Part shown: positions 1 through 64,000 of the stretch, in pieces | How positions within the stretch are numbered: position 1 is the first letter of the stretch | Layout of the letters: each line of letters begins with the position of its first letter | Sequence record: MG976803.1 | DNA length: 64,000 nt | Reading direction: 5' to 3' (one strand) | Origin: Escherichia phage myPSH2311 | Notes under the pieces: generated by a model | What the model was told of the DNA's origin: nothing | Databases searched by the model: none | Seen by the model: only the letters and a program-made list of their open reading frames with translations | Made by a program: the position numbers and the translations under genes

Positions 1-137
1 AAGCAATTCAAATGTGATCATGAGTACTATCGGATACGCAAAGCTTACGGGGATGAAAGAGTTCACACCCTTTATAGGTCCACTTGGAGATGTAGTAAAT
101 GTGGTAAGCTTAAACACAGCACATGGATGGATAGGCA

Positions 138-326
138 TTAACGTGACATGGCCTTTATGGGGGTGCCTTAATGTGAAGTAGTCATCAAAGATGACGTCCC
201 CTTTATGTCTTAACTTTATCAGAGGGGTGTATGACAGAAGATGAATACGGTAGCTTCTCTGAAGAAGGCTACGAAAATGAATACAGGTATTCTCACGGGT
301 GTTAATGTGAGGTGGCCTTTACGGGT
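138..326. repeat. three iteron-like motif copies in the non-coding leader
   Basis: TTAACGTGACATGGCCTTTATGGGGG at 138-163, TTAATGTGAAGTAG at 168-181, TTAATGTGAGGTGGCCTTTACGGGT at 302-326; no ORF in 1-429. Confidence 0.45.
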
Positions 327-465
327 AAAATATGAGGTTTTTAAAAGAAATACACTCCTTGATTTATAAGGACATAGTGTACTCAGTATCCCGCAATGCA
401 TGGTTCTACCAAAAAGGTGGCAACGGTGAATGGGTAGATTGAATCTTATTCAGAGGAGAAGAATT

Positions 466-720
466 ATGAATTTAGTATTAGACTTTTTATCAGAGATGGT
501 GCCTCGGTTCAGAACGGAGACATACGCTTTCGTGGTCAATAGTGACTCTGAAGAAGGAATGGAAGCTACATGCTTAGGTCGACTTGTTGATTTAGATGAT
601 GAAACAGATTTCGATATTACAATTGATGTGAGTAGCTTAGGTTGGCTCTTCTTCAGAGCATTCCGCACTTACAAAGTAGAAACATACAAAGATTACAGCA
701 AGGGAGGGACAGATGAATAA
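466..720 (+). CDS. hypothetical protein
   Basis: ORF in track (430-720); ATG at 466 is in frame and preceded by AGAGGAGAAG. Confidence 0.5.
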   Translation: MNLVLDFLSEMVPRFRTETYAFVVNSDSEEGMEATCLGRLVDLDDETDFDITIDVSSLGWLFFRAFRTYKVETYKDYSKGGTDE

Positions 721-1345
721 TTTAATCCAAGCGATGGACCTTAACGATTACAATTCACAGCTATGTCGCTCTGGTTGTAGCTTACAGCATTTAGAAACTA
801 TGGGAAATGTTTCAGGATTGGCTGTACAAGATTTATATAGTGGAAGTATTCTTAAACCAACTATTACGGAGAAGAAAGATATGATGAGTTTAGTAGAACA
901 ATACCGTGGACTTCAAGTCGGTACTATTGGTGATAAATATGAGAACTACTACAAAAATCGCTCAAAAGTACTTGAAGAAGTTGCACGGGCTAAGCCTTCT
1001 ACTCTGGAGGTAGTTGAATATGAATCTACTAAACATGATCACCTCCCTGATTATGCTCGTGCAATGATTGAGATGATTGAAGAAGCTGAATATGAAATGC
1101 TCCATGATTACATTACCTCCAAAGATGAATGGCATCGTGATGTTCGAATTGAAGAAGATGGTACAGAAACAATTACGTGGATTCACAAGAGTGAGTTAGT
1201 AGACGACGCACTGCGAGACTACGAAAAATTTTTGGTCGACGGCTCTATTCTTTTAGAGGAAGAGAAGGGTGTAGAACTTCCGTGGGAAGGTGAGACGATT
1301 GCTCTAGGTAAGATGTTTAACCTGTCCGTTGGTGATTGTAAGTAA
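713..1345 (+). CDS. hypothetical protein
   Basis: 210 aa ORF, ATGA overlap with upstream ORF, followed by terminator. Confidence 0.55.
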   Translation: MNNLIQAMDLNDYNSQLCRSGCSLQHLETMGNVSGLAVQDLYSGSILKPTITEKKDMMSLVEQYRGLQVGTIGDKYENYYKNRSKVLEEVARAKPSTLEVVEYESTKHDHLPDYARAMIEMIEEAEYEMLHDYITSKDEWHRDVRIEEDGTETITWIHKSELVDDALRDYEKFLVDGSILLEEEKGVELPWEGETIALGKMFNLSVGDCK

Positions 1346-1350
1346 TGTTT

Positions 1351-1372
1351 GCCTCCGTTGGGAGGCTTTTTG
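1351..1372 (+). terminator. rho-independent terminator
   Basis: hairpin GCCTCCGTTGGGAGGC followed by TTTTT. Confidence 0.6.
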
Positions 1373-1401
1373 TGTTGTTGATAATGTAGAAGGAGTATAA
1401 A

Positions 1402-1875
1402 ATGTTTGGAGAAAACGGAGAACTCACGCCTGCACAGGTAGCTGAGGTTACAGGAAGATTACCCGGAGTAACGGAAGAACTCGAAAGCCGTGGTATGAAC
1501 CCAAGCAATGGGAAGTTTCAAAAGGGAAATAAATTCGGACGACCCAGAGGTAGTAGAGGTAAGCTGACACAATTAATGTTGGACCGTGTTGCTGCAAGTC
1601 ATTTGTCTCCTGATGAAGTGTTAATTCAAATTTACGAAGATCCTAATATTCCACCTGATCTTAGATTCAAGGCTGCATCAAAAGTTGCAGATCTGGTATA
1701 TCCTAAGGCGGCCTCTGTTGAAGTTAAGATTGAGGAAGAGAATGTAATCAACGAAGAATCATTGAATGCACAAATCAAGGACTTCTTGACTGGAGCACTT
1801 GGTATAGACGTTATGCCTCCAGAAGAAGACAACTCTGAGGACGCTGAAAAGGGGGAGGAAGCGGACGAGAGTTAA
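1402..1875 (+). CDS. hypothetical protein, possible small terminase subunit
   Basis: 157 aa ORF just upstream of large terminase; basic GNKFGRPRGSRGK segment and acidic C-terminus; RBS AGGAG; position-based only. Confidence 0.35.
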   Translation: MFGENGELTPAQVAEVTGRLPGVTEELESRGMNPSNGKFQKGNKFGRPRGSRGKLTQLMLDRVAASHLSPDEVLIQIYEDPNIPPDLRFKAASKVADLVYPKAASVEVKIEEENVINEESLNAQIKDFLTGALGIDVMPPEEDNSEDAEKGEEADES

Positions 1876-2067
1876 GTAAAGGAAACAGGGAGCTGTCGAA
1901 GATCATCTGATTAACAATCTAAGGATTGTTATAGTTTTATTGCCACGATGTTCTTTTGCAGTGTACCCTTGTAGTGGAGAGGGGAGGTTCTTTGACGAAG
2001 GGACTTTCCCTTTTCTATTTTTAAACTGGAGGAAGCATGTCATTAGATAAACATAGTTAGACGCTTT

Positions 2068-3504
2068 ATGGCATTGCAGATTTTGTCTTTCAAGGCGTAT
2101 GACTTCCAAAAGAAATTTTATGCAGCAGGATTGAAGCATCGCTTTAGATTCTTGTGTGCAGCGAACCGTGTTGGTAAATCTTACAGCGAGGCATACGAGT
2201 TTGCTTGTCATGTCACAGGTCGCTACCCAACTTGGTGGACAGGATATAAATTTAAAAGACCTATCTTAGCATGGGCAGTTGGTATTACAGGGGATTCCAC
2301 AAGGAAAGTATTGCAAAAGGAATTGTTTGGTACACCTATCGGAAAGGATACAAATTTATTGGGGACAGGTGTCATTCCTCGTGATGCTATCGTCATTGAC
2401 ACGATAGAACGAGATGGTAACAAACTTCAAATCGTACAAATCAAACATCAAAATGAAAGAGGAGAATTTGACGGTTTAAGTACATTAGAATTCCGCTCAA
2501 CCCAACAGGGTGAACACACATTGATGGGTGCAACAGTTGACTACATTTGGTTAGACGAAGAAGATCCATACGAGTCTATGGCTATATTCGCACAGTGCGT
2601 CACACGTACACTCACAACTAAAGGTCTAGTTACAATTACAGCTACACCAGAGAACGGTTTAACTGAACTGGTAGATAAATTTATGAAAGGTGAAGGGGAT
2701 GAGAACACAGGTTCTCTATATTTCCAGAATGCTTCTTGGTGGGATGCTCATGCAGACCTAGGTGGACATATCACTGACCAAGATATAAAAGATATGACTG
2801 AAGGTATTCCAGCGTGGCAGTTAGAGATGCGTTCGAAAGGTATGCCATTGTTAGGAAGTGGTTTGATATATGATGTATCGGATGACACAATTAAATGTGA
2901 ACCATTCGAAATTCCGGATACGTGGAAACGTGTCTGTGCAATTGATATTGGTATTGATCACCCAACTGCTGCTGTTTGGACAGCTTACGATGCAAACACT
3001 GATACTATCTATGTTTACGACTCGTATAAAGAAGGTGGCTTTACTCCAGTGTATCATGCTCCAGCTATTAATGGTCGTGGTCAGTGGATTCCTGTCATCC
3101 TACCGCATGATGCGGACAATATTGAGAAAGGTAGTGGTTCATCTGTTGCTCAATTCTATAAAAATGCAGGAGTTAACGTACAGAGTGAGACCTTCTACAA
3201 CAAAATTGGAATGGATGGTAAAAAGAACTTCTTTGTAGAACCGGGAATCACAGATATCCGAGAAAGAATGATGAGTGGACGCTTTAAAATCTTTAACACA
3301 GCCGCTAACGCTAAGCTATTCGAAGAGAAAGCTAGATATCACCGTAAGGTTGGTAAGATTATTAAAGAACATGATGACTTAATGGATGCAATGCGCTATT
3401 CAGCGTGCTCTGTTACACATCGTGGTCGCTCTAAGCATGACGTTAGCTACGGAAGTGCTTCTCTGTATGAGGCAAACGTAAGCAGATGGAATCAGAGTTA
3501 CTAA
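2068..3504 (+). CDS. terminase large subunit
   Basis: 478 aa; P-loop-like CAANRVGKS, Walker B-like DYIWLDEED, nuclease-domain acidic residues (CAIDIGIDH); start uncertain, no SD. Confidence 0.85.
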   Translation: MALQILSFKAYDFQKKFYAAGLKHRFRFLCAANRVGKSYSEAYEFACHVTGRYPTWWTGYKFKRPILAWAVGITGDSTRKVLQKELFGTPIGKDTNLLGTGVIPRDAIVIDTIERDGNKLQIVQIKHQNERGEFDGLSTLEFRSTQQGEHTLMGATVDYIWLDEEDPYESMAIFAQCVTRTLTTKGLVTITATPENGLTELVDKFMKGEGDENTGSLYFQNASWWDAHADLGGHITDQDIKDMTEGIPAWQLEMRSKGMPLLGSGLIYDVSDDTIKCEPFEIPDTWKRVCAIDIGIDHPTAAVWTAYDANTDTIYVYDSYKEGGFTPVYHAPAINGRGQWIPVILPHDADNIEKGSGSSVAQFYKNAGVNVQSETFYNKIGMDGKKNFFVEPGITDIRERMMSGRFKIFNTAANAKLFEEKARYHRKVGKIIKEHDDLMDAMRYSACSVTHRGRSKHDVSYGSASLYEANVSRWNQSY

Positions 3505-3565
3505 AGTAAGGGGGAGGTTTGTCCTCCCTTCTTTTATTTAAGCTATCAACCGAGGGAGAGAATCG

Positions 3566-5296
3566 ATGGCTAAGCAAAAATATAGTGAAGAGGTGTTGGA
3601 CGAGTTACGTGTTGACCTTCAACGTCGTTTTAATTACGCTCAAGGTTACGTGGACATGGCTGTTAAGGGCTATGCTCGTGAAGCTTGGGAATATTTCTAT
3701 GGTAACTTACCTGCACCAGTAACTGCTGGCAGCTCTAGTTGGGTAGATCGTACTGTTTGGGAATCTGTTAACGGTACATTGCAAGATATTATTAACGTAT
3801 TCTGTTCTGGTGATGAAGCAGTTACTTTCGTAGCTGACAACCAACAGGATTCTGATGCTGCTGATGTAGCAACTAAACTAGTTAACCAAATTCTTCTGCG
3901 TGATAATCCGGGATACAATATTATCTCTTCTGCTGCACAAGAATGTCTAGTTACTCGTAACTCTTTTATCAAGTATTATTGGGATGAACAAACTTCTACT
4001 CAAACTGAAGAAGCTGAAGGTGTACCACCGGAAGCATTGGCTGCATATGTTCAGGGATTAGAAGCTGGTGGACTCAAGAATCTGGAAATCTTCACTGAAG
4101 AAAATGAAGATGGTACAGTGGATGTTAAAGTTACTTACGAACAAACTGTTAAACGTGTGAAAGTTGAATATGTCCCTTCAGAGCAAATCTTTGTTGACGA
4201 ACATGCTACCTCTTTTGCAGATGCACAATACTTCTGTCATCGTGTTCGTCGTTCTAAAGAAGATCTGGTTGCTATGGGCTTCCCTAAAGACGAGATTGAA
4301 GCATTCAACGACTGGACAGACACGATGGATACTACTCAATCTACAGTTGCTTGGTCTCGTACTGACTGGCGTCAGGATATTGATGCTGATATTGGTACAG
4401 ATACCGAAGATATTGCTTCTATGGTTTGGGTTTACGAGCACTACATTCGTACTGGTGTTCTAGATAAGAATAAAGAGTCTAAACTCTATCAGGTTATTCA
4501 AGCTGGTGAGCATATCCTTCACACTGAAGAAGTAACTCACATTCCGTTTGTAACCTTCTGTCCGTATCCGATTCCAGGCTCCTTCTATGGTCAATCGGTC
4601 TATGACATTACGAAAGATATTCAAGATTTACGTACCGCGTTAGTTCGTGGTTATATTGATAACGTCAACAATGCTAACTATGGTCGATACAAAGCTCTTG
4701 TTGGTGCATACGACCGTCGCTCTCTGCTTGATAACCGTCCCGGTGGAGTGGTTGAAATGGAACGTCAGGACGCTATTGACCTGTTCCCATACCATAACCT
4801 ACCTCAAGGTATTGACGGCCTCCTAGGCATGTCTGAGGAGCTTAAAGAGACACGTACAGGTGTAACCAAACTAGGCATGGGTATCAACCCTGATGTGTTT
4901 AAGAATGATAACGCTTATGCAACTGTAGGCTTGATGATGAATGCTGCACAGAACCGTCTCCGTATGGTGTGTCGTAACATTGCTCACAACGGTATGGTTG
5001 AATTGATGCGTGGTATTTACAACCTTATCAGAGAAAATGGTGAAGTCCCTATCGAGGTACAAACCCCTCGCGGTATGATTCAGGTAAATCCGAAACAATT
5101 ACCAGCTCGTCACAATCTCCAAGTTGTTGTAGCTATCTCTCCTAATGAGAAAGCAGAACGTGCACAGAAACTGATTAGCTTGAAACAGCTGATTGCAGCA
5201 GATGCACAGTTAGCACCTCTCTTTGGTTTGGAGCAAGACCGTTACATGACTGCACAGATCTTTGAGTTGATGGGTATTAAAGATACACATAAATAA
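3566..5296 (+). CDS. portal protein
   Basis: 576 aa ORF immediately after terminase; size and position typical; RBS GAGGGAGAGAA. Confidence 0.7.
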   Translation: MAKQKYSEEVLDELRVDLQRRFNYAQGYVDMAVKGYAREAWEYFYGNLPAPVTAGSSSWVDRTVWESVNGTLQDIINVFCSGDEAVTFVADNQQDSDAADVATKLVNQILLRDNPGYNIISSAAQECLVTRNSFIKYYWDEQTSTQTEEAEGVPPEALAAYVQGLEAGGLKNLEIFTEENEDGTVDVKVTYEQTVKRVKVEYVPSEQIFVDEHATSFADAQYFCHRVRRSKEDLVAMGFPKDEIEAFNDWTDTMDTTQSTVAWSRTDWRQDIDADIGTDTEDIASMVWVYEHYIRTGVLDKNKESKLYQVIQAGEHILHTEEVTHIPFVTFCPYPIPGSFYGQSVYDITKDIQDLRTALVRGYIDNVNNANYGRYKALVGAYDRRSLLDNRPGGVVEMERQDAIDLFPYHNLPQGIDGLLGMSEELKETRTGVTKLGMGINPDVFKNDNAYATVGLMMNAAQNRLRMVCRNIAHNGMVELMRGIYNLIRENGEVPIEVQTPRGMIQVNPKQLPARHNLQVVVAISPNEKAERAQKLISLKQLIAADAQLAPLFGLEQDRYMTAQIFELMGIKDTHK

Positions 5297-5340
5297 TTGC
5301 CGATTTTCAGGTTGAGAACGTACAGGCTTCTTCTCAGAAG

Positions 5341-5745
5341 ATGATTGCTGATGCATTCGACCAACGTGAACGTACTACATTCGAACAGCAGAAAGCTGCG
5401 GATGAGTTAAGTCTGCGTCAGGAAGAGTTGCAGTTCAAGCAAGAAAATGCAGCAGATGCTATGACTCTGGAAAACCGTAAAGAAGATAACAATGCTACTC
5501 TGGAACAAGCTAAGCACAAGTTAGCTCTTATGCAACAGCAGGTCCGTCAGTATGAATCTGTACTGAAAGAATTGCAGATGGTTATGTCTCATCAGGTAGA
5601 CCAAGAGAAGATTGTTCAGCAAGCTCGTGTTCAGGACAAAACTTTGGAACTCCAAAAGAAAGAAGCTAATGTAACTAAGAAAGAGCAACAAGCTTCTCTC
5701 AAAGATTCACGGATTCCAGGCAAACGTCTTGGAAGTAAAAAGTAA
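5341..5745 (+). CDS. coiled-coil protein, hypothetical
   Basis: 134 aa, Q/E/K-rich heptad-like sequence; no clear SD. Confidence 0.45.
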   Translation: MIADAFDQRERTTFEQQKAADELSLRQEELQFKQENAADAMTLENRKEDNNATLEQAKHKLALMQQQVRQYESVLKELQMVMSHQVDQEKIVQQARVQDKTLELQKKEANVTKKEQQASLKDSRIPGKRLGSKK

Positions 5746-5754
5746 GGACGTCGA

Positions 5755-5991
5755 ATGAACATTAGGCATCAATTCAATAAAGAGCACGCCGCCGCTTTGG
5801 CGGCTCTCAATCTTAACGGCAGTCTTGACGCAGCATTAGAGGCATTGAAAGAAAGACTCATGACAGAGATCGTACAAACCGAACCTCATGAGAATAAGAA
5901 ACGCGAAGATTGTTATCAAAAGTATAAAATGGTGGGCAGCTTAAAAGAGGTCATAAAAGCTGCTATCAATAGTGCAGGAGATGTTTCATAA
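5755..5991 (+). CDS. hypothetical protein
   Basis: 78 aa ORF, ATGA overlap with downstream scaffold ORF. Confidence 0.5.
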   Translation: MNIRHQFNKEHAAALAALNLNGSLDAALEALKERLMTEIVQTEPHENKKREDCYQKYKMVGSLKEVIKAAINSAGDVS

Positions 5992-7076
5992 TGCCACAAG
6001 ATAATTATATTGACCCGAACGATTTTAAATCTTTCCTCCAACTGGATGACCTAAAAGGTTCTTTCAAAGAAGAACTCGGTCGATTAGAATCTGAACAAGA
6101 ACCAGAAGTGGACATTGACGATGAGTTCCCGGAAAAAGACGGTGACGATTTCGACTTTGATACCGACCTTCTCGGTGAAAGCGATGAGCTTAAGTTCGAA
6201 GATGAAGATGGTTGGGAAGATCGTGAAGAGGAAGGCGAAGTCGAACAAGATGAGGAAGAATTTGATGAATCAGACGAAAACTCTGAAGCAGATGAGGAAG
6301 ACTCAAGCGATGCAGGATATGAAGATGATTCTGCTGACGGTGATGGTGAAGTCTTTGATGTAGACTACGAAACCGTTATCACCCTTCCTGATGGACGTGA
6401 GATGACTATTGAAGAACTTTCTAATGGCTATCTTACTGGTGCTGATATGACAGAGCGAGAATCAACTCTTCAGCGTCATATGGAAGCATTTGAGGAACGT
6501 GTAGTAGGTTTGAAGGATGTATTAGAATTAGCGTCTTTAGAAGCAGACCGAGTAATTGAAGATTATAACGGTTTTGATTGGGACAAGCTTGCAGTAGAAG
6601 ATCCTCAAGCGTATGTTGAAAACAAACGTTTCCTAGAGAAGTACACAGCTCGCCGTCAACAGCTTGAACAGGCTCAGGTCCGTATTAAGCAGGAAGCAGC
6701 AGCTAAAGAGCAGGAAGCTTTCCAAGCCAAGAGCATTGAATGTGTTAATATTCTGAAACGTGAGATTCCAAATTGGGATGAAAACTTATATCAAAACTTA
6801 ATGCAATACGCAATTGACTTAGGTGCTACTGAAGAAGAAGTATTGAAGGAAAACCGTCCGTCTATTTTCCTAGCTCTCCATAAAGCATACCAATTTGATA
6901 AAGGTAAGCAACAGGTGATGGCTAAGATTAAACGTCCCGGTGCTCCACGCAAGGTTGTGAAGTCTGATGCTGCAAAGTCTCGTACTTCCAATAAGCCCGA
7001 CAACGCTAAGGTTGCCAAGGCATTCGCAGAGGGTCGCGTTAGTCACGAAGACGCATTCAAATTCCTCGTAGATTAA
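5991..7076 (+). CDS. putative scaffolding protein
   Basis: 361 aa with extremely acidic D/E-rich N-terminal half and coiled-coil C-terminal half; directly upstream of capsid gene. Confidence 0.55.
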   Translation: MPQDNYIDPNDFKSFLQLDDLKGSFKEELGRLESEQEPEVDIDDEFPEKDGDDFDFDTDLLGESDELKFEDEDGWEDREEEGEVEQDEEEFDESDENSEADEEDSSDAGYEDDSADGDGEVFDVDYETVITLPDGREMTIEELSNGYLTGADMTERESTLQRHMEAFEERVVGLKDVLELASLEADRVIEDYNGFDWDKLAVEDPQAYVENKRFLEKYTARRQQLEQAQVRIKQEAAAKEQEAFQAKSIECVNILKREIPNWDENLYQNLMQYAIDLGATEEEVLKENRPSIFLALHKAYQFDKGKQQVMAKIKRPGAPRKVVKSDAAKSRTSNKPDNAKVAKAFAEGRVSHEDAFKFLVD

Positions 7077-7117
7077 TCGACAAATTAAATTATTAATAGT
7101 ATAGGAGCTAACATAAC

Positions 7118-7453
7118 ATGGCTAATCCAACTTTATTTGTATCGTATGACCAGAATGGTAAAAAACTTTCTTTTGCTAACTGGATTTCTGTTCTGTCCCC
7201 TCAGGATACCCCGTTCGTATCTATGACCGGTAAAGAGTCTATCAACCAGACTATCTTTAGCTGGCAGACCGATGCACTGGCAAGCGTTGACAGTAATAAC
7301 GCACACGTCGAAGGCTCTCGTGCTGAAGACGGCGAAATGAAACCGACTGTTATCAAATCTAACGTTAATGGTCCTTTGGACGTGGTAACTGATTGCAGTG
7401 TCAAGTCTTGGCATATGTCCATGTCCATGGCATTAAGCTATAAAGGCGCTTAG
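7118..7453 (+). CDS. major capsid protein, N-terminal segment (ends at in-frame TAG)
   Basis: RBS AGGAG upstream; same reading frame as 7463-8065, separated only by TAG at 7451-7453 plus 9 nt. Confidence 0.55.
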   Translation: MANPTLFVSYDQNGKKLSFANWISVLSPQDTPFVSMTGKESINQTIFSWQTDALASVDSNNAHVEGSRAEDGEMKPTVIKSNVNGPLDVVTDCSVKSWHMSMSMALSYKGA

Positions 7454-7462
7454 ACATGCGTA

Positions 7463-8065
7463 TTGCGTCTGAATGACACCCATGCAGCTCGTAAGACTGG
7501 TGCATTCCAGTTCCTGTGTGCTCACGGTGGTCTGGCTGGTGGCGTTGTTGACAAGACCAAGAATGGTCCTGCTGACCCGGACACTGGTGCAGTAACTGTT
7601 AAAGTTGCACAGAATGCTTCTAACCCGACCACTAACATTGGTTTCGACGAAGCTGATATCTTTGATATGACTCTGCAACTGTATACCGCTGGTTCTGAAG
7701 CAGATATCATCATGATTAACCCGGCTCATGCTAAGATCTTTGCTGGTCTGCAAGAAAATACTCAGGGTTCACGTAAGCGTATCTTTGAGAACACCAAGCA
7801 GTTCATCTACGAAGTTAACAGCATCACTGACCCGCTGGGCCAGAGCTACAAAATCATCGTTAACCGTTGGATGCCTACCGATGCAGTTTACTTCTTCCGT
7901 AGCGCTGACTGGACCCAGATGGTTCTACGTGCTCCGAAACGTACTGAACTGGCTAAAGACGGTTCTTACGAGAAGTGGATGATTGAAATGGAAGTTGGTC
8001 TGCGTCACCGCAACCCGTATGCTTCCGGCGTTCTGTTCACTGCTGCGGGAAAGGTGGCGGCGTAA
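7463..8065 (+). CDS. major capsid protein, C-terminal segment
   Basis: 200 aa, TTG start in track, no SD; in frame with 7118-7453; followed by slippery site and Ig-like ORF. Confidence 0.55.
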   Translation: MRLNDTHAARKTGAFQFLCAHGGLAGGVVDKTKNGPADPDTGAVTVKVAQNASNPTTNIGFDEADIFDMTLQLYTAGSEADIIMINPAHAKIFAGLQENTQGSRKRIFENTKQFIYEVNSITDPLGQSYKIIVNRWMPTDAVYFFRSADWTQMVLRAPKRTELAKDGSYEKWMIEMEVGLRHRNPYASGVLFTAAGKVAA

Positions 8066-8589
8066 CAGTAGACAGTGTGACTGTTAGCCCTGCGTCTTTA
8101 GCAAGCCTAGAGACAGGGGCTACTCGGCAGTTCACTGCAAGCGCGGAGAAAAGTGATGGTTCTACCGAAACAACTGGCTTTACTTGGTCAGTGACAGGAG
8201 GTGGTTCTATCACTCAGTCGGGTTTGTATACTGCCCCGAGTGCGTCTCAATCCACTGATGTATCCATTACTGCAACTTTAGAAGGTGTTTCTGGTACAGC
8301 AACCATTTCTGAAATTGTTGCTCCTACTCCTACTATTGTGAGTCGTGGGCCAATTACAGGTAAAGTAGGTGGTACTACCACTAACTTCAACACCATGTTT
8401 ACTGTAACTAATTCTATTGCTGATGATTACACACTTGTTGTAACTCCCGCAGAAGCTGGTACAATAAGCGCTAATAATTCGTTAAAATTAGATGCTGCTG
8501 CAAGTGGCGAAGTTACTGTTCAAGCAAGTTTGACAGCTGACCCGTCCATCAATGCAACATGCACTTTTACTGGTGTAACACCTGCTTAA
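8047..8589 (+). CDS. capsid C-terminal Ig-like (Big_2-type) extension in the -1 frame
   Basis: heptamer G GGA AAG at 8047-8053 in capsid zero frame, 10 nt before capsid stop; -1 frame open to 8589 encoding VTVSPASL..TRQFTA..TWSV..SGLYTA Ig-like pattern. Confidence 0.6.
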   Translation, partial: GKGGGVTVDSVTVSPASLASLETGATRQFTASAEKSDGSTETTGFTWSVTGGGSITQSGLYTAPSASQSTDVSITATLEGVSGTATISEIVAPTPTIVSRGPITGKVGGTTTNFNTMFTVTNSIADDYTLVVTPAEAGTISANNSLKLDAAASGEVTVQASLTADPSINATCTFTGVTPA

Positions 8590-8597
8590 AAACTAGA

Positions 8598-8622
8598 CCC
8601 TGCCTTCGGGCGGGGTTTTTTT
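8598..8622 (+). terminator. rho-independent terminator
   Basis: CCCTGCC TTCG GGCGGGG hairpin followed by TTTTTTT. Confidence 0.75.
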
Positions 8623-8692
8623 CGTTTTAAGACCTATACAAGCTAGTGTGTAATGTATATTCTTTGTCTACATACAACAAGGAGGACAACCT

Positions 8693-9445
8693 ATGGCGAT
8701 GCCAGATGTGGCCTATCCGATTAACACGTATGGCTGGCTTAAGAAAGCTGTTGCCTTGTGGGCCGATCGGGACGATGACGAATTTGTTAATCAAATTCCA
8801 AACTTTATTAACTTTGCAGAGAAAGAGGTTTATCGTAACTTACGTATTCCTCCTCTGGAAAAAGAAGTGTATTTAGATATTAAAGATGGAGTGGCTTATA
8901 TTCCTCCTGATTACTTAGAAGCTCAATGGATGATGAGATCCAAAGATGGTACAATCTTCCAAGTAACATCTCCTGAGGAGATAAGCTATCGGAGACAGCA
9001 CGGGGCTATTAACTCTTCACATTGGAATAACCAACCTGTTAATTTTGCACGGTTTGGAGCACGTTTCTTATTCTATCCTAGAATAAATGCAGATGTTCCG
9101 CATTACCCTGATGATGGTAGTCCGATTGTTCCAGCGGAGAGTTCGGTAATCTTGAGTTATTATGCAGATCCTCCAGAATTTCACGAAGATGGTGATACAA
9201 GTGCGATTCTTACCATTGCACCAGAGCTTCTTTTATATTTTACTCTGAGGCATGCATGTTTATTTGTTCAAGATGATAATGGGGTTCAAAAGTGGTCTGC
9301 TTTAGGTAAGGCTATTCTTGACGAGCTAGTAGAACAGAATAAGAAACAAGAGTACTCAGGTTCACCTATTGCAATTCCGAATAACATGACTCGACTTCAG
9401 AGCAGCCTGCCTGATATTTATGGTATTCGTACTTCTCGTCTATAA
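8693..9445 (+). CDS. virion structural protein (possible head-tail adaptor)
   Basis: 250 aa, RBS AAGGAGG; position after capsid gene. Confidence 0.45.
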   Translation: MAMPDVAYPINTYGWLKKAVALWADRDDDEFVNQIPNFINFAEKEVYRNLRIPPLEKEVYLDIKDGVAYIPPDYLEAQWMMRSKDGTIFQVTSPEEISYRRQHGAINSSHWNNQPVNFARFGARFLFYPRINADVPHYPDDGSPIVPAESSVILSYYADPPEFHEDGDTSAILTIAPELLLYFTLRHACLFVQDDNGVQKWSALGKAILDELVEQNKKQEYSGSPIAIPNNMTRLQSSLPDIYGIRTSRL

Positions 9446-9454
9446 GGAGATAAT

Positions 9455-10579
9455 ATGATCGTTTATAACAACCAAGCACCTAAGAATGTTAACAATGTAG
9501 GACAATTTGGAGCTACTGAGGGAACTATTGGTGCTTATAAATCAGCAGCTGAATATGCAGCAGACTCTAAATATTGGGCATTGTTGTCCCAAACTAAATA
9601 CTCCTCAGTAGAGGAGATTTTGGCTGAAGTAGAACGTCTGTATGCTCAAGGTCATCTACTGGAAGAAGACATTAAACAACTCAAGAGTGACTTTGAGTCA
9701 CAAGAACAAGTGCTCTTAGGTTTGATTCAATCCACAGGAACTGCAATTGACAACACCAATGCAGCAACTGAGCTTTCAAAAGAGGCAACTCAAAACGTTC
9801 TAGCACAACTTGACATTATCTCTAACATGACAGTTCAAACAACGCTTCTTCCTCCGGGAAGCCTAGCTACGGGGTCTTATGATAATGCAACAGGTGTCTT
9901 TGCTTTTGGTATTCCAGAAGGTAAACCGGGGCGTGATGGTACTGACGGAACAATCGGTGATATTGGAAGCGTTCCTGTTGGTACCCCTGTTGTTGATGAC
10001 TATGGTTTCTATGTAGATAAAGATGATGGTGGTTTATACCGAGCTGACATGTCAGATATTGCCAACTTGATTCCATCTGTTCGATCTGTTTCAATCAATG
10101 GCGGCGCTGAACAAACAGGTTCAGTGGTTTTTGATTCTGTCTCCACATTCAATGGACGTAAGGGTGCTGTAGTTCCTGCTACTGGAGACTACACAGCTGC
10201 TCAAGTGGGAGCTTTTAGTGTAACTAATAACCTATCCGAAATAACCGACACAAGTGCAGCTATTACAAATATTGGACTCGCTGAGCATGGGATTGGTAGC
10301 CCTACCTTAACCAAAGTGAAGGCTATGGACTGGCAAACATTTAATTTTGTCAATGGAGGTAACTATTCAGTATTAATGTCGAATATTACAAATGCCCCTG
10401 CTGAGATAAATTATCCTGCCAATTATGGGTTATATCTTGAAGTCATTGGCGTAGTTACAGGAGGAGGTGAGGTACGAGTGGTGCCAATTGCATTGGGAAT
10501 CCTCTCAATGGCATATTTTCCGCTTGGCCAATGCGCTTATGCCGTGGCAAATGTGCCACAACTGCTGCATTGTGTGTAG
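9455..10579 (+). CDS. tail fiber protein, N-terminal segment (ends at in-frame TAG)
   Basis: RBS AAGGAG; short collagen-like GKPGRDGTDGTIGDIG; TGDYTAAQVGA fiber-type motif; last 30 codons look non-native. Confidence 0.5.
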   Translation: MIVYNNQAPKNVNNVGQFGATEGTIGAYKSAAEYAADSKYWALLSQTKYSSVEEILAEVERLYAQGHLLEEDIKQLKSDFESQEQVLLGLIQSTGTAIDNTNAATELSKEATQNVLAQLDIISNMTVQTTLLPPGSLATGSYDNATGVFAFGIPEGKPGRDGTDGTIGDIGSVPVGTPVVDDYGFYVDKDDGGLYRADMSDIANLIPSVRSVSINGGAEQTGSVVFDSVSTFNGRKGAVVPATGDYTAAQVGAFSVTNNLSEITDTSAAITNIGLAEHGIGSPTLTKVKAMDWQTFNFVNGGNYSVLMSNITNAPAEINYPANYGLYLEVIGVVTGGGEVRVVPIALGILSMAYFPLGQCAYAVANVPQLLHCV

Positions 10580-10705
10580 CATCGCCAGCTTAGCGCTGCA
10601 TCAATTGTACCTATTACCAAAGGTGGTACAGGAGCTACTTCATCAGAGAATGCTCGACTAGCTCTAGTTGCAGCTAAGAGTGGTGATAACTCTGATATCA
10701 CCTCG

Positions 10706-12445
10706 ATGACCAACAAGGTTACTTTCACACAATCTCCAGTAATTCCTGATGCTGTAGATGATAATGACGCGGTTGCTTTGAGACAGTTGCATACAAGTGA
10801 AGCAGATTTGCTGGCAAGGCTGAAAAGTAGTAATGCAGGTGAAGGTGCATCCCTTATTACCTTTGAAAATGGTAATTCTGTTGAGAGTCTTTCCAGTAAA
10901 GATGGGGCTAAAAACATTGGCAGTGGTGAGAGAAGTTTGCTTGTCCGTAACAACGACATTAAGCATTCAGGAGATTTCCCTACCTTACAAGCTGCGGTAA
11001 ATGCATCGTTACCAAAAAACGACTTAATTGTTTCCCCCGGTGAATACAGTGAAGCGATTACTATTGGTAGTACACAGTTAAAGGGTGTTGGTGGAGCCAC
11101 GGTACTGAAAGCTCCGTCAAACTTTACAGACACTATTCAGGTTAAGGCATCTACGCCTCATTGGCAATTCCGCCATAGTGGTGGTTTTGCTATAGATGGT
11201 TCTGGGACAACCGGGGCTGTAGGTATTAGTTTTGACCCGACCGACCAATATGCTGGTCGTCACAACTTTAGTGACGTATACATCCATAACATTAACAAGG
11301 CCATTCAGAAACCTTCCGGGAATATAGGTAATACATGGAAAGGCATTGGCGTGCAAGGTTGTGACTGGGGTTACTGGGCACAGTCTGCTTCTGAGATGCA
11401 CTTAGGCTCTGACACCCTTCAGAACATGCACTTTGATGGTATTAGCACTTACTGTGTTTACTTGAACGCTACAACAGGAGAAGCGCCTGGTACATTCGGA
11501 GGTGGTGTAGGCGGCTGGTGGATTAAAGATAGTATTATGGAAGCCTCTGGCGGTGGTGGTATTTACCTCAAGAACAAGGATGGTGACTGCCCTACTGCCC
11601 CATGTGGTGTATCCAATGTATGGATGGAAGCTATCGCTACTACTCCAGCTATTAATGTAGATGGTGTATCTCAGAAGCCTCGTGTCCTTAAACTTATTGA
11701 TACCAGTATCTTCTTTGCAGAGTACACATACCTTAATAACGTAGAGCTTCAGAACTCCAACCTTGTTACTTATGGCTGCCGAGTAGATAATTCAGATGGC
11801 CACATGGATATCTCTGTAGATGCCAACAGCAGTTTTGTGGCTGATCAATTGTACCTGAATGGTAGCTCCGGCAAAGATGTAATGGTACGTTCTGTAGCGG
11901 CTCAGACAGGCAAGATTGGGCAAAGCTGGTCACCTAATATGAGTATGCGTGGATACCTGCCGGAAGGATACATCTATCGTGTACCTGGTAATAAGCTGGT
12001 AGCTAAACCCTTCGATGGAGGTACTGCTGAATTTAGTGGTACGGCAAGCAGCACTGGGAGTTTGCAGCCACAAGGCCAGTTATCTCAGAGCTGCATGTAC
12101 TTCGAAATCCCTGGTGCTGCTGAGTATGAGCTTACTGGTGCTGCATTTCAGATAACTTCCGGTAACTGGTATGTATGGGGCATTAGCACTGAACTGGTAC
12201 AGGGAACCCCTACAAACTTCCGCATCGGTGGAGATATCAATGTAGGTGAAGTATTTACTAAGGGGGGCCAGTGGGTGAGTACCTTTGGTGTAGCTCAGGC
12301 TAGTGCTTCCGGTTCAGTGAACCTGCGCCTAAGTACAGCCGGTACAGGCGGAGTAGTCCTACGCCTCGCTGATTACTTCGTAGCGGAGTTCACTACTCAG
12401 GCAGAGGCTATGCGCTTCGCTAATAGTAGACGTGCCCTGCGTTAA
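10706..12445 (+). CDS. tail fiber/tailspike protein, C-terminal segment
   Basis: 579 aa; frame is open from 10580, directly after the TAG, and encodes VPITKGGTGATSSENARLAL fiber motif before the track start. Confidence 0.55.
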   Translation: MTNKVTFTQSPVIPDAVDDNDAVALRQLHTSEADLLARLKSSNAGEGASLITFENGNSVESLSSKDGAKNIGSGERSLLVRNNDIKHSGDFPTLQAAVNASLPKNDLIVSPGEYSEAITIGSTQLKGVGGATVLKAPSNFTDTIQVKASTPHWQFRHSGGFAIDGSGTTGAVGISFDPTDQYAGRHNFSDVYIHNINKAIQKPSGNIGNTWKGIGVQGCDWGYWAQSASEMHLGSDTLQNMHFDGISTYCVYLNATTGEAPGTFGGGVGGWWIKDSIMEASGGGGIYLKNKDGDCPTAPCGVSNVWMEAIATTPAINVDGVSQKPRVLKLIDTSIFFAEYTYLNNVELQNSNLVTYGCRVDNSDGHMDISVDANSSFVADQLYLNGSSGKDVMVRSVAAQTGKIGQSWSPNMSMRGYLPEGYIYRVPGNKLVAKPFDGGTAEFSGTASSTGSLQPQGQLSQSCMYFEIPGAAEYELTGAAFQITSGNWYVWGISTELVQGTPTNFRIGGDINVGEVFTKGGQWVSTFGVAQASASGSVNLRLSTAGTGGVVLRLADYFVAEFTTQAEAMRFANSRRALR

Positions 12446-12471
12446 GAGTAATGACATTACTATAAGCAAAA

Positions 12472-12487
12472 CCCCGCTTAGGCGGGG
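12472..12487. terminator. stem-loop after fiber gene
   Basis: CCCCGC TTAG GCGGGG hairpin; weak T-tract on plus strand. Confidence 0.35.
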
Positions 12488-12671
12488 TTAGCTTCCATAG
12501 GGTAGTTGTTTTCCCTGATGTAGTGGAATTTATCGGAGACAATGAGCTGGCTGCTTTGTTGCATTCTGATAAATAGTTCATAACTCCCCTTCGAGGTCTT
12601 TAGTAGTAAGTACCTTTAGTAAGTAATGAAACTAATATATCCCAAGAGGTTAATACATAGGAGACAGATAA

Positions 12672-12890
12672 ATGAAAATGATGAAACAAGCTGCATATGG
12701 TTTAATATGCTTAGGCGCAGGTGTTGTGGTATCCACCGCAGTTCCTGTAGGCGCAGTTCATCCATTAGTTACAGCACCTTCTCCAGTAGAGAAGCTTAGC
12801 TCTCAATGTAAACAGAGAACAATTCAAAATAACCTAGTTGTTATTTGTCCTGATGCTGAATCTAACGCTCTGAGAAAGATACTACCTTAA
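12672..12890 (+). CDS. small membrane/secreted protein, possible holin
   Basis: 72 aa, hydrophobic N-terminal segment, RBS GGAGA, immediately upstream of endolysin. Confidence 0.35.
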   Translation: MKMMKQAAYGLICLGAGVVVSTAVPVGAVHPLVTAPSPVEKLSSQCKQRTIQNNLVVICPDAESNALRKILP

Positions 12891-12919
12891 TTTAAAGGGA
12901 CCACAAAAGGAGGTTAGAA

Positions 12920-13411
12920 ATGGATAACGCCGCATTGCCACCTGTACAATTAAACTTAAGCCCAGCTGGAATGGAATTCATTATGAAGCATGAAGGTATG
13001 AGAACCAAGGCTTATAAAGATTCCGCAGGCATCTGGACGATATGTGTAGGGGCTACGCGCGATATGAATGGTTATCCGGTTAGACAAGGATTAACGTATT
13101 CTATAGAGGATTGTCTAGCTCTGCTAGATAGAGACACACAAGACTCTGTTCGTGCTACTCAGAAGAACATAAAAGTTCCTTTACTAGTTCATGAGTTTGA
13201 TGCACTCACTTCTTTCAATTTTAATGTTGGAAGTGGTGCTTTGAGCACATCTAAGTTAAGGAAGGTTATCAATGGAGATGTTAAAGGGGATATTTATTCC
13301 GAATTTCTTCGTTGGGATAAGATAACGGTCAAGGGAGTGAAGCAGAGAAGTCAGGGTCTTCATAACAGAAGGGTTGCAGAAGCTGATCTTTATACCGAAG
13401 GTAAATATTAA
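12920..13411 (+). CDS. endolysin (lysozyme, GH24-like)
   Basis: 163 aa; HEGMRTKAYKDSAGIWTICVGAT matches the phage lysozyme catalytic motif; RBS AAGGAGG. Confidence 0.8.
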   Translation: MDNAALPPVQLNLSPAGMEFIMKHEGMRTKAYKDSAGIWTICVGATRDMNGYPVRQGLTYSIEDCLALLDRDTQDSVRATQKNIKVPLLVHEFDALTSFNFNVGSGALSTSKLRKVINGDVKGDIYSEFLRWDKITVKGVKQRSQGLHNRRVAEADLYTEGKY

Positions 13412-13423
13412 TGGAGGTGCCTC

Positions 13424-14227
13424 TTGGCTATTGAAACTAATGCGGTAGTAGTTACCGACTTAAACCCACTCTATCCTCGTGATAGAGATTATATCTATGA
13501 AGGTGCAGCCCAGCTGCGCCTAGTTAAGCAAGTATTACAGAACACATTCCCCAACTTAACTGAGCCTATGACTGTAAACTCTGACACACTAGCTGCTATC
13601 TCTGACAAGATCTCTTTTGCTGGTGACTATATGGATGTTGGTGGTTTGATGATTAAGAATGGTACAGCAGGTACTGGTAATAACGACTTTACCACCAAAG
13701 CCCAAATGGAATCTTTTATGCTCAACTGGATGCAGAATAAGATTTACAGGGTTGGGTCTTATTACATCACTGAGGAAGATATTAACCCGGGAGATTCTAC
13801 ATCTTTAGGGTTTGGTATCTGGACACAAGTTACTGGTGTTATCATGGGTGCTGGGGTTGTGAACCCTGATGGGACAGTCCCTAATGCTCAGCGTGTGGAG
13901 TTTACTGCTGGTGCTACAGGTGGTCGTGTTTACAACACAGTTAAGACAGAGAACCTGCCATTGACTACAATCTCTGGTTCAAGTTTTTCTCTTTCTAACT
14001 ATACACACTCACACACTACATCATTTGGACGTGGAGATGCAAGTGGACATAACAGCTCACCTAACTGGTATAATCCGGGGGTTAGTTATTCTGTTGCATC
14101 AAGTTCTGATACTCACACCCACACCATTACAGGTGATGCAACATTTGGCTATGATGATGTATCTCGTCAACCTATAAATACGTTACCACCCTTCCGTGCA
14201 GCATATATCTGGAGACGTATCAGTTAA
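13424..14227 (+). CDS. tail fiber-like structural protein
   Basis: 267 aa, G/T/S-rich, position in tail module. Confidence 0.45.
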   Translation: MAIETNAVVVTDLNPLYPRDRDYIYEGAAQLRLVKQVLQNTFPNLTEPMTVNSDTLAAISDKISFAGDYMDVGGLMIKNGTAGTGNNDFTTKAQMESFMLNWMQNKIYRVGSYYITEEDINPGDSTSLGFGIWTQVTGVIMGAGVVNPDGTVPNAQRVEFTAGATGGRVYNTVKTENLPLTTISGSSFSLSNYTHSHTTSFGRGDASGHNSSPNWYNPGVSYSVASSSDTHTHTITGDATFGYDDVSRQPINTLPPFRAAYIWRRIS

Positions 14228-14236
14228 GGAGGAAGT

Positions 14237-17194
14237 ATGGCTCTTTACCCAATAAAATCTTTGGGTGCGGTTGGTGTTATTGCCGACCAATCTCCTACAG
14301 ATCTGGCTCCTAATGCATTTACTAATGCAATTAATGCTCGGTTTGTAGAACAGCGTGTGTTTAAGACGGGGGGCTCTGCCCCTCTTTCTTACGTTGAAAG
14401 TGATAAAGAAATAAGACCATTATCATTCACTTCAATGCCTTTTGACTACTTCAGTGCTAACAATAGTTTCTTACTGGTAGGTACAGATAAGAGTATTTTT
14501 AGATTAAATAATGAATCTATGGTTGATGTTAGTCGAAGAGTGGCTACAGTCACCAAAAAAGCAGTATCTTATGTCAAGATAAACCCCGTACTAACAGAGA
14601 TCGTCCCTAAAGAAACATCTGTTATTATGAATCTTAATGAAAGCAAGGTTCTCGAGGTATCTCTTCTTCCAGAAGGTGTTGTTACTCCATCCCTTGTGTG
14701 GGAGGTTAGTAATCCCTCCTATGGTTCAATATTAGTTGACCCTGATGATAGTAAGAAAGCTACATTGAGTGTCTTATCTAATGAGGGTAGCTTTACTGTC
14801 ACTGTCTCTAATGAAGATGAATCTGTAACTACCAGTATCTCCGTAAAGGTTGTTGATTCTGATTCTGGTATCTTCCTTAACCGGGACTCTGTTCAACTTC
14901 GTAAAGGTGGAACAACCACACTTACAGCAACAACCAGCAAGACCCCACTAACGTGGACTTCTTCTAACCCGTCCATTATATCTGTGGCGCCTAATGGTGA
15001 CACTACTACAGCAATATTAACCGCTCAAGGAGTAGGTAATGCACTGATAACAGTAAGCAATGGGTCTAAAACCTCGGAATGCTCTGTTAGTGTTATCAAT
15101 CAGATTGACAGTATATCTTTAAGTCAAACAGATTTACAAATTAACCGTGGGACGTCATATGTCTTATACTCTAGTTTAATTCCATCAAATGCTGCAAATC
15201 AGAGAATAACTTGGACTTCCTCTAACCCAAATATCGCCACTGTTTCGGGAACAGGTCTTCAAGGAACTGTCTCTGGGTTAACTGCTGGGTTTACAGTTAT
15301 AACAGCAACTACGGAAGAAGGTGAAAGGACCGCCACCTGTAACGTCAGGGTTGAGTTATCAAGTAGGGCCCTTTTTTCTGCTGCATCAGCTCCTTCTGAA
15401 GAACCTAGTTCTACGGATTCAGATATTGACACCTCATCTATGTCAGAGGGCAATGCTTTTTATGACTATTCTATGGTTGATGGTGTTGAAGCCTATTCTA
15501 TAAATGAAGTCATGTCTAGGTCAACTCAGCTTGAATCCTTAACTCTTGACATTGTGGATACTGAAATTGATGTTGGAGATGAGTTAGTAATAACTGCAAC
15601 GGCATTCCCTGAAGGGGAGTACCTTTATAATTGGGTGGTAGATCAGCCGGGGTATATATCCTCTACTTCCACTACCGACTCTTCCTTTACCTTAACTGCT
15701 ATTAAGACTGGCAAAGTGAAGATAACCTGCACTGCTAGTCAAGTAGCTCGTAGAGACTATGAAGCATTTGAGGAGTATCCTTGGTATAATACGATTATCT
15801 CTAACTGCGCAGTATTCACTACTCACTACGAAACCCCTCAAGTAAAAGAGTTTGCCTCTGAGTATTTCACAGATCTTCCGGGGTGGGGTGAGCAGACAAT
15901 AGTAGATGCTAATGGGAACCCTTCTGTTGTAAAATATAACTGGAAGTGCGAAAGGATTCGTGCATTTAATAATCGTCTATTTGCTCTTAATATGCGAGAG
16001 TCTAATGCATCAGGAGTTACTACTCACTACCCTCTTCGACTTCGCTGGTCTAACTATGCTAATGAGAATAAGGCACCTACTTTATGGGATGATTTTGCTT
16101 ATGATAGATATGTGACTTCAGATTTAGCAGCAAATGTTGTAGGTCAAACTGAGGCTCTAGAAAATGGATATGCCGGATACATAGATTTAGCTGACTCAAA
16201 CGGTAGCTTAGTCGAAATTCTTCCTCTTAAGGATTATCTATTTATCTATACGGAGTTTGAGACTTACATTGGATCCCCAACTAACAACACATATCAACCT
16301 CTAATGTTCAAGAAGCTCTTCAACGACTCTGGAATCTTAGCACCTGAGTGTGTAGTTGAAGTTGAGAGCGGACATTTCGTGGTCACTCAGAATGATGTTA
16401 TTCTACACAATGGTGCAACCAAGAAGTCTATTGCATCTAACAGGGTCAAGAATATGCTTATCAACGAAGTGTGTTTAGTAAACCCTTTGGCTACTAAAGT
16501 TCATCTTCACCAAGACAAGAAGGAAGTGTGGATTCTTTATGTAGGACCCGGAGAACCTGCTGGGAGCTTTGCTTGTACGAAAGCCGCTGTATGGAACTAT
16601 GAGTTTGATACGTGGTCTTTCCGTACAATCCCATTCTCTCATTGTATTGGTTTAGTCGATCCTCCTACTTTAGAGAAAGGTCCTACTTGGGTTGATTTCC
16701 AAGAGTACACTTGGGATGACCCTTCAATCAGTGAACTTGTGTGGAGAAAGGATTCTACTAACTTCCGTCAGAGAGTTACTGTAGTAGGTTCTTGGATGAA
16801 AGGTTTTTACCAAGTGGACATAGGTCCTTATGACTACTCTTATGATAGGCTGAATGATATTGTTGTCAAAAAGCCCCTAGAGATGAGACTGGAAAGAACT
16901 GGTATAGATTTTGACAACGTAACTAATGAATGGAATCAAAAGCACATAAACCGATTCCGTCCACAAGTAACCGGGTCAGGTACGTACATATTCCAAGCTG
17001 GTGGTAGTCAGTATTCGGATCAAGAGGATAGGCATATTCATAGTGAAAAGTCTTATACAATTGGTGTGGACAGACATGTAGGTGTCCGACTGAACCATCC
17101 GTATCTATTCTATAATGTTATAGATAATGATGTTAACAGTAATGCAGCAATCAATGGTCTAACTATTGAGTTTGCTGTTGGCGGGCGAAGATAA
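14237..17194 (+). CDS. large virion structural protein with tandem Ig-like (Big_2) domains
   Basis: 985 aa; RBS AAGGAGG; three repeats of the LTWTSSNPSI..VAPNG..G.A.ITV pattern. Confidence 0.6.
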   Translation: MALYPIKSLGAVGVIADQSPTDLAPNAFTNAINARFVEQRVFKTGGSAPLSYVESDKEIRPLSFTSMPFDYFSANNSFLLVGTDKSIFRLNNESMVDVSRRVATVTKKAVSYVKINPVLTEIVPKETSVIMNLNESKVLEVSLLPEGVVTPSLVWEVSNPSYGSILVDPDDSKKATLSVLSNEGSFTVTVSNEDESVTTSISVKVVDSDSGIFLNRDSVQLRKGGTTTLTATTSKTPLTWTSSNPSIISVAPNGDTTTAILTAQGVGNALITVSNGSKTSECSVSVINQIDSISLSQTDLQINRGTSYVLYSSLIPSNAANQRITWTSSNPNIATVSGTGLQGTVSGLTAGFTVITATTEEGERTATCNVRVELSSRALFSAASAPSEEPSSTDSDIDTSSMSEGNAFYDYSMVDGVEAYSINEVMSRSTQLESLTLDIVDTEIDVGDELVITATAFPEGEYLYNWVVDQPGYISSTSTTDSSFTLTAIKTGKVKITCTASQVARRDYEAFEEYPWYNTIISNCAVFTTHYETPQVKEFASEYFTDLPGWGEQTIVDANGNPSVVKYNWKCERIRAFNNRLFALNMRESNASGVTTHYPLRLRWSNYANENKAPTLWDDFAYDRYVTSDLAANVVGQTEALENGYAGYIDLADSNGSLVEILPLKDYLFIYTEFETYIGSPTNNTYQPLMFKKLFNDSGILAPECVVEVESGHFVVTQNDVILHNGATKKSIASNRVKNMLINEVCLVNPLATKVHLHQDKKEVWILYVGPGEPAGSFACTKAAVWNYEFDTWSFRTIPFSHCIGLVDPPTLEKGPTWVDFQEYTWDDPSISELVWRKDSTNFRQRVTVVGSWMKGFYQVDIGPYDYSYDRLNDIVVKKPLEMRLERTGIDFDNVTNEWNQKHINRFRPQVTGSGTYIFQAGGSQYSDQEDRHIHSEKSYTIGVDRHVGVRLNHPYLFYNVIDNDVNSNAAINGLTIEFAVGGRR

Positions 17195-17200
17195 TACTAA

Positions 17201-17228
17201 GGGAGCTTCGTGCTCCCTTTTCTTGTTT
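17201..17228 (+). terminator. rho-independent terminator
   Basis: GGGAGC TTCGT GCTCCC hairpin followed by TTTTCTTGTTT. Confidence 0.7.
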
Positions 17229-17244
17229 ATTATAAGGAGGGTCT

Positions 17245-18213
17245 ATGGGTGCTGGTGGCTTTCGTAAGAATACCGGAAGAAACAACACAACACAACCTTA
17301 TAGTGTGGGCTTTCTAAACACCTCTGAGAGTGTAGAAACCAATAACGTTGCAATATATGATGAACTCCAGAACATTAGCACTGCAACCAATCAAATGTTC
17401 CAAGCTATAGATGAAATCCACGAGGAGATTGATGTTCGTATTAAAGCTCTTCATGCTATGAATTTGCAATTCGATGAATTAGAGAACCGTGTTACAACAG
17501 AGATTGAGACTGCCATTGCAGATATCATAACACAAATGGGTAATCTATCCACTGATGATATTTGGGATAACTCTGTTCAGCCTCCTGTTAAGTTAGATTC
17601 AACTATGTCTGGTATTAAGACTTCTATAGAAGGCAATACAGCATCTATTCAAACTGTCGAAGGCATTGTCAATGATCAAGGACAAGAGATTGCCCTTATT
17701 CAGTCTGATTTAACTAACGGGACAGGTAGTGCTTCTCAATATATGAAACTCACTGAATATGAAGCTACTTGGGGAGTAAATTCCACAGTAAATGGAAAGA
17801 CAGCAGGAGTAAAACTGACAAATAATGGTTCTGTAAGCCAATTCCAAGTCACAGCTGATAAGTTTGTGGTATCTGATGGCACATCAGGAAGTACTCCCTT
17901 CAAGGTTGAGAATGGAAGGGCTGTTATGGAGTTTGCTGATATTACTAATGTCAATATTACAACAGCTCAAATAGCAACAGCTAGGATTGAATGGGCACAG
18001 ATTGATAATGTTAGTATAACAAATGCACAAATCACAAGTCTCTCCGCTGATAAGATAACGGCTGGGTCTATGTCAGGGACTAATTGGCGTCTTACAGTTG
18101 GCGGTGACTTTGTTTTAGGTGGAACAGGTGGTGCACAATTATGGATGAATGGAAACAGAATAGATTTCTACGACGGAAGTGGTGCTCTAAGAATTAGAAT
18201 AGGGAGTTGGTAA
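17245..18213 (+). CDS. tail fiber-like protein
   Basis: 322 aa; RBS AAGGAGGG; C-terminal IDNVSITNAQITSLSADKITAGSMSG repeat typical of tail fibers. Confidence 0.5.
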   Translation: MGAGGFRKNTGRNNTTQPYSVGFLNTSESVETNNVAIYDELQNISTATNQMFQAIDEIHEEIDVRIKALHAMNLQFDELENRVTTEIETAIADIITQMGNLSTDDIWDNSVQPPVKLDSTMSGIKTSIEGNTASIQTVEGIVNDQGQEIALIQSDLTNGTGSASQYMKLTEYEATWGVNSTVNGKTAGVKLTNNGSVSQFQVTADKFVVSDGTSGSTPFKVENGRAVMEFADITNVNITTAQIATARIEWAQIDNVSITNAQITSLSADKITAGSMSGTNWRLTVGGDFVLGGTGGAQLWMNGNRIDFYDGSGALRIRIGSW

Positions 18214-18214
18214 T

Positions 18215-19246
18215 ATGGCATATGGAATATGGACACAACCAGTAGGGCCGGGGCCAGCAACCCCCGCTCCCTTGTTTATTGATAGCGGAAGTACTTTCCC
18301 TCAGTTCAAGAATAGTATAAGAGGGAGCTTTAACTTTAATGGAGCTGGGAGATCTTTCCCTATTAGTGGATGGGATGGCAGTGGTCAGATAGTTATTGTT
18401 CCTACCGGTTCTTTATGCTGGCAATGGGAAGTCCCTCCTAACCTAGTTCCTGATGTTTATTGTGTGAATAATATCTATGTAGAAAACAACTCCTCTTTTA
18501 GAGTTACTCTGAATCAGAACCCCGGTAGTAATCCACTATTCGATTGTGGGTTCAACGTATATCAAATATGGCCTAGAGCGGATAGGAATTATGGAATTAC
18601 CTTTTCTAATACAGCAGACTACTTCTCAATATCTGACAGTGGGGTCGTCGGTCAATGTATTTGGGCTTGGCAGGGGACCATAAACAATGCCCTTCAGATA
18701 CCAAATATCGGTGGGTTCAATATGACCAATGCTGTTGTGTTTGCTAATTGGTCTGATGGAGGGGTAGGACTATCTTATACCTCTGATGACAGGGTTATTC
18801 GCGTCTATCAGAACAGACCCTATGTCAACGGAAACACTAATGAAGGAGGGTCTGTCTTTGCGAGGGTTGCCGTATTCTGTAACGGAGCTGGTGTTCCTGA
18901 GCATAATGGAGGTTTGAATATTTACTCTCCGGGTACCACACAATGTGTCTTCTCTACTAACAGAACACCTTTCACTGTGGATACTTTTATAGGATCAGGA
19001 GGTGGTAACACGGGAATGTCATACCCCATGATACCTCTTACCTCTGGGATAGGTGCAATAAAAGGCCGAGGCAGTGGATGGAGATATCAGCAAATGAGAT
19101 CTCACACAATGAGTGGTTCTACGATAGGAACTGGCTATGGAAGGTATTTGTTTCAGTGGGATCAAAATTACGACCTAGGAGCTGATACTGTAGTTAATTT
19201 ATCAGTCCCTGTAATAAATGCAGCTAAGGTTTTTGCTGGACTATAA
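18215..19246 (+). CDS. virion structural protein
   Basis: 343 aa G/N/S-rich ORF tightly coupled to upstream gene. Confidence 0.45.
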   Translation: MAYGIWTQPVGPGPATPAPLFIDSGSTFPQFKNSIRGSFNFNGAGRSFPISGWDGSGQIVIVPTGSLCWQWEVPPNLVPDVYCVNNIYVENNSSFRVTLNQNPGSNPLFDCGFNVYQIWPRADRNYGITFSNTADYFSISDSGVVGQCIWAWQGTINNALQIPNIGGFNMTNAVVFANWSDGGVGLSYTSDDRVIRVYQNRPYVNGNTNEGGSVFARVAVFCNGAGVPEHNGGLNIYSPGTTQCVFSTNRTPFTVDTFIGSGGGNTGMSYPMIPLTSGIGAIKGRGSGWRYQQMRSHTMSGSTIGTGYGRYLFQWDQNYDLGADTVVNLSVPVINAAKVFAGL

Positions 19247-19258
19247 CAAGGAGATATT

Positions 19259-20041
19259 ATGGCAATTAAAATGGGTATTGAAGAACTAGACCCAATGGTT
19301 CAACAGGCTTCAAAGAAGTATGGGATTCCTGCTGCTTTGATTCATGCTGTAATCCAAAGAGAGTCTAGTGGTCGTCCTACAGTAGCTTCTGGAACTGGTC
19401 CTGTAGGTTTAATGCAAATCAGTAAAGGGTTGGCTAAAGACTACGGATATAAATTGGAAGATAGATTGGACCCAGCAAAGAATATTGATATGGGTGCTCG
19501 GTATATCAGAGACAACCTAAAAGCTTTTAACGGTGACGTCAAGAAAGCAATGGTTGGTTATTCAGAAGGTATCGGCGGAGCTAAGCAAATGTTCGCTGGT
19601 AAAAGAGGGTTTACTCCACAGGCTCTTGATTCAATGAACAATAAACACTTTCTTCCTTTCTATGGTGATGCAGCTTCTCAGATTGCTAACCCTATTGGAG
19701 CTTTGCAAGCTGTTCAACCAGTTAACCAGTTTAGTCCGGATACTCTTGATAGAGAGAAGGCTGCTCAAGCTCCGACTCAGGCAGAAATTGCTGCTTCTAA
19801 GACTGGTGCTTTAGGCGGCAATCCAGTAGAGTTTTACTCTGATGAAGCACAGGAAGGAGAAGATCAGAAGCCTCAACAGAACTTTGGTAATGCAGTATTA
19901 GGAGTAGCTGCTATGCTTGCTGGTAAACCTCCTACTTCTCAAACAGTTCAGAGGGCAAGTGCACCACATGCAGCAGGTTCTCAGTACAGTCCACAAACAC
20001 AAGCAGTGCTCAGACGTTTGGCTAGCATTGGTGTGAAGTAA
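19259..20041 (+). CDS. lytic transglycosylase (SLT domain) virion protein
   Basis: QRESSGRP..GPVGLMQISKGLAKDYG matches the SLT catalytic E-S motif; RBS AAGGAGA. Confidence 0.75.
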   Translation: MAIKMGIEELDPMVQQASKKYGIPAALIHAVIQRESSGRPTVASGTGPVGLMQISKGLAKDYGYKLEDRLDPAKNIDMGARYIRDNLKAFNGDVKKAMVGYSEGIGGAKQMFAGKRGFTPQALDSMNNKHFLPFYGDAASQIANPIGALQAVQPVNQFSPDTLDREKAAQAPTQAEIAASKTGALGGNPVEFYSDEAQEGEDQKPQQNFGNAVLGVAAMLAGKPPTSQTVQRASAPHAAGSQYSPQTQAVLRRLASIGVK

Positions 20042-20060
20042 TAATCGTTAAGGAGGACTT

Positions 20061-21113
20061 ATGTCTTTATTTGGAAAATCAGCTTCTAGCAAAACCACAG
20101 TGGCTCCTTCCTCTCAGGTTGATGCCCTGCTGAAGCAGATTGTTGCTAATGCTCAGAATATGCAGAACAACGATCAGGGTTTTATTTCCCAACAGCTGGC
20201 TGGGTTCAATGGCAACCAACAAGGTGCTCTGAATAACTTAGCAGCTTCCACAACTCAAAAACAATTGGCTAATATGTACACACCTCGTACACAGCAAGGA
20301 TTGGACCAACTAAATGCTCTTGCCCAACAGTATCAGAATATTGTTAATAGTGGTGGAGTGACGGCTGAAGGGGTTAATAACTTTAGTAAAGGTTTGAATA
20401 ACTCAGCTCTTGCACAAGCTACTAGCAAAGCAGCTTCTAATGTCTCTCTTGGTAATGGCTCTGACTCTGGCTCTCTCCGTAGGGCTGCGGCTCAAGGGGC
20501 TGCTTTGAATGGTGCTAACACTAACCTGTCTCGTACTATCAGTGGCAAGAATATGGGGATCAGTGCTCTTCAACAAGACCAAAACTTCCAGAGAGGCTTA
20601 CTTGGTGCTCAGTCAGGGTTAGCTGGACAGAATCTCAATCTTGGTGCTCAAGGTGTTCAGGCAACTCAACAGGCTATTCAGAATCAGCTCATGGCTGGTA
20701 ATTTACAACAGCAGCAAGCTCAGGCTCAAGCTGATATCAATTGGCAGAACGCTATTGGCTCTCAGCAGTATGGATGGAATCAGCTTAACAACCAGCTTAA
20801 TGTACTAAACAGTGTAAGTCCAATGGCTGGATACACAATTAAGAATGCTGCTCCGGGAGTTAATGTTGGACAGCAGCTCCTAGGTGCTGGTATCACTGGA
20901 TTAGGTATTGCAGGTCGTATGGGTGCTTTCTCTCCTAATCAACAGACTCAGAATGCTTGGAGTTCCTATAACAACTCAGGTGGGCAATCTGGAATGGCTG
21001 GTCCTATGATTGGGGGTTCTAATCTTTCTCAACAGAGAGGTCAGTCTAACTGGTTATCCACAGCAGGTAGTAATATCTTAGGTGGTGTCTTAGGGGCATT
21101 TGGAGCAAACTAA
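20061..21113 (+). CDS. Q/N/G-rich virion protein (paralog A)
   Basis: 350 aa, starts MSLFGKSASSKTT, low complexity; RBS AAGGAGG. Confidence 0.5.
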   Translation: MSLFGKSASSKTTVAPSSQVDALLKQIVANAQNMQNNDQGFISQQLAGFNGNQQGALNNLAASTTQKQLANMYTPRTQQGLDQLNALAQQYQNIVNSGGVTAEGVNNFSKGLNNSALAQATSKAASNVSLGNGSDSGSLRRAAAQGAALNGANTNLSRTISGKNMGISALQQDQNFQRGLLGAQSGLAGQNLNLGAQGVQATQQAIQNQLMAGNLQQQQAQAQADINWQNAIGSQQYGWNQLNNQLNVLNSVSPMAGYTIKNAAPGVNVGQQLLGAGITGLGIAGRMGAFSPNQQTQNAWSSYNNSGGQSGMAGPMIGGSNLSQQRGQSNWLSTAGSNILGGVLGAFGAN

Positions 21114-21125
21114 AGGAGAATATCT

Positions 21126-22094
21126 ATGTCACTTTTTGGTGGAGGCGGAAGTAAAACTACTTCCCAAATGATTCGTCCTGAATACATTCAACAGTATATT
21201 GACCAGCTTAATAAGCAGATTGGTAATACCAGTTCAGGGGATTATGTTTATCGAGATAATGTAGGGTTTAATAATAACCAGACAGAGGCACTTAACAACT
21301 TAGCACAATCTGGTGCTCTAGGAACTCTCTCACAGCAGTATATGGATGCAGCAGGTCAAGGGTTAGGGTATCTAGATAATGCCTATAAAGGCTATCAGAG
21401 CCTCTCTGGACAAGGTGGGATTACTGGAGAACAGATTGGTGCTCTCGCTGGTCAATTATATGATGATGACGCTGTGCAAGCAGCCATTACAGCTAATAAT
21501 GAACAAGTTCAACAGAATCTAGCACGTAATGCTCTTCCTCAGTTAGCTCAGCAGTATGCTGGTCAGCAAGGTTCAGGTGCTCGTATGGCTAAATCTTTTG
21601 CCCAAGGTGATGCTCTGAATCAGATGCAAGGGCAAGCAACAGATATTACCAACAGTGCCTATAACTCGGCTATTAGTCAAGCTGAAAGCATTCTCTCTGG
21701 TAATAGACAGAATCAGGCAGCTGCTCTCTCTGGTCTTTCTACTATTGGTTCTAACCTTTCTAACCTAGGTCAGCAGGGTGCTAATTTGTCTCAACAGCAA
21801 ATGATGAATCAATGGAATGCAGGATTGCAGCAACAACAGCAACAACAGAATGAATATGATAATGCCTACCAGAATGCTCAGAACGCAGCTAATTGGGGAT
21901 GGCAAGATATCAACAACCAACTCGGTGCAGCAGGTGTACTTAACGGTGCTCTCGGACAAACTACAACCACTAAAACCTCTGGTGGCAAAGGTGGTTTCCT
22001 TGGTGGAGCTATGAGTGGTTCAGCAGCAGGCTCTTCCTTTGGGCCTTGGGGTGCATTAGCTGGGGGTCTAATCGGTGGGTTGGCTAGTACTTAA
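21126..22094 (+). CDS. Q/N/G-rich virion protein (paralog B)
   Basis: 322 aa, starts MSLFGGGGSKTTS, same composition as paralog A; RBS AAGGAGA. Confidence 0.5.
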   Translation: MSLFGGGGSKTTSQMIRPEYIQQYIDQLNKQIGNTSSGDYVYRDNVGFNNNQTEALNNLAQSGALGTLSQQYMDAAGQGLGYLDNAYKGYQSLSGQGGITGEQIGALAGQLYDDDAVQAAITANNEQVQQNLARNALPQLAQQYAGQQGSGARMAKSFAQGDALNQMQGQATDITNSAYNSAISQAESILSGNRQNQAAALSGLSTIGSNLSNLGQQGANLSQQQMMNQWNAGLQQQQQQQNEYDNAYQNAQNAANWGWQDINNQLGAAGVLNGALGQTTTTKTSGGKGGFLGGAMSGSAAGSSFGPWGALAGGLIGGLAST

Positions 22095-22107
22095 TTAGGA
22101 GATAAAT

Positions 22108-23757
22108 ATGCAACAGACAACTTACGCTCAGGTCAGAAGTCGTGACCCGAGAAATACTTTCTATGGTGTTAATCCGGGAGCGGCTTCGGCCTCTCCTTAT
22201 ATGGCTAGACCCGTTCAGACAGCAGATATTTCTATGTATCAACGACCTGCTGTACCTGCTGGGTTATCTGCTCTTGTAGGTCAAACTTCAGTTGATTATC
22301 AGAATATGTTGAATCCTGTTCAGAGTAATGGTCTTCCTTCTGACATTCCGAATGATGTACAACCTCAATCACAACAGGCTGTAACTCTTCCTGAGTTTGA
22401 GAACCAAGAAACCATGCAAGCTGCTGGACTTTCTCCTTCTGCTATTCCTCAAGAATCAGAACCTCTTCCGGTAACACCTCCTACTAAACCGCTAGAAGCT
22501 GGTCCTATGGAGTTTACTCCTTCTCAGGTAGAACAGGCACAAGGTGTGATTAACACTCTTGCTCAAGGACAAGACACTGGTGATGGAATGGCTGCTGCTA
22601 CTCGTGCTAAAGATCAAGAGCGTGTTAACAACGATATCTTGCAAGTTGCGAAAGCTAAAGACCCTTCAGAAGCTTGGAACAAACTACAGAAAGAACCATT
22701 CTATCAGAACTCTAGTTTCTATACAGGTTTGATGGGTGTAGGTCTTTCCATTATGTCAGGTAAGTCTCCTATTGAAGCTTTCCAGATTGGTCAGGGAATG
22801 GCTAATCAGGATGAGACTAAGAAGCAACTGGAAGCTAACCGTGATGCCTTGATTGAACAAGGCTTCTCTCAAGACTCGATCGCAGCTGCTATTGCTAACG
22901 GAGACCCGTCTCTACTGAAGATGAGAGCTGTAGACCCTGCTCAGAAAGAAGCGCTGTATGCTGCTCGTGAAGAACGACAAAATGCTGAATGGGATAGACG
23001 TCAACAGATTCAAGAGCAAACTATGCGTGAGCGTGCTGATGAAACTCGTCGTGCCGCTGAAGAAAGAGCTAACATGAACTTTGAACGTCAGAAAGAGTTG
23101 ATTGGTTATCGTGATAAGGTTAAGGCTGAACGTGCTGAACAAGCTGCTCAGAGTTTTAACTTTAACCCGAAAGAAGTTCGTCTTGCTCAGAATACAGCTG
23201 AAGGTACGGTTGCTAAGCAGTGGGCAGAGAAAGGTGGCCTGTTTAACCAGTCTAACAAAGACTTGGATTTGGCTGATAAAGCTGTTAAGGATAAAGACTA
23301 TCAGACAGCTCGTTCTGCTTACATGCAGGCTATCATGAACTCTGCAAGGGCTGAAATCGGTGCTACTCGTTCTCTTACCGAAGAAGACTTAGGGCACTTT
23401 GCAGAAGACCCATCAATCTTCGTTCGTGTTGGCAACAAGTTTGCACTGAAATCTGGATGGCGTCCTACTGATTCTGCTCTTGCTTATGCTCGTAAGCAAG
23501 CTAACGTTGGTCACACCTCTGCAATGAAAGGTGTTGCTGATGCTAAGAGAGCTACGATTGAAGCTTACATCGGTTCTGGTATGGATAAGAAGAGAGCTAC
23601 TGCATTGGTTAACCGTGCAATCCCTTCTGGTGGTTTCTATGACCCTCTAGGTGTTTTCTCTGAACAAGCAGAAGAAGCAGTTGGTGGTGCAGTAACCAAT
23701 CCTAAGCTTAATGGTGCTTTATCAGCTGTCGAAGACACTAGCTGGTTCACTCAATAA
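22108..23757 (+). CDS. internal virion protein
   Basis: 549 aa, RBS GGAGA; position within internal protein block. Confidence 0.45.
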   Translation: MQQTTYAQVRSRDPRNTFYGVNPGAASASPYMARPVQTADISMYQRPAVPAGLSALVGQTSVDYQNMLNPVQSNGLPSDIPNDVQPQSQQAVTLPEFENQETMQAAGLSPSAIPQESEPLPVTPPTKPLEAGPMEFTPSQVEQAQGVINTLAQGQDTGDGMAAATRAKDQERVNNDILQVAKAKDPSEAWNKLQKEPFYQNSSFYTGLMGVGLSIMSGKSPIEAFQIGQGMANQDETKKQLEANRDALIEQGFSQDSIAAAIANGDPSLLKMRAVDPAQKEALYAAREERQNAEWDRRQQIQEQTMRERADETRRAAEERANMNFERQKELIGYRDKVKAERAEQAAQSFNFNPKEVRLAQNTAEGTVAKQWAEKGGLFNQSNKDLDLADKAVKDKDYQTARSAYMQAIMNSARAEIGATRSLTEEDLGHFAEDPSIFVRVGNKFALKSGWRPTDSALAYARKQANVGHTSAMKGVADAKRATIEAYIGSGMDKKRATALVNRAIPSGGFYDPLGVFSEQAEEAVGGAVTNPKLNGALSAVEDTSWFTQ

Positions 23758-23824
23758 GACCTAAGTCCTGCCTTCTATAATGTATATAGGGGGTAGGACA
23801 TTTTTATTTATAAAAGGAGACGTT

Positions 23825-24172
23825 ATGGCTAACATTAAACCGTGGGAAGAAGCTTCCAAAGCTCCTGCGTATCTGAATGCCTCTCCGGAGCAACAAGCTC
23901 AAATGAGAGAACAATATAAGGCAGCAGGTGGCTCTATTCCTGAGGAACAACCAGTAGCACAACCACAACAAGAAGAACGTGGTGCTATAGGTGAGTTTGC
24001 TCAAGGTGTGTCAAATGCTCTTCAATCTGGTGGTGCAAATATTGCAGCTAGTGCTGCTAAAGGTATTGGTGGTTTAGTTGAGATTGGTGAGAATCTAGCT
24101 GGAGCACAAACTAGTTATGGTAAGCGTATCCAAGAGAACTCTCAGAAAGTCAGTGTCATGAGTTGCTGGTGA
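23825..24172 (+). CDS. internal virion protein, N-terminal ORF
   Basis: ATG at 23825 preceded by AAAGGAGA; G/A-rich; ends 8 nt before the next ORF in the +1 frame. Confidence 0.5.
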   Translation: MANIKPWEEASKAPAYLNASPEQQAQMREQYKAAGGSIPEEQPVAQPQQEERGAIGEFAQGVSNALQSGGANIAASAAKGIGGLVEIGENLAGAQTSYGKRIQENSQKVSVMSCW

Positions 24173-24179
24173 TATCGGT

Positions 24180-26972
24180 TTGACAGTTGCTAACCCATTG
24201 GCTGCTGCTGCTATCATCGCAGGTCGTGAGACAGGTCGTGCATATGCAGACCAAACCCCTGAAGAGGGAGAAGATAAGTCTATTCTAGATGCAGCCTTAG
24301 TTGGTGGTGCTAACTATGCGGCTCAGAGAATCCTTCCGGGTGCTGTCGGTACAGCTGAGTCCACACTTGGACGTATTGGTCAGAACGTTGCTAGTAACGC
24401 AGTGGCTGGTGCTAAAGGTGGCGCTCTTGTGGGTGCTGCTGAAGCTCAGAACAAGCATGGAGATGATACAACCTTTGCTAATGTATTAGAGGGTGCTATC
24501 GAAGAAGGTGCTATGGGTGCTGCATTCGGTGGTGCAGTTGGTGGAGTTCATGGTTTGATTAGCCGTCCAGATTCTGCTGTCTTCAAGAATACTCCAGAGT
24601 ATGCGAAGACTGATATTGCTGCTGATGATGAACTAATTCGTAGTGCTAAGAATATTGATGAACTGAAAGAAGCTTACTCTAAAGCTGAAACTGCTAACGC
24701 TGCTTCTGCTCTGAATCTTCTGGATGAGAATGGATTCCGTATTACAGATGCTGTTGCTGTGGATTCTCCTGCTGCTCAGCGTATTCTTAATACTGACCAA
24801 GCTCGTGCTGAGAAAGCTGCTTCTGTTCAGAAAGAACATTCCAACATTCCGGGCCTTAATCCTTTAGCTTCTCCTGCTAAGACTCGTGGTAAAGCATTTG
24901 CTGATAATGAGCACAACCAGAAGCAGGCTGTTGCTATGAAGGATGCAATGGCTGACTACACCAAAGACAACACGAAAGCTCTTACAGATGTTCTAGATAA
25001 CCTAGACCGTGAATTAACTTCTCTCCGAGCTTCTGGTGATTTTACTGGTAGTCCGATTGATATTAAGAATCGTACACAAGCTGACCGTGATTTCATTGAT
25101 GCTTACAAGACTTTCTACAATGAAGCAAATCGATTCAAAGCTCGTGAAGGTGAAGATTTTAATAACTTTGTAGAGAAAGCTACTGAACTACAGAAGATGG
25201 CTGATAATGTTTCTCCAGAGATGAAGAAAGCTATCGGTGGGTTGAAGAAACTGAAAGGTATGCCTGAAGGTTTTAATCCTATTCAAGATGCTTATACTCT
25301 GAACAATACAGCTAAATTCATGAGCAACCAAGATCGTGGTTGGACTTCCTTGACTGATGATGGATTCCGTGAAGCTTCTTCACCTAGTCTGGTAATGAAC
25401 ACTCTTGGTGCTGCTAAGTATGCTCTGAATCGCTTCTCTTCTCAGCGTGCTCGTTCTCAACGTGTTAAGCAACAAGAATCTAACAGTGAAGCTATCCGCT
25501 CTCTTGCTCGTGGTGATTTGGAAGTTGCTCGTGCTAAATCTACTGCTGATGAAGCTCGTGCTAAGATGGAAGAAGAACCAGTTGTTGATGACATTAAATT
25601 TAAGACGCAAAATGACGTAGAAACCGAACCGGTTCGGGAGCCTTCTTCTAGTACTGTGACGGAAGAAAATCTTCCTTCTTCTACTCCTCAAGAGACTCCT
25701 CTTACAGCTCGTGATTTAGTTGCGCAAAGACGCGCTATCCGTCAGGCTGAACAGCGTCGCGCTGAAGAAGAGGCATTGGCTGCTCAAGAAGCTCCGGTCG
25801 AACAGGCTCCACAGGCTGAACCTCTCCCTGCTCGTAACCCTCTAGAGGAGCGTCGTGCAATGGAACAGCAACGTGCTCAAGAAGAGGCCGCACAGGCTCC
25901 AGAACCTACCGTAGAGGAACCAACAGTCAAAGCTGAGCCATTACCTGCCCGTGCTCCTAAAGCTCCTAAGGAAGCTGTACAGGACGTTAAACCGGCAAGT
26001 GGTGTAGAACGTTTAGCTGCTATGTCTAGTGCTGCTCGTCAGGCTACTAAAGATCGTGCAGAACGCTTTGCTCGTTCTCTGTACTCTAAGGCTGCTAAAG
26101 CTAAAGCTACTGCTGAAAACTTCTTGGCTTATAAAGGTGATCCTAAGGAACTGATGCGTCGTATTCGTCAGGAAGATAATGCTATCAACACTGAACGTCA
26201 TGAAGAAATGGCTCGTAACCAGAGTTGCATGTCCGAAGCGGTTATCGAGGAACGTGGTCTGCCAGAAGACATTGCTACTAAGGCATTACGTGCTGAAGAG
26301 AAAGGTTTAGGTGGGAACGTAACTAACTTGGATAGTCTGAAACGTCGTGCTGAAAGGTTGTATCAGAAGCAGCGTGAAGATGAGTTTGATAGACTGTACC
26401 AACAAGCTCTAGAAGAGAATAAAGCTTTCGATAACAAGAATGCTCCTAAGCTGGTTGACCAGAAGAAAGAGCTTCAGTCTGAGATTGATACTTTGATTGA
26501 TGCAGAACCTTTACGTCCTGCTCAGAAAGACGCTATGCGTAAATTGATGAATGACTTTGTAGATGGAAAGTTTAAATCTTCAGAGAAGGCTGGTAGGGAA
26601 GAGGCTTTGGAAGTTGGTCAGATGAAGGATATTTGGGATGGGTTTATTAACACCTATAACAGAGAAGTGAATGCCTTCAACAAAGCTAACAAGAACTCTC
26701 AGTACGAAGCTGCTGCTAAGCATTTACAGGCTCGTGAAGAACGTCTTGCTACACTCAGGAAAAAGGCTCAGGCTCGTTCGGATGCTAAAGCTGCTGTTGA
26801 GAATGAACGTAAAACTCTAGAGGCTATTGCAGCTCAGAAGAGTGAGATTGAGAAGATGATGGAAGGTTTACCTAAACCTGTTCGTGAGGCTCAGGAATCT
26901 CGTACACTGAAACAGTTGGCTGCTCACCACGATAAGAACTCTCCAGTTCCTCCAGAGAAGTTCCGTAGTTAA
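24180..26972 (+). CDS. large internal virion protein
   Basis: 930 aa; TTG start without SD; G/A-rich N-terminus, long charged coiled-coil segments, internal EPLPAR repeats. Confidence 0.55.
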   Translation: MTVANPLAAAAIIAGRETGRAYADQTPEEGEDKSILDAALVGGANYAAQRILPGAVGTAESTLGRIGQNVASNAVAGAKGGALVGAAEAQNKHGDDTTFANVLEGAIEEGAMGAAFGGAVGGVHGLISRPDSAVFKNTPEYAKTDIAADDELIRSAKNIDELKEAYSKAETANAASALNLLDENGFRITDAVAVDSPAAQRILNTDQARAEKAASVQKEHSNIPGLNPLASPAKTRGKAFADNEHNQKQAVAMKDAMADYTKDNTKALTDVLDNLDRELTSLRASGDFTGSPIDIKNRTQADRDFIDAYKTFYNEANRFKAREGEDFNNFVEKATELQKMADNVSPEMKKAIGGLKKLKGMPEGFNPIQDAYTLNNTAKFMSNQDRGWTSLTDDGFREASSPSLVMNTLGAAKYALNRFSSQRARSQRVKQQESNSEAIRSLARGDLEVARAKSTADEARAKMEEEPVVDDIKFKTQNDVETEPVREPSSSTVTEENLPSSTPQETPLTARDLVAQRRAIRQAEQRRAEEEALAAQEAPVEQAPQAEPLPARNPLEERRAMEQQRAQEEAAQAPEPTVEEPTVKAEPLPARAPKAPKEAVQDVKPASGVERLAAMSSAARQATKDRAERFARSLYSKAAKAKATAENFLAYKGDPKELMRRIRQEDNAINTERHEEMARNQSCMSEAVIEERGLPEDIATKALRAEEKGLGGNVTNLDSLKRRAERLYQKQREDEFDRLYQQALEENKAFDNKNAPKLVDQKKELQSEIDTLIDAEPLRPAQKDAMRKLMNDFVDGKFKSSEKAGREEALEVGQMKDIWDGFINTYNREVNAFNKANKNSQYEAAAKHLQAREERLATLRKKAQARSDAKAAVENERKTLEAIAAQKSEIEKMMEGLPKPVREAQESRTLKQLAAHHDKNSPVPPEKFRS

Positions 26973-27139
26973 TTGCAAGCCTTTTAAGGCGCGCTGAAGC
27001 GGCTTTAAATGGCGCTAAATCGTGCAAAATGCCCATTGGGAGCCTGAATGGCGCGTGTTTTGCATAAGCCGGCGTTTGCCCAGTTCGTAAGGCTGGTATT
27101 TTGCTGTAAAGCGTGATTCATCGCCGCCTGATGCGTACT

Positions 27140-27982
27140 ATGGAAGATAAGGGCATATCTAGAGAGGATGCTGAAGCATTTGCTGGTTCCTATATGGATA
27201 ACCGTTATGCACTTCTTGAGAAGCCTATGACTCCTACTGAACATCAGAATGCTCGTTCTCGTATCGAAGCTGATGTTGAGAAGTTTGCTAAGAAGTACGA
27301 ATCAATGACTCCTATCGAGAAAGAGATTGTTAAGGTTACTGGAGATACTGAAGGTAAGCTTGATAACTTGGATGCGGATACTAGGAAGGCTATTGAGGAG
27401 GCTCAGAAGGTTGACTCTGATATTAAGAAACTGCAAGAGGAAGAGTTGGAGATGGAGAAGATTCGTTCTGCTCTGCCTGATGATGAAAGATCTCAAGCAA
27501 ATTCTGATATCTTGGAAAGCATTAAACAACAGGAAGAGGTCTTTGCTGATAAAGTAGAGAAAGCTTTCTTGAGTGGGAAGAGCTTGGATGAGTTGGCTAG
27601 TGTGGCTGAAGTTTTAGACAGGGTTCATGGTGCAGATAAGGCTGGTAACAACCGTCGCTTTGTACGTGCATTGCAGACTGCTGCTGAAAACAAGAAGAAG
27701 TATGGTGATAATCCAGTAGCTTGGTTTAGTGCTGATGATTACTCTGCCATTGCTAAACTTGGTGCTTCTTCCGCAGGTGGTAACAAATCCAGAGCACTGG
27801 AGAAGATCTTTGGTTCTACAGCTGAACAGGCTAAGAGTAAGTTGCTTGGTAGGGATGATGTAGCGAAGATGAGACGTGTGATTGAAGAGAACCCTGATAT
27901 CAAGATTCCTTCTTACAAGACAGGTCAGGTTTCCAGTCCCAGTCAATGGGCATGCATGGTCCAAAATCGGCCCCTAGGGTAA
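27140..27982 (+). CDS. internal virion protein, truncated by insert
   Basis: track ORF 27113-27982; native-looking reading frame runs to 27922, last 20 codons derive from the filler. Confidence 0.45.
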   Translation: MEDKGISREDAEAFAGSYMDNRYALLEKPMTPTEHQNARSRIEADVEKFAKKYESMTPIEKEIVKVTGDTEGKLDNLDADTRKAIEEAQKVDSDIKKLQEEELEMEKIRSALPDDERSQANSDILESIKQQEEVFADKVEKAFLSGKSLDELASVAEVLDRVHGADKAGNNRRFVRALQTAAENKKKYGDNPVAWFSADDYSAIAKLGASSAGGNKSRALEKIFGSTAEQAKSKLLGRDDVAKMRRVIEENPDIKIPSYKTGQVSSPSQWACMVQNRPLG

Positions 27983-28022
27983 CGTCGGAATCCGGTACGC
28001 TTATGCCCCTAAGTGCATTTTT
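27923..28022. other. 100-bp GC-rich filler between perfect 81-bp direct repeats
   Basis: 27842-27922 is identical to 28023-28103; the intervening 100 bp is unrelated to flanks. Confidence 0.8.
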
Positions 28023-28247
28023 TTGCTTGGTAGGGATGATGTAGCGAAGATGAGACGTGTGATTGAAGAGAACCCTGATATCAAGATTCCTTCTTACAAG
28101 ACAACAAATCGTACTGAGTACTTGCAGTTCTTGGAGAAGTTTAATGACGAAGGGAAGCCTAAGATTAAACGTGGCTCATTGTCAGAGAAGCTTGAACGCA
28201 GTAAGCGTCAATCGAGACTCCGTGTAAGAGTTCGACCTAAGGAGTGA
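28023..28247 (+). CDS. internal virion protein, C-terminal remainder
   Basis: 74 aa; its first 27 codons repeat the duplicated segment of the upstream ORF. Confidence 0.45.
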   Translation: MLGRDDVAKMRRVIEENPDIKIPSYKTTNRTEYLQFLEKFNDEGKPKIKRGSLSEKLERSKRQSRLRVRVRPKE

Positions 28248-28524
28248 TAAAAGAAAAGCCCAGGGCTCGTTCAAGTCAAATGATGGGCTAGTCAATTAAG
28301 CCCCTTGGGCATAGCTGGCAATGCTAGTCACAACTTCTTCATTCATATACCCTCCTAGATTGTGTTTATAAAATTAGTAAGTTTCTCTTCACTTTCATCA
28401 AAAGCTTTTCCAGCTGCTTCCATCTCCCAAGTATCGGCATTGTCAATAAAGCTCTGAGCTTCTAATAGGTCGTGGATTAAGTCGAAGAGTTTATTTTTAT
28501 CTGCTTGTGTGATCATGTCAGTTC

Positions 28525-28791
28525 CTAGATTAAATCGTAATACTGAATAATGTCAGAGAGTTTGAACTCTCGAATCTCATCTTTCTCTACATCTATCGCT
28601 GTCATAATCCAACAAGGTTTGCCACCGTTATGAAAACGGGAGCTAGCAACGGAGGTTCGGAGTGGAATAACGGACCGGTCAGCAACCTCGCCTCTCCAAT
28701 TGCGATAGCGAAAGCGAAGCACTTGTTGCGTAGATTTTTGATCATCACTCATTTCCTTTTTTGAATTGTTTTCTTGCATCATTATTGGCAA
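28525..28791 (-). CDS. hypothetical protein
   Basis: 88 aa ORF, last gene of minus-strand module. Confidence 0.4.
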   Translation of the reverse strand: MPIMMQENNSKKEMSDDQKSTQQVLRFRYRNWRGEVADRSVIPLRTSVASSRFHNGGKPCWIMTAIDVEKDEIREFKLSDIIQYYDLI

Positions 28792-29078
28792 TGCTTAACG
28801 TAACTAGCTTGGGCTTCATGGTCAAGAGGAACTATAGGCTCTATGTGGTCAATAGCCATATCCTTTACAGGGTGGTCAGAACCACACATGGCACACTTAA
28901 AGTGCATTGCCAGTCTACCTGTCTTTGGATTAATCTTCTGCTCTGTCTTGGCGTCTGCTAGTGCATCGAACATGGGCTTCCACTTTCTAGTCAGAGAACG
29001 AATCCCTGACTTGATAAAAGAATTGTAACGAGCTTCAGTCCACATTCCAGAGCATCTAGTCTTCTCAGCCTTCGCCAT
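28782..29078 (-). CDS. HNH nuclease-domain protein
   Basis: 98 aa; HFKCAMCGSDHPVKDMAIDHIEPI matches HNH C..C/His motif. Confidence 0.5.
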   Translation of the reverse strand: MAKAEKTRCSGMWTEARYNSFIKSGIRSLTRKWKPMFDALADAKTEQKINPKTGRLAMHFKCAMCGSDHPVKDMAIDHIEPIVPLDHEAQASYVKHCQ

Positions 29079-29256
29079 AACCTACACTCATATCATCTTC
29101 TTCCCATACACGTTTATCTACTCGGTGTGATACTTTTTCACGTTTTTCTTTAATATAGCGGTTGCCTAATTCGTGGCTATATTTAATACGCTGCTCTTTA
29201 CGAGATTCACGGTTGGAGGAGTTTTCATCATATGAACGATAATCAAATTTACCCAT
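29065..29256 (-). CDS. hypothetical basic protein
   Basis: 63 aa K/R/E-rich ORF. Confidence 0.3.
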   Translation of the reverse strand: MGKFDYRSYDENSSNRESRKEQRIKYSHELGNRYIKEKREKVSHRVDKRVWEEDDMSVGYGEG

Positions 29257-29451
29257 TATAATATCCTTATTACCAAGATTTATCTAACCATGTCCAGTCG
29301 AACAGGTCTTCCGGAGTCTGACCAACAAAGAGCAGCCGAGCATTCTCAAGCATCTTCTCTTCATCTTCAGTATCGAACTTCTTATAATATTCCATTCGTA
29401 CTATATGATACATGGTCCAAGCCTGCATTGAACCGTAAAGCCCTTAGGCTG

Positions 29452-30078
29452 TTAGTTACCACCCCACATAACCTCTTTACGTTCCCCACATCCGGGGATG
29501 TTATCCGTACCATCTCCAATCAACATTTGATAGAAGAAGTTTTGCCATGAAACTAAATCAGATACGTAATGAGGAGGGACTTCTTTCTGTCTTTCTCCAC
29601 AAGCCCAGCGATAATGCCATCCGGGAGTTATCAACAAATCCTTGTCTCTAGTACAGATGATAGTATTCTTATCCCTACGTTGCCTTTCAGCTAGTGCATC
29701 ATCAGCCTCTCTCCCAAAGACCTCAATGTATTCGTACTTGGCTTTAATGTAATCACCAACGTTTTGCCAGTGAAAAGGTCTTTCTCCGGGAGGTCTGTTT
29801 GCCTTGTAGTCTTGTTGCTTAGCAACATCGAAACGGAAGTTACCGCCTTCGCTGAAGTAGAATACAACCTTACTACAACCCGAGCGAGCTATAATTGTAT
29901 CAATCTTGTACTGAAGTCGTTCAATCATGAAATTGTAATCAACTGGAACACGTCCTGTGTCAAGGAAGGGATGCTCCTGAGTAAGAGCACCCACTTCATA
30001 CCGAAGAACGTCAGCGTCCACTATAGCAACTTCAGGGAGCTTAACTTCTTCCATAAATATCATCCTGAGCTTGAGCAA
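29452..30078 (-). CDS. 5-3 exonuclease / flap endonuclease (PIN-like), possibly C-terminally truncated
   Basis: FDVAKQQDYKANR, GREADD, DKDLLI, LIGDGTDNIPG motifs; the helix-hairpin-helix part appears missing. Confidence 0.65.
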   Translation of the reverse strand: MLKLRMIFMEEVKLPEVAIVDADVLRYEVGALTQEHPFLDTGRVPVDYNFMIERLQYKIDTIIARSGCSKVVFYFSEGGNFRFDVAKQQDYKANRPPGERPFHWQNVGDYIKAKYEYIEVFGREADDALAERQRRDKNTIICTRDKDLLITPGWHYRWACGERQKEVPPHYVSDLVSWQNFFYQMLIGDGTDNIPGCGERKEVMWGGN

Positions 30079-30930
30079 TAATCCAATCTAGGTCTGATAC
30101 TGCTGATTCAATAGTTGAGTCATTAAACAGTAGATATGTTTTTCTCTGTTCGCCTTCAATATACGAGCGAGAATCTCTATCAAAAGAACAACCATCTCTA
30201 AGAACTTGGACAACTTGGACATTGAAATTCTTTTCTAGTTCTCGTACCTCTGCATCAAAGCCTCCGTCAGTGAAAACAATAATGTCGTCCTGACCCAGCC
30301 CTTCTTGTTTGATGCTCTCTACAGCAAGATTCCCCATATGGTTGTTGCCAAACATAGGTTTTAAGAAGTCTTCACTTGTAGAAATCATCAAATCTCTTAC
30401 AGACTTCCCTCCCCATTCTGGTCTAGGCTTTTCTTTCCATTCACGATCTTCATAGAGTGCTAGAAAGTTTTCTAGAGGCATACCCAATGCAGCAGCAGCT
30501 ACATTATACATCGGCTCCTTGAAAGACTTGGTTGAATATCCATGATGGTATGAGTGTGCATTTACCCAAGCACTAGCTATCGTATCTTTACCACAACCCG
30601 GAGGCCCATTAAGAATTACCACTAAAGGTTTATATTGGGAGCATTCCACCATATTAGTCAGTGCTGGATTGCCTTGAGATTCCATTTCTAATTGCTCCGT
30701 GTGGTCATGTGAGTAGTCTACTGGAGAAGTTTTGTTACCAGTAACTTTAGGTAAAATCGCTCTAGTTGTTTCTACGTATTTACCGCCATCAATATTGATT
30801 TGAAACTCTACAAGCTCATTCTGTAACTCATATCCTGATAAGTTGGATAGCTCCTCCAACTCATCTCTGACGAAATTTAAATGTTTGATTTTAATTGCAA
30901 GAGCTTTCTTTAAAGCTTTTACCTCTTCAT

Positions 30931-30940
<10 letters not shown>
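30041..30940 (-). CDS. P-loop nucleotide/polynucleotide kinase-like protein
   Basis: 299 aa; Walker A LNGPPGCGKDT; N-terminal coiled coil. Confidence 0.5.
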
Positions 30941-32182
<1,242 letters not shown>

Positions 32183-32430
32183 AATGCATCTCTTTATAAA
32201 TAGTTTCCGTGTTCTTCTTCCAGTTAGATAAACCGGTAAGAACCCTCTGAGCAACTTCATCAGCTGCCCTACTTCTTTCAATCTCTAACTCTTGCTGGTG
32301 CTTCTCTTTGTCCAGATTACTGCTGTCTGTTTGGTACTCGTTAAACTTCATACCACCAAAGAATACAAGAGCTGAGAAAATGATAAACCCTATATTATCA
32401 CTTAATGTACTTTGCATACTGTCTCCAACG

Positions 32431-32452
32431 AAAAAAGCCACCCGAAGGTGGC
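32431..32452 (-). terminator. rho-independent terminator
   Basis: GCCACC CGAA GGTGGC hairpin with T-tract on the minus strand. Confidence 0.65.
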
Positions 32453-32474
32453 TAAGCTATAACAAGGAGAGTTA

Positions 32475-33221
32475 TCAGAAAGGCGAATCGTTATCATCTT
32501 CATAAGTAGAAGCAGGCTCTTTATCAATCGTAGGAATTGAAGGAGTAGCTTCTTTCTGTTCTGTTTCAGAAGCACGAGTAATTTCACGACCAGCCAGAGG
32601 CATGTTCTTAGCGTCATTAGCTTGAGTAAGCAGATTGCGCTGGAACGGGAACATCAGTTGATAAGATGCTACGTTCTCGTCGGTTTCAGCATACGGTTCG
32701 AAGAATACCAGAGGACTACGAGCTTCACCAACTGCTGCACGATATTTAGTTGGGATTGGAGAAATGGTCTTGATGGAGTTTTTAACTTCACCAGCTTTGT
32801 TAGTGTAAGAGTTAACCAGAATGTTAACAGGCTGACCTAACAGAACATCCTTGAACCAAGACAGATCACCTTTCAGTGCTTGAATACTTGGGTCAACCAT
32901 CTTGCAAAGATCAAGAATACCAGAGTTCTTAGCTCGTGGGTTTACATCATAGCTCTTGAACTGGCAAGCCGGACGTGGTTCTAATGCCTTACCATCGGAA
33001 TCTTTACCAGTAGCATCAACACCAATCAGCTCGAAAGCTAAATCCATACGGAAAGCCGGATTCTTAGGAGTTACTGCTTTGGTCTTCGGGTCAATCCAAG
33101 GGTCACGATTGTGAACACCCAAACCTACTACACGAACGATACGTGCTTCGTATTCACCATCAGGGATTACATCGTAGTTGGATTTACGGGAAGAAGTTGC
33201 GATAGTTGGAATCATAGACAT
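32475..33221 (-). CDS. single-stranded DNA-binding protein (T7 gp2.5-like)
   Basis: 248 aa; acidic C-terminal tail ending in Phe (TYEDDNDSPF); RBS AAGGAAAT. Confidence 0.45.
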   Translation of the reverse strand: MSMIPTIATSSRKSNYDVIPDGEYEARIVRVVGLGVHNRDPWIDPKTKAVTPKNPAFRMDLAFELIGVDATGKDSDGKALEPRPACQFKSYDVNPRAKNSGILDLCKMVDPSIQALKGDLSWFKDVLLGQPVNILVNSYTNKAGEVKNSIKTISPIPTKYRAAVGEARSPLVFFEPYAETDENVASYQLMFPFQRNLLTQANDAKNMPLAGREITRASETEQKEATPSIPTIDKEPASTYEDDNDSPF

Positions 33222-33783
33222 AGTGTAATTTCCTTATTTAATTTGAAAGATTGTTGCTCTCTTTGAGCGGTTATGTATAATATACATTACATATATAGTG
33301 TAGGAACTACCGGAAGGTAGTAGGTTTTGTCCAAACAAAAGTCTCTTTAGAATTATTTGTTGGAGATTGTCTCTTATAAACCCGAGACTGCCTAGCAGTT
33401 ACATAAGCTCTAGCTTTTTCTGTAGCTGCATACTTATGGTTAAATTTCATGGTAGTATATCTCTAAGTGCTATAATGTATATAAGTTATAGCTGATAAAG
33501 TTATTGCACGGGACTGACGACGATAAGGCGCAGACGACAATCTCTCATAAGTTTGTAAGAAATTGAGAGACTACCGGAAGGGCAGGAGCCACCTGCGAGA
33601 TAAAAATAGAGAATTAAGGAATCCTTGATTTAGGTTGTAGGGACTCCTAGGGACTTTGATTCTCTATTTAAAAGAATATTAATTACTTATTACCTAAATA
33701 ATTAACTAACTTACTTAAACCAAATTCAATAAGAATAGATAAAAAGATTATTCCTAAGAAAGCTAAAAAGTAAAGGATATAAG
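33222..33783. promoter_or_regulatory. AT-rich 560-bp non-coding region with repeated motif
   Basis: no ORF over 50 aa with SD; ACTACCGGAAGG occurs twice; extended -10-like TGCTATAAT. Confidence 0.4.
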
Positions 33784-34032
33784 TTACCATTCAAGTAAAC
33801 CTTTAAAGTTAGATTTTTCTACTATCCTCTGATAACGAAGATTAGAATCAGCTTGTTTCTTTAACATCTCATTATACTGATCTCTGATAGAGTCTTTATG
33901 TACTACAGGTTCTTTAAATAACGAGATCTTGTTCTTTTCTTCTTTCATCAAAGACCTTCCTAATCTCTTGCAGAGAAACAGCTTTATAGTTAATTTGCTC
34001 CATTGATGTACAGAAATATCTCCAATCATCAA
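33784..34032 (-). CDS. hypothetical protein
   Basis: 82 aa ORF overlapping the 3-prime end of the phosphoesterase ORF; start uncertain. Confidence 0.3.
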   Translation of the reverse strand: MMIGDISVHQWSKLTIKLFLCKRLGRSLMKEEKNKISLFKEPVVHKDSIRDQYNEMLKKQADSNLRYQRIVEKSNFKGLLEW

Positions 34033-34417
34033 TTACGTGGTTATGAGTATGAGCATAAATATTAAACTTCCCTCTCATCTCATCAGTGTGAATAGGAATA
34101 TGAGTTACCCAAAACTCTTTATATTTATAATCACCAGAGATTCTACGGAAGACTTTCATCATATCAGGGAGAAGTTCTAACCTGTCATGGTTCCCTAAGA
34201 CTAGATGCTTCTCTCCTCTTACTTCAGCGATGATATCAAGGGCATACTTTTCAAACACCCAATCACCGGTAAAGAAGATTTTATCACGTTTAGTTACATG
34301 ATCAAATGCAGCTAGGATTGCTTTGTCATGTTCTTCGATGGTTTTAAATTGCTTACGAAAACTACAGATGTTGCGATGGCCTAAGTGACCATCCCCTGCA
34401 AAATAAACTTCAGCCAT
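33914..34417 (-). CDS. metallophosphoesterase (calcineurin-like)
   Basis: GDGHLGH, FFTGDWV, LVLGNHD motifs. Confidence 0.6.
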   Translation of the reverse strand: MAEVYFAGDGHLGHRNICSFRKQFKTIEEHDKAILAAFDHVTKRDKIFFTGDWVFEKYALDIIAEVRGEKHLVLGNHDRLELLPDMMKVFRRISGDYKYKEFWVTHIPIHTDEMRGKFNIYAHTHNHVIDDWRYFCTSMEQINYKAVSLQEIRKVFDERRKEQDLVI

Positions 34418-34426
34418 AAAGACCTC

Positions 34427-34723
34427 TTAGATAGTTAATTTGTGATCTTCCTCCGCTCTGTTTCTAACAGAGACGGCTTCTTCTAGGGTTGAGAAAGTTC
34501 CTAGGTATTTAGTTTTCGTTGAAAGGCTTAAGGCTTTTGGCATAGCTGCAAAATGGGCCCGTTAATATGACCCGTTAAAGGCTTTTTTGGCATGCGTAAA
34601 AGGCTTGCTTAAATTTCCTGCCTCATCACCCCGCCTGCATTTTGTTCCGTTGCGAATTCTCCAGAACACTTTCCCAGATGATAAATCACAAACAAAGAAC
34701 TCATCCAGAAGATCTTCTATCAT
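34427..34723 (-). pseudogene. HNH-AP2 homing endonuclease remnant with internal filler
   Basis: 5-prime 26 codons MIEDLLDEFFVCDLSSGKVFWR and 3-prime end KYLGTFSTLEEAVSVRNRAEED flank a GC-rich filler at about 34515-34645. Confidence 0.5.
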
Positions 34724-34935
34724 ATCATGCAACCATCGCAAGTTAAGTCACCTAGCAGGGACAGGGAAAGTAATCTGGATTGCTCATCGCTGTATAGTTG
34801 ATCAATCTCTTCTTTAAGTTTTGCCAACTCCATAAAGTTAATGAGCTGACCATGTTCGAGGCAGTCTGTTTTTAGTACGAACAAAACTTCAGCGTTGGTT
34901 GAGTCTTCACTTGAGTATTTATCAATGTATTCCAT
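34720..34935 (-). CDS. hypothetical protein
   Basis: 71 aa ORF. Confidence 0.35.
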   Translation of the reverse strand: MEYIDKYSSEDSTNAEVLFVLKTDCLEHGQLINFMELAKLKEEIDQLYSDEQSRLLSLSLLGDLTCDGCMI

Positions 34936-34937
34936 TT

Positions 34938-35159
34938 TTATGCCACATCTCCTTGTTTGTTGTTAATAATATCCAGTGCTGTATAAGCTTTACCTGTTCC
35001 TAAGTATTCCAAAACTGGAGGACTCTTCTTTTCTTCAGCGACTACATAAGGTGTGATCTTCCCTTTCAGTACAGCCTGAGATGCTTTAGCACTGTCTTCA
35101 GAGGTATGAATAGTAGTAAGCCCTTTCTTTCCAATTCTATAAGTGTGAACCCAAATCAT
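34938..35159 (-). CDS. hypothetical protein
   Basis: 73 aa ORF. Confidence 0.35.
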   Translation of the reverse strand: MIWVHTYRIGKKGLTTIHTSEDSAKASQAVLKGKITPYVVAEEKKSPPVLEYLGTGKAYTALDIINNKQGDVA

Positions 35160-35319
35160 TCTTCTTCCTCATATTCCCAATTTCTTTCATAATATCCAGA
35201 GTTATAGTTTAGGGCGCACTTCTCGGCCTCTTCTATGTCGTCGGTGTTTAGGATATTCACCCACCCTCCAGCTTCATCAAAACCTTCTTCTTCCTCGTTA
35301 ATCCATACACTATATTTCT

Positions 35320-35730
35320 TCATCGAATCACCAAAGGCTCTTCAGAGTACACAGGAGCGGCTATTTCTACAGGAGGTGCTGCCCTAAGGTCATTAAGTCT
35401 TACGCCCTTCAGCATACCGTCTAGGTGGTCCTTTTTGGGGATTCCAACAGGGAAGTCATCAATCCAGATATCGACGAAGAAGCCTAACTGTCGACACACC
35501 TCATCCTTCTGCACACCATTACAAAAGATGACAGGGATTTGCAGGGTCTCTGCATCATAGAGGATATCCACGTTATCATAACCATTAGGCTCTGAGAAAC
35601 GGAAAGTCACGAATCTTACATCATGTCCATACCCTTTCATCAATCCTATCACATCTCTCCACAGTCGTCTGTCTGCTGTGTAAGTGTCATCATAATCTAA
35701 ACCAATATTCATGTCAAACCCTTTAGACAA
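35320..35730 (-). CDS. HAD-like phosphatase, putative
   Basis: 136 aa; N-terminal IGLDYDDTYT resembles HAD motif I (DxDxT). Confidence 0.35.
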   Translation of the reverse strand: MSKGFDMNIGLDYDDTYTADRRLWRDVIGLMKGYGHDVRFVTFRFSEPNGYDNVDILYDAETLQIPVIFCNGVQKDEVCRQLGFFVDIWIDDFPVGIPKKDHLDGMLKGVRLNDLRAAPPVEIAAPVYSEEPLVIR

Positions 35731-35752
35731 GAAAAGCCGCCCGAAGGCAGCT
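35731..35752 (-). terminator. putative terminator
   Basis: AGCCGCC CGAA GGCAGCT hairpin with A-run on plus strand. Confidence 0.45.
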
Positions 35753-35944
35753 TCTTATTTAACTGTTCACTTTAGCTTCAAGTGTTTCGTTTTCAATACT
35801 CAAGTCAATCACTACACCAGTAAGCTCAACGACTGCTTGGCGAAGGGCATCTTTACCCATAGAGTGTACTTGAGATAAGAAGAAAGCTTTACCTTCTTCA
35901 GTGGATAGGGTTTCTTTTAATTCAGAAGCAGTCATTGATATTCC

Positions 35945-36139
35945 TTATGTTATGTTATAAATTCGCATGATTGTACCACCGGTTAGTTCAATTTCGGCAA
36001 TCTTCTCATCTCGTTCTAAATCTGTATACACTAGCACATTCTCAAATACACCTGTTGCGTCAGTATAAAGGATGTTATACTTCGGAGGTGGCTTACGGTA
36101 GATACCTTCCATCACTCTTTCTCCTCTCGTTCTTTCCAC
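35945..36139 (-). CDS. hypothetical protein
   Basis: 64 aa ORF. Confidence 0.3.
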   Translation of the reverse strand: MERTRGERVMEGIYRKPPPKYNILYTDATGVFENVLVYTDLERDEKIAEIELTGGTIMRIYNIT

Positions 36140-36295
36140 AGTTCAGCAAGTTCTAAATAAAACTCAGCTTCATCAGGACGTCCTTGTTCATTACAGATGG
36201 CGCTCTGACGATAACACCAATCCGATGGCATCTCTTCCACTTCAATCTCCTTGTTACGAACCAATCAATAAGAATAGTTCATTCATCTTATTTAT

Positions 36296-36487
36296 TCACT
36301 CTACCAATGCAGGTACTTCTATCCTTTTAACTGTGAATGACTTGTTTGGAAACTTTCGAACTAGCTCTGCTGCTTTGGTTATTGCTAAGTTCTCTGTCTC
36401 AAAGATACACAGTTGACCATTTAATGCTACGAGAGTGGAGCCACCACTGTAGATGGCCCAAGATTGATAATAACCACGAACACTCAT
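36296..36487 (-). CDS. hypothetical protein
   Basis: 63 aa ORF just downstream of polymerase. Confidence 0.35.
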   Translation of the reverse strand: MSVRGYYQSWAIYSGGSTLVALNGQLCIFETENLAITKAAELVRKFPNKSFTVKRIEVPALVE

Positions 36488-36495
36488 AACTCACC

Positions 36496-38340
36496 TTAGT
36501 GCGTATGCATCCAGTTAAGTCCAATCTGACAATCAGAGGCCAGAGGACATTCCATATTCAAATACTCACCAGCCTTCTTAACACAAAGCTCGGTGTGCTC
36601 TTTGAGTTTCTGTACATCGTTACGATTAACTGAGAACTGGCCCTCGTCGTGCATATCAATTACCTTAGCACAACGAACTCCATCCTTCTCAATCCACTTG
36701 TTAAGGAACATCATAGCGTATTTCATAACAACAGCACCAGCACATTGCAGGAGAGTGTTAAGTGCTTTATGAACCATAACTTTACCAGTGGCATCTCGTC
36801 TCATTGTAATCTTACGACCATCAACACCAATCAAGTATCCTTGAGCAGCTTTCTCTGTCATACGATCAATGAGGATTGCAATACATGGGTTCTCTGCCAA
36901 GAAACGTGCTCGCATCACTGAACCTTCGTCAGCCCCACCACCTACAATTGAGCCAAGCTTAGCGTCGCCAGCACCGTAGTTGAATGCATAGATAAACGTT
37001 TTAGCATTGTCACGAGTAGGAAGACCAGCAAGTTTCTGGTTGTGGGAGTGGATATCACCTTCAAGGAGAATATCACGATACATAATAGCAGAAGCTAAAC
37101 CACGTTCTGCCAGAGCTTTCTTAGCTGGGTTGTTCTCTTCGATTGCCTCAGCAAGCATATCCCTACACTCTTTAATGAGGTAGTGAGCTAGCATACGAAG
37201 TTCAAGTCCAGAACCATCATACCCTAAGAATACTTCTTTGCCAGCGGGTATGTAATATTTGTAAGCACCTATAGGTTTGTCTTTCTTCCCCGGCTTACCT
37301 TTCTCGTAAATTACGTTAGTACCTTTTCGTATATAACAACCATCAGGAACAACGTTAGTAATAACGAAAGGATGAGAATGATCACTGTCTGAGTTATAGT
37401 CAGACTCAAACAAACTGCGGCACTCGTGACCAAACAAACCACGGGAGGGAATATTAACCACGATACGATGTTTGAATCGAAAAGTCGGCGTAGCGCAGCT
37501 GTTAGCTTCTGCCGAAAGTTTACCATCTTCGCGCTCCTTTGCTATGAGTCCACTGATAAGACCTAGCCTGTGAGCCGCTACAACGCGTCTCTTAAGCAAA
37601 CTTCCGACACTCCCTAGCTCACCCCCTAACCCTTCTTCAAGGGTCTCCTCGAGGTTTGTAGGAGCTGTAGGCCACTTGTTTGATGTGGCTAGTGCTTTCT
37701 TAATCTCATCAAACGTTACAGGATTACGGCGATTAGGGTTTAATCCCAAACCAAATACGTAAGCCTTCATATAATTCTTAGTTTTAAACCTGAAATGCTT
37801 TTCTAAGAACTTCTTAATATCAGCGTCAACCATCTCGGCTGTCTGCTTCTGCTTAGCATTGCCTCGCATCCAAGCAGTATACCATGCTTGGTACGTTCCA
37901 TACTTTCTCATATCTTTCTTGATTTCGAAAGTATTCCAAGGCTTCTTAGATACGTTAAACTCTGGAGGAAGAAATCCCTCATCCATAAGAGCTTCTTTAA
38001 CTCGTGCATCTTTCGATGGGTCAAAGTCTACGTATTCGACACAGGTGAAAGCTCCACCAATGTCTTCCCTCTTCAGCCCAACCCTATCACAATAGGCTTG
38101 AGGCCACTTCTGTAAAGCTCCAGACTTCTTAAACGGCTTCATATAAGTAGAGCCATCTAATCTCATCTTAGGTAAGAGAGGAATCAGTTCTTTGTCAATA
38201 TTAACAATAATCTCTTTAAGGAGGTGAACATACCACCGAGCATTTCTTCGGTTGAAACTCACTCCGTGCTTTGCTTGCTTAGAGATTATATCAGCGACAG
38301 TCATCTCTGTCAAAAATGGAAGAGCGTCCGGGTTGCTCAC
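36496..38340 (-). CDS. DNA polymerase, family A (polymerase domain only)
   Basis: 614 aa; motif A GYDGSGLELR, motif B RDNAKTFIYAFNYGAG, motif C IDMHDEG. Confidence 0.85.
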   Translation of the reverse strand: MSNPDALPFLTEMTVADIISKQAKHGVSFNRRNARWYVHLLKEIIVNIDKELIPLLPKMRLDGSTYMKPFKKSGALQKWPQAYCDRVGLKREDIGGAFTCVEYVDFDPSKDARVKEALMDEGFLPPEFNVSKKPWNTFEIKKDMRKYGTYQAWYTAWMRGNAKQKQTAEMVDADIKKFLEKHFRFKTKNYMKAYVFGLGLNPNRRNPVTFDEIKKALATSNKWPTAPTNLEETLEEGLGGELGSVGSLLKRRVVAAHRLGLISGLIAKEREDGKLSAEANSCATPTFRFKHRIVVNIPSRGLFGHECRSLFESDYNSDSDHSHPFVITNVVPDGCYIRKGTNVIYEKGKPGKKDKPIGAYKYYIPAGKEVFLGYDGSGLELRMLAHYLIKECRDMLAEAIEENNPAKKALAERGLASAIMYRDILLEGDIHSHNQKLAGLPTRDNAKTFIYAFNYGAGDAKLGSIVGGGADEGSVMRARFLAENPCIAILIDRMTEKAAQGYLIGVDGRKITMRRDATGKVMVHKALNTLLQCAGAVVMKYAMMFLNKWIEKDGVRCAKVIDMHDEGQFSVNRNDVQKLKEHTELCVKKAGEYLNMECPLASDCQIGLNWMHTH

Positions 38341-38356
38341 TTTATACTCCTTTAAA

Positions 38357-38779
38357 TTATTGGTAAAGTAAATCTGTAAATGCTTGGTTATCTTCTACTA
38401 CATTCAGCATGGTTGCTTCATCACTATAAGCCCTAACTGTCCCGTTGACAACTGTCCAAGGAGGGGGCGGAGGTGGTGTATGTGTAGCTCTGGCTTCACG
38501 AGGTTGTTCTCGTACCAGATGAGCCACAACCCTCTGATTAGCAACTTCTTCTCTTTCTCTAATAGCTCTCTGAATGTAGGCCAGCTTCATACCCCAAGCT
38601 TCTTCAAACTCTTGAGGGTGTTTATCACTGATAACCACATACTGACGTTCAGGAATACCAGAGCGAATCTCTGATAATAATTCATGGAACAAATCTAGTT
38701 CATGTTCAGTGAGATTCATTTCGATATCATCCCACTTGAGAACTAAGAAACGGTTTTGGTGTCTAGCTGGTAATGGCAT
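38357..38779 (-). CDS. hypothetical protein
   Basis: 140 aa ORF. Confidence 0.4.
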   Translation of the reverse strand: MPLPARHQNRFLVLKWDDIEMNLTEHELDLFHELLSEIRSGIPERQYVVISDKHPQEFEEAWGMKLAYIQRAIREREEVANQRVVAHLVREQPREARATHTPPPPPPWTVVNGTVRAYSDEATMLNVVEDNQAFTDLLYQ

Positions 38780-38942
38780 CCTACTCCACCTCTACTTCAA
38801 TGTAAGTTCTCTCACCGACGTCATCTTTTAAGACCCATGACTTGGCATCTTCTTCAGACTTAAAAGCTTTCACAACGCTGTAACCACCTTCCCATTCATC
38901 ACCGAACCAGCGCTGTCCTACGTAAATGTATTCTTTCATTAC

Positions 38943-39227
38943 TCAACCTTTTGGGAATGGCATCAAAAATTCCATAGCAGATTTAATCTCATTATTGATT
39001 CGTGAATCACGATAAGAGATAAACTTACCTTTGCTATCACGTAACATCACATGGGTTCTGGCTGTTTTGTGAGGGAGCAATGTGATACTAGTTGGAATAG
39101 CATCAATCCCTACAGCGTATTTGTCAATAGTCTTACTTTCAGCCAACAGATAAGACCAAGTACGCGGTTTCTGCTCCGGGCGGTTAGGGTATGTGTCCCG
39201 AATTTGAACCATAGCTAACTTATTCAT
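38943..39227 (-). CDS. small protein, paralog pair member 1
   Basis: 94 aa, ends FLMPFPKG; similar to next ORF. Confidence 0.4.
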   Translation of the reverse strand: MNKLAMVQIRDTYPNRPEQKPRTWSYLLAESKTIDKYAVGIDAIPTSITLLPHKTARTHVMLRDSKGKFISYRDSRINNEIKSAMEFLMPFPKG

Positions 39228-39228
39228 A

Positions 39229-39483
39229 TTAAACTCCTTTAGGGAATGGGATGAGATTTTCTACTGCAACACGGAAAGATTTTTCTACGTTCTTATTCTT
39301 ATAAGAGATAAATTTTCCATCAGCTCCTCGAAGGAGTACGTTAGTGCGAGCTGTATTTGGGTTTTGTTGAATCATAGAACGAATGATGTTCTCTGAACCT
39401 CTATGCTTATTGGTGAATTTCCAACTGATAGTTTTACCGGTACGAGTTACATCAATGATATTTACGATTTTTACAATAGACAT
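39229..39483 (-). CDS. small protein, paralog pair member 2
   Basis: 84 aa, ends LIPFPKGV; shares TART.V.LR..GKFISY core. Confidence 0.4.
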   Translation of the reverse strand: MSIVKIVNIIDVTRTGKTISWKFTNKHRGSENIIRSMIQQNPNTARTNVLLRGADGKFISYKNKNVEKSFRVAVENLIPFPKGV

Positions 39484-39552
39484 ATTTATTACCTAAGAAG
39501 TTTAATTTGGTTTATATAAAAGAAAAGGCCACCTGATTAGGCAGCCTTTGTT

Positions 39553-39846
39553 CTAGAGACGAAGCCAAGTTTGATAGTCAGCTTCAGTGTAATGGTTGTT
39601 TCGAGAGTTGTTTTTCATTTCCTTGAGAGTAGCTCTCAGGTCAATGTTATGCTCTCTCCTTGTTCTATTCGGGTCTGTATCTTCTAATAGATGGGAGTGA
39701 TCACTACAAGAGTAGTGCTTATAGTGGTCCCTGTATCCTCTACTTGGAGAATACTTGGTCATTAAAGTTGCAACTCTTTTTACACCCTCTGCTTTACAGA
39801 ATTTACAATAAGTGTGAATTGTACATCTTTTTGTTTCTGCTGACAC
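39553..39846 (-). CDS. Cys/His-rich hypothetical protein
   Basis: 97 aa with CTIHTYCKFC. Confidence 0.35.
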   Translation of the reverse strand: MSAETKRCTIHTYCKFCKAEGVKRVATLMTKYSPSRGYRDHYKHYSCSDHSHLLEDTDPNRTRREHNIDLRATLKEMKNNSRNNHYTEADYQTWLRL

Positions 39847-39856
39847 TATAACCTCT

Positions 39857-40292
39857 TTATGAGCTTAAAGCTCCTTTGCGTGCTCCAGCTGCTTTTCCAG
39901 CTCGATCACCACTTTTGCCGCCGTTTGAACGGTTTGAGCTGACTGATTCAACACGTAAGTTGCTTGACGCATTAGAGCCTCCAGACTTGACAGCTCGTTT
40001 GTGTCCAACGTCTTTACCTCTGACAGCAGCTTTTCCATCGCGCTTTTCAACGATGCGACGTGCACGGTGGCGCTGAGCATCTCCGCTCTTGCTCCCAATT
40101 CCCGTTTCACCGCGCTTGATCGCAGTCCTTCTTTCTTGTGCATAATCTCTCTTTCCTACATGATCTGCCATTAGATTTCTCCTGTTGGGCAATGACGTTA
40201 AACGCCCGTTGTGGCCCAAAATTGGCGCCCAAAATTGGGGCTTAATGCGTGCGTAATTTTTGGGCCAAATTAAGGCCGTATATAATAACAGC
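39857..40292. other. GC-rich segment fused in frame to the PhoH ORF; coding status unclear
   Basis: two overlapping minus-strand frames both look protein-like; local GC well above phage average. Confidence 0.4.
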
Positions 40293-40840
40293 TGAGAGGT
40301 TTCTCCCAATCGAGTCATGATTGAGAAGGCTTCATCTTTAGTGGTGTTCTGGAACTCATCAACAATAACAATAGCATCATTGAAAGAACGACCACGGAGA
40401 TATTCCAGAGGTACAAACTCAATGTTACCATTTCCGATTTGGCATTCATAGAATCCCTTACCATATCGCTGAGTAATAACATCAATGATAGGCATCAGGT
40501 AAGGTTCAAACTTCTCACGCATTCCTCCCGGAAGTAACCCAAGAGAGTTGCCCATGCCGACAGAAGGGCGACTCAGAATGATCTTCTGAATCTTACCGCT
40601 CTTCAGTGCATCAATAACTGTGGAAGTGATTACAAAGGTCTTACCACAGCCCGCAGGAGCGTCTGTGAACACAACTTGTTTAGTCTTAATAGCATTGAGT
40701 AGCTCAGACTGAAACTGGTTCTGAGGGACTACAGGCTTTGCTAAAACCACCTCTTCATACTCTCGCTTACCTTTACGAGTAACAAGTGCTTCCCGACGAA
40801 GGTCTTTCCGTGATTCTTTCCGTGATTGACGACGACTCAT
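40293..40840 (-). CDS. phoH: PhoH-like ATPase, C-terminally disrupted
   Basis: Walker A DAPAGCGKTF, Walker B IVIVDEFQN, TRLGETSQ; conserved C-terminal region replaced. Confidence 0.6.
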
Positions 40841-41022
40841 TTACGCTCTCCAATTTCTTCGTAATGACACTCAGTAGTTAAGCAGTCTTTACAGATTGCT
40901 GTATAAACCCTGACGTTAGTAAATCGTTTGTTCTTCCCTTTGGTTGGAGAGCCTTTGGCAAGCTCTCTGATAACCTTGTTACTTAAATGAAGGTTTGTTC
41001 CTTCACATTTAGAGCACTTCAT
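40837..41022 (-). CDS. zinc-ribbon protein
   Basis: 61 aa with CSKCEG and CKDC pairs. Confidence 0.4.
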   Translation of the reverse strand: MKCSKCEGTNLHLSNKVIRELAKGSPTKGKNKRFTNVRVYTAICKDCLTTECHYEEIGERK

Positions 41023-41338
41023 GGTTCATATCTTTATGAATCCTGTAAACAGCTGTCGCCATACAAGCAACAGCCTCGTTGTGTGGGAGGTGCATCCCTG
41101 TAGAACCATCCCAATCTTTGAACTCATTGTCAAAGACTCCGGTAGGCTCTGGATATAGAGCTTGCAGCTCCACTAGATCATTAGCAACTTGTTGCCATTT
41201 ATCATCAGACCAGATAGGGTCATCCAACCAGTAATACAAATAGGAATGGATGATCAATTGCCTTCTATGCCGATTGATTACTTCAGCGGGACTTATCTCA
41301 CTTCCATTTGAAGTCCTAAATGTATTACTGTCAATCAT
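41009..41338 (-). CDS. hypothetical protein
   Basis: 109 aa ORF. Confidence 0.4.
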   Translation of the reverse strand: MIDSNTFRTSNGSEISPAEVINRHRRQLIIHSYLYYWLDDPIWSDDKWQQVANDLVELQALYPEPTGVFDNEFKDWDGSTGMHLPHNEAVACMATAVYRIHKDMNHEVL

Positions 41339-41589
41339 TTCACAACCTTAAATTTGAATGTTGTTGGGTGATAATAATGCAACCTATTGATAGTGTGCTT
41401 TGTTTCGAGATATATCCTGCAAGAGTGGCACATGACATGGGTCAGACCAGTTACAGGGTTAGGTTTGAAGTTGGCGACAGGCTTCTCTTTCTTACAGAAG
41501 CTACAGACTTTCTTTTCCATCTTTTCTCCAGTGGTCAACGAATTGCTGAAACACCTTATGGTCGAATGTGAAACCACGAGCAATCCCAC
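41335..41589 (-). CDS. zinc-finger protein
   Basis: 84 aa with CSFC and CHSC pairs. Confidence 0.35.
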   Translation of the reverse strand: MGLLVVSHSTIRCFSNSLTTGEKMEKKVCSFCKKEKPVANFKPNPVTGLTHVMCHSCRIYLETKHTINRLHYYHPTTFKFKVVK

Positions 41590-41734
41590 ACTCTACGAAA
41601 GTAGAAGGCATATAGTCTACATCATCTTTAGACGTATGACCATAAACTTGAATAAGCTTTTTAATCTTATCCTTCTCTCTTCGAGGAAGCATCCTAAATG
41701 CCTCCTGAATATCTGTAATATGTTTGATTTTCAT
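41501..41734 (-). CDS. hypothetical protein
   Basis: 77 aa ORF overlapping the previous one by 89 bp; one of the two may be spurious. Confidence 0.3.
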   Translation of the reverse strand: MKIKHITDIQEAFRMLPRREKDKIKKLIQVYGHTSKDDVDYMPSTFVECGIARGFTFDHKVFQQFVDHWRKDGKESL

Positions 41735-41750
41735 CAGAAAGCCTCTGATA

Positions 41751-42095
41751 TTAACTCTCCAAAGTTTTCTTCAGAGCTGCCCATGAGATTGGGTAGAGCT
41801 TAGCCATCTCTTCATCTACGGATTTAGCAAACACTCGAACTTCATATTGAGCGTGAGATGAGAGTCGCTGACGACACAACTCAAACCAGCCATACAAAGA
41901 ACCAGTCCACACCCACTCAGTGATCATCCCCTGAGGAAGAACAAATCGAGCTTGCTCTGGTGCAATAAATTCAATCAACTTGTCATATGTTGCTAGAGAA
42001 GCTTCATATGCATCGTTAATCAACATTAATGCTTCAGCTCGTTCTCCGTCGATGAGTTGAATCCCTGAACCTGCATGGTTTGCCCAAAATGGCAT
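41751..42095 (-). CDS. thyX: flavin-dependent thymidylate synthase ThyX, C-terminal half
   Basis: ARFVLPQG..RLSSHAQYEVR matches ThyX C-terminal conserved block. Confidence 0.6.
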   Translation of the reverse strand: MPFWANHAGSGIQLIDGERAEALMLINDAYEASLATYDKLIEFIAPEQARFVLPQGMITEWVWTGSLYGWFELCRQRLSSHAQYEVRVFAKSVDEEMAKLYPISWAALKKTLES

Positions 42096-42163
42096 TGGCG
42101 CTATAGCATGGGGCTTTTTAAATGGCCCCGCGGGTTAATGCTAATGGCGGATTTTGGCCACGG

Positions 42164-42469
42164 TTATGCATGCGTAGGGAGTTCAACTGCTCCATCTTTA
42201 TACCGCCGGGACATTTCGTTCCACGAGAATCCAACCTGATGCTTGCCCAGCTGTCTCGCAATTGCGATAGGTGCTTTGCATCGGAAACTGACTTGCGGGT
42301 GTCGGAATGGAGTACAGTGTTTTTCCCGTGCAAGGAAGTTGATAAGTTTTGTGTCTCTCTCATTTAAGTCACCTTCTCGAACAACACCGAAAGATACTCT
42401 AGCTGCATTGACTACAGATTTGTCACTACCCATTGCTTCAATCAGTGTTGCTTGTAGTTGTTCGTTCAA
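42164..42469 (-). CDS. thyX: flavin-dependent thymidylate synthase ThyX, N-terminal half
   Basis: AARVSF, HCTPFRH and KH..FSWNEMSRRY resemble the ThyX signature; separated from the C-terminal half by a filler. Confidence 0.6.
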   Translation of the reverse strand: MNEQLQATLIEAMGSDKSVVNAARVSFGVVREGDLNERDTKLINFLAREKHCTPFRHPQVSFRCKAPIAIARQLGKHQVGFSWNEMSRRYKDGAVELPTHA

Positions 42470-42908
42470 TTAAAAGTTCCTTTTTTCGATTCATGTAAAC
42501 TTGATGAGCTTCTTCGGCAGTTCCATACATACCTAGATGTATATCTACTTTATCAATACAAATAACAGCCCTATATCTAATAGTCCCTGATTTATATTTG
42601 ACAACCTTAACACCTTGAAGCCCTGTTTCCTTGTTTGATACCCTAGCCCCGAACTGGTTGTGGCAGTTTGTCGAGGTGTCCACCAATCTCAAGTTCTGTA
42701 TTGAGTTGTTCTTCTTATTTCTATCGATATGGTCTATCTGAGAAGAAGGCCACTCTCCATAGTAAAAGAACCATGCCACTTTATGAGCTTTGTGTACTTT
42801 CCCTTTAAACCGCAGGGTTATGTACTTACTTCGAGTTCCTCCTAATTTCTTACCTTTTCGAAAGAACTCTCCAGTCTCAGGGATATACTCTAAATCATCG
42901 ATTAACAT
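42438..42908 (-). CDS. HNH homing endonuclease with AP2 domain
   Basis: QIDHIDRNKKNNSIQNLRLVD HNH motif, N-terminal YIPETGEFF, C-terminal AP2-like LGMYGTAEEAHQVY. Confidence 0.8.
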   Translation of the reverse strand: MLIDDLEYIPETGEFFRKGKKLGGTRSKYITLRFKGKVHKAHKVAWFFYYGEWPSSQIDHIDRNKKNNSIQNLRLVDTSTNCHNQFGARVSNKETGLQGVKVVKYKSGTIRYRAVICIDKVDIHLGMYGTAEEAHQVYMNRKKELLIERTTTSNTD

Positions 42909-43173
42909 TCAGAGCTGTATCTAAAAATGCTTTCAGGTTTGCTTCAGTCTGCATACCAGAGAGGCTGTAGTGTGCACCACTGTTACGGTCAGGCACAACG
43001 AAAGCAGGGATACTTCGTACACCATACTTAACAGCTTGTTCACGACCATCACCTTCAAGGATGTTAATCTCTTCCACTTCTACATCAAACTCCTTAACAA
43101 CCTTCTCAAAGGTAGGAGCCATTGCTTTACATGGAGCACACTGATCACTATAAAACTTAATTACTTTAGACAT
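42895..43173 (-). CDS. thioredoxin-like protein
   Basis: 92 aa; active-site-like CAPC in thioredoxin fold context. Confidence 0.55.
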   Translation of the reverse strand: MSKVIKFYSDQCAPCKAMAPTFEKVVKEFDVEVEEINILEGDGREQAVKYGVRSIPAFVVPDRNSGAHYSLSGMQTEANLKAFLDTALNVNR

Positions 43174-43181
43174 GTAAATCC

Positions 43182-43361
43182 TTATGCAGTCAGGAGGTGA
43201 AGCAGGAACGGGATAACAACAGCTACGATAACCATGATAGTTGATGCTGTTTGAATCTCACCTTTCTTATCAGGAGTTTCTTCAATAAGCTTACCAGAAG
43301 CCCAATAAATACCACCACCAATAAAGATAGCCCAAATACCCCATACGATTGCTGATAACAT
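43182..43361 (-). CDS. small membrane protein (two predicted TM helices)
   Basis: 59 aa ORF not in track (MLSAIVWGIWAIFIGGGIYW...); found by manual reverse translation. Confidence 0.35.
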   Translation of the reverse strand: MLSAIVWGIWAIFIGGGIYWASGKLIEETPDKKGEIQTASTIMVIVAVVIPFLLHLLTA

Positions 43362-43422
43362 ATATCTATATCCTTATAAATAAGTTCGCCCCACCTCGGG
43401 TTAGGAGACAGGGCGGAGGTTT

Positions 43423-44034
43423 TTAGTAAGACACGTCACCACTTGAATGGGACATGTTGCTCTTGACGAAGTAGCAATACTTGCCAAGACCTTCATTAAT
43501 TTCTTGAAGCATACTCTGATCGACAGGGTAGGATGCTAAATCGCCATCAAACTCATCCATCTTCTCAATAATACACATCAAGGTCATGCACATATCAGAG
43601 AGCATACCGTCCATGTCTAGATCAGCATTACCCTCTGAGAACCAGGCATGGGAGAGGTAGTTAGCCGCTGTAGCATCCACCTTAACGCAGTGGTATCGCA
43701 TACGCTCAGCAATACGATCTCCTACCTGTCGTGCGTAATCTTCCAGCTCGTCAAACATACCATGAACACCCTGAAATCCTGCACCAGAGACATTCCAGTG
43801 GTAGTTTTTAGCTTTGATATGCAAGAGTTCCATGTTAGCTTGTAAGCAGCTCAGGATGTGTTCTAGGCTGTTTGCACTAATCATGCCTTGCATTGTTTCA
43901 AGGCGAGAGATTGAAAGCTCAGACCGGTCTAACATACTATAACTGTCACGACCAATCTCAGGTAAATCAAAAACATTCTTATGCATTTGGGTTTTCTCCA
44001 TCAAGTTCAACTGAGTTAGCAACATTACGTGCAA
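43423..44034 (-). CDS. hypothetical protein
   Basis: 203 aa ORF. Confidence 0.45.
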   Translation of the reverse strand: MHVMLLTQLNLMEKTQMHKNVFDLPEIGRDSYSMLDRSELSISRLETMQGMISANSLEHILSCLQANMELLHIKAKNYHWNVSGAGFQGVHGMFDELEDYARQVGDRIAERMRYHCVKVDATAANYLSHAWFSEGNADLDMDGMLSDMCMTLMCIIEKMDEFDGDLASYPVDQSMLQEINEGLGKYCYFVKSNMSHSSGDVSY

Positions 44035-44237
44035 TATTATCCATTACCTGCTGGGTAATTACGATGCAGTTTAGGCATGGTAATGCGTTTAGGCGTCTTG
44101 GGGAGGTGCCCCCAGTTGCAAGCTGATGCTGCGGGTAAATTGGCGCCATGGGAAACGCGTTAATGCGTGCCTGATGTTATCTTTTCTCATGTGTTGCTCA
44201 AGATCCCAAACAACATGAATAGCCCACATCTTTTTCA

Positions 44238-44447
44238 TTAGTAATGTACCTTTCCGCTGATATAAACACGACCAGAAGAATACTCCTTGGCCTTATGGAT
44301 GCTGATACTATTAACCACGTCACCAGTAAGCATAGTCTTTTTAAAATCTCGAGCTTGTTGACGAGTAGGGAGTGCAGTCATAGTCATACCACCTGATGCC
44401 CACTTAATCTTCGCTAACCAGAATTTTCTCATAGTGATTGGTCTCAT
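44238..44447 (-). CDS. hypothetical protein
   Basis: 69 aa ORF. Confidence 0.35.
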   Translation of the reverse strand: MRPITMRKFWLAKIKWASGGMTMTALPTRQQARDFKKTMLTGDVVNSISIHKAKEYSSGRVYISGKVHY

Positions 44448-44644
44448 TAGTAATAAACCTTACTGTTGACACAAAAAGCACCTTCACTATTCACGATAGC
44501 TTTTCCTAATGTAACCTTGTTAAGTCTAAAAGTAGACTTGTATTGGTTTTTGACCCTACGTGCGTGCTCTCGAGTATTAACAAAATCTACAGCTACTAAC
44601 TCTCCAGTCGTGTTATCATGTACACGAACAATCCACTTTTTCAT
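44447..44644 (-). CDS. hypothetical protein
   Basis: 65 aa ORF, ATGA overlap. Confidence 0.35.
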   Translation of the reverse strand: MKKWIVRVHDNTTGELVAVDFVNTREHARRVKNQYKSTFRLNKVTLGKAIVNSEGAFCVNSKVYY

Positions 44645-44847
44645 TTTACTAAACCCTTCATGTAGTCATAAAGATCATTAGAAGCTTTACCCCATTCAAG
44701 GTGCTTCTTATCCATATAACGCTTACAGACTTCTTTATTACCTTCATCACAAGTATCAAATCGATGACATGCCCGACCAAATACCATTGCTTTTAACTGA
44801 GCATCAGTAGTTAAATATTTAAGTTCTTGAAACTCTTCTTTATTCAT
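44641..44847 (-). CDS. hypothetical protein
   Basis: 68 aa ORF, overlap coupling. Confidence 0.35.
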   Translation of the reverse strand: MNKEEFQELKYLTTDAQLKAMVFGRACHRFDTCDEGNKEVCKRYMDKKHLEWGKASNDLYDYMKGLVK

Positions 44848-45381
44848 TTACACACCCTTAGATGCAACTACACCTTCAGAGTTATTATAACGACCCTTCA
44901 CTGCATAGGAGTGTTCCCCTGCATGAGAGTGCTCAAACATGACCATCTGACCAACACGCATACCAGCACGAACTCGTAAGCTATGATGCTTGGTTACGTT
45001 ATGGAATTCAAATGTCAGCTTACTACTATTAAATCCTGCATCTGCCCAACCGGCGTGAAGGTGGTTCAAACCACAACGAGCCATAGACGAACGCAGAACA
45101 AACAGACTTGAGATGTTATCTGGAAGATTAAACTCCTCCATAGAGTGAGCCAAGAAGAACTGACCCGGAGTGATAACCAAACCCTCTTCAGGAATCTTTA
45201 CTTCCTTCCACTGAAGATTCTCTTTCGCATCAATATCAACGATGCCATCAGCCTGTTCTTCAACAAGGATAGTATCGCCAATACGAATATCCACACTAGC
45301 AGCGTTAACATACTTATGCTCCGCATCCAGATAGCCATTGTCAATTACATCATGCAGTTCAACACTTCCTAGTAAACTCAT
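44848..45381 (-). CDS. dCTP deaminase / dUTPase-family protein
   Basis: 177 aa; VLRSSMARCGL and GWADAGF motifs; RBS AAGGAG. Confidence 0.6.
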   Translation of the reverse strand: MSLLGSVELHDVIDNGYLDAEHKYVNAASVDIRIGDTILVEEQADGIVDIDAKENLQWKEVKIPEEGLVITPGQFFLAHSMEEFNLPDNISSLFVLRSSMARCGLNHLHAGWADAGFNSSKLTFEFHNVTKHHSLRVRAGMRVGQMVMFEHSHAGEHSYAVKGRYNNSEGVVASKGV

Positions 45382-45498
45382 TCTTGCTCCTTAGTTATTT
45401 GTTTCCATTTAAGCGTGCATATTTTGGCTAATTTTTGGCGTAAAAGTTTTCGCCCAGTGCCTGATTGAACCGGGTCGTAATTATTGCCCGGGTAGTGT

Positions 45499-45591
45499 TT
45501 AAAATGGCGAGGAATTAACAGCTGAGTGTGGTGCATCAATAACACCATCATCAATTAATTTATGTAACTCTGGACTTCCTAGTAAACTCAT
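45499..45591 (-). pseudogene. diverged duplicate of the dCTP deaminase 5-prime end
   Basis: encodes MSLLGSPELHKLIDDGVIDA then runs into filler; compare MSLLGSVELHDVIDNGYLDA of the intact gene. Confidence 0.55.
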
Positions 45592-45600
45592 TCTTATTCC

Positions 45601-45978
45601 TTAGTTATTTGTTTCCATGTCAAAAGAGATTCCACGACCCGCTTCATCGGCAAACCGAACTGTACGGGTTTGAGGTTCTAATACTTCAGGGTTGTTAGCA
45701 ATAAAGCGATCAGCGAGACTATCTCCCAAATCTTGTTCCATACCTTCATCAGTCCAGATAACACGAGAAGGGGCGTTGATATCACCAACAGCGAAACCCT
45801 GACCAGAGAACTGACGTGCGCTAACAGTTAAGCCGTTTGGTCGACCACGAGAGGGTCTAGCCATCCATCGCTCCATAGAATCACTTGTAATACCAAGAGC
45901 TTCTTCAAAAGATGTTCTACGAGTAGGGCTTTCTCTTCGTGACTCTTGTGCTCGACGCATTGCAGGGGCTACAAACAC
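45601..45978 (-). CDS. hypothetical protein
   Basis: 125 aa; N-terminal codons may derive from the upstream filler. Confidence 0.4.
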   Translation of the reverse strand: MFVAPAMRRAQESRRESPTRRTSFEEALGITSDSMERWMARPSRGRPNGLTVSARQFSGQGFAVGDINAPSRVIWTDEGMEQDLGDSLADRFIANNPEVLEPQTRTVRFADEAGRGISFDMETNN

Positions 45979-46034
45979 CCCTTCAATTGCAAATTGGCGC
46001 CCAATTTGGCAATGATTTGCCCCGTTTGTTAAGC

Positions 46035-46949
46035 CTATGCAAATGTGCGCTTTGGCGATTGGGCCAAATTGGCCTGAAGACTAGACATAATCTGAATCTC
46101 TTCATAAGGGATTCCAAAGAATCGACTCATGTCTCGGTTAACACAATATAGAGCACTTGTTGTATCTTCAATAAGAGAAACCTGACCTAATCCATTGACT
46201 AGATGACTAACTGGCTGAGGTGTGGGAAGATATCGAGTTTGGGCCATGTATTGATGCGCAACTGCTGGAGAGGAAAATCTCAACACTTGTGAGTTAGGCC
46301 ACTTCTTGTGAACATACCTGATTTCACGACTAGAGACAACCACTGGACAAGGGGAAGTCATAGCCAAATATCCGTGAGAAGTCATGAATAAGTTGTCAAG
46401 AGTCATCGCACCACGGCACATCATAGGAAAATTATCCAATACCTCTTCAATAGAAGTAGGATAATTAAACATGAATTGGATACGAACCCCATTCCACTGA
46501 AACTCAATAATATCAGTGAATGTTAATTGAGAACCCCCAGCATAGGATTCGTTTGTAGCTTCAGCAAGAAGTGATGCATATTCAATATCTTGTGACTCTA
46601 GCCATTCCTTCACATTACTTTCAATCTCCCGTCCAAGCTCTTGCCAACGATCAGTTGGGATGAAAGTGTTTTGAGTTCTTGGTGTTTGTCCTCTGACAAT
46701 AAAGATATCAATGTCATGTGGAGCTATGTTATTAAGGACAGCATCACGAACAGCCCCACCAGTAATGATGGGACAGATACCATCTGGAATCAAGTTGTTG
46801 TTAATCAACTGTTCAATGAAGTGACGACCAACAGTGATATCAGGTTGTTGAGCAACCTTATCTTCAATTTGGTTAATCGGGATAACAATCATTTTACATT
46901 TTCCAATATAATGAAGGTGGGTCGTAAGGGTCAAATCCCGTGAGTTCAC
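46035..46949 (-). CDS. nucleotidyltransferase (Pol beta superfamily, CCA-adding/poly(A) polymerase-like head)
   Basis: [15 protein letters not shown] motif. Confidence 0.5.
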
Positions 46950-47451
46950 ACAAGAAAAGATAAACCTTAACAGTTAAGTTAACGTCCTGTTCACAATAAG
47001 TAAACATATCTTCAGTGAAAGCATCCCATGCTTCCTCTTGCTCACCATAATCGCCCTTAAGTTCTCCTAAGAACTCACCCCACTGCTTCAAACCATGACC
47101 CCTTGGGCCACGTCTAGGGTCGCCTTTCGGATACTCAGGACTGTCACCAATACGGTCAGGTTTAAGATATCGACTAAGACATAAAGTGTCGAAGACGTTA
47201 AAACGATAGTTAATCAGATTGGGATACATCTTCTTCAGAGCACAAAGGTCGAAGTCAATAATATTGTGACCCACCAGTACATCTGCTTCTGTAAGTTTAC
47301 GAATCCCATCTTCAATTTGGTGAGGCCGATAGCCCCACCTTTCACCAGTTTCAACATCGAAGATATAAATACACCATACTTTAGTTATGTCATCGTACAG
47401 TGCATTACTCTCGATATCGAATGCAAACACTTTCTTCTTTTTCTTTACCAC
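46894..47451 (-). CDS. 3-5 exonuclease (DnaQ-like), separate from polymerase
   Basis: Exo I FDIES, Exo II HNIIDFD, Exo III YCEQD. Confidence 0.75.
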
Positions 47452-48785
47452 GGTGAAGCTCCATCTGCTTGGTTGACGAGAGAAGCTGCATCCTCTCCGT
47501 TAGTTAAAACGAATGGATTATCTTCATCAACTTCAAAGTCTTCCCTTTCTACAAGTCTCCCGGTTTCACTGATATACTTAGTATAGCAGACACCTGTCTG
47601 ACCGTAGTTACGTTCTTTCAGTAATCGAATGACTGAGAGGTTCTTAGCTAAGCCATCAGCTTGCTTGTCACGCTCAAAGCCAATGATACACTGACACCAA
47701 CGCATAAGAGAACGAGAGCCAGTGAACTGCACTTCACGTACCTGTCCACCTTCTTCATGAGGAGCACCACCTGCCGGAGCATTAAGGTGAGATAGCACGA
47801 AAGCGGTAAAGTCTAATTCTTTGCACATACCAGCAAGCTCGGAAGCAATCTTACTGATTTCAGTGTTAATCTCTGAAGGTGTTAAATGGGACACCAGAGC
47901 GGTAATGTTATCAAGGATGATGAACTTACACTGGTTTTCAACTACCCAGAAACGGATACACTGTTTAATGTCTTCCCATTCATTCTGTCCGAAGTTGTCA
48001 TACAAGAAGAATTTGTCTGCATAACGAAGTGCTTCATTACGCAAATCCTCCTCATCATATTCAACATCAGGTCGGTGGAAAGGAATTGATGCCGACTTAC
48101 CAGCAATGTTCTTAACAGACATGCCTACCTTCTCTTCCAAGAAGAAGCCACCTCCATTAAAACCATGTTCTAAGCACAGATGAGCAACCAGCTCATGAGC
48201 AATGAGTGTTTTACCACTCCCTACTCCACCACCAATTGCTACCACCTCTCCCCATCGAATACCGAAGGTCATCTCATTCAGAGTCTTCCACGGATATGGG
48301 ATACCCCACTCCGCTTTCTTCAGAGCATCATCAAGGCAATCAAAGATTGTTACAGCACCAGCAGGAGATTCCCGCTTTGCTGAGTACTTGAGAATGTTGA
48401 ATAACTCTTGACCACGACCAGACAGAAGCATGTCATTCGCATCCTTAATCTCTTTCTCCACACCGTTGTATGGGAAAGTTCCTTTAGGAATACGAGCAAA
48501 CTTAACATGAGGGAATAAAGAACGACCTTTTGTTAAAGCTATCTCACCTGCATCATCGTTGTCCATGCAGAGCACAACCTCCTCAAAACCATTTACGAAG
48601 TCTCGATTACGAGACAACACAGAAGAGATTGAACCTGCACCGAACGGTAAAGAAACACATGCTGGTTTGATGTTTGTTGCATTTGTAAAAGCTGTAAGGA
48701 CATGGAAACCTGACATACAGGATAGCGGGTCTTCAAAAATGAACAGCTTCTTGTTGTACACATCTCCACGTTGAGCTTGTGCCAT
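47445..48785 (-). CDS. primase-helicase (TOPRIM + DnaB-like helicase)
   Basis: [15 protein letters not shown]; Walker [10 protein letters not shown]; no zinc-binding domain in this ORF. Confidence 0.8.
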
Positions 48786-48905
48786 ACCAAAATTGCGTGA
48801 CGTTGGCTAATTGCTGACGTGGAATGGCCCTGGCAATTGGGATGCCCCGTGTTAGCTGCGATTTGGCGCGTTATTGGCCCCGTGTTTGCAAGTAATGCGC
48901 GGGCT

Positions 48906-49124
48906 TTATGCCGTTAATGCTGGGTTTATGCGTGCATATTGCTGTGCCAATGCGTAATGGGTAGTGCCCTTTTCGAACACTTCGTAATTCCCACAACGGT
49001 TACAACTCCCCCACTCCTCACCAGTCTCTTCGTTACGGAAGAGAATCATGTGGTTGTGGGTTTTATCACGACCATGAGAGATACATTCCTTACAACCTGT
49101 GTCTCCCAAAATGATCTTTGACAT
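48906..49124 (-). CDS. zinc-ribbon protein, probable detached primase zinc-binding domain
   Basis: CKEC..CNRC pairs; separated from the TOPRIM ORF by a GC-rich filler. Confidence 0.45.
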   Translation of the reverse strand: MSKIILGDTGCKECISHGRDKTHNHMILFRNEETGEEWGSCNRCGNYEVFEKGTTHYALAQQYARINPALTA

Positions 49125-49302
49125 GCTCTTCCTCCTTGGAATCCTTGAGCTTAGTAGAACGAACGAATTTCATCCCACACTTGTTCCTGTTCTTTCCTAT
49201 AAAAAGAAAGTTGGGTCTTGAACATCTCCACTGATGATTCAAAGTTTTTGGTTTGTGCAGCTTCAACGAAACGTTCATGTCGGTTGATTTTGCACCGTAG
49301 CA

Positions 49303-49515
49303 TTAAATACTTGGCTTCAAGTCTCCGAAGAGCCATGTGGCAATTTTATCTTGTTCTTCGTCGATATGATAAATCCAAGCGATAACAGTTTCACCTGAGT
49401 CCATCTTAACAGCAATCTGAGTACGCTGATAGAAGCTGTCTTCAGGGCTACGTTTGTTGTAACCTTCCAGACGGTCATACGGACCTTCCAGACCTGCTTT
49501 GTCAGTAGCAAACAC
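49303..49515 (-). CDS. AIG2/gamma-glutamyl-cyclotransferase-like protein, C-terminal part
   Basis: continues the 49627-49926 ORF once the filler and 110-bp duplication are removed. Confidence 0.45.
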   Translation of the reverse strand: MFATDKAGLEGPYDRLEGYNKRSPEDSFYQRTQIAVKMDSGETVIAWIYHIDEEQDKIATWLFGDLKPSI

Positions 49516-49606
49516 TTCTACACGAACAGGCTTGTTGTTATTGCTGTGTGCGAGAGAGATGCTCGGGAAGTAGGAACCACCGTAACGGAACAGATCAAAG
49601 TTGTCT

Positions 49607-49706
49607 AATGGGCCGTTTTATGCGGTTTAAAGGCCTTGACCAGTGCATTTGCCCGTTAAATGGCGTGGGGATTTCCCAGTGCGGGTGGCCAGTAAACGTG
49701 TTTTGT
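49607..49706. other. 100-bp GC-rich filler between 110-bp direct repeats
   Basis: 49497-49606 matches 49707-49816; intervening 100 bp unrelated. Confidence 0.8.
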
Positions 49707-49926
49707 CTTTGTCAGTAGCAAACACTTCTACACGAACAGGCTTGTTGTTATTGCTGTGTGCGAGAGAGATGCTCGGGAAGTAGGAACCACCGTAACGGAA
49801 CAGATCAAAGTTGTCTTCAGTCCAACCTTCACCAATTGACTTAGCACCAGCTCGGTCATTAACTAAATAGTTAGCTTGACCACGACGAAGAGAACCATAA
49901 GTTGCTACGTAAATTACTTCTGACAT
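49627..49926 (-). CDS. AIG2/gamma-glutamyl-cyclotransferase-like protein, N-terminal part
   Basis: N-terminal VATYGSLRRGQAN matches the YGSL/YGTL motif of the GGCT/AIG2 fold. Confidence 0.5.
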   Translation of the reverse strand: MSEVIYVATYGSLRRGQANYLVNDRAGAKSIGEGWTEDNFDLFRYGGSYFPSISLAHSNNNKPVRVEVFATDKDKTRLLATRTGKSPRHLTGKCTGQGL

Positions 49927-50137
49927 TATCTATACCTTTCCAGTCTTTCATGATGTTTTCAATGTAAGCACACTGCTGATCAGTGGCTCCTGTTACAAAC
50001 ACTTCTAACCCCAACTGCTCACAGAAGGGATTAAGAATCAATATTCTGGTTTGCCCATACGAGTGATGCTCTCGGTAGATAACACACCCAGCATCCCATA
50101 CAGAATCAATGGCTTTACTCAATCTTTCATGTTTCAT
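49871..50137 (-). CDS. hypothetical protein
   Basis: 88 aa ORF between the triplicated array and the GGCT-like gene. Confidence 0.4.
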   Translation of the reverse strand: MKHERLSKAIDSVWDAGCVIYREHHSYGQTRILILNPFCEQLGLEVFVTGATDQQCAYIENIMKDWKGIDNVRSNLRSNLWFSSSWSS

Positions 50138-50190
50138 AAAACCTCCAGCTTATCCGAACTAGCCTCCTCTTTCGAAGAGGCTAAAGCAGA

Positions 50191-50376
50191 TTACTCTGTA
50201 ATAAAGATTTTGATTACACCACAGATTGCTGCACTCTCAAATACTGCAACAGCTTCACTCCCCTGAAAGAAGGCCACTTTGCCGTCAGAGAAGTTAAACA
50301 TGTCAGCATCTAGGTCCATAGCTCGCATATCACCAGCGTCGTTAGTATCTTTAAACAGAACTTTATACTTATTCAC
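50191..50376 (-). CDS. small acidic protein C, copy 3
   Basis: 61 aa MNKYKVLFKDTND..., ends in Glu; identical to copy 2. Confidence 0.5.
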   Translation of the reverse strand: MNKYKVLFKDTNDAGDMRAMDLDADMFNFSDGKVAFFQGSEAVAVFESAAICGVIKIFITE

Positions 50377-50621
50377 AGATAGGTCACTCCTTTGTCTTGT
50401 TGTGCTTCAGAGATGATACGTTCTACACATTCCATAGAATACTTATCACCACGTTTCAGGAAAGTCACAATTGCAGAGAATTGATTACCAATCATTCGCT
50501 GATTAGTAATACCCCACTCCTCACACAACTTACGCAACTCTTTACGAGAGCCTACAATCAGAGGCTCTTTTTGTTCCATCATTCCATTTTGTACTAGATC
50601 TTCCAATGAAAACATATCCAT
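50373..50621 (-). CDS. small protein B, copy 3
   Basis: 82 aa MDMFSLEDLVQNG...; ATGA overlap with gene C. Confidence 0.5.
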   Translation of the reverse strand: MDMFSLEDLVQNGMMEQKEPLIVGSRKELRKLCEEWGITNQRMIGNQFSAIVTFLKRGDKYSMECVERIISEAQQDKGVTYL

Positions 50622-50627
50622 ATATCC

Positions 50628-51419
50628 TTAGTAGTTTACAACAGTGCCATCGTTCAGGGTAAGGCTATTAATCTGCAACACACGACCAAGCTGACGATCA
50701 CTAATTGGTGCGTTCCATCCAGAGCGGTAGAAGTTACGACCACAGAAGAACAAGATCACATTACTTGCTACAGTCGAACCGTTTTCAGGATGCTTGATGT
50801 TAGCGATATAATAACCACGACGCAGATTACGACGGGTTACAGGGTTGATCTCTAACCCTTGCTCTTCAACTTGCATTGTTTCAGGAACAGGTTCCGAAGA
50901 TTCTTCAGCAACTGGCTCGGAGCTTTCCACTGACAGTGCGTAATCCTCATCACCTGCTGGTGAAAATGTTTCTTCCACTTCTTCAACAGGAAGTTCGTAT
51001 GCAACACGATAGTCAGGCTCAACACCAGAGAAGCTCTTAACAAACTCAACAATATTGTGAGTATAGGTTTCCAGAGTTGTTCCAGTCAGTCCCGGAGCTG
51101 TGTTAACTTCCAGAACCCAAGCGTTAGTATTTTTACTAATCAGGTCAACAGCACCAAAGTTCAAACCCAGAGCAGATACAGCTTTGTGAGCTTGAATCAA
51201 AACCTGATCAGGAGGCGCATCTTGGAAGTTTGAGGAATAAACCCAACCAGTGTGATGATTTCGAACGTCTTCACGATAGGAAGGATCTTCACGGTAACCA
51301 TTACGACGAATCTTCTTCTGAACGTAAGTGATAACACCTTCGAATACATGAACACGCCATTCACGATTGGTGAACGATAAGGGAAAGGTCCTTGGCCATA
51401 GCGTGGCGTATGCATGCAT
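50628..51419 (-). pseudogene. ATP-grasp ligase 3-prime half, truncated copy
   Basis: starts within filler and joins ATP-grasp at REWRVHVFEG; retains EVNTAPG motif; lacks N-terminal ATP-binding half. Confidence 0.55.
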
Positions 51420-61312: not shown

Positions 61313-61531
61313 TTACTTTTGAGTCAAACACAGATCGGGACGTGGCATAACAGTGGTTGATAGACCGAAGACTTCAACATAACCGCTGCTCAAGTTAGCA
61401 GCCTTACGCAAACCGTCAGAGGTCTTATCTTCTAGCATCAGCCAGAAACGTTTATCGTAAGAGAAAACATCACCGCCCTTAACATCTTCTGCATTTGCAT
61501 ATTTAGGATAATCAACTACTTTAATTTCCAT
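61313..61531 (-). CDS. small protein, GDVF-family paralog
   Basis: 72 aa; motif DVKGGDVFSY. Confidence 0.4.
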   Translation of the reverse strand: MEIKVVDYPKYANAEDVKGGDVFSYDKRFWLMLEDKTSDGLRKAANLSSGYVEVFGLSTTVMPRPDLCLTQK

Positions 61532-61789
61532 TCACTTACCTTTATTAGTAATTACTGCATCTGGGATAAGGATTACAGGAAGATTTGAATTAAGCTTCAT
61601 AACCTGATTAGTTCTTAAACCAAGCACAACTGTTCCAGAATCTTTCCTGTTCGACTCGGTTACGTGTGGAGTGAATAAACTAACAACCAAATAGTGATCG
61701 ACGCATGTAGATTTAACTTGGAATACATCTCCAAGCTTTAAATCACCCACTGTAAGATCTGGGTCTTTCATCTCAAGATCAATCTTCAT
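61532..61789 (-). CDS. small protein, GDVF-family paralog
   Basis: 85 aa; motif DLKLGDVFQV. Confidence 0.4.
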   Translation of the reverse strand: MKIDLEMKDPDLTVGDLKLGDVFQVKSTCVDHYLVVSLFTPHVTESNRKDSGTVVLGLRTNQVMKLNSNLPVILIPDAVITNKGK

Positions 61790-62015
61790 CTTTAGCCTCT
61801 ATGTTGGTTATGTGAAGATCACTACGTACTTGGCAGACTTCATCCCGTTTAAAAGGCATGAGCTTTCCAGTTACCACATCAACACAGTTGACATAATTGT
61901 CTGCGTACAATGTGTCGGTTCTGATGTAAAGGGATTCTTTACGCTCAAACAGAACCCCCGGCTTCATGTTATTTAAGCGAAGCATTGTACGATCGGATTT
62001 AATATTAACTTTCAT
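61779..62015 (-). CDS. small protein, GDVF-family paralog
   Basis: 78 aa; motif NMKPGVLFER. Confidence 0.4.
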   Translation of the reverse strand: MKVNIKSDRTMLRLNNMKPGVLFERKESLYIRTDTLYADNYVNCVDVVTGKLMPFKRDEVCQVRSDLHITNIEAKDED

Positions 62016-62017
62016 CT

Positions 62018-62332
62018 TTAATCCACCTTATTGGTAAGTCGAGCATTATCAACTACCTGAACAACAGTATCTTTTCTCAACATTGTTATTCTATCCGAAG
62101 TGAGATCTACTACTACTCTTTCGTCAGGCTTCCAACTAGCTGAATAAACGGTTGAGGAATCTAGCTTTACTGTAAGATATATTTTATTTTTAGGTGGAAC
62201 AGTTTCAAAAACACTCCCCACCTTCAGGTCTTTCAGTTGCTTGACTACAGGGGCTGTATTAATATCATGCTTCATTGTTAATCTCCTGCTGTTTAGCAAT
62301 AGCCACTCGCAAGTCTTCATTAGCACGAGCAA
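62018..62332 (-). CDS. small protein, GDVF-family paralog
   Basis: 104 aa track ORF; motif DLKVGSVFET. Confidence 0.4.
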   Translation of the reverse strand: MLVLMKTCEWLLLNSRRLTMKHDINTAPVVKQLKDLKVGSVFETVPPKNKIYLTVKLDSSTVYSASWKPDERVVVDLTSDRITMLRKDTVVQVVDNARLTNKVD

Positions 62333-62561
62333 GGCGTAACACTTCGTGGTTGAGGTTCTGAAGACGCTTGTTTCTGTCCTCTACTTGCATAATAAGATCG
62401 TTAAGTGTTACTTTAACTTTCTCATTATACATCTCATCCACTCGAACTAGGGATTTATACATTCTTTCCCAGCTTGCTGCTTTGTTTCTGAGAACAATAA
62501 ATCCTAGAACACTGATAGTTAAACAGCTTACAAAAAGGAATTTATATACTTCTAAAGTCAT
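62265..62561 (-). CDS. membrane-anchored coiled-coil protein
   Basis: 98 aa; N-terminal hydrophobic helix. Confidence 0.4.
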   Translation of the reverse strand: MTLEVYKFLFVSCLTISVLGFIVLRNKAASWERMYKSLVRVDEMYNEKVKVTLNDLIMQVEDRNKRLQNLNHEVLRLARANEDLRVAIAKQQEINNEA

Positions 62562-62760
62562 ATTATTTACCCTTTATCAGAGATTAAAAGTAATATTATT
62601 TAAGTAAGTTATATTTAGTAAACTTATTTTCTAAGAAATTTTCAAAGGGTCTATATACAGAGCATTACCCATAGTCCCAGAATACTACCATCTTTTTCAA
62701 TAAATTTACTAAGTGGTTGGTTTATAAAGGAATTTAGTTTGTCAAATCTGGCACTAGTGA

Positions 62761-63150
62761 TTATTCCCTAGAGCTGTTATCGAACACTAAATCACCACAA
62801 TACATAGGATTGGCATACCATTTTGGCACCCCTTCGCTCTTACTCTGAAAGTAAGTCCCACTATACAGCGGAACATAATTCTTCTTAAGGGCACGTTTAG
62901 CAAGTCGCTCGCTTTCTCCAATGGCTTGCTTAGTCATCGGATTTTTATCACGAATCAGCTTTACATAACGTTTATAAGGTTTCTCCTGTTTTAATAGTAC
63001 CGGAATCCACTCAAACTGGTTCTTTTGTCTTATCACCTGTTCAGCGGTCAGTTTTCGTTGGGCCATTCTATTTATCACGGTATCCGCAACTAAAGCCTTA
63101 CATGCGGTTGGCTGATTCCCTGCCTCATAATAAATAGTCAATGTCAACAT
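62761..63150 (-). CDS. cell wall hydrolase, SleB-like domain
   Basis: IYYEAGNQP..ALVADTVINRM..QKNQFEW matches the SleB/Hydrolase_2 core. Confidence 0.5.
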   Translation of the reverse strand: MLTLTIYYEAGNQPTACKALVADTVINRMAQRKLTAEQVIRQKNQFEWIPVLLKQEKPYKRYVKLIRDKNPMTKQAIGESERLAKRALKKNYVPLYSGTYFQSKSEGVPKWYANPMYCGDLVFDNSSRE

Positions 63151-63199
63151 TAGCTGTGCCGTTGTTATCAGAACTTGATACCTCCTGTTTTACGGGCAT

Positions 63200-63225
63200 A
63201 AAAAAGCCCCAGCCGTAGCCGGGGC
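63200..63225 (-). terminator. putative terminator
   Basis: GCCCC..GGGGC hairpin with T-tract on the minus strand. Confidence 0.45.
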
Positions 63226-63366
63226 AAACCTGAAAGCAACACATGACCGTTGCTATAAATACACTCGCAAATGCACTTACAGCAACGCAAAAAGCCGCTC
63301 AAAGGCGGCTATGCGGAAGCTTCAAATGGGGAGAGGGCACGACGCGACAGAAAGAGCGTCATAGTA

Positions 63367-63540
63367 CTAAAAAGAGAGGCTATTGGAGAGGTTACTTATT
63401 GCCTTCCTTAATGCCTTGTTTTCTTGTTTAACCAATTCGTTTTCTTCTTGCAAGGATGCTACCAGATGGACCAGAACATCAACTACTGCATCACCTTGCC
63501 GCATCTCTCTGACTTTATTTAGAATCTCTGAATAAATCAT
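63367..63540 (-). CDS. small coiled-coil protein
   Basis: 57 aa ORF not in track, ATGA-coupled to upstream gene. Confidence 0.35.
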   Translation of the reverse strand: MIYSEILNKVREMRQGDAVVDVLVHLVASLQEENELVKQENKALRKAISNLSNSLSF

Positions 63541-63980
63541 TTTACCCTCGCCTCTTTGATGGGGTCGATGTATTTCTCAACGCCCCACTTGTGTTTACTA
63601 TCTGCGTAGAAAACATCAGGTGCACATTGGCTTGTTTTAGGGAAGGCTTGCGGGTCTTTCGTGCTCCCCTTAAACTTCTGTTTACCTCGAGTGCGACCAT
63701 TACAGAAGATTTCTAACTTCTTCTCTTCTTCTGTTTTAGCTCCCCCGCTCTGTAACAAAGAACGTTTATGATCAGCCAACAACAACGCATCAGCCCGATG
63801 GACACGATGGCCTACACGCTTTGCCACACTGGAAGGAACATGGGATTCAGCCTCAGCCTTTGCAGCACGACGTTTTAAACTACGCTTACTAACGTGATTA
63901 GTTGCCTTCGGTTTCTCTTTCTCTAGTTCAGAGATAGCAAAACAACGACCGCCCTTCATGCTGATTTTAGATTTAGCCAC
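63537..63980 (-). CDS. basic hypothetical protein
   Basis: 147 aa K/R-rich ORF near the window edge. Confidence 0.4.
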   Translation of the reverse strand: MAKSKISMKGGRCFAISELEKEKPKATNHVSKRSLKRRAAKAEAESHVPSSVAKRVGHRVHRADALLLADHKRSLLQSGGAKTEEEKKLEIFCNGRTRGKQKFKGSTKDPQAFPKTSQCAPDVFYADSKHKWGVEKYIDPIKEARVK

Positions 63981-64000
63981 AATCTTATTCCTTTCAGTGA

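What the first reader, a model, noticed from the sequence alone, without database searches (positions are those of the whole stretch)
7118..8065. In-frame amber codon inside the capsid reading frame
ORFs 7118-7453 and 7463-8065 are in the same frame and separated only by TAG at 7451-7453 plus three sense codons; the downstream part has a TTG start and no SD. Together they give about 315 aa. Possible explanations are an amber mutant, stop-codon readthrough, a sequencing error, or two real genes.
Basis: seen in the sequence. Interest (0 to 1): 0.6.

Follow-up and report, generated by a model that had tools for sequence, protein, structure and literature searches.

The report
Assembly filler inside phage capsid gene
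The "amber codon in the capsid gene" sits inside a 100-base block of meaningless filler that marks a contig junction in a poorly assembled public phage genome (myPSH2311), so it is an assembly artefact and not biology.

Summary
The literal observation is correct: TAG at 7451-7453 separates two same-frame ORFs (7118-7453, 7463-8065). The TAG is not a change within capsid sequence, though. Window 7368-7466 (about 100 nt) has no similarity to the 210 nt found here in every relative, where the capsid gene is one 352-codon ORF (identical to the SU10 major head protein, PDB 7Z45). The flanks are 99-100% identical to phage ES17.

The block has stops in all six frames. It matches nothing in the phage, E. 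coli, viral, metagenome or genome collections, and it has no RNA-family or folding signal. It is one of at least 12 blocks of about 100 nt (six exactly 100). All sit at breaks in synteny, where the ES17 coordinate jumps forward (210 to 4717 nt lost) or backward (81-1308 nt repeated). The blocks share k-mers and a G+T-rich composition unlike phage DNA.

The window is GenBank MG976803 (phage myPSH2311), positions 1-64000: 79 of 82 ORFs in the authors' table fit exactly. The authors ordered de novo scaffolds on a reference with CONTIGuator. Terminase, portal and tail-fibre genes are broken in the same way, yet the phage grows (burst size 110).

Verdict: assembly artefact. There is no amber mutant, no readthrough and no pair of genes.

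The parts
7118..7367 (+). Genuine 5' fragment of the major capsid gene (codons 1-83 and the first base of codon 84), on the contig left of the junction
   Evidence: 248/250 nt identical to ES17 gp011. Pfam SU10_MCP profile positions 6-79.
7368..7466 (.). Filler block of about 100 nt at a contig junction. It replaces 210 nt (codons 84-153) of the capsid gene and contains the TAG and the TTG 'start'
   Evidence: No alignment to ES17 or Bas90. Stops in all six frames. No hit in phages, E. coli genomes, viral, metagenome or genome contigs, or Rfam. Fold z = -0.8. Leave-one-out filler-versus-phage Markov score z = 3.5, with 6 of 2434 genuine windows as high.
7451..7453 (+). The 'amber codon': a chance TAG inside the filler
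   Evidence: 1.7 stops are expected per 33 filler codons.
7467..8065 (+). Genuine 3' fragment of the major capsid gene (codons 154-352 plus stop), on the contig right of the junction
   Evidence: 596/599 nt identical to ES17 gp011. 99.9% identical to myPSH1131 from 7476. Pfam SU10_MCP profile positions 136-289.
10487..10595 (.). Same kind of filler, in the tail-fibre gene (184 nt of ES17 missing)
27923..28022 (.). Filler of exactly 100 nt. The ES17 coordinate jumps back 81 nt (unmerged contig overlap)
40185..40286 (.). Filler, with 1040 nt of ES17 missing
42079..42178 (.). Filler of exactly 100 nt
44072..44171 (.). Filler of exactly 100 nt, with 452 nt of ES17 missing
45409..45508 (.). Filler of exactly 100 nt, with a backward jump of 110 nt
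49607..49706 (.). Filler of exactly 100 nt, with a backward jump of 110 nt
51367..51460 (.). Filler between copies 1 and 2 of a region present three times
52764..52859 (.). Filler between copies 2 and 3 of the triplicated region
54527..54623 (.). Filler, with 4717 nt of ES17 missing
60549..60648 (.). Filler of exactly 100 nt, with 1786 nt of ES17 missing. Its composition is less typical of the other fillers
   Evidence: Markov z is only 0.1.
5296..5307 (.). Short filler (12 nt for 76 nt) that breaks and frameshifts the portal gene
2069..2077 (.). Short filler (9 nt for 82 nt) that breaks the large terminase gene

Best explanation
The window is the deposited sequence of Escherichia phage myPSH2311 (GenBank MG976803, positions 1-64000). 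That sequence is not a finished genome. It is a pseudo-molecule made by laying de novo scaffolds along a reference genome with CONTIGuator.

The capsid gene is split between two contigs: codons 1-83 on the left and codons 154-352 on the right. The 210 nt between them were never assembled. The junction is occupied by a fixed-length spacer of about 100 nt. In this sequence the spacer is written in arbitrary A/C/G/T letters instead of N. By chance the spacer keeps the reading frame (99 nt for 210 nt) and carries one in-frame TAG.

The real phage almost certainly has the ordinary, uninterrupted 352-codon capsid gene.

**Shown:**
- The block has no homology and no match anywhere.
- It belongs to a set of at least 12 similar blocks at synteny breaks.
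- The window is MG976803.
- The published assembly method is CLC followed by CONTIGuator.
- The gene is intact in all relatives.

**Inferred:**
- The blocks stand where 100-N separators were placed.
- Who or what turned them into letters.
For: 1. **Replacement, not mutation.** Window 7368-7466 does not align to the 210 nt at this position in ES17 or Bas90, while the flanks are 99-100% identical.
2. **The block is an orphan.** It has no hit in 50,697 phage records, 5,426 E. coli genomes, IMG/VR, JGI metagenomes, GTDB genomes or Rfam. All 12 blocks pooled give no phage hit at E <= 1.
3. **The pattern runs across the window.** blastn against ES17 leaves at least 12 unaligned blocks of 94-109 nt, six of them exactly 100. 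Each sits at a jump in the subject coordinate: +210, +184, +1040, +452, +4717 and +1786, or -81, -110, -110, -1308 and -1279.
4. **A region is repeated.** One region of about 1.3 kb is present three times in tandem as three different alleles. Their best matches are myPSH1131 at 100%, ShigP1 at 99.8% and ES17 at 99.8%. Every relative has one copy.
5. **The fillers have a common source.** They are G+T-rich whatever the gene strand. They share far more k-mers than shuffles do: at k=8, 55 shared against a mean of 10.8 and a maximum of 24. 10 of 12 score as 'filler' in a leave-one-out Markov test at z >= 3.5.
6. **Provenance.** 79 of 82 ORFs in Table S4 of Manohar et al. 2019 (PMC6437105) are perfect ATG-to-stop ORFs at the same coordinates in the window. 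The authors call only 7667-8065 the 'major head protein'.
7. **Method.** CLC de novo assembly (5.9 Mb in total), then reference-based ordering with CONTIGuator. The same pipeline was used for the sister phage myPSH1131, whose record is also a patchwork and lacks window 5777-7475 altogether.
8. **Viability.** Terminase, portal, capsid and tail-fibre genes are all broken in the same way, yet the phage forms virions with a burst size of 110.
9. **Homologs.** 137 of 139 records hold the capsid gene as one uninterrupted piece, at identities from 100% down to 41%. The SU10 structure 7Z45 is one 352-residue chain.
10. **Independent remark.** A kuravirus pangenome study excluded four phages for assembly errors, judged by the terminase ORF.
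Against: - A scaffolder's separator should be N, but here it is A/C/G/T. I could not determine whether the letters are in the GenBank record or were substituted later, because MG976803 is not in the tool's collections.
- The CONTIGuator default of 100 N is my recollection. The paper held here does not state it. The 100-N convention for pseudo-molecules in general is documented.
- Some junctions carry shorter fillers (9-28 nt) or longer unaligned stretches (140, 169 nt), which a pure 100-N model does not explain.
- The control on the sister record was mixed: some of myPSH1131's own blocks of about 100 nt do match natural kuraviruses.
Confidence: 0.96

Rival explanations
1. Same artefact, different origin of the letters. 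The public record holds runs of N at these junctions, and the letters were put in downstream, for example by the preparation of this window, so that no N remains.
For: The window has no N at all. The blocks are exactly 100 nt at six junctions. They share a low-entropy, 'made-up' look. None of the authors' 82 ORFs overlaps a filler.
Against: - The short fillers (9-28 nt) have the same style but are not 100 nt.
- The sister GenBank record, as held in the collection, has only a single NN and no N runs at its junctions.
- This cannot be decided without the GenBank flat file.
Confidence: 0.2
2. A real defective or deletion-substitution variant: the packaged DNA truly carries a capsid gene in which 70 codons are replaced by 33 foreign codons including an amber codon, and it is propagated by co-infecting wild-type kuraviruses in a mixed lysate.
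For: The assembly contains contigs of at least three kuravirus variants, so the lysate or the library was mixed. The replacement happens to keep the frame.
Against: - The same 100-nt blocks occur at 11 or more other places, including backward jumps that repeat sequence. That is a scaffolding signature, not a biological one.
- The block matches no known sequence and resembles the other fillers.
- Five essential genes would have to be defective at once.
Confidence: 0.02
3. An amber nonsense mutation, programmed readthrough or amber recoding in a continuous capsid gene.
For: One in-frame TAG and the same frame on both sides.
Against: - The residues on both sides of the TAG (codons 84-116 of the joined frame) are unrelated to the conserved protein, and 70 conserved codons are missing.
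- There is no tRNA of any kind in the window.
- Homologs have no stop here.
- Neighbouring genes such as the scaffold gene (5991-7076) are ordinary open frames ending at normal stops.
Confidence: 0.005
4. A small mobile or self-splicing element (intron-like or intein-like) inserted in the capsid gene.
For: Kuraviruses carry HNH homing endonucleases (ES17 annotation).
Against: - It is a replacement, not an insertion: the 210 nt of 'exon' are gone.
- 99 nt is too short for a group I or II intron.
- There is no Rfam hit and the fold z-score is -0.8.
- It has stops in every frame, so it cannot be an intein.
Confidence: 0.003

Closest known systems
Contig separators in reference-ordered pseudo-molecules (ABACAS/CONTIGuator-type scaffolds, conventionally 100 N)
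   Same: - Fixed length of about 100 nt.
- Located exactly where collinearity with the reference breaks.
- The flanks either skip reference sequence or repeat it (unmerged overlaps, allelic contigs placed side by side).
- The authors' methods name CONTIGuator. The 100-N convention is documented.
   Different: - The separators are written as A/C/G/T letters from a low-entropy source instead of N.
- Several junctions carry only 9-28 such letters.
Major head protein of kuraviruses (SU10 gp, PDB 7Z45; Pfam PF17236 SU10_MCP)
   Same: The two real fragments (codons 1-83 and 154-352) are 99-100% identical to it.
   Different: Codons 84-153 (TQILRKVV...DPAVAG) are missing from the window sequence. By inference these include the long helix GRELMYQLEKKGKEIKRDLEKILL, likely the HK97-fold spine helix. 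As written, the gene could not make a capsid.
Classical phage amber mutants (for example T4 or lambda am alleles in head genes)
   Same: An in-frame TAG within a head-gene frame.
   Different: An am allele is a single-base change in otherwise colinear sequence and needs a suppressor host. Here the TAG lies in 99 nt of unrelated sequence and 70 codons are absent.

Membership tests
Scaffold or pseudo-molecule contig separator (artefact) | Fixed, conventional length (100 nt) | tested here: met
   12 blocks of 94-109 nt, six exactly 100. Lengths just under 100 are expected from chance matches at the block edges.
Scaffold or pseudo-molecule contig separator (artefact) | Sits at breaks of collinearity with the reference, and the flanks skip or repeat reference sequence | tested here: met
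   Subject jumps from +210 to +4717 and from -81 to -1308 at the blocks. Allelic contigs are laid in tandem.
Scaffold or pseudo-molecule contig separator (artefact) | Sequence produced by a reference-guided scaffolder | tested here: met
   Window = MG976803. Methods: CLC scaffolds ordered with CONTIGuator.
Scaffold or pseudo-molecule contig separator (artefact) | Separator written as N | tested here: not met
   The window holds no N. The blocks are A/C/G/T with shared k-mers. Whether the GenBank copy has N could not be checked.
Amber (nonsense) mutant of a capsid gene | A point change from a sense codon to TAG in otherwise colinear, homologous sequence | tested here: not met
   The TAG lies in a 99-nt non-homologous block, and 210 nt of the gene are missing.
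Programmed stop-codon readthrough or amber recoding | Stop conserved in homologs, homologous protein sequence continuing across it, and a suppressor tRNA or recoding signals | tested here: not met
   Homologs have no stop. The sequence across the TAG is not homologous. ARAGORN finds 0 tRNAs.
Two independent genes | Homologs encode the two parts as separate ORFs, and the downstream part has its own start signals | tested here: not met
   137 of 139 records have one uninterrupted piece. The TTG at 7463 lies inside the filler and has no SD.
Self-splicing intron or intein | Insertion between intact exons or exteins, with a conserved RNA structure or an open in-frame protein | tested here: not met
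   Exon sequence is missing. No Rfam hit. Fold z = -0.8. Stops in all frames.
SU10_MCP (PF17236) capsid protein | Full-length match to the family profile | tested here: not met
   Only profile positions 6-79 and 136-289 are present, and 80-135 are absent. The flanking fragments themselves are true members.

The most novel reading that the evidence does not exclude
The lysate that was sequenced really contained a sub-population of defective kuravirus genomes. In these, the central 70 codons of the capsid gene are replaced by an unrelated 33-codon stretch with an amber codon, and the genomes are maintained by co-infecting intact variants. The other blocks would remain assembly artefacts under this reading.
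Probability: 0.01. Interest if true: 0.35.

Novelty: not a real feature. Interest (0 to 1): 0.03.

Why it matters
It has no biological importance. Its practical value is as a warning. MG976803 (myPSH2311), and very probably its sister record MG983840 (myPSH1131), are labelled 'complete genome' but are reference-ordered patchworks. They have filler blocks, lost segments, repeated allelic contigs, and broken terminase, portal, capsid and tail-fibre genes.

Any scan for recoding, pseudogenes, gene fission, tandem duplication or 'novel orphan DNA' in these records will produce false positives. Other findings from this same window should be checked against the list of junctions before they are believed. 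myPSH1131 has been proposed as the founding member of a new genus, so the quality of these records also matters for taxonomy.

Tried and rejected
- **Suppressor tRNA:** none found; the window has no tRNA at all.
- **Known RNA family or stable structure in the block:** only two sub-threshold eukaryotic snoRNA matches (E about 4) and a fold z of -0.8.
- **Source of the block elsewhere:** I searched phages (distant mode), E. coli genomes, IMG/VR, JGI metagenomes and GTDB genomes and found nothing. The only hit was a 24-nt chance match at E = 4. No copy of the block, or of its reverse complement, occurs elsewhere in the window; the longest shared word is 11 nt.
- **Exact-protein look-ups:** the truncated 111-aa ORF and the intact scaffold protein were tried as a way to retrieve the public contig. 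Neither is on record.
- **Fetching MG976803 directly:** not in the collection.
- **Generic 4th-order Markov scan trained on ES17:** it flags many fillers but not the capsid one at z < -3. A filler-versus-phage leave-one-out model was needed.
- **Control on the sister record:** asking whether myPSH1131's own ES17-unaligned blocks of about 100 nt are orphans gave a mixed answer, since some match natural kuraviruses at about 86%. I do not use it as evidence.
- **Author ORFs running through a filler:** I looked for any, which would prove the letters were present at annotation. None overlaps, but the authors' gene calls are too erratic to conclude anything. For example, the 576-aa portal ORF was not called.
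- **CONTIGuator's 100-N default:** I could not confirm it in the paper held here.

Full report
**1. The observation.**

- ATG at 7118 follows a GGAG.
- The frame is open to TAG at 7451-7453.
- Three codons follow, then TTG at 7463.
- The frame is then open to TAA at 8063-8065.
- All of this is in one frame.

Both ORFs match Pfam SU10_MCP (PF17236), but at profile positions 6-79 and 136-289. About 56 profile positions between them are unaccounted for.

**2. What the region is.**

The window is a kuravirus (phiEco32/SU10-like podovirus of E. coli). The nearest record is phage ES17, 99.6% identical over 7000-8700. In every one of the 70 records that cover the query, however, the match comes in two pieces, and the record span is about 110 nt longer than the query.

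In ES17 and in Bas90 the capsid gene is one ORF of 1059 nt (352 codons). Aligning the three genes and counting mismatches from both ends gives this picture:
- Window 7118-7367 equals ES17 codons 1-83 (2 mismatches in 250).
- Window 7467-8065 equals ES17 codons 154-352 (3 mismatches in 599).
- Window 7368-7466 (99 nt) has no similarity to the 210 nt that ES17 has between them.

The TAG, the three "sense codons" and the TTG "start" all lie inside this block. The block has stop codons in all six frames.

The ES17 protein is essentially identical to the SU10 major head protein. Its cryo-EM structure, PDB 7Z45, is a single chain of 352 residues. A tblastn of that protein finds it as one uninterrupted piece in 137 of 139 phage records, at identities from 100% down to 41%.

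So the gene in the window is not "capsid with a stop". It is capsid with 70 codons removed and 33 unrelated codons in their place.

**3. The block is an orphan.**

Searches for the block returned the following.

| Collection or test | Result |
|---|---|
| 50,697 phage records (blastn, word 11, E up to 10) | One 24-nt chance match |
| 5,426 complete E. coli genomes | Nothing |
| 40-mer from the block in IMG/VR | Absent |
| 40-mer in JGI metagenome contigs | Absent |
| 40-mer in GTDB genomes | Absent |
| Rfam | Two sub-threshold eukaryotic snoRNA matches |
| Predicted fold versus shuffles | z = -0.8 |
| Copies elsewhere in the window | None |
| tRNA genes in the window (ARAGORN) | None, so no suppressor |

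**4. The block is one of many.**

blastn of the whole window against ES17 shows that collinearity is interrupted again and again by unaligned stretches of nearly constant length:

| Window coordinates | Length (nt) |
|---|---|
| 7368-7466 | 99 |
| 10487-10595 | 109 |
| 27923-28022 | 100 |
| 40185-40286 | 102 |
| 42079-42178 | 100 |
| 44072-44171 | 100 |
| 45409-45508 | 100 |
| 49607-49706 | 100 |
| 51367-51460 | 94 |
| 52764-52859 | 96 |
| 54527-54623 | 97 |
| 60549-60648 | 100 |

Values just below 100 are what chance matches at the edges of a 100-nt block would produce.

Across these blocks the ES17 coordinate jumps arbitrarily:
- Forward by 210, 184, 1040, 452, 4717 or 1786 nt, meaning sequence is lost.
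- Backward by 81, 110, 110, 1308 or 1279 nt, meaning sequence is repeated.

The backward jumps include a region of about 1.3 kb that appears three times in a row. Each copy is a different allele:
- 50147-51366 is 100% identical to myPSH1131.
- 51461-52763 is 99.8% identical to ShigP1 and FS2B.
- 52860-54526 is 99.8% identical to ES17.

Every relative has a single copy.

Shorter versions of the same lesion break the large terminase gene (2069-2077: 9 nt for 82) and the portal gene (5296-5307: 12 nt for 76, with a frameshift). A third is at 28784-28811 (28 nt for 96). Their letters are in the same style, for example AATTGCCG, ATGGCATTGC and GGCAATGCTTAACGT.

**5. The blocks have a common, non-phage character.**

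- **Composition.** Pooled, the blocks are G 29%, T 30%, A 22% and C 20%, against G 21% and A 29% for the window. They keep this composition even where the genes are on the minus strand and the local plus strand has only 15-19% G.
- **No matches.** All 12 blocks pooled give no hit in the phage collection at E <= 1.
- **Shared words.** At k=8 they share 55 words between blocks, against a mean of 10.8 and a maximum of 24 for shuffled copies, and a mean of 17 for genuine pieces of the window. Favourite words include ATGCGT, AATGGC, GCATGC and AAATTG.
- **Leave-one-out test.** A second-order Markov model was trained on the other 11 blocks and compared with one trained on ES17. The capsid block scores z = 3.5, and 6 of 2434 genuine windows score as high. 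Ten of the 12 blocks reach z >= 3.5. The block at 60549 does not.

The blocks therefore come from one low-entropy source that is neither phage nor host DNA.

**6. Provenance.**

Phage myPSH1131 (MG983840.1) shares many 100%-identical blocks with the window, but it breaks at other places and lacks window 5777-7475 entirely.

Its paper (PMC6200275) states that CLC de novo scaffolds were arranged with CONTIGuator against a reference and submitted as a complete genome. The same laboratory's second paper (PMC6437105) describes the same procedure for phage myPSH2311 (MG976803, 68,712 bp). There the raw assembly was 5.9 Mb, so it was mostly not phage.

The ORF table for myPSH2311 in that paper's supplement lists portal 5341-5745, 5755-5991, scaffold 5991-7076, "major head protein" 7667-8065, 8395-8589, 8693-9445 and so on. 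Of the 82 entries that fall within 64 kb, 79 are perfect ATG-to-stop ORFs at exactly those coordinates in the window. The other three are off by one or two bases.

The window is therefore MG976803 positions 1-64000. The record is not in the tool's phage collection. Exact-protein look-ups did not retrieve it either.

The authors themselves annotated only the last 132 codons as the head protein. An independent kuravirus pangenome study excluded four genomes because of assembly errors, judged by an incomplete terminase ORF.

**7. Mechanism.**

Reference-guided scaffolders lay contigs along a reference and put a fixed separator between neighbours.
- By my recollection, CONTIGuator's default separator is 100 N. 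I could not confirm this in the paper held here.
- The 100-N convention for such pseudo-molecules is documented elsewhere.

Such a procedure explains several features of the window:
- the constant length of the blocks;
- their position at synteny breaks;
- the unmerged overlaps;
- allelic contigs from a mixed sample placed side by side;
- the missing segments.

Two things are not explained. One is why the separators are letters and not N. The other is the origin of the shorter fillers. The letters may already be in the deposited record, or they may have replaced N afterwards. I could not tell which (rival 1).

Either way, the 210 nt of the capsid gene were simply not assembled. The in-frame TAG is a chance product: the frame is kept with probability 1/3, and 1.7 stops are expected in 33 filler codons.

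The phage is viable, with virions seen and a burst size of 110. That is incompatible with simultaneous disruption of the terminase, portal, capsid and tail-fibre genes.

**8. Comparison with known things, and novelty.**

The real parts are ordinary fragments of the well-known SU10-type HK97-fold capsid protein.

The feature fails every defining criterion of:
- an amber mutant;
- programmed readthrough or recoding;
- a gene split;
- an intron or intein.

It meets three of the four criteria of a scaffold separator and fails only "written as N".

It is not a real biological feature, and the interest score is very low. The useful outcome is the list of junctions given under parts. These will generate further false findings in this window, such as broken portal and terminase genes, apparent tandem triplication, orphan DNA and the missing tRNA.

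Noticed in passing
window 3566-5745 (junction at 5296-5307): The portal gene (a single 747-aa ORF in ES17) is split into ORFs 3566-5296 and 5341-5745. 76 nt are replaced by a 12-nt filler (AATTGCCGATTT...), which causes a frameshift. This is the same artefact class as the capsid lesion.
   Followed up: yes
window 2069-2077: The large terminase gene is broken near its 5' end: 82 nt of ES17 are replaced by 9 nt of filler-like letters. The authors annotate only 2524-3504 as terminase.
   Followed up: partly
window 50147-51366, 51461-52763, 52860-54526: The same region of about 1.3 kb (ATP-grasp enzyme and neighbours) is present three times in tandem as three different alleles, separated by 100-nt fillers. 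Best matches are myPSH1131 at 100%, ShigP1/FS2B at 99.8% and ES17 at 99.8%. This implies that contigs of at least three kuravirus variants were in the assembly (mixed lysate or cross-sample carry-over). It is not a real triplication.
   Followed up: yes
window 27923-28022, 45409-45508, 49607-49706: Across these fillers the ES17 coordinate goes backward by 81 or 110 nt, so the same sequence is repeated on both sides. These are overlapping contig ends that were never merged.
   Followed up: partly
window 54527-54623, 60549-60648, 40185-40286: Large losses relative to ES17 at filler junctions: 4717, 1786 and 1040 nt. Several middle and early genes are therefore missing from the record.
   Followed up: no
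whole window: ARAGORN finds no tRNA. A published table lists one tRNA for nearly all other kuraviruses and zero for myPSH2311 and myPSH1131. The tRNA gene probably lies in a lost segment.
   Followed up: no
window 34436-34729, 44459-45112, 58000-58454: Stretches absent from ES17 but with normal phage composition. The 654-nt and 455-nt stretches are also present in myPSH1131. They are probably genuine accessory DNA and not filler.
   Followed up: partly
L005/L006 (MG983840.1, phage myPSH1131): The sister GenBank record is also a patchwork. It lacks the scaffold gene and the 5' part of the capsid gene (junction at record position 3431). It carries diverged duplicate blocks, for example 23305-26384 repeating 16-19 kb sequence at 92-95% identity. 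Its 'major head protein' is annotated at only 132 aa. It has been proposed as the founding member of a new genus.
   Followed up: partly
window 26976-27115 and 48792-48960: Unaligned stretches of 140 and 169 nt with filler-like G+T-rich composition. They are probably a 100-nt filler plus some divergent or lost real sequence. Exact boundaries were not resolved.
   Followed up: no
window 8077-8589: The Ig-like domain gene just downstream of the capsid gene is intact (GTG start, same length as in ES17). The authors annotated only its last 65 codons (8395-8589), which shows that their gene calls start at internal ATGs.
   Followed up: partly

What the first reader, a model, noticed from the sequence alone, without database searches (positions are those of the whole stretch)
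8047..8589. Programmed -1 frameshift site appending an Ig-like domain to the capsid protein
The slippery heptamer G GGA AAG (8047-8053) sits 10 nt before the capsid stop, and the -1 frame is open for about 180 codons with a Big_2-like pattern, followed by a strong terminator. This parallels T7 10A/10B and frameshift-added Ig-like decoration domains.
Basis: partly seen in the sequence, partly recalled or inferred. Interest (0 to 1): 0.7.

Follow-up and report, generated by a model that had tools for sequence, protein, structure and literature searches.

The report
Known capsid frameshift adding Ig-like domains

Summary
The window is a Kuravirus genome, 99.6% identical to Escherichia phage ES17 around the finding. 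G GGA AAG (8047-8053) lies in the correct phase of the major capsid protein (MCP) frame, three codons before TAA 8063-8065. The -1 frame then stays open for 178 codons to TAA 8587-8589, followed by a strong terminator.

Heptamer and frame relation are conserved in every Gordonclarkvirinae locus examined and in a Proteus phage with 51% MCP identity. The annotated GTG 8077 start has no Shine-Dalgarno and is GTA in four relatives. AlphaFold2 (pLDDT 96) folds the extension as two tandem Ig-like domains; the best PDB match is the LigA Big_2 tandem.

It is cited as shown for phiEco32 (Savalia 2008). SU10 mass spectrometry found 38.5 and 55.4 kDa forms (Mirzaei 2014). YF01 (2023), Privateer (2021) and the joined CDS in phage Paul's RefSeq record describe it too.

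Caveat: here a 99-nt filler (7368-7466) replaces 70 MCP codons and carries an in-frame TAG. It is one of about 30 breaks against ES17. This exact sequence could not make a full-length fusion. No downstream stimulatory RNA structure could be established.

The parts
7118..7367 (+). 5' part of the major capsid protein gene (codons 1-83, SU10_MCP family), with an AGGAG Shine-Dalgarno upstream
   Evidence: Identical or nearly identical to ES17 and phiEco32 MCP. Pfam SU10_MCP E 7e-18. Anti-SD duplex energy -6.5 kcal/mol.
7368..7466 (.). 99-nt non-homologous filler that replaces 210 nt (about codons 84-153) of the MCP gene. It keeps the frame but contains an in-frame TAG at 7451-7453. Probably an artefact.
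   Evidence: Alignment to ES17 and phiEco32. No match in 50,697 phage records at E<=1. It is one of about 30 breaks against ES17, many of them ~100 nt with GC ~0.5 and no ES17 homologue.
7467..8065 (+). 3' part of the MCP gene (ES17 residues about 154-352), ending ...LFTAAGKVAA and TAA at 8063-8065
   Evidence: 100% amino-acid identity to many Kuravirus MCPs. Pfam SU10_MCP E 3e-34.
8047..8053 (+). Slippery heptamer G GGA AAG, the site of the -1 tandem tRNA slip (tRNA-Gly and tRNA-Lys)
   Evidence: In phase. Invariant in all Gordonclarkvirinae loci and in Proteus P59. Named as the slip site in PMC9965538, PMC4281155 and PMC7881722 and in the Paul RefSeq note.
8053..8589 (+). -1 frame extension: 178 codons plus TAA. 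Public records annotate it as a separate 'Ig domain containing protein' starting at GTG 8077.
   Evidence: PHROG 13745 'Ig domain containing protein', E 4e-75.
8062..8310 (+). Ig-like domain 1 (extension residues about 6-88). It begins upstream of GTG 8077.
   Evidence: AF2 strands E8-E87, pLDDT 96. Pfam Big_2 match at residues 8-85, sub-threshold. Foldseek hit to the LigA tandem Big_2, E 5e-11.
8323..8586 (+). Ig-like domain 2 (extension residues about 93-180)
   Evidence: AF2 strands E96-E178. PHROG 33551 and 13745. Foldseek matches to two-domain Ig tandems.
8077..8079 (+). GTG used as the start codon by annotation pipelines. Judged not to be a real conserved start.
   Evidence: SD duplex energy -1.7 kcal/mol, equal to the background median of -1.9 and far from the -6 to -11 of real neighbouring starts. 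It is GTA in Paul, KBNP1711, ECBP2 and P59. Gene callers pick many different internal starts in homologues.
8054..8093 (+). Candidate proximal hairpin, core UAACAGU/ACUGUUA at 8063-8069/8080-8086. A possible frameshift stimulator, unproven.
   Evidence: -15.5 kcal/mol, z -1.3. 93% of cells paired across 7 sequences, but with no covariation.
8073..8137 (+). Candidate larger hairpin starting 19 nt after the heptamer. Unproven.
   Evidence: -33.5 kcal/mol, z -2.0. It is the RNAalifold consensus; 3 of 27 pairs have a compensatory change.
8595..8628 (+). Intrinsic terminator that closes the capsid transcription unit
   Evidence: 10-bp stem with 6 G-C pairs, TTCG loop, T-run. Conserved in ES17 and phiEco32. 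Annotated as a terminator in phage Paul.

Best explanation
This is the conserved programmed -1 ribosomal frameshift site at the 3' end of the Kuravirus (phiEco32-like) major capsid protein gene.

Most ribosomes read ...TAAGK-VAA and stop at TAA 8063, giving the 352-aa HK97-fold MCP. A minority slip back one base when tRNA-Gly and tRNA-Lys occupy GGA AAG, re-pairing to GGG AAA. They continue with GGT GGC GGC GTA... and add a Gly-rich linker plus two tandem Ig-like (Big_2-type) domains. The result is a fusion of about 527 aa and 55 kDa that co-assembles into the prolate head as a minor, surface-decorated capsid subunit.

Shown here: the slippery site and its phase, the -1 ORF, their conservation, the absence of a credible independent start, and the Ig-like fold.

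Taken from the literature: the fusion protein exists in virions of close relatives.

Inferred: the efficiency (a few percent, by analogy with the identical heptamer in lambda G/GT and with T7 10A/10B), the outward display, and an adhesion role.

In this window the MCP gene upstream is broken by a 99-nt filler. The site is therefore intact, but the full fusion could not be made from this exact sequence. I take the filler to be an artefact.
For: - Identity: 99.6% to ES17, and 122 Kuravirus-like records matched.
- Heptamer in phase and -1 ORF of 178 codons. It is an outlier among 55 in-phase heptamers, whose median -1 run is 7 codons.
- Conservation: GGGAAAG at the same Lys codon with a 170-545 codon -1 ORF in ES17, phiEco32, Paul, ManiMatter, KBNP1711, ECBP2, SU7, IMG/VR loci L017-L021 and Proteus P59.
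- The zero-frame tails vary (VAA, VAAA, LDPQQ, AGA, VVA) while the -1 sequence ...VTV(D/E)SVTVSP is kept.
- More distant relatives keep a -1 Ig-domain ORF at the homologous Lys codon, with G GTA AAG as the heptamer.
- No Shine-Dalgarno before GTG 8077, and no other start codon in that frame from 7987 onward. GTG is GTA in four lineages.
- Two Ig-like domains at pLDDT 96; the top PDB hits include the LigA Big_2 tandem and Hoc.
- Literature: SU10 MS found 38.5 and 55.4 kDa forms of the head protein. The YF01 paper describes the slip across the group. Privateer showed two bands and MS detection of the minor capsid protein.
Against: - No downstream stimulatory structure could be demonstrated. The proximal hairpin is conserved without covariation, and the larger hairpin starts 19 nt away.
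- Pfam Big_2 is below the gathering score.
- The SU10 cryo-EM head showed no extra density, and its authors treated gp10 as a separate protein. The YF01 authors report a premature -1 stop in the SU10 genome, so the published experimental record is not fully consistent.
- The primary phiEco32 paper (Savalia 2008) could not be read here.
- In this window the MCP ORF has an in-frame TAG at 7451 and lacks 70 codons.
- No experiment has been done on this sequence or on ES17 itself.
Confidence: 0.9

Rival explanations
1. The Ig-like protein is made only by independent initiation at GTG 8077, as most GenBank/RefSeq records annotate it. It would then act as a free decoration or accessory protein, and the heptamer would be coincidental.
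For: ES17, phiEco32, SU7 and ManiMatter records annotate a separate 170-aa CDS. The SU10 cryo-EM authors discuss gp10 as a separate protein and saw no density for it.
Against: There is no Shine-Dalgarno: -1.7 kcal/mol, at the background median. GTG is GTA in Paul, KBNP1711, ECBP2 and P59. Gene callers choose many different internal Met starts that truncate domain 1. Domain 1 begins upstream of 8077. The -1 frame is open back through the heptamer in every relative. SU10 MS found a 55.4 kDa form.
Confidence: 0.04
2. In this particular sequence the element is inert. The genome copy is defective or artefactual (a patchwork of ES17-like segments and filler), its capsid gene is truncated at TAG 7451, and ribosomes never reach the slippery site as part of a full-length MCP.
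For: A 99-nt filler replaces 70 codons and introduces a stop. There are about 30 breaks against ES17, many of them ~100-nt segments with GC ~0.5, an odd repetitive look and no ES17 homologue, and one region is triplicated. The filler matches no phage record.
Against: The frameshift cassette itself (8020-8630) is base-for-base identical to ES17 except for one extra T in the terminator. The biology of the site is therefore that of ES17. This concerns the provenance of the window rather than offering a different mechanism.
Confidence: 0.05
3. The shift happens during transcription: RNA polymerase slips and makes mRNAs with one base more or fewer, rather than the ribosome slipping.
For: None specific. 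The fusion protein would look the same.
Against: The runs are only G3 and A3. From established knowledge, transcriptional slippage needs homopolymer runs of about 6-9 or more. The conserved feature is the phased X XXY YYZ pattern, which matters only for tRNA re-pairing.
Confidence: 0.01

Closest known systems
phiEco32 gp11 / gp11-12 and the long MCP isoform of Kuravirus-like phages (SU10 CDS9+10, YF01 gp8, Paul gp009)
   Same: Same gene, same heptamer GGGAAAG at the same Lys codon, and the same -1 direction. The extension is homologous: the region is 97% identical across the window, ES17 and phiEco32. The mechanism is described in PMC9965538 and PMC4281155 and in the Paul RefSeq annotation.
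   Different: Nothing in the frameshift cassette differs. Extension length varies within the group (about 178 codons here, 545 in Paul). Here the upstream MCP gene is interrupted by filler.
T7 / T3 gene 10A/10B capsid frameshift
   Same: A -1 frameshift near the 3' end of a podophage MCP gene gives a minor, C-terminally extended capsid subunit. The published papers draw this analogy themselves.
   Different: From my own knowledge: the slippery sequences differ, the T7 extension is much shorter (about 50 aa), and the MCP family is unrelated at the sequence level (SU10_MCP, PF17236, here).
Lambda G/GT tail assembly chaperone frameshift
   Same: The slippery heptamer G GGA AAG is identical and the direction is -1. 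The ~3.5% rate is cited in PMC9965538.
   Different: It lies in a tail chaperone gene, not a capsid gene. Its product is an assembly factor that is not kept in the virion.
Ig-like domains on phage structural proteins (Fraser et al. 2006), T4/RB49 Hoc, and the mucus-adherence (BAM) model
   Same: Surface-exposed Ig-like (Big_2 / I-set) domains on capsids, often added by a programmed frameshift. Hoc appears among the structural hits and gives a weak PHROG match.
   Different: Hoc is a separate decoration protein that binds hexamer centres. Here the domains are covalently fused to a fraction of the MCP subunits.
Second MCP paralogue with an in-frame C-terminal Big_2 in Grimontviridae (Cronobacter A24, Salmonella pSal-SNUABM-01, Aeromonas BUCT695)
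   Same: The end product is the same: an SU10_MCP-family capsid subunit carrying Big_2 domain(s).
   Different: It is reached by gene duplication with an in-frame fusion. There is no slippery site and no -1 ORF after the first MCP gene.

Membership tests
Programmed -1 ribosomal frameshift (tandem slippage, X XXY YYZ) | Slippery heptamer X XXY YYZ in the correct phase of the upstream (zero) frame | tested here: met
   G GGA AAG at 8047-8053, with codon boundaries at 8048 and 8051.
Programmed -1 ribosomal frameshift (tandem slippage, X XXY YYZ) | A long coding ORF in the -1 frame that begins at or before the heptamer and lacks its own start | tested here: met
   The -1 frame is open from 7987 to 8589. 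It has no start codon before 8077, and that GTG has no SD. At 178 codons it is an outlier against a median of 7.
Programmed -1 ribosomal frameshift (tandem slippage, X XXY YYZ) | Heptamer and frame relation conserved in diverged relatives | tested here: met
   Invariant in 12 Gordonclarkvirinae loci and in Proteus P59 (51% aa identity). G GTA AAG with a -1 Ig ORF is found in four or five more distant lineages.
Programmed -1 ribosomal frameshift (tandem slippage, X XXY YYZ) | Stimulatory element: a downstream hairpin or pseudoknot 5-9 nt away, or an upstream SD-like sequence | tested here: inconclusive
   The proximal hairpin (-15.5 kcal/mol, z -1.3) is conserved but shows no covariation. The larger hairpin (z -2.0, 3 compensatory pairs) starts 19 nt away. 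No upstream SD-like sequence was seen by eye in the bases before the heptamer, and there is no Rfam match.
Programmed -1 ribosomal frameshift (tandem slippage, X XXY YYZ) | Trans-frame fusion protein detected | not testable with these tools
   Reported for relatives only: SU10 55.4 kDa form by MS, Privateer, and phiEco32 as cited by those papers. The primary phiEco32 paper is not held.
Big_2 (PF02368) bacterial Ig-like domain | Score at or above the Pfam gathering threshold | tested here: not met
   17.4 bits against a cut-off of 22.8, E 0.004. Homologous extensions in relatives do pass, for example L022 at 118.9 bits and P59 at 66.3 bits.
Big_2 (PF02368) bacterial Ig-like domain | Ig-like beta-sandwich fold resembling solved Big_2 domains | tested here: met
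   AF2 pLDDT 96.1 with two all-beta domains. Foldseek top hit is the LigA Big_2 tandem (8gyr), E 5e-11; also Big_2-CBM56, invasin and Hoc.
SU10_MCP (PF17236) HK97-fold major capsid protein | Full-length match to the family profile in one intact ORF | tested here: not met
   Both fragments match (profile positions 6-79 and 136-289), but profile positions 80-135 are missing and an in-frame TAG separates them. ES17 MCP matches positions 7-289 and is essentially identical to the solved SU10 head protein 7z45.

The most novel reading that the evidence does not exclude
The nearest relative, ES17, is the phage known for unusually strong binding to mucin and heparan sulfate. That work credits only its tail fibre protein and states that the fibre is unrelated to Hoc and has no Ig-like fold as predicted by the BAM model (PMC7885116).

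The evidence here does not exclude that the frameshift-made capsid subunits also contribute to that mucus or glycan adherence. They would display tens of copies per head of a tandem Big_2-type module that resembles the LigA host-adhesion domains.

More broadly, the 'MCP, -1 slip at a Lys AAG codon, Ig module' junction may be ancestral to a wide clade of prolate podophages. The Ig cassette appears to be swapped (Big_2 or I-set), and in some lineages the slip is replaced by a duplicated MCP-Big_2 gene.
Probability: 0.15. Interest if true: 0.45.

Novelty: already known. Interest (0 to 1): 0.12.

Why it matters
For annotation: most public Kuravirus records, including ES17, still list the extension as a separate 'Ig domain containing protein' with an arbitrary start. 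Only a few, such as Paul, encode the joined product, so the site is worth annotating correctly.

For biology: it gives these therapeutic-candidate coliphages a sub-stoichiometric, capsid-displayed Ig-like adhesin module. This may matter for mucus adherence of ES17-like phages, but the mechanism itself is textbook and already published for this group.

For this scan: the more useful result is that the window is not a clean natural genome. The capsid gene and other genes are interrupted by filler segments, which should temper any finding drawn from this window.

Tried and rejected
- Rfam scan of 7300-8700 at E<=1. It returned only two chance-level sRNA matches over the terminator and no frameshift element.
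- Covariation test of the proximal hairpin. Pairing is 93% but there are zero compensatory changes, so it is uninformative. The RNAalifold consensus for the larger hairpin has 3 compensatory pairs of 27, from only 7 closely related sequences. I make no claim for a stimulator.
- The stem-loop proposed by Mirzaei et al. encloses the heptamer in its loop. It would already be melted when the ribosome sits on the site, so I do not regard it as a classical stimulator.
- Attempt to read Savalia et al. 2008, the primary phiEco32 evidence. It is not held, so its content is cited only second-hand.
- Search for the origin of the 99-nt patch 7368-7466 in the phage collection at E<=1. No match.
- The only other long -1 run after an in-phase heptamer is TTTCCCT at 51386 on the - strand. 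It lies inside the filler 51367-51460 in the triplicated region and is an artefact of a spurious host frame.
- Transcriptional slippage was rejected because the runs are only 3 nt long.
- Heptamer frequency alone is not significant.

Full report
**What the window is.** The region 7100-8650 is 99.6% identical to Escherichia phage ES17 (Kuravirus, Gordonclarkvirinae). It matches 122 phiEco32-like phage records. Gene order is portal, small ORF, scaffold, major capsid protein (MCP), 'Ig domain containing protein', adaptor-like virion protein, tail fibre, as in ES17 and phiEco32.

**Check of the observation.**
- GGGAAAG occupies 8047-8053. The MCP frame reads GCG|GGA|AAG|GTG|GCG|GCG|TAA, so the heptamer is in the canonical X XXY YYZ phase, three codons before the stop at 8063-8065.
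- After a -1 slip the reading continues GGT GGC GGC GTA ACA... for 178 codons to TAA 8587-8589. The junction is ...LFTAAGK|GGGVTVDSVTVSPASL....
- A terminator follows at 8595-8618: a 10-bp stem, a TTCG loop, then T7.
- The heptamer by itself is unremarkable, with 10 copies against 7.35 expected.
- Its context is exceptional. The 55 in-phase XXXYYYZ heptamers in long open frames have a median -1 run of 7 codons, and this one has 178. Given the -1-frame stop density of 0.11, the probability is about 7e-10.
- The only longer run (51386, - strand) lies in a filler/duplication junction and is spurious.

**Frameshift or independent start.**
- The -1 frame is open from 7987. Its first start-like codon is GTG 8077, which annotation pipelines use.
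- That GTG has an anti-SD duplex energy of -1.7 kcal/mol. The median of all start-like triplets in the window is -1.9. Five of the six neighbouring gene starts tested score -6.2 to -11.4; the ATG at 10706 scored +0.6.
- GTG is replaced by GTA, which is not a start codon, in Paul, KBNP1711, ECBP2 and Proteus P59.
- In the large protein database, gene callers gave homologues many different N-termini (MTVSP..., MASLL..., MSDGS..., MTGGG..., MYTAP..., MSITA...), most of which truncate the first domain. The PHROG profile likewise starts only at extension residue 35.
- The first Ig-like domain begins upstream of 8077.
- All of this argues against a conserved independent start.

**Conservation.**
- GGGAAAG sits at the same Lys codon, followed by a -1 ORF of 169-545 codons, in ES17, phiEco32, Paul, ManiMatter, KBNP1711, ECBP2, SU7, five IMG/VR loci, and Proteus phage P59, whose MCP is only 51% identical.
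- The short zero-frame tails differ (VAA, VAAA, LDPQQ, AGA, VVA, or an immediate stop), while the -1 sequence VTV(D/E)SVTVSP is kept.
- Further out, three uncultivated contigs (64-66% MCP identity), Aeromonas LAh_8 and Pantoea TacPo2 also have a -1 ORF opening at the homologous Lys codon. Their heptamer is G GTA AAG.
- Those ORFs encode Big_2 or I-set domains; in L022 and LAh_8 the scores are above Pfam thresholds, while TacPo2's Ig matches are sub-threshold.
- Lineages with no -1 ORF (Cronobacter A24, Salmonella pSal-SNUABM-01, Aeromonas BUCT695) instead carry a second MCP paralogue directly downstream, and it has Big_2 fused in frame.

**What the extension is.**
- Pfam Big_2 is sub-threshold for this sequence: 17.4 bits against 22.8.
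- AlphaFold2 on a 26-sequence alignment gives mean pLDDT 96.1 and two all-beta domains, at residues about 6-88 and 93-180.
- Foldseek's best PDB match is the tandem Big_2 segment of Leptospira LigA (E 5e-11). Big_2-CBM56, invasin, S-layer Ig domains and RB49 Hoc follow.
- The extension is therefore two Ig-like domains, not one.
- With an intact 352-aa MCP (K349 at the slip), the fusion would be about 527 aa. This agrees with the 55.4 kDa SU10 form.

**RNA signals.**
- A proximal hairpin spans 8054-8093, with a core of UAACAGU/ACUGUUA that starts 9 nt after the heptamer. It folds at -15.5 kcal/mol with z -1.3. It is 93% paired across seven sequences but shows no covariation.
- A larger hairpin spans 8073-8137 at -33.5 kcal/mol, z -2.0. 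It is the RNAalifold consensus, with 3 compensatory pairs of 27, but it starts 19 nt downstream.
- No Rfam family matches.
- I consider a stimulator unproven. The same heptamer works in lambda G/GT at a few percent without a strong one (rate cited).

**What is already known.**
- Mirzaei et al. 2014 identified 'a potential ribosomal slippage (GGGAAAG)' fusing the SU10 head protein to the Ig-like CDS10 'as in phage phiEco32'. They found 38.5 and 55.4 kDa forms by MS.
- The Privateer paper reports the same signal, two bands and MS detection. It states that the frameshift product was observed in phiEco32 and SU10.
- The YF01/Kuravirus paper describes the short and long MCP isoforms for the whole group.
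- Phage Paul's RefSeq record has a joined CDS annotated 'Frameshift at GGGAAAG'.
- Some inconsistency exists. The SU10 cryo-EM map shows no extra density, and the YF01 authors report a premature -1 stop in SU10.
- The finding is therefore correct but already known.

**Caveat specific to this window.**
- The MCP gene is not intact. Window 7368-7466 (99 nt) replaces 210 nt (about codons 84-153) of the ES17 gene. It keeps the frame but carries TAG at 7451-7453. It matches nothing in the phage collection.
- A whole-window comparison with ES17 shows about 30 breakpoints where ES17 sequence is missing. At these places the window holds short mismatches or segments with no ES17 homologue, many of them ~100 nt with GC ~0.5 and an unnatural repetitive look. 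One region is also triplicated with diverged copies.
- The frameshift cassette itself is base-for-base ES17 apart from one extra T in the terminator.
- I interpret the filler as an artefact of how the sequence was assembled or constructed. Taken literally, this sequence could not produce a full-length MCP or fusion.

**Verdict.** Novelty is 'already known' and interest is low.

Noticed in passing
window 7368-7466: A 99-nt segment with no homologue replaces 210 nt (70 codons) of the major capsid protein gene relative to ES17 and phiEco32. It preserves the frame but contains an in-frame TAG (7451-7453), which splits the MCP ORF into 7118-7453 and 7463-8065. It has no match in 50,697 phage records at E<=1.
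   Followed up: partly
whole window, e.g. 10487-10595, 27923-28022, 40185-40286, 42079-42178, 44072-44171, 49607-49706, 51367-51460, 52764-52859, 54527-54623, 60549-60648: Against ES17 the window is collinear at 98-100% identity over most of its length, but broken at about 30 places where ES17 sequence is missing. The window segments there are often almost exactly 100 nt, with GC ~0.5 (window 0.425) and a repetitive, 'typed' look (AATGGC, TTGGCC and GCATGC motifs; ATGCATGCATGCATGC at about 51420). This looks like an artificial patchwork or scaffold rather than natural variation. Several genes, the tail fibre among them, are cut.
   Followed up: partly
window 50147-51366, 51461-52763, 52860-54526: Three consecutive window segments all map to the same ES17 region (about 52052-53751) at 93.7%, 92.0% and 99.8% identity. 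They form a triplication of diverged copies separated by ~95-nt fillers.
   Followed up: no
L022-L024 (IMG/VR contigs) about 3409-3930; L005/L025 (Aeromonas LAh_8) about 3519-3797; L014 (Pantoea TacPo2) about 3420-3833: Distant relatives (about 50-66% MCP identity) keep a -1 ORF with Ig-type domains that opens at the homologous Lys codon at the end of the MCP gene: Big_2 x2 and I-set above Pfam thresholds in L022 and LAh_8, sub-threshold Ig_3/I-set in TacPo2. Their heptamer is the non-canonical G GTA AAG. This suggests the capsid frameshift is much older and wider than Kuravirus, and that the Ig cassette is exchangeable. Their public records annotate separate small proteins, one of them as 'tail protein'.
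   Followed up: partly
L004 3618-4703 (Cronobacter A24), L006 2575-4368 (Salmonella pSal-SNUABM-01), L008 2569-3801 (Aeromonas BUCT695): Related phages without a slippery site or -1 ORF have a second MCP paralogue immediately downstream of the first, with Big_2 domain(s) fused in frame at its C-terminus. This is an alternative genetic route (duplication instead of frameshift) to an Ig-tagged minor capsid subunit.
   Followed up: partly
window 8077-8589 and ES17 record (L001 2589-3101): The mucin and heparan-sulfate binding of ES17 was attributed solely to its tail fibre, and the authors state that the fibre is unrelated to Hoc and has no Ig-like fold (PMC7885116). Yet ES17 encodes this capsid-fused tandem Ig-like module, and its record does not annotate the frameshift product.
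   Followed up: no

What the first reader, a model, noticed from the sequence alone, without database searches (positions are those of the whole stretch)
9455..12445. Tail fiber frame interrupted by an in-frame amber next to a non-native-looking segment
ORF 9455-10579 and the downstream ORF share a frame across TAG 10577-10579, and the frame is open from 10580 and encodes the fiber motif VPITKGGTGATSSENARLAL before the track start at 10706. The roughly 100 bp before the TAG (about 10483-10579) carries filler-type k-mers (CCAATTGCATTGGG, TTGGCCAATGCGC) and encodes an atypical hydrophobic stretch.
Basis: seen in the sequence. Interest (0 to 1): 0.6.

Follow-up and report, generated by a model that had tools for sequence, protein, structure and literature searches.

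The report
Assembly filler breaks tail fiber gene
The stop codon splitting this phage tail fiber gene lies inside a 113-base block that is not phage sequence and replaces 188 bases of the real gene, one of about 25 such defects in a reference-guided draft assembly, so it is a data artefact and not biology.

Summary
ORF 9455-10579 and the frame downstream are one reading frame broken by TAG 10577-10579, and the sequence around the TAG is non-native.

The window is bases 1-64000 of Escherichia phage myPSH2311: 79 of 82 published CDS coordinates are clean ORFs here. This is a Kuravirus genome built by CLC assembly plus CONTIGuator2 reference-based ordering.

The tail fiber gene is base-for-base identical to phage myPSH1131 (99.9% to ES17) except for 10487-10599. 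There, 113 bp replace 188 bp of native gene, a net loss of 75 bp, so the frame is kept.

The lost block encodes 63 residues. They are present, in uninterrupted ORFs, in ES17, myPSH1131 and J1, and are conserved in a 91%-identical IMG/VR relative and a 45%-identical one (SGF2).

The 113 bp match nothing in the phage, E. coli, IMG/VR, GTDB or JGI collections searched. They share k-mers with about 15 other unmatched blocks in the window, many of them exactly 100 bp. Two of those sit between duplicated contig ends.

Terminase, portal, capsid and other genes are broken in the same way. There is no suppressor tRNA, and TAG is an ordinary stop in this phage.

Verdict: scaffold-gap or filler artefact. 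The real phage almost certainly has the intact 1021-aa fiber. Interest is very low.

The parts
9455..10486 (+). Native 5' part of the tail fiber gene (codons 1-344 of the ES17-TFP orthologue), with the SD AAGGAG upstream of ATG 9455.
   Evidence: Identical base for base to myPSH1131 and 99.9% to ES17. Residues 1-227 match PHROG 10305, tail fiber.
10487..10599 (.). Non-native 113-bp block that replaces 188 bp of the gene. The lost 188 bp encode 63 residues, GTNNNNYYSVFSVSWTGGVGSRVFTVREELSSARPVTISQGGTGATTASAARTKLGLGLVSTE.
   Evidence: One search gives the exact boundaries. No match in phages, E. coli genomes, IMG/VR (18), GTDB genomes (21) or JGI metagenomes. Composition and k-mers resemble the window's other unmatched blocks. 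No Rfam family, no unusual folding, no terminal repeats and no other copy in the window.
10577..10579 (+). In-frame TAG, lying inside the non-native block.
   Evidence: One stop in this frame of the block is the chance expectation.
10600..12445 (+). Native 3' part of the tail fiber gene (about codons 408-1021 plus the stop). It includes the second GGTGAT motif (10607-10666) and the C-terminal receptor-binding module.
   Evidence: Identical to myPSH1131. PHROG 27367, tail fiber, E = 7e-234. The module is described as the pectinesterase-like / K5-lyase-like part of ES17-TFP (PMC7885116).
10706..12445 (+). Mechanical ORF of 579 aa starting at the first in-frame ATG. It is not a separate gene.
   Evidence: No Shine-Dalgarno sequence upstream: GATATCACCTCG precedes the ATG. 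This ATG is an internal Met codon of the intact gene in the relatives.

Best explanation
The interruption is an assembly artefact, not a property of the phage. The window is the deposited genome of Escherichia phage myPSH2311. According to its paper, that record was made by de novo CLC scaffolding of a 5.9-Mb mixed assembly, followed by reference-based ordering with CONTIGuator2. At 10487-10599 a gap in the assembly is occupied by 113 letters that were not read from the tail fiber gene. They stand in for 188 real bases.

Because 188 - 113 = 75 is a multiple of 3, the frame happens to be restored downstream. Because the letters are effectively random with respect to the frame, they contain a stop (TAG) and translate to a meaningless peptide.

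Shown here: the identity of the record, the exact substitution, the conservation of the missing native block in relatives, the absence of the 113 bp from all collections searched, and the presence of the same kind of lesion throughout the window. Inferred: that the real phage carries the intact 1021-aa fiber seen in ES17 and myPSH1131 (an N-terminal anchor, two GGTGAT linker motifs and a C-terminal glycan-binding module), and that the block marks a scaffold gap of mis-estimated length. Who or what wrote letters instead of Ns into the gaps cannot be determined from the sequence.
For: (1) Record identity. 79 of 82 CDS coordinates in Table S4 of PMC6437105 are clean start-to-stop ORFs in the window. 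The methods state CLC assembly plus reference-based assembly by CONTIGuator2.

(2) Exact substitution. The 1032 bp before and the 1846 bp after the block are identical to myPSH1131, and 113 bp replace 188 bp.

(3) The native block is conserved and the ORF uninterrupted in relatives. These are ES17, myPSH1131 and J1, SGF2 gp012 at about 45% identity, and IMG/VR UViG_3300045988_017452 at 91%. The intact 1021-aa protein is also present in an independent Logan assembly, whereas neither window ORF exists in a collection of 15 billion proteins.

(4) No source for the block. There is no match for the 113 bp, nor for 1672 bp of pooled blocks in phages or E. coli genomes.

(5) A class of lesions. About 15 further unmatched blocks exist, eight of them exactly 100 bp. 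Blocks 27923-28022 and 49607-49706 sit between exact 81-bp and 110-bp duplications, which are unmerged overlapping contig ends joined by a fixed spacer. Nine short blocks of 7-36 bp replace 51-96 native bp.

(6) Composition. The blocks' dinucleotide biases differ sharply from native sequence (TC 0.42 vs 1.09, GC 1.76 vs 0.98). They also ignore the strand switch in GC skew. The target block shares their k-mers.

(7) Essential genes broken the same way. These include large terminase, portal, major capsid, the giant internal protein, small terminase, exonuclease and ThyX. A plaque-forming phage cannot carry all of these defects at once.

(8) Independent literature. ES17-TFP was cloned and purified as one protein (PMC7885116). 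A Kuravirus survey excluded four genomes for assembly errors judged by terminase completeness (PMC9965538).
Against: This block is 113 bp, not the 100 bp of the clearest spacer blocks, and it has no flanking duplication. Its assignment to the same class therefore rests on composition and context. Its compositional score is only moderately extreme: about the 99.7th percentile of native windows and the weakest but one of the blocks. No raw reads were available, so absence of the block from the physical phage is inferred and not observed. The accession MG976803 is not in the local collection. I therefore could not confirm that the deposited record has these very letters, rather than Ns, at 10487-10599. 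Only the lengths and coordinates are confirmed.
Confidence: 0.93

Rival explanations
1. The letters were not in the deposited record. The record has runs of N at its scaffold gaps, and these were turned into letters at some later step of data handling, before the window was read.
For: Many blocks are exactly 100 bp, the conventional length for a gap of unknown size. The accession could not be inspected. Stretches such as ATGCATGCATGCATGC at 51370-51460 look generated rather than sequenced.
Against: The sister record myPSH1131 came from the same laboratory and pipeline and was read directly from the local GenBank-derived collection. It has only 2 Ns, yet it contains 99-100-bp blocks unmatched in ES17. 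One of its unmatched segments, 58202-58444, has the same compositional style. This suggests the letters are in the deposits. Either way, the conclusion for the finding is the same: artefact.
Confidence: 0.15
2. A real mutation. The sequenced phage population really carries a 113-bp replacement in the fiber gene, giving a truncated 374-aa anchor fragment. Such a defective variant might be complemented by co-infecting relatives.
For: The assemblies from this laboratory contain duplicated regions at 87-95% identity. This suggests several related kuraviruses in the lysate, which could complement a defective genome.
Against: The flanks are 100% identical to myPSH1131, so a 113-bp stretch of complete non-homology has no evolutionary gradient. 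The block has no source in any collection searched. More than 20 similar lesions hit terminase, portal and capsid at once. The block shares k-mers with spacer blocks that lie between overlapping contig ends.
Confidence: 0.04
3. Programmed expression. The amber codon is read through by a suppressor tRNA or by context-dependent readthrough, or the two halves are made as separate anchor and receptor-binding proteins.
For: The frame is shared across the TAG. Split anchor and receptor-binding-protein arrangements do exist in other phages (general knowledge).
Against: There is no tRNA in the window, and the only tRNA of ES17 is Arg-TCT. TAG ends 8 of 64 long ORFs in ES17 and 7 of 59 in the window. 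The stop is absent from every relative. There is no Shine-Dalgarno sequence before ATG 10706. There is no RNA family and no unusual structure. Readthrough would also insert 37 nonsense residues in place of 63 conserved ones.
Confidence: 0.01
4. A mobile element, intron or intein remnant inserted in the fiber gene.
For: Kuraviruses carry homing endonuclease genes; ES17_62 and ES17_71 are annotated as such.
Against: The block is not an insertion, because 188 native bp are missing. It has no inverted or direct terminal repeats, no second copy in the window, no Rfam intron or ribozyme match, and no ORF.
Confidence: 0.01

Closest known systems
ES17 tail fiber protein ES17-TFP (ES17_14, QPL11059.1, 1021 aa), and the identical unannotated ORF of myPSH1131
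   Same: The gene order is the same (after the ES17_13 homologue, before holin and lysin). DNA identity is 99.9-100% over 2878 of 2991 bp. The N-terminal anchor and the C-terminal pectinesterase-like / K5-lyase-like module are the same.
   Different: The window lacks 63 internal residues, including the first of the two GGTGAT motifs. In their place it has 38 unrelated codons with a TAG.
Scaffold-gap spacers in reference-ordered pseudo-assemblies (CONTIGuator-type pseudocontigs; from memory, contigs are joined by a fixed 100-N spacer)
   Same: The flanks are collinear with the reference and native sequence is missing. The block length is unrelated to the true gap. Sister blocks of exactly 100 bp lie between overlapping contig ends. 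The record was made with this software.
   Different: The gaps hold A/C/G/T letters of unknown origin instead of N. This particular block is 113 bp.
Kuravirus tail fibers with exchangeable C-terminal modules (SGF2 gp012; IMG/VR UViG_3300045988_017452)
   Same: They share the N-terminal anchor and the conserved block ...EVRVVPxTNxNxxY...GSRxFxVREELSSAxPVTxSQGGTG, followed by a module junction.
   Different: Their C-terminal modules differ. They have one GGTG motif where ES17 and myPSH1131 have two. None carries the window's block.

Membership tests
Kuravirus tail fiber (ES17-TFP orthologue) | N-terminal anchor domain and C-terminal receptor-binding module homologous to known fibers | tested here: met
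   PHROG 10305 (E = 2e-73) and PHROG 27367 (E = 7e-234). 100% DNA identity to myPSH1131 outside the block.
Kuravirus tail fiber (ES17-TFP orthologue) | Conserved position between the ES17_13 homologue and the holin/lysin genes | tested here: met
Kuravirus tail fiber (ES17-TFP orthologue) | A single uninterrupted ORF | tested here: not met
   TAG at 10577-10579. The ORF is intact in ES17, myPSH1131, SGF2 and the IMG/VR relative.
Scaffold-gap / spacer artefact | Flanks collinear with close references, native sequence missing, replacement unrelated to it | tested here: met
   113 bp for 188 bp, with no similarity between the two.
Scaffold-gap / spacer artefact | Replacement sequence has no counterpart in any natural sequence collection | tested here: met
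   for the block. for 1672 bp of pooled blocks.
Scaffold-gap / spacer artefact | Fixed spacer length (100 bp) and/or unmerged overlapping contig ends on both sides | tested here: not met
   This block is 113 bp with no flanking duplication. The feature is met by sister blocks, for example 27923-28022 (81-bp duplication) and 49607-49706 (110-bp duplication).
Scaffold-gap / spacer artefact | Composition shared with the other spacer blocks and unlike the genome | tested here: met
   7-mer sharing of 39/107 against 15.1 +/- 5.1. Markov score above the 99th percentile of native windows, though at the weak end of the blocks.
Scaffold-gap / spacer artefact | Record produced by scaffolding or reference-guided ordering | tested here: met
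   Window coordinates equal the published myPSH2311 CDS table (79 of 82). Methods state CLC plus CONTIGuator2.
Scaffold-gap / spacer artefact | No sequencing reads support the block | not testable with these tools
   Raw reads are not available here.
Programmed amber readthrough / suppression | Suppressor tRNA, or TAG avoided as a terminator elsewhere in the genome | tested here: not met
   No tRNA in the window. The ES17 tRNA is Arg-TCT. TAG ends 7-8 long ORFs.
Programmed amber readthrough / suppression | Stop codon conserved in relatives | tested here: not met
Mobile element / intron insertion | Host sequence intact on both sides, with terminal repeats or a ribozyme/ORF inside | tested here: not met
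   188 bp of host gene are lost. No repeats and no Rfam match.

The most novel reading that the evidence does not exclude
The phage stock really contains a fiber gene in which a 113-bp sequence of unknown origin has replaced the first GGTGAT linker block. The fiber would then be made as an amber-terminated 374-aa anchor, or as a 996-aa readthrough product in suppressor hosts. That would be a natural split or conditional receptor-binding protein.
Probability: 0.02. Interest if true: 0.45.

Novelty: not a real feature. Interest (0 to 1): 0.04.

Why it matters
This has no biological significance. It matters only as a data-quality warning. The myPSH2311 record, and apparently its sister record myPSH1131, contain blocks of letters that are not phage sequence and that break many genes. 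Gene calls, pangenomes, host-range or receptor-binding-protein predictors and sequence models that use these records will inherit false truncations and false 'novel' sequence. The real tail fiber is most likely the already characterised heparan-sulfate-binding ES17-TFP type.

Tried and rejected
- **RNA family.** An Rfam scan of 10387-10699 at E <= 10 gave only two chance-level hits far below their gathering scores.
- **RNA folding.** Folding the block on both strands gave z = -1.3 and -0.7, which is unremarkable.
- **Repeats.** Repeat and TIR searches found nothing beyond one chance 14-mer direct repeat (10470-10483 / 10672-10685, 86%) that does not bracket the block, and a self-BLAST found no second copy in the window.
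- **tRNA.** The scan found none in the window.
- **Pfam.** No family was found for either half or for the intact ES17 protein.
- **Source of the block.** Exact and BLAST searches in five collections found nothing, and pooled blocks found nothing either.
- It was repeated with a window-derived peptide.
- **Accession.** Fetching MG976803 directly failed because it is not in the local collection.
- **Composition alone.** This is not decisive for the block. A clean genome (ES17) has about 0.3% of windows scoring as high, so the verdict rests mainly on the comparative evidence.
- **Rejected readings.** I considered an intron, intein or mobile element, a split-gene architecture and amber suppression, and rejected each; the reasons are given under the rival explanations.

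Full report
**What is in the sequence.** The frame that starts at ATG 9455 (preceded by AAGGAG) runs to TAG 10577-10579, reopens at 10580, and continues to TAA 12443-12445. That is 996 codons including the TAG. The motif VPITKGGTGATSSENARLAL lies at 10607-10666, before the first in-frame ATG at 10706. That ATG has no Shine-Dalgarno sequence.

**What the window is.** Megablast places the region in the Kuravirus (phiEco32-like) phages. It is 100% identical to Escherichia phage myPSH1131 and 99.9% to ES17. In each case the match comes in two pieces that cover 96% of the query and span 75 more bases in the records. In ES17 the gene is one annotated CDS, ES17_14 'tail fibers protein', 3066 nt / 1021 aa.

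The coordinates in the published CDS table for Escherichia phage myPSH2311 (MG976803; Table S4 of PMC6437105) fit the window. Of the 82 listed CDS below 64000, 79 are clean start-to-stop ORFs at exactly those coordinates, and the other three are off by one or two bases. The window is therefore bases 1-64000 of that record, with all its lengths preserved. The published annotation has no CDS between 9446 and 12671. [quoted passage not shown] The sister phage myPSH1131 was handled in the same way. The accession itself is not in the local collection.

**The lesion.** Base-by-base comparison shows 1032 identical bases from 9455 to 10486 and 1846 identical bases from 10600 to 12445. Between them, 113 bp in the window (10487-10599) stand in for 188 bp in myPSH1131/ES17. 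The two versions are unrelated.

The lost bases encode 63 residues: GTNNNNYYSVFSVSWTGGVGSRVFTVREELSSARPVTISQGGTGATTASAARTKLGLGLVSTE. This includes the first of two tandem GGTGAT linker motifs. The window instead has 38 codons: IALGILSMAYFPLGQCAYAVANVPQLLHCV, a stop, then HRQLSAA. The TAG is thus inside the foreign block, and the block is a substitution, not an insertion. The difference of 75 bp is divisible by 3, which is why the frame is shared across the stop.

**Do homologs have an equivalent?** They do not. The native block is present in an uninterrupted ORF in the following:
- ES17, myPSH1131 and the record called Mycolicibacterium phage J1.
- Shigella phage SGF2 gp012, about 45% identical in this region: EVRIVPFTNTNAKYITYAVRASGAIGSRTFIVREELSSALPVTVSQGGTG.
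- An independent 76.6-kb IMG/VR contig, 91% identical: EVRVVPRTNNNNYYSVFSVRWTGIVGSRVFTVREELSSARPVTISQGGTG.

The exact 1021-aa protein also occurs in a Logan assembly, whereas neither window ORF (374 aa or 579 aa) exists in the collection of 15 billion proteins. ES17-TFP has been cloned and purified as a single protein that binds heparan sulfate (PMC7885116). [quoted passage not shown] That is exactly what the split seen here would produce.

**Where does the 113 bp come from?** No source was found. It has no significant match in 50,697 phage records or 5,426 complete E. coli genomes. No exact 26- to 40-mer was found in IMG/VR, GTDB representative genomes or JGI metagenomes. It matches no Rfam family and folds no better than shuffled sequence. 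It has no terminal repeats and no other copy in the window.

**It is one of many.** Whole-window comparison with ES17 and myPSH1131 shows long blocks of 99-100% identity separated by about 25 breaks.
- About 16 breaks are unmatched blocks of 68-166 bp. Eight of these are exactly 100 bp: 27923-28022, 34517-34616, 42079-42178, 44072-44171, 45409-45508, 49607-49706, 60549-60648, plus one of 99 bp at 7368-7466.
- Two 100-bp blocks sit between exact direct duplications of 81 bp and 110 bp. These are two overlapping contig ends that were never merged but were joined by a fixed-length spacer. That is the signature of a scaffolder, not of a genome.
- Nine further breaks replace 51-96 native bases with 7-36 unrelated ones.

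Pooled, 1672 bp of blocks have no match in phages or E. coli. Their dinucleotide biases are unlike the genome: TC 0.42 vs 1.09, GA 0.45 vs 1.09, GC 1.76 vs 0.98, AA 1.74 vs 1.00. They also keep a positive GC skew in the right arm, where native sequence is negative.

The tail fiber block shares this style. Thirty-nine of its 107 7-mers recur in the other blocks, against 15.1 +/- 5.1 for native 113-mers. Its leave-one-out Markov score is above the 99th percentile of native windows, although it is among the weakest of the blocks.

The lesions break the large terminase (first 38 residues lost), the portal (frame switch), the major capsid protein (7368-7466, also with a TAG), the giant internal protein (four pieces in alternating frames), the small terminase, an exonuclease and ThyX. 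A plaque-forming phage with a measured burst size, as reported in PMC6437105, cannot have all these defects. A survey of kuraviruses excluded four genomes for assembly errors judged by the terminase ORF (PMC9965538).

**Chance and recoding.** Seven of 19 lesions have length differences divisible by 3, about the expected third. Thirty-seven random codons include a stop 83% of the time. The 'in-frame amber' therefore needs no special explanation. There is no tRNA in the window. ES17's single tRNA is Arg-TCT, and it lies in a 1.8-kb stretch that the window replaces with the block at 60549-60648. TAG is a normal terminator in this phage.

**Conclusion.** The most likely account, at about 0.93 confidence, is that 10487-10599 marks an assembly gap of mis-estimated length in a reference-ordered draft, occupied by letters that were never read from the gene. 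The real phage would then carry the intact ES17-type 1021-aa fiber.

It remains open whether those letters are in the deposit or were written over Ns later. The sister record myPSH1131 was read directly from the GenBank-derived collection. It has only two Ns, yet it has 99-100-bp blocks unmatched in ES17, and one stretch (58202-58444) has the same style. This points to the deposits themselves. A genuine mutation (0.04), programmed readthrough (0.01) and a mobile element (0.01) are each contradicted by several tests. The finding is not a real biological feature. Its only value is as a warning about these records.

Noticed in passing
window 1-64000: The window is bases 1-64000 of Escherichia phage myPSH2311 (MG976803). 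79 of 82 published CDS coordinates are clean ORFs here. The record is a CLC plus CONTIGuator2 reference-ordered draft, not a finished genome.
   Followed up: yes
window 7368-7466: The major capsid gene (ES17_11 homologue) is broken by a 99-bp unmatched block that replaces 210 native bp and also contains a TAG. The gene appears as two ORFs, 7118-7453 and 7463-8065.
   Followed up: partly
window 26976-27115, 27923-28022, 28262-28329, 34517-34616, 40185-40286, 42079-42178, 44072-44171, 45409-45508, 48792-48957, 49607-49706, 51370-51460, 52764-52859, 54527-54623, 60549-60648: These are further unmatched blocks, many exactly 100 bp. They have a distinctive composition (rich in GGCC, AATGC, TTGGC and AAAA/TTTT runs, plus ATGCATGCATGCATGC) and no match in phage or E. 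coli collections. The block at 60549-60648 is unmatched but native-like in composition.
   Followed up: partly
window 27842-27922 = 28023-28103; 49497-49606 = 49707-49816: Exact 81-bp and 110-bp direct duplications flank two 100-bp blocks. These are unmerged overlapping contig ends joined by a fixed spacer.
   Followed up: yes
window 2066-2077, 5296-5307, 24148-24161, 26223-26247, 28784-28811, 29420-29455, 31115-31140, 49335-49346, 60848-60854: These are short lesions in which 51-96 native bp are replaced by 7-36 unrelated bp. They truncate or frameshift the large terminase, portal, the giant internal protein, small terminase, exonuclease and others.
   Followed up: partly
window 49779-54524: Three tandem copies of a 1.2-1.6-kb segment (the ATP-grasp region, single-copy in ES17) sit at 91-95% mutual identity, separated by filler blocks. 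myPSH1131 has the same arrangement. This probably reflects several related phages in the lysate being scaffolded in series.
   Followed up: no
window 60549-60648 (ES17 64323-66108): The tRNA-Arg(TCT) gene of ES17 lies in a 1.8-kb stretch that is missing here and replaced by a 100-bp block. This explains why myPSH2311 is listed with 0 tRNAs in the Kuravirus survey.
   Followed up: partly
L003/L004 (MG983840.1) 43970-44069, 53386-53485, 58202-58444, 62761-62859, 64515-64614, 68562-68661, 72591-72689: The public myPSH1131 record also has 99-100-bp blocks with no counterpart in ES17 or in the window, and internal duplications at 87-95% identity. Its segment 58202-58444 scores like the window's filler blocks.
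   Followed up: partly
MZ417522.1 (Mycolicibacterium phage J1) 15786-18475: A 24,953-bp record labelled as a Mycolicibacterium smegmatis phage carries this E. coli kuravirus tail fiber gene at 100% identity. This is likely contamination or mislabelling.
   Followed up: no
window 10607-10666 and ES17 residues about 384-403: ES17 and myPSH1131 fibers have two tandem GGTGAT...AR..L(G)L linker motifs, whereas SGF2 and the IMG/VR relative have one at this junction. The C-terminal modules diverge shortly after it, consistent with a module-exchange junction.
   Followed up: partly

What the first reader, a model, noticed from the sequence alone, without database searches (positions are those of the whole stretch)
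27842..28103. Perfect 81-bp direct repeat flanking a 100-bp filler inside an internal virion protein gene
27842-27922 is identical to 28023-28103. The gene reads into the filler and stops, then a second ORF restarts by repeating 27 codons. Removing filler plus one repeat restores one continuous ORF.
Basis: seen in the sequence. Interest (0 to 1): 0.55.

Follow-up and report, generated by a model that had tools for sequence, protein, structure and literature searches.

The report
Sequence-joining artefact, not a gene insertion
The perfect 81-bp repeat around a 100-bp filler is really in the sequence, but it is almost certainly a computer-made joining or patching artefact in a badly assembled phiEco32-like coliphage genome, not a biological insertion.

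Summary
In detail: 27842-27922 and 28023-28103 are identical (81 bp) and flank exactly 100 bp (27923-28022). The gene is the homologue of phiEco32 gp26, a 1473-aa virion protein (phrog_14629).

Every relative examined carries the 81-bp unit once, inside one continuous CDS. The filler matches nothing in phages, E. coli genomes, plasmids, or viral, metagenome and genome contigs. It has no RNA family, fold signal, promoter or terminator.

It is one of 27 window-specific orphan blocks:
- Five are exactly 100 bp, and a sixth is 100 bp by its best alignment.
- A twin event has a perfect 110-bp repeat around a 100-bp filler at 49497-49816.
- The same fixed spacer also covers deletions of 38 bp to 4.7 kb.
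- The fillers share a non-native, non-random, strand-fixed composition.
- Together they break the portal, TerL, capsid and gp26 (four pieces), so the sequence cannot be a viable phage.

The closest public record, myPSH1131, was built by reference-guided contig ordering (CONTIGuator, gaps filled with Ns). It carries its own ~100-bp orphan blocks.

Verdict: two pieces overlapping by 81 bp were concatenated across a fixed 100-position spacer holding made-up bases. Not a real feature; low interest.

The parts
23825..28247 (+). Homologue of phiEco32 gp26 (1473-aa virion protein, phrog_14629), present as four fragments in frames 2/3/2/3
   Evidence: tblastn of phiEco32 gp26 gives q1-109 at 23825-24151, q131-1081 at 24162-26969, q1158-1426 at 27116-27922 and q1400-1473 at 28023-28244. 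PHROG assignment. phiEco32 and Paul annotate it as one continuous 4422-bp CDS; the EcP-vB record has no CDS annotated there but is collinear and uninterrupted at this junction.
27842..27922 (+). Repeat copy 1 (81 bp, 27 in-frame codons): the end of the left sequence piece
   Evidence: 100% identical to copy 2. Aligns to phiEco32 locus L001 2227-2307, which is present once there.
27923..28022 (.). Filler of exactly 100 bp: non-native, matches nothing in any database, GC 0.53 against 0.42 for the window
   Evidence: No homologue in phages, E. coli genomes or plasmids. No exact 23-26-mers in viral, metagenome or genome contigs. No Rfam hit. Fold z-scores +0.97 and -0.03. No promoter or terminator. 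Leave-one-out composition score groups it with the other fillers; only 0.7% of native 100-mers score as high.
28023..28103 (+). Repeat copy 2 (81 bp): the start of the right sequence piece
   Evidence: It continues 100% identical to EcP-vB, Ec3-ASingh and phiEco32 up to 28261.
26976..27115 (.). Upstream orphan block of 140 bp, replacing 221-226 bp of gp26 coding sequence and introducing a stop at 26970-26972
   Evidence: Alignment, junction table, composition score 0.205 bits/base.
28262..28329 (.). Downstream orphan block of 68 bp, replacing about 150 bp that hold the native terminator and most of the small gene phi32_27
   Evidence: Alignment, annotation, junction table.
49497..49816 (.). 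Twin event: a perfect 110-bp direct repeat (49497-49606 = 49707-49816) around a filler of exactly 100 bp (49607-49706), inside the gp77 (gamma-glutamyl cyclotransferase) homologue on the minus strand
   Evidence: Repeat family D7. Subject overlap of -110 in all three relatives. The unit is single-copy in EcP-vB, phiEco32, Ec3-ASingh and myPSH1131. gp77 is split with residues 38-73 duplicated.
42079..42178 (.). Another filler of exactly 100 bp, replacing 38 bp inside the thymidylate synthase homologue
44072..44171 (.). Another filler of exactly 100 bp, replacing 452 bp of native sequence
45409..45508 (.). Another filler of exactly 100 bp, lying between diverged overlapping copies (45323-45408 and 45533-45618, 79% identical)
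51367..51466 (.). A 100-bp filler (by its best, 99.8% alignment) between copies 1 and 2 of a three-fold tandem ~1.4-kb block

Best explanation
The repeat plus filler is an in-silico joining artefact, not a change in the phage's DNA.

Two sequence pieces, one ending at 27922 and one starting at 28023, truly overlap by 81 bp on a single-copy stretch of the gp26 gene. They were concatenated across a fixed 100-position spacer instead of being merged. That turns the overlap into a perfect direct repeat. The spacer positions now carry arbitrary, non-biological letters. The real phage should carry one copy of the 81 bp and an uninterrupted reading frame at this point.

The most likely route is reference-guided contig ordering of a fragmented, mixed-strain assembly. 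ABACAS and CONTIGuator-type tools put runs of N between ordered contigs. The N spacers were later overwritten with made-up bases.

What is shown: the anatomy, the single copy in relatives, the orphan status of the filler, the recurrence of the same architecture and spacer length, and the non-viability of the window.

What is inferred: which software or person made the joins, and how the spacer letters were produced.

The confidence of 0.6 is for this specific route. The broader claim, that the structure is non-biological by any route, I put at about 0.95.
For: 1. Relatives carry the 81-bp unit once, and phiEco32 and Paul annotate the gene as one continuous 4422-bp CDS. All 30 listed hits among 95 matching records span 1186-1192 bp, the length expected for a single copy, and no record covers the filler.

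2. The flanks are 100% identical to EcP-vB and Ec3-ASingh right up to the filler edges.

3. The same architecture recurs at 49497-49816: a perfect 110-bp repeat around exactly 100 bp, and 110 is not a multiple of 3.

4. Of 27 window-specific orphan blocks, five are exactly 100 bp, a sixth is 100 bp by its best alignment, and more are 94-99 bp.

5. The ~100-bp spacer sits equally over overlaps (-81, -110, -1293, -1270 bp) and over missing sequence (+38, +207, +452, +2006, +4717 bp). That is what a fixed spacer between ordered contigs gives.

6. The filler matches nothing in any collection and has no functional signature.

7. The fillers form one compositional class. The finding's filler scores 0.116 bits/base in a leave-one-out test. 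Dinucleotide chi-square is 238, p=3e-46. Shared 7-9-mers far exceed shuffles, yet the fillers do not align to each other.

8. The filler bias and motifs keep the window's + strand orientation in both the + and - gene halves, whereas native skew flips. This indicates text-level rather than biological origin.

9. The patches break the portal, TerL, capsid, gp26, exonuclease, ThyA and gp77, and delete the tRNA-Arg, so this cannot be a replicating phage.

10. The closest public record, myPSH1131, is 100% identical over long stretches. It was built with CLC plus CONTIGuator against a reference (PMC6200275). CONTIGuator fills gaps between contigs with Ns (PMC3133546). That record has its own ~100-bp orphan blocks, and a filler-styled 30-nt patch where the window is native.
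Against: - The spacer is made of A/C/G/T, not N, so a standard scaffolder output alone does not explain it. A further step that wrote letters into the gaps has to be assumed.
- Many orphan blocks are not 100 bp. Blocks of 9-36 bp replace 60-97 bp of ordinary coding sequence, which fits scaffold gap estimates poorly.
- That ABACAS places exactly 100 Ns between overlapping contigs is my recollection of its manual. The papers I could read did not confirm it.
- No reads are available, so absence of the junctions from real DNA is not directly shown.
Confidence: 0.6

Rival explanations
1. The window was patched at the sequence-text level after assembly, either deliberately or by a generative process. 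A script, a person or a sequence-generating model replaced or inserted stretches with made-up bases and sometimes re-copied the preceding 81 or 110 bases. Contig overlap plays no part. This is still non-biological; it differs from the best explanation only in how the artefact arose.
For: - The fillers are clearly not random sequence and share idiosyncratic motifs (ATTGGCGC, ATGCGTGC, TTAAATGGC, GCATGCATGCATGCAT), always in the window's + orientation.
- Short fillers of 9-36 bp replace 60-97 bp of unrelated coding sequence, which is hard to derive from scaffolding.
- The public myPSH1131 copy carries an independent patch in the same style at a place where the window is native.
- Both perfect repeats are exact copies of the sequence just upstream.
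Against: - The ~100-bp spacer sits precisely at joins where collinear pieces overlap or leave gaps relative to every relative.
- The three-fold tandem block consists of genuine natural variants, which looks like real contigs of mixed strains rather than invented text. Copy 1 is 100% identical to myPSH1131, copy 2 is 99.8% to EcP-vB, and copy 3 is 99.8% to ES17 and to myPSH1131.
- The documented CONTIGuator pipeline for the nearest record gives a ready source of fixed spacers.
Confidence: 0.3
2. A real tandem duplication of 81 bp, with 100 bp of foreign or untemplated filler DNA at the junction. It would have arisen by illegitimate recombination or template switching in a real (possibly defective or engineered) phage, truncating gp26.
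For: - The repeat is perfect and lies in frame with the gene.
- Duplication junctions with filler DNA are known in other systems (own knowledge).
Against: - There is a twin event with the identical 100-bp spacer length, and at least four more 100-bp orphan blocks.
- The filler belongs to a compositional class shared by blocks that replace native sequence all over the window.
- The genome as written lacks an intact portal, TerL, capsid and gp26.
- No relative shows the duplication and no collection holds the filler.
Confidence: 0.03
3. A small mobile or functional element: a MITE or IS-like insertion with target duplication, a DGR template/variable repeat pair, an intron, or a translational bypass cassette.
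For: - Direct repeats flanking an insert superficially resemble target-site duplications.
- The repeat lies near the 3' end of a virion protein gene, as DGR variable repeats often do.
Against: - No terminal inverted repeats.
- The fillers are not alignable copies of one element.
- Duplications of 81 and 110 bp are far beyond known target-site duplications (own knowledge).
- There are zero differences between the copies at all 25 adenines, and no reverse transcriptase. The window is collinear with annotated relatives that have none, and window-specific ORFs give only HNH or Big_2 hits or nothing.
- No Rfam intron or other RNA family, and folding is no better than shuffles.
- There is no stop codon directly after the would-be take-off codon, as gene-60-type bypass requires.
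Confidence: 0.01

Closest known systems
Pseudomolecule joins made by reference-guided contig ordering (ABACAS, CONTIGuator and similar)
   Same: - Collinear pieces are placed in reference order and separated by a spacer whose length does not reflect the true distance.
- Overlapping ends become direct repeats and missing regions shrink to the spacer length.
- Strain-variant contigs that map to the same place end up in tandem.
- The nearest public genome (myPSH1131) was made this way (PMC6200275, PMC3133546).
   Different: - The spacer here is A/C/G/T rather than N.
- Many other patches of 9-36 bp, 68 bp and 140 bp do not have the fixed length.
Escherichia phage myPSH1131, GenBank MG983840.1 (Kuravirus-like)
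   Same: - 100% identity with the window over many kilobases.
- Same three-fold tandem ATP-grasp block and same tail-fibre alleles.
- Same lack of the tRNA-Arg.
- Its own orphan ~100-bp blocks and fragmented genes.
   Different: - It lacks window 27116-28261 altogether and has misplaced copies of other genes there.
- It carries the 110-bp unit once.
- Its orphan blocks have different sequences and partly different positions.
phiEco32 gp26 (phi32_26, YP_001671771.1; phrog_14629)
   Same: The window's fragments are 95-100% identical in protein sequence and collinear with it.
   Different: In phiEco32 it is one 1473-aa CDS. In the window it is four fragments with 27 codons duplicated.
Genuine mobile insertion in the same window: HNH endonuclease ORF at 42438-42908
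   Same: It is also a window-specific segment absent from the four relatives compared.
   Different: It has phage-like GC (0.38), a complete ORF and a Pfam HNH_3 hit. This is what a real insertion looks like here, and the filler has none of these features.

Membership tests
Contig-join or scaffold spacer artefact | The flanks are overlapping ends of one collinear native sequence that is single-copy in relatives | tested here: met
   Subject overlap of -81 in EcP-vB, phiEco32 and Ec3-ASingh, with flanks 99.4-100% identical. The unit is single-copy in relatives.
Contig-join or scaffold spacer artefact | A fixed spacer length recurs at other joins, whatever the true gap or overlap | tested here: met
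   Five orphan blocks of exactly 100 bp, one more by best alignment, and several of 94-99 bp. They lie over overlaps from -81 to -1293 bp and over deletions from +38 to +4717 bp.
Contig-join or scaffold spacer artefact | The spacer is written as N | tested here: not met
   The spacer is A/C/G/T. An extra step that overwrote the Ns has to be assumed.
Contig-join or scaffold spacer artefact | No reads span the spacer junctions | not testable with these tools
   No read data are available.
Transposable element or MITE insertion with target-site duplication | Short target duplication, terminal inverted repeats, and homologous copies elsewhere | tested here: not met
   The duplications are 81 and 110 bp. 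There are 0 inverted repeats. The fillers do not align to each other. No copy exists in any collection.
Diversity-generating retroelement (TR/VR pair) | A reverse transcriptase nearby and adenine-specific differences between the repeats | tested here: not met
   The copies are identical at all 25 adenines. No RT is annotated in collinear relatives and none appears among window-specific ORFs.
Natural tandem duplication | Head-to-tail copies without foreign spacer, in an otherwise intact genome | tested here: not met
   A 100-bp orphan spacer lies between the copies, and several essential genes are broken elsewhere in the genome.
Self-splicing intron or structured RNA insert | A match to a known RNA family, or folding better than shuffles | tested here: not met
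   No Rfam match at E<=1. Fold z-scores are +0.97 and -0.03.
Programmed translational bypass (T4 gene 60 type) | A take-off codon followed directly by a stop, a matching landing codon, a stable hairpin, and conservation in relatives | tested here: not met
   The frame reads 20 sense codons into the filler before the stop. There is no fold signal. The insert is absent from all relatives.

The most novel reading that the evidence does not exclude
The junctions exist in real DNA. A phiEco32-like phage, or an engineered or defective derivative, would carry an 81-bp in-frame tandem duplication with a 100-bp untemplated or foreign filler. This would split the C-terminus of the large virion protein gp26 into a truncated protein plus a 74-aa restart product.
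Probability: 0.02. Interest if true: 0.35.

Novelty: not a real feature. Interest (0 to 1): 0.05.

Why it matters
There is no biological significance. The gp26 gene of this phage is expected to be intact at this point.

The practical value is for data hygiene. The window, and the closely related public record myPSH1131, contain stretches of letters that match no known sequence and look non-biological. These sit at contig joins and create false repeats, false frameshifts, split genes and missing genes, including the tRNA-Arg and a ~4.7-kb block.

Such records can mislead comparative genomics. One Kuravirus study already excluded four genomes for assembly errors (PMC9965538). They can also mislead gene-family clustering and any model trained on them.

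Tried and rejected
- **Filler as a known sequence.** blastn with word size 11 at E<=10 against phages, E. coli genomes and plasmids gave only chance hits of 22-25 nt at E about 3. Exact scans with two filler 23-mers, the repeat/filler junction and the twin filler found nothing in viral, metagenome or genome contigs.
- **Filler as a functional element.** No Rfam match, fold signal, sigma-70 promoter or terminator.
- **Fillers as copies of one mobile element.** An all-against-all comparison gave only 12-13-nt matches between two blocks.
- **Fillers as scrambled native sequence** (reversed or complemented only). No hits.
- **Fillers as plain uniform random sequence.** Rejected: dinucleotide chi-square 238, p=3e-46, with an excess of shared 7-9-mers.
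- **A common native element removed by the short patches.** The replaced 60-97-bp pieces are unrelated coding sequence.
- **The window as a copy of GenBank myPSH1131.** Rejected. It contains native sequence that record lacks, and its patches differ.
- **Sister record myPSH2311 (MG976803) as the source.** It is not in the collection, so this could not be tested.
- **ABACAS paper for '100 Ns between overlapping contigs'.** The text says only that gaps are N's.

Full report
**1. Observation**

The window holds two identical 81-bp copies, 27842-27922 and 28023-28103, separated by exactly 100 bp at 27923-28022. Copy 1 starts in frame with ORF 27113..27982, so it spans 27 codons. The ORF runs 20 codons into the filler and stops. 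A mechanical ORF 28023..28247 (TTG start, 74 aa) begins at the first codon of copy 2.

**2. What the locus is**

The window is a phiEco32-like (Kuravirus-group) coliphage. A megablast of 27000-28400 hit 95 phage records, 70 of them at 95% identity or more.

The gene is the homologue of phiEco32 gp26. That is a 4422-bp, 1473-aa CDS, annotated as continuous in phiEco32 and Paul. It belongs to phrog_14629, function unknown. The Paul annotation notes that the phiEco32 protein is virion-associated. 'Internal virion protein' is therefore plausible from gene order but not established.

Pairwise BLAST and MAFFT alignments show that window 27116-27922 and 28023-28261 map to overlapping coordinates in every relative, with a subject overlap of 81. 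Identity is 99.4-100%. The 81-bp unit occurs once in EcP-vB, phiEco32, Ec3-ASingh and Paul. So the window differs here by a 181-bp insertion, made of the filler plus a second copy.

**3. The filler**

It has GC 0.53 against 0.42 for the window. It has no meaningful match in 50,697 phage records, 5,426 E. coli genomes or 72,556 plasmids at E<=10. No exact 23-26-mer from it occurs in the viral, metagenome or genome contig collections.

It matches no Rfam family and folds no better than shuffles on either strand (z = +0.97 and -0.03). It contains no promoter-like or terminator-like site.

**4. The locus is not unique**

This is the decisive result. A whole-window repeat scan found a structural twin: 49497-49606 equals 49707-49816 (110 bp, 100%) around another filler of exactly 100 bp. 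The twin lies inside the gp77 homologue on the opposite strand.

Comparing the window with four complete relatives gives 27 orphan blocks totalling 2673 nt. Five are exactly 100 bp (starting at 27923, 42079, 44072, 45409 and 49607). A sixth, 51367-51466, is 100 bp by its best alignment, and several more are 94-99 bp.

The junction table shows the ~100-bp spacer lying over two kinds of join:
- overlaps of -81, -110, -1293 and -1270 bp;
- missing native sequence of +38, +207, +452, +2006 and +4717 bp.

Other blocks of 9-36 bp replace 60-97 bp of ordinary, mutually unrelated coding sequence. At all these junctions the independent isolates agree with each other and the window is the outlier.

**5. 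Nature of the fillers**

A leave-one-out second-order Markov test separates the orphan blocks from native sequence. The finding's filler scores +0.116 bits/base. Native 100-mers average -0.16 (sd 0.08), and only 0.7% score as high.

The fillers are not uniform random sequence. Dinucleotide chi-square is 238 on 9 df, p=3e-46. AA and GC run at about 1.75 times expectation, while GA, TC and AC run at about 0.4 times. They share 7-9-mers such as ATTGGCGC, ATGCGTGC and TTAAATGGC far above shuffle expectation, for example 82 shared 8-mers against 18±5. Even so, they are not alignable copies of one element.

Motif sharing and the G>C, T>A skew keep the window's + strand orientation in both halves of the genome, although the native skew flips with gene direction. 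That points to letters written onto the text of the sequence, not DNA that evolved in place. They are also not reversed or complemented native sequence.

**6. Consequences for the genome**

As written, gp26 lies in four pieces in frames 2/3/2/3. The portal is frameshifted after residue 578. TerL lacks its first 38 codons. The capsid gene has 207 bp replaced by 95 bp. The exonuclease, ThyA, gp73 and gp77 are split. The conserved tRNA-Arg is gone along with about 2 kb, and about 4.7 kb is missing at 54527-54623. This cannot be a replicating phage. So removing the filler and one repeat repairs only this junction, not the gene.

**7. Provenance**

The closest record overall is Escherichia phage myPSH1131 (MG983840.1). 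It is 99.9-100% identical to the window over many kilobases and shares the odd three-fold tandem block at 49.8-54.5 kb.

Its paper states that CLC de novo scaffolds were ordered against a reference with CONTIGuator2 (PMC6200275). The CONTIGuator paper says that, as in ABACAS, gaps between contigs are filled with Ns (PMC3133546). My recollection that ABACAS puts 100 Ns between overlapping contigs could not be verified in the text I could read.

The public record has fragmentary, duplicated annotation. It has its own orphan blocks of 100, 100, 100, 99, 99… bp. It also has a 30-nt patch in the same filler style, replacing 41 nt that the window keeps native. At shared joins the two sequences have different filler. 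They therefore look like two independently patched versions of one fragmented contig set.

Among 36 Kuravirus-like genomes, only myPSH1131 and myPSH2311 lack the tRNA, and four genomes were excluded for assembly errors (PMC9965538). The sister record MG976803 is not in the collection, so I could not test whether it is the window's source.

**8. Explanation and rivals**

Best explanation: two pieces overlapping by 81 bp were concatenated across a fixed 100-position spacer that now holds made-up bases. I put about 0.95 on the structure being non-biological by any route. I put about 0.6 on the specific route of reference-guided contig ordering followed by overwriting of N spacers.

The main rival (0.3) is later text-level patching by a script, a person or a generative process. 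It explains the short non-100-bp patches and the filler style better. It explains less well why the spacers sit at contig-like joins between genuine strain-variant pieces.

A real duplication with filler DNA gets 0.03. The mobile-element, DGR, intron and bypass readings together get 0.01. Each of those fails its defining features:
- no inverted repeats;
- no homologous copies;
- repeats identical at all 25 adenines, and no RT;
- no RNA family or fold signal;
- no stop codon directly after a take-off codon.

A genuine insertion in the same window, the HNH endonuclease ORF at 42438-42908, shows what a real one looks like: phage-like GC, an intact ORF and a Pfam hit.

**9. Verdict**

Interest is low (0.05). 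The only value is as a flag on the quality of this sequence and of related public records.

Noticed in passing
window 49497-49816: A twin of the finding: a perfect 110-bp direct repeat around a filler of exactly 100 bp, inside the gp77 (gamma-glutamyl cyclotransferase) homologue on the minus strand. The unit is single-copy in four relatives.
   Followed up: yes
window 49779-54526: Three tandem copies of a ~1.4-kb block (gp78-gp80, ATP-grasp region), 90-98% identical to each other and separated by ~100-bp fillers. Each copy is a genuine natural variant: copy 1 is 100% to myPSH1131, copy 2 is 99.8% to EcP-vB, and copy 3 is 99.8% to ES17. The same triplication is in the public myPSH1131 record. 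It looks like strain-variant contigs laid side by side.
   Followed up: partly
whole window (27 blocks, list): Orphan blocks totalling 2673 nt break or truncate the portal (5296-5307), TerL (2069-2077), the major capsid gene (7368-7462), gp26, the exonuclease (29420-29455), ThyA (42079-42178) and gp73 (45992-46074). The sequence as written is not a viable phage.
   Followed up: yes
window 60549-60647 and 54527-54623: A 99-bp filler stands in for about 2 kb that holds the conserved tRNA-Arg in relatives; the window has 0 tRNAs. A 97-bp filler stands in for about 4.7 kb (gp81-gp86 region, including the glutamine amidotransferase and amidoligase genes).
   Followed up: partly
L010/L011 (GenBank MG983840.1, myPSH1131), e.g. 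43970-44069, 53386-53485, 68562-68661, 71206-71235, 23104-26481: The public record, labelled 'complete genome', has its own orphan ~100-bp blocks. It has a 30-nt filler-styled patch replacing 41 nt that the window keeps native. It also has a misplaced second copy of the gp23-gp25 region where the C-terminal part of gp26 should be. This is a likely curation issue.
   Followed up: partly
window 42438-42908 (minus strand): A window-specific 440-bp segment encodes a 156-aa HNH endonuclease (Pfam HNH_3, E=1.6e-13) next to the thymidylate synthase homologue. It looks like a genuine homing-endonuclease insertion and contrasts with the fillers.
   Followed up: partly
window 45323-45408 and 45533-45618: A diverged 86-bp direct repeat (79% identical) flanks the 100-bp filler 45409-45508 at the start of the dCTP deaminase homologue. 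It appears to be overlapping ends from two different strain variants.
   Followed up: partly
window 9584-12585 and 14563-15754: Tail-fibre region sequences absent from phiEco32, EcP-vB and Ec3-ASingh but shared with myPSH1131. They have normal composition and long ORFs with no Pfam hit, and probably represent natural receptor-binding protein variation.
   Followed up: no

What the first reader, a model, noticed from the sequence alone, without database searches (positions are those of the whole stretch)
33222..33783. AT-rich 560-bp gene-free region with repeated ACTACCGGAAGG motif
This is the largest non-coding gap in the early module. It contains a 12-mer repeated about 260 bp apart and an extended -10-like element, so it may hold an origin of replication, strong promoters or a non-coding RNA.
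Basis: seen in the sequence. Interest (0 to 1): 0.45.

Follow-up and report, generated by a model that had tools for sequence, protein, structure and literature searches.

The report
Divergent phage-sigma promoters plus candidate small RNA
The gap is the promoter hub between genes 40 and 41 of a phiEco32-like coliphage: it holds a known phage-sigma promoter, two small genes, and a conserved, apparently undescribed promoter on the opposite strand that probably makes a structured non-coding RNA, while the repeated 12-mer itself is incidental.

Summary
The window is a Kuravirus (phiEco32-like) genome, 100% identical here to phage myPSH1131. The 12-mer, its 264-bp spacing, the low G+C (33%) and the extended -10 (TGCTATAAT, 33468-33476, + strand) are all real.

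The region is not gene-free. It holds a clade-specific 47-aa ORF under purifying selection and the 35-aa gene-41 peptide. The 12-mer repeat looks incidental. Copy 1 is the last codons and stop of the 47-aa ORF, overlapping a promoter -35 element. The repeat is inexact or absent in relatives, and this window has about ten other such close 12-13-mer pairs.

What matters is a pair of divergent promoters for the phage sigma factor gp36, both GGTAGT-N17-AATGTATA:
- The leftward one is the published middle promoter P40.
- The rightward one (predicted start about 33488) is absent from the published promoter lists I could read. It has no ORF, and its -35 box is intact in all 16 distinct promoter versions from 22 related loci; the AATGTA core in 15 of them.

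The rightward transcript would begin with a hairpin that shows compensatory changes and G-U pairs. It runs through a swappable central domain (two types) into a 105-nt block more conserved than the flanking genes.

Best reading: a 160-190-nt phage-sigma-dependent non-coding or antisense RNA. A replication-primer role is not excluded. No transcript data exist.

The parts
33274..33311 (-). Leftward gp36-dependent middle promoter, homologue of phiEco32 P40 / SU10 'between CDS37 and CDS38'. GGTAGT is at 33311..33306 (-37..-32), TAATGTATA at 33289..33281 (AATGTA = -14..-9), and the predicted start is about 33274.
   Evidence: Exact consensus site. Same sequence as the SU10 promoter listed at 36247. 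P40 is listed in Table S3 of PMC8948821. -37G and -34A are required by gp36 (PMC12276001). Register computed.
33222..33273 (-). 5' UTR of the gene-40 homologue (248 aa, 32475-33221), with a small hairpin GCUC-AAAGA-GAGC (33256-33268) and an AAGGA Shine-Dalgarno sequence.
   Evidence: Fold (-5.2 kcal/mol). Conserved in all relatives. Gene 40 = PHROG 6599, function unknown; one record names it ssDNA-binding protein.
33307..33450 (-). 47-aa basic ORF (MKFNHKYAATEKARAYVTARQSRVYKRQSPTNNSKETFVWTKPTTFR) carried on an ES17-clade-specific insertion (about 33290-33450) between the two promoters.
   Evidence: The insertion is found in only 7 phage records. The protein is unchanged in L012 and L013 despite about 7 nucleotide changes within the ORF; L014 has one substitution (P43S) and L004 has a 2-nt frameshift. 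Only 2 protein clusters in 5.8 billion. No Pfam or PHROG match.
33306..33321 (.). First copy of the 12-mer (33306-33317) inside the hairpin ACTACC-GGAA-GGTAGT. On the minus strand it encodes T-F-R-stop of the 47-aa ORF and supplies the GGTAGT -35 box of P40.
   Evidence: The + strand fold is -8.3 kcal/mol and is followed by TTTTG (terminator-like). There is nothing upstream on the + strand for it to terminate.
33451..33487 (+). Rightward orphan promoter. GGTAGT is at 33451-33456 (-37..-32) and TAATGTATATA at 33473-33483 (AATGTA = -14..-9). It is overlapped by a sigma-70 extended -10, TGCTATAAT, at 33468-33476. Predicted start about 33488.
   Evidence: Exact consensus. Same layout as the validated P68 of SU10/phiEco32, TTGGTAGTAGATAT-N11-AATGTATATA. 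The -35 box TGGTAGTA is invariant and the AATGTA core is intact in 15 of 16 distinct versions (L011 has AATATA), while the spacer varies freely at constant length. Present in all 22 loci examined; the surrounding region is present in all 98 phage records. Not in the published promoter lists I could read.
33488..33504 (+). 5'-terminal hairpin of the predicted rightward transcript (AUAGCU-GAUAA-AGUUAU).
   Evidence: 100% of cells paired in 16 distinct sequences. Two pairs show compensatory changes (C-G/U-A/A-U and U-A/G-C). One pair is G-U in 8 sequences and G-C in 8. 0 of 500 shuffles reach the covariation score. In this window it folds only on the + strand: -2.9 against 0 kcal/mol.
33505..33581 (+). 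Central domain of the predicted RNA, 'type A'. In 87 phage records it is replaced by an unrelated shorter 'type B'. It contains the second 12-mer copy (33570-33581), which is predicted to pair with CGG at 33509-33511 and to end the UCUCUCA/UGAGAGA stem.
   Evidence: One compensatory U-A to C-G change in the CUG...CAG stem of type A. The closing helices do not vary, so they are untested.
33582..33596 (+). Conserved hairpin GCAGG-AGCCA-CCTGC. The only variation is C/A in the loop.
33604..33669 (.). Long A+T-rich hairpin with 14-16-bp outer stem. The apical part contains two direct TAGGGACT repeats 10 bp apart. On the minus strand it is followed by UUUUUAUCUC, which is terminator-like for the upstream leftward operon. 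On the + strand it is followed by UUUAAAAG.
   Evidence: inverted repeat I3; + strand -23.5, - strand -18.2 kcal/mol. G-U pairs extend the stem only on the + strand. It was not called by the simple terminator scan. The block 33572-33675 is 92-98% identical in lineages whose flanking genes are 79-87% identical.
33683..33790 (-). Gene-41 homologue: a 35-aa hydrophobic peptide (MVTYILYFLAFLGIIFLSILIEFGLSKLVNYLGNK).
   Evidence: PHROG 24970, E 6e-26. Annotated in SU10, MN05, SGF2 and EP335. Replaced by an unrelated 26-aa hydrophobic ORF, or absent, in other lineages.

Best explanation
The interval is the gene-40/gene-41 intergenic control region of a phiEco32-like phage. It holds two divergent promoters for the phage sigma factor gp36. 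They lie back-to-back in phiEco32 and SU10; in this clade an inserted 47-aa gene separates them.

The leftward promoter is the known middle promoter P40, which drives gene 40 and the genes downstream of it.

The rightward promoter has no ORF. I infer that it makes a structured non-coding RNA of about 185 nt (about 160 nt in the type-B phages). That RNA starts near 33488 with a stabilising 5' hairpin. It then runs through an exchangeable central domain and a conserved GCAGG hairpin. It meets the leftward operon at the long hairpin 33604-33669, which would act as a shared, imperfectly bidirectional terminator or processing site.

As a convergent RNA it would be antisense to the 3' end of the upstream operon, and to any read-through transcripts entering the gene-40 unit. 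That would insulate or process these transcripts once gp36 appears.

Shown: the sequence elements, their conservation, the covariation of the 5' hairpin, and the strand asymmetry of folding. Inferred: that the promoter fires, where the RNA ends, and what the RNA does.

The ACTACCGGAAGG repeat is a by-product. Copy 1 is coding sequence plus the -35 box of P40. Copy 2 is part of the predicted RNA.
For: - Identity of the phage: (100% myPSH1131, 99.9% ES17, genus Kuravirus).
- gp36 promoter rules: consensus tAATGTAtA with the start 6-8 nt downstream (PMC8948821). AATGTA sits at -14..-9, and -37G and -34A are essential (PMC12276001).
- The window has only four exact TAATGTATA sites, against 0.63 expected. 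Only two sites match GGTAGT-N17-AATGTATA exactly, and both are in this interval, on opposite strands.
- The leftward site is SU10's listed promoter between CDS37 and CDS38, equivalent to phiEco32 P40.
- The rightward site has the same layout as the validated P68. The -35 box is invariant and the AATGTA core is intact in 15 of 16 distinct versions, while the spacer varies at fixed length.
- The region is present in all 98 phage records, as type A (11) or type B (87).
- 5' hairpin: 100% paired, with compensatory changes and G-U pairs that would be A-C on the other strand.
- The consensus fold is more stable on the + strand: -36.6 against -28.0 (type B) and -48.5 against -40.5 kcal/mol (type A).
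- The non-coding block 33572-33675 is more conserved than the neighbouring genes.
- No + strand ORF of 30 aa or more lies downstream of the start.
Against: - No transcript, 5'-end or 3'-end data exist for any kuravirus in the literature I could search.
- Pavlova 2012 and Savalia 2008 could not be read, so the rightward promoter may have been seen and dismissed there.
- The + strand tail after the long hairpin (UUUAAAAG) is a poor terminator, and no convincing + strand terminator follows. The RNA may therefore be a long antisense transcript rather than a discrete small RNA.
- Covariation is limited to the 5' hairpin and one other pair. The rest is too conserved to test.
- One stem (33533-33545 with 33562-33574) extends to 13 bp through G-U pairs only on the minus strand.
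- No target was found by complementarity in the window (27 hits of 10 nt or more; I estimate about 22 by chance), and there was no match in E. coli genomes.
- One metagenomic variant (L011) has AATATA at the core.
Confidence: 0.55

Rival explanations
1. Replication origin with transcriptional priming. The rightward gp36 promoter makes a primer RNA that forms an R-loop over the purine-rich segment (GGAAGGGCAGGAG...) and the following A+T-rich block. Leading-strand synthesis starts there, as at T4 oriF/oriG (middle promoter plus unwinding element) or the T7 primary origin (promoters 1.1A/1.1B plus an A+T-rich region).
For: - An orphan middle-class promoter without an ORF, placed next to the replication gene cluster.
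- A 105-nt non-coding block conserved beyond the flanking genes, loops included. This suits a DNA-level or protein-binding site better than a plain terminator.
- Two direct TAGGGACT repeats one helical turn apart.
- Low G+C of 0.30 at 33604-33682.
- A weak local GC-skew excursion at 32.5-34 kb.
Against: - No iteron array and no global skew switch here. The main switch is near 28-28.5 kb, at the late/middle boundary.
- The covarying 5' hairpin with G-U pairs points to a requirement at the RNA level.
- No origin has been mapped in any kuravirus.
- The T4 and T7 analogies come from my own knowledge and were not tested here.
Confidence: 0.17
2. There is no functional rightward RNA. The conserved block is only the terminator or RNase III processing hairpin of the leftward operon plus the upstream region of P40. 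The rightward consensus is then a passive or merely interfering promoter, for example a sink for gp36 holoenzyme or a source of transcriptional interference against read-through.
For: - The hairpin is followed by five U on the minus strand, directly after gene 41 or the phosphoesterase gene.
- P40 needs an insulated start.
- The published studies list only six gp36 promoters.
- The minus strand also folds well (z -3.7).
Against: - Both boxes are conserved against a freely varying spacer.
- Compensatory changes occur in a hairpin that folds only on the + strand and starts at the predicted +1.
- The + strand folds are 6-8 kcal/mol better.
- A simple terminator does not explain near-invariance of the loops.
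Confidence: 0.2
3. The rightward RNA is the antitoxin-like partner of the small hydrophobic gene-41 peptide. This would be a convergent type I toxin-antitoxin-like pair, with the RNAs overlapping at their 3' ends as in bsrG/SR4 or txpA/RatA.
For: - A 35-aa hydrophobic peptide, or an alternative 26-aa one, sits immediately beyond the shared hairpin and is convergent with the predicted RNA.
Against: - The promoter and the RNA block are fully conserved in ECBP2 and Bas86-88, which have no peptide gene in that slot.
- Toxicity of the peptide is unknown.
- The analogy comes from my own knowledge.
Confidence: 0.05
4. The two ACTACCGGAAGG copies are a functional pair, either binding sites for a protein or the scar of the insertion event.
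For: - An exact 12-mer appears twice within 264 bp, and only 1 of 100 whole-window shuffles gives two matches.
- Copy 1 lies 16 bp inside the left end of the clade-specific insertion.
Against: - About ten comparable close 12-13-mer pairs occur elsewhere in the window.
- Copy 1 is absent from 91 of 98 phage records and mutated in L012-L014.
- Copy 2 differs in 87 records.
- The flanks of the two copies share nothing.
- The copies do not bracket the insertion: 264 bp between copies against a length difference of about 146 bp from SU10.
Confidence: 0.03

Closest known systems
phiEco32 gp36-dependent middle and late promoters (P6, P13, P26, P40, P58, P68; Pavlova 2012, as cited in PMC8948821 and PMC4281155; structure in PMC12276001)
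   Same: The leftward site is the P40 homologue. The rightward site has the identical core TAATGTATA, the same -37G/-34A box (GGTAGT) and the same spacing as P68.
   Different: The rightward site points against the whole middle/early gene cluster, precedes no ORF, and is absent from the published lists I could read. In this phage it also overlaps a perfect sigma-70 extended -10.
Lambda OOP RNA and P22 sar RNA (short antisense RNAs from promoters facing an operon)
   Same: A short untranslated RNA from a promoter that opposes the surrounding transcription, in an intergenic spot of the regulatory/replication region. It converges on the 3' end of an upstream gene.
   Different: No sequence relation. 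Here the promoter depends on a phage sigma factor. The predicted RNA is longer (160-190 nt) and has an exchangeable central domain. The overlap with a coding region is unproven. The comparison rests on my own knowledge.
T4 oriF/oriG and the T7 primary origin (promoter-primed phage origins)
   Same: A phage-specific middle or class-II promoter followed by an A+T-rich stretch in the replication-gene neighbourhood.
   Different: No mapping data. The transcript here starts with a conserved, covarying hairpin and crosses a G+C-richer structured domain (G+C 0.47) before the A+T-rich part.
Bidirectional intrinsic terminators between convergent transcription units
   Same: A single hairpin flanked by an A-tract and a U-tract, placed between convergent units.
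   Different: The stem is A+T-rich with a large structured apical part. The U-tract is good on one side only. The simple scan did not call it.
Rfam RT-8 RNA (RF03029)
   Same: A weak match at 33251-33330 on the + strand, sharing GGAACUACCG.AA.
   Different: 20.8 bits against a gathering score of 87, E 1.7. It spans the gene-40 UTR on the wrong strand plus clade-specific coding sequence. I treat it as chance.

Membership tests
gp36 (phiEco32 sigma) promoters: leftward site 33274-33311 | Core tAATGTAtA with AATGTA at -14..-9 | tested here: met
   TAATGTATA at 33289..33281, exact.
gp36 (phiEco32 sigma) promoters: leftward site 33274-33311 | Orthology to an experimentally mapped promoter (P40) | tested here: met
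   From the core downstream the sequence matches SU10's listed promoter at all but one base and sits in front of the gene-40 homologue.
gp36 (phiEco32 sigma) promoters: rightward site 33451-33487 | Core tAATGTAtA with AATGTA at -14..-9 | tested here: met
   TAATGTATA at 33473-33481, exact. Intact in 15 of 16 distinct versions.
gp36 (phiEco32 sigma) promoters: rightward site 33451-33487 | -37G and -34A contacted by the gp36 C-terminal domain | tested here: met
   G33451 and A33454 in GGTAGT. TGGTAGTA is invariant in all versions, and the box and spacing match P68.
gp36 (phiEco32 sigma) promoters: rightward site 33451-33487 | Located in front of a middle or late gene | tested here: not met
   No + strand ORF of 30 aa or more downstream. 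All neighbouring genes are on the minus strand.
gp36 (phiEco32 sigma) promoters: rightward site 33451-33487 | Transcription by gp36 holoenzyme in vitro or in vivo | not testable with these tools
   No transcript data found.
Structured non-coding RNA | Base pairs maintained by compensatory substitutions | tested here: inconclusive
   Clear for the 5-bp 5' hairpin and for one pair in type A. The other helices do not vary.
Structured non-coding RNA | Membership of a described RNA family | tested here: not met
   Rfam 15 with permissive thresholds gave only chance-level hits. No tRNA or tmRNA.
Intrinsic terminator (hairpin 33604-33669) | Stable stem directly followed by a U-tract | tested here: inconclusive
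   Minus strand: 11-bp A+T-rich stem, then UUUUUAUCUC with part of the U-run inside the stem. + strand: UUUAAAAG. Not called by the scan.
Phage replication origin | Iterons or initiator sites, an unwinding element, and a skew switch or mapped initiation | tested here: not met
   Only two 8-nt direct repeats. No repeat array. No global skew switch.

The most novel reading that the evidence does not exclude
All phiEco32-like phages (three genera, 98 records) encode a previously unlisted small RNA driven by the phage sigma factor. It has a conserved 5' hairpin and 3' domain and a recombining, two-allele central cassette. It either primes DNA replication or acts as a regulatory or anti-host RNA whose specificity is set by the cassette.
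Probability: 0.3. Interest if true: 0.6.

Novelty: new member of a known kind. Interest (0 to 1): 0.4.

Why it matters
phiEco32 is a model for phage-encoded sigma factors and for the dual regulator gp79. Its transcription map lists six gp36 promoters, all in front of genes. A seventh that is perfectly conserved, gene-less and pointed against the operon flow would add a non-coding output to that programme. It would also give a concrete candidate for two unknowns in this phage group: how the gene-40 operon is insulated from upstream transcription, and where replication starts. Kuraviruses are being developed for therapy (ES17, myPSH1131), so unannotated conserved elements matter for genome engineering. 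The repeat that prompted the finding is not itself important.

Tried and rejected
- Rfam scan with a permissive threshold: only chance-level hits, the best being RT-8 at E 1.7.
- tRNA/tmRNA scan: none.
- Sigma-70 promoter and terminator scan: no enrichment over shuffles. The only terminator-like call is the copy-1 hairpin on the + strand, which has nothing to terminate.
- Search for targets of the predicted RNA by perfect complementarity of 10 nt or more in the window: 27 hits, none longer than 12 nt; I estimate about 22 by chance.
- blastn of the RNA against 5,426 E. coli genomes: no match.
- Scan of 185,579 bacterial and archaeal genomes and of IMG/VR for the GCAGG-hairpin box: found only in kuravirus contigs.
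- A more distant gene-40 relative (L009, 69% identity) has an unrelated upstream region, so the comparison could not be extended beyond this phage group.
- GC skew: no origin-like switch.
- The idea that the 12-mer copies flank the insertion as a duplication: rejected, because the spacing does not fit and the flanks are unrelated.
- A second gp36-type promoter downstream of copy 2 on the minus strand: rejected. The sequence is ACTTAT where AATGTA would be needed (read).
- Pavlova 2012 and Savalia 2008 are not held in the library.

Full report
**What the window is.** The 1-kb stretch around the finding is 100% identical to Escherichia phage myPSH1131 and 99.9% identical to ES17. It matches 98 phage records, all phiEco32-like podoviruses. 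ES17 is classified in Kuravirus, subfamily Gordonclarkvirinae. All genes around the interval lie on the minus strand. To the left is the 248-aa gene-40 homologue (32475-33221; PHROG 6599, function unknown; one record calls it an ssDNA-binding protein). The phage sigma factor gene, the gp36 homologue, lies at 31278-31922. To the right are a phosphoesterase gene and, further on, the DNA polymerase gene. By homology to phiEco32 and SU10 this is the middle-gene module, not the early one (PMC4281155).

**Checking the observation.** ACTACCGGAAGG occurs exactly twice, at 33306 and 33570, 264 bp apart. The interval has 32.9% G+C against 42.5% for the window. TGCTATAAT, a textbook extended -10, sits at 33468-33476 on the + strand.

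Two parts of the description do not hold.

- The interval is not gene-free. A 47-aa ORF (33307-33450, minus strand) keeps an identical protein in L012 and L013 despite about 7 nucleotide changes within the ORF, all synonymous. L014 has one substitution and L004 a 2-nt frameshift. This argues for purifying selection. The 35-aa hydrophobic gene-41 homologue (33683-33790) matches PHROG 24970 at E 6e-26.
- The repeat is not unusual for this genome. The window contains 16 direct-repeat pairs of 12 nt or more within 300 bp, about ten of them plain 12-13-mers, against 1.6 in Markov simulations.

The repeat is also not conserved. Copy 1 lies in an insertion found in only 7 phage records and reads ACTACCGAAAGG in three metagenomic relatives. 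Copy 2 reads GTACCGAAGG in phiEco32, SU10 and most others.

**What is really there: two divergent phage-sigma promoters.** Promoters used by the phiEco32 sigma factor gp36 have the single consensus tAATGTAtA, with the start 6-8 nt downstream (PMC8948821). A 2025 cryo-EM study places AATGTA at -14 to -9 and shows that -37G and -34A, contacted by the gp36 C-terminal domain, are essential (PMC12276001).

The window has four exact TAATGTATA sites, against 0.63 expected. Two are late promoters on the + strand (8651 and 23778). The other two are in this interval, on opposite strands. Put in register, they are the only sites in 64 kb that match GGTAGT-N17-AATGTATA without mismatch.

- Leftward promoter: GGTAGT 33311..33306, AATGTA 33288..33283, predicted start about 33274. 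From the core downstream it matches, at all but one base, the promoter that the SU10 paper lists between CDS37 and CDS38. It corresponds to P40 of phiEco32, one of the six published gp36 promoters. This part is already known.
- Rightward promoter: GGTAGT 33451-33456, AATGTA 33474-33479, predicted start about 33488. It points against the whole gene cluster and precedes no ORF. It is in neither published list I could read. Its layout matches the validated middle promoter P68, which in SU10 reads TTGGTAGTAGATAT-N11-AATGTATATA.

**Conservation of the rightward promoter.** I collected the region from 22 distinct loci: INPHARED phages of three genera (Kuravirus, Nieuwekanaalvirus, Suseptimavirus), IMG/VR contigs and metagenome contigs. 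These give 16 distinct versions of the promoter. TGGTAGTA (the -35 box) is invariant. The AATGTA core is intact in 15 of 16 versions, the exception being AATATA in L011. The 14-nt spacer between the boxes differs freely but keeps its length. That is the usual footprint of a working promoter.

blastn shows the region in all 98 records: 11 carry the window's version of the downstream sequence ('type A') and 87 carry an alternative ('type B'). Most records annotate nothing there.

**The predicted rightward transcript.** It would begin with the hairpin AUAGCU-GAUAA-AGUUAU (33488-33504). Over the 16 distinct sequences every cell of its five inner pairs is a standard pair.

- One position shows C-G, U-A and A-U.
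- Another shows U-A and G-C.
- A third is G-U in eight sequences and G-C in eight.
- No shuffle out of 500 reaches the observed covariation score, and slid controls collapse.

The G-U pair would be an A-C mismatch on the other strand. In this window the hairpin folds only on the + strand, at -2.9 against 0 kcal/mol.

After the hairpin comes a central domain of about 80 nt (type A) or 55 nt (type B). The two types are unrelated in sequence, but both are bounded by AUUGCA on the left and ACCG(G)AAGG on the right. ECBP2 and Bas88 share identical promoter regions yet carry different types, so the cassette moves by recombination.

Next come an invariant hairpin, GCAGG-AGCCA-CCTGC (33582-33596; the only change is in the loop), and a long hairpin (33604-33669). 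Consensus folds are more stable on the + strand than on the - strand: -36.6 against -28.0 kcal/mol for type B, and -48.5 against -40.5 for type A. On the minus strand the 5' hairpin disappears from the consensus.

The block 33572-33675 is 92-98% identical in lineages whose flanking genes are only 79-87% identical. It is therefore under tighter constraint than the neighbouring coding sequence.

**The long hairpin.** On the minus strand it directly follows gene 41, or the phosphoesterase gene in phages that lack gene 41. It is followed by UUUUUAUCUC, so it looks like the terminator or processing site of the leftward operon. On the + strand the tail is UUUAAAAG. The simple terminator scan did not call it in either direction, and no convincing + strand terminator follows. 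If it works in both directions, the rightward RNA is about 185 nt here and about 160 nt in type-B phages. If it does not, the RNA continues as antisense to gene 41 and the phosphoesterase gene.

**Where the 12-mer fits.**
- Copy 1, read on the minus strand, is CC-TTC-CGG-TAG-T. That is the last codons (Thr-Phe-Arg) and stop codon of the 47-aa ORF. Its GGTAGT is the -35 box of P40 in this clade. phiEco32 and SU10, which lack the insertion, have AGTACT in that place.
- Copy 2 lies in the predicted RNA. It ends the UCUCUCA/UGAGAGA stem, and its CCG is predicted to pair with CGG at 33509-33511 to close the central domain. Those pairs do not vary, so they are untested.
- The two copies share no flanking similarity and do not bracket the insertion.

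I conclude the repeat is incidental.

**Mechanism and rivals.** My best reading (confidence 0.55) is a control region with back-to-back divergent gp36 promoters. The rightward one makes a structured non-coding RNA that converges on the upstream operon. The nearest functional analogues are short phage antisense RNAs such as lambda OOP and P22 sar; this comparison comes from my own knowledge.

- A replication-primer role, as at T4 oriF/oriG or the T7 primary origin, remains possible (0.17). The block is conserved beyond what a terminator needs and has two TAGGGACT repeats one helical turn apart. However, there are no iterons, no global GC-skew switch and no published origin mapping.
- A null model (0.2) has the block as only a leftward terminator or processing site and the rightward promoter as passive. 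This is hard to reconcile with the covarying, strand-specific hairpin at the predicted +1.
- A type I toxin-antitoxin-like pairing with the gene-41 peptide is unlikely (0.05). The RNA region is intact in phages without that gene.

**Limits.**
- No transcript or origin data exist for this phage group in the searchable literature.
- The two primary phiEco32 papers could not be read.
- Rfam, tRNA, target and host-similarity searches were all negative.
- The claim of novelty for the rightward promoter therefore rests on its absence from two later promoter tables, not on a complete reading of the literature.

**Verdict.** One (non-coding RNA) is plausible and newly supported by comparative evidence. 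One (origin) is unsupported but not excluded. Interest is moderate.

Noticed in passing
window 27842-27922 / 28023-28103; 45364-45408 / 45574-45618; 49497-49606 / 49707-49816: Longer exact direct repeats at short spacing: 81 nt at spacing 181, 22+21 nt at spacing 210, and 110 nt at spacing 210. They may be tandem duplications within or between genes.
   Followed up: no
window 44038-44171 (minus strand): The region that carries the validated middle promoter P68 in SU10/phiEco32 is replaced here. SU10 matches only 44053-44071 and 44172-44300. The nearest core-like site is TAATGGATA at 44046..44038. No exact P58 or P68 homologue was found in the window.
   Followed up: partly
window 33683-33790; L004, L011, L022; L007, L023-L026: The gene-41 slot behaves as a cassette. 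It holds a 35-aa hydrophobic peptide here, an unrelated 26-aa hydrophobic peptide (MSIYKKFL...) in some relatives, and nothing in ECBP2 and Bas86-88.
   Followed up: partly
L011 (metagenome contig ERZ1034915 NODE-75), rightward promoter: A natural variant has AATATA instead of AATGTA (-11 G to A), a position that the cryo-EM study reports as contacted by gp36. It may be a natural knock-down of the rightward promoter.
   Followed up: no
L004 / L019 (IMG/VR UViG 3300045988_017452): A 2-nt deletion frameshifts the 47-aa ORF in an otherwise near-identical phage. This is either a pseudogene or an assembly error.
   Followed up: no
window 60051-61312: A 1.26-kb stretch on the leftward cluster with only 43-44-aa ORFs. 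It is larger than the gap under study and probably corresponds to the early-promoter region described for SU10 between CDS120 and CDS121.
   Followed up: no
window 32500-34000: GC skew turns weakly positive (+0.03 to +0.06) inside a cluster that is otherwise at -0.1 to -0.2. The cumulative skew does not turn.
   Followed up: no
window 33270-33290: The P40 core lies in a near-palindrome (GTTATGTATA/TATACATTAC). This gives a one-mismatch core, TTATGTATA, on the + strand at 33271-33279. It is not conserved in ECBP2.
   Followed up: partly
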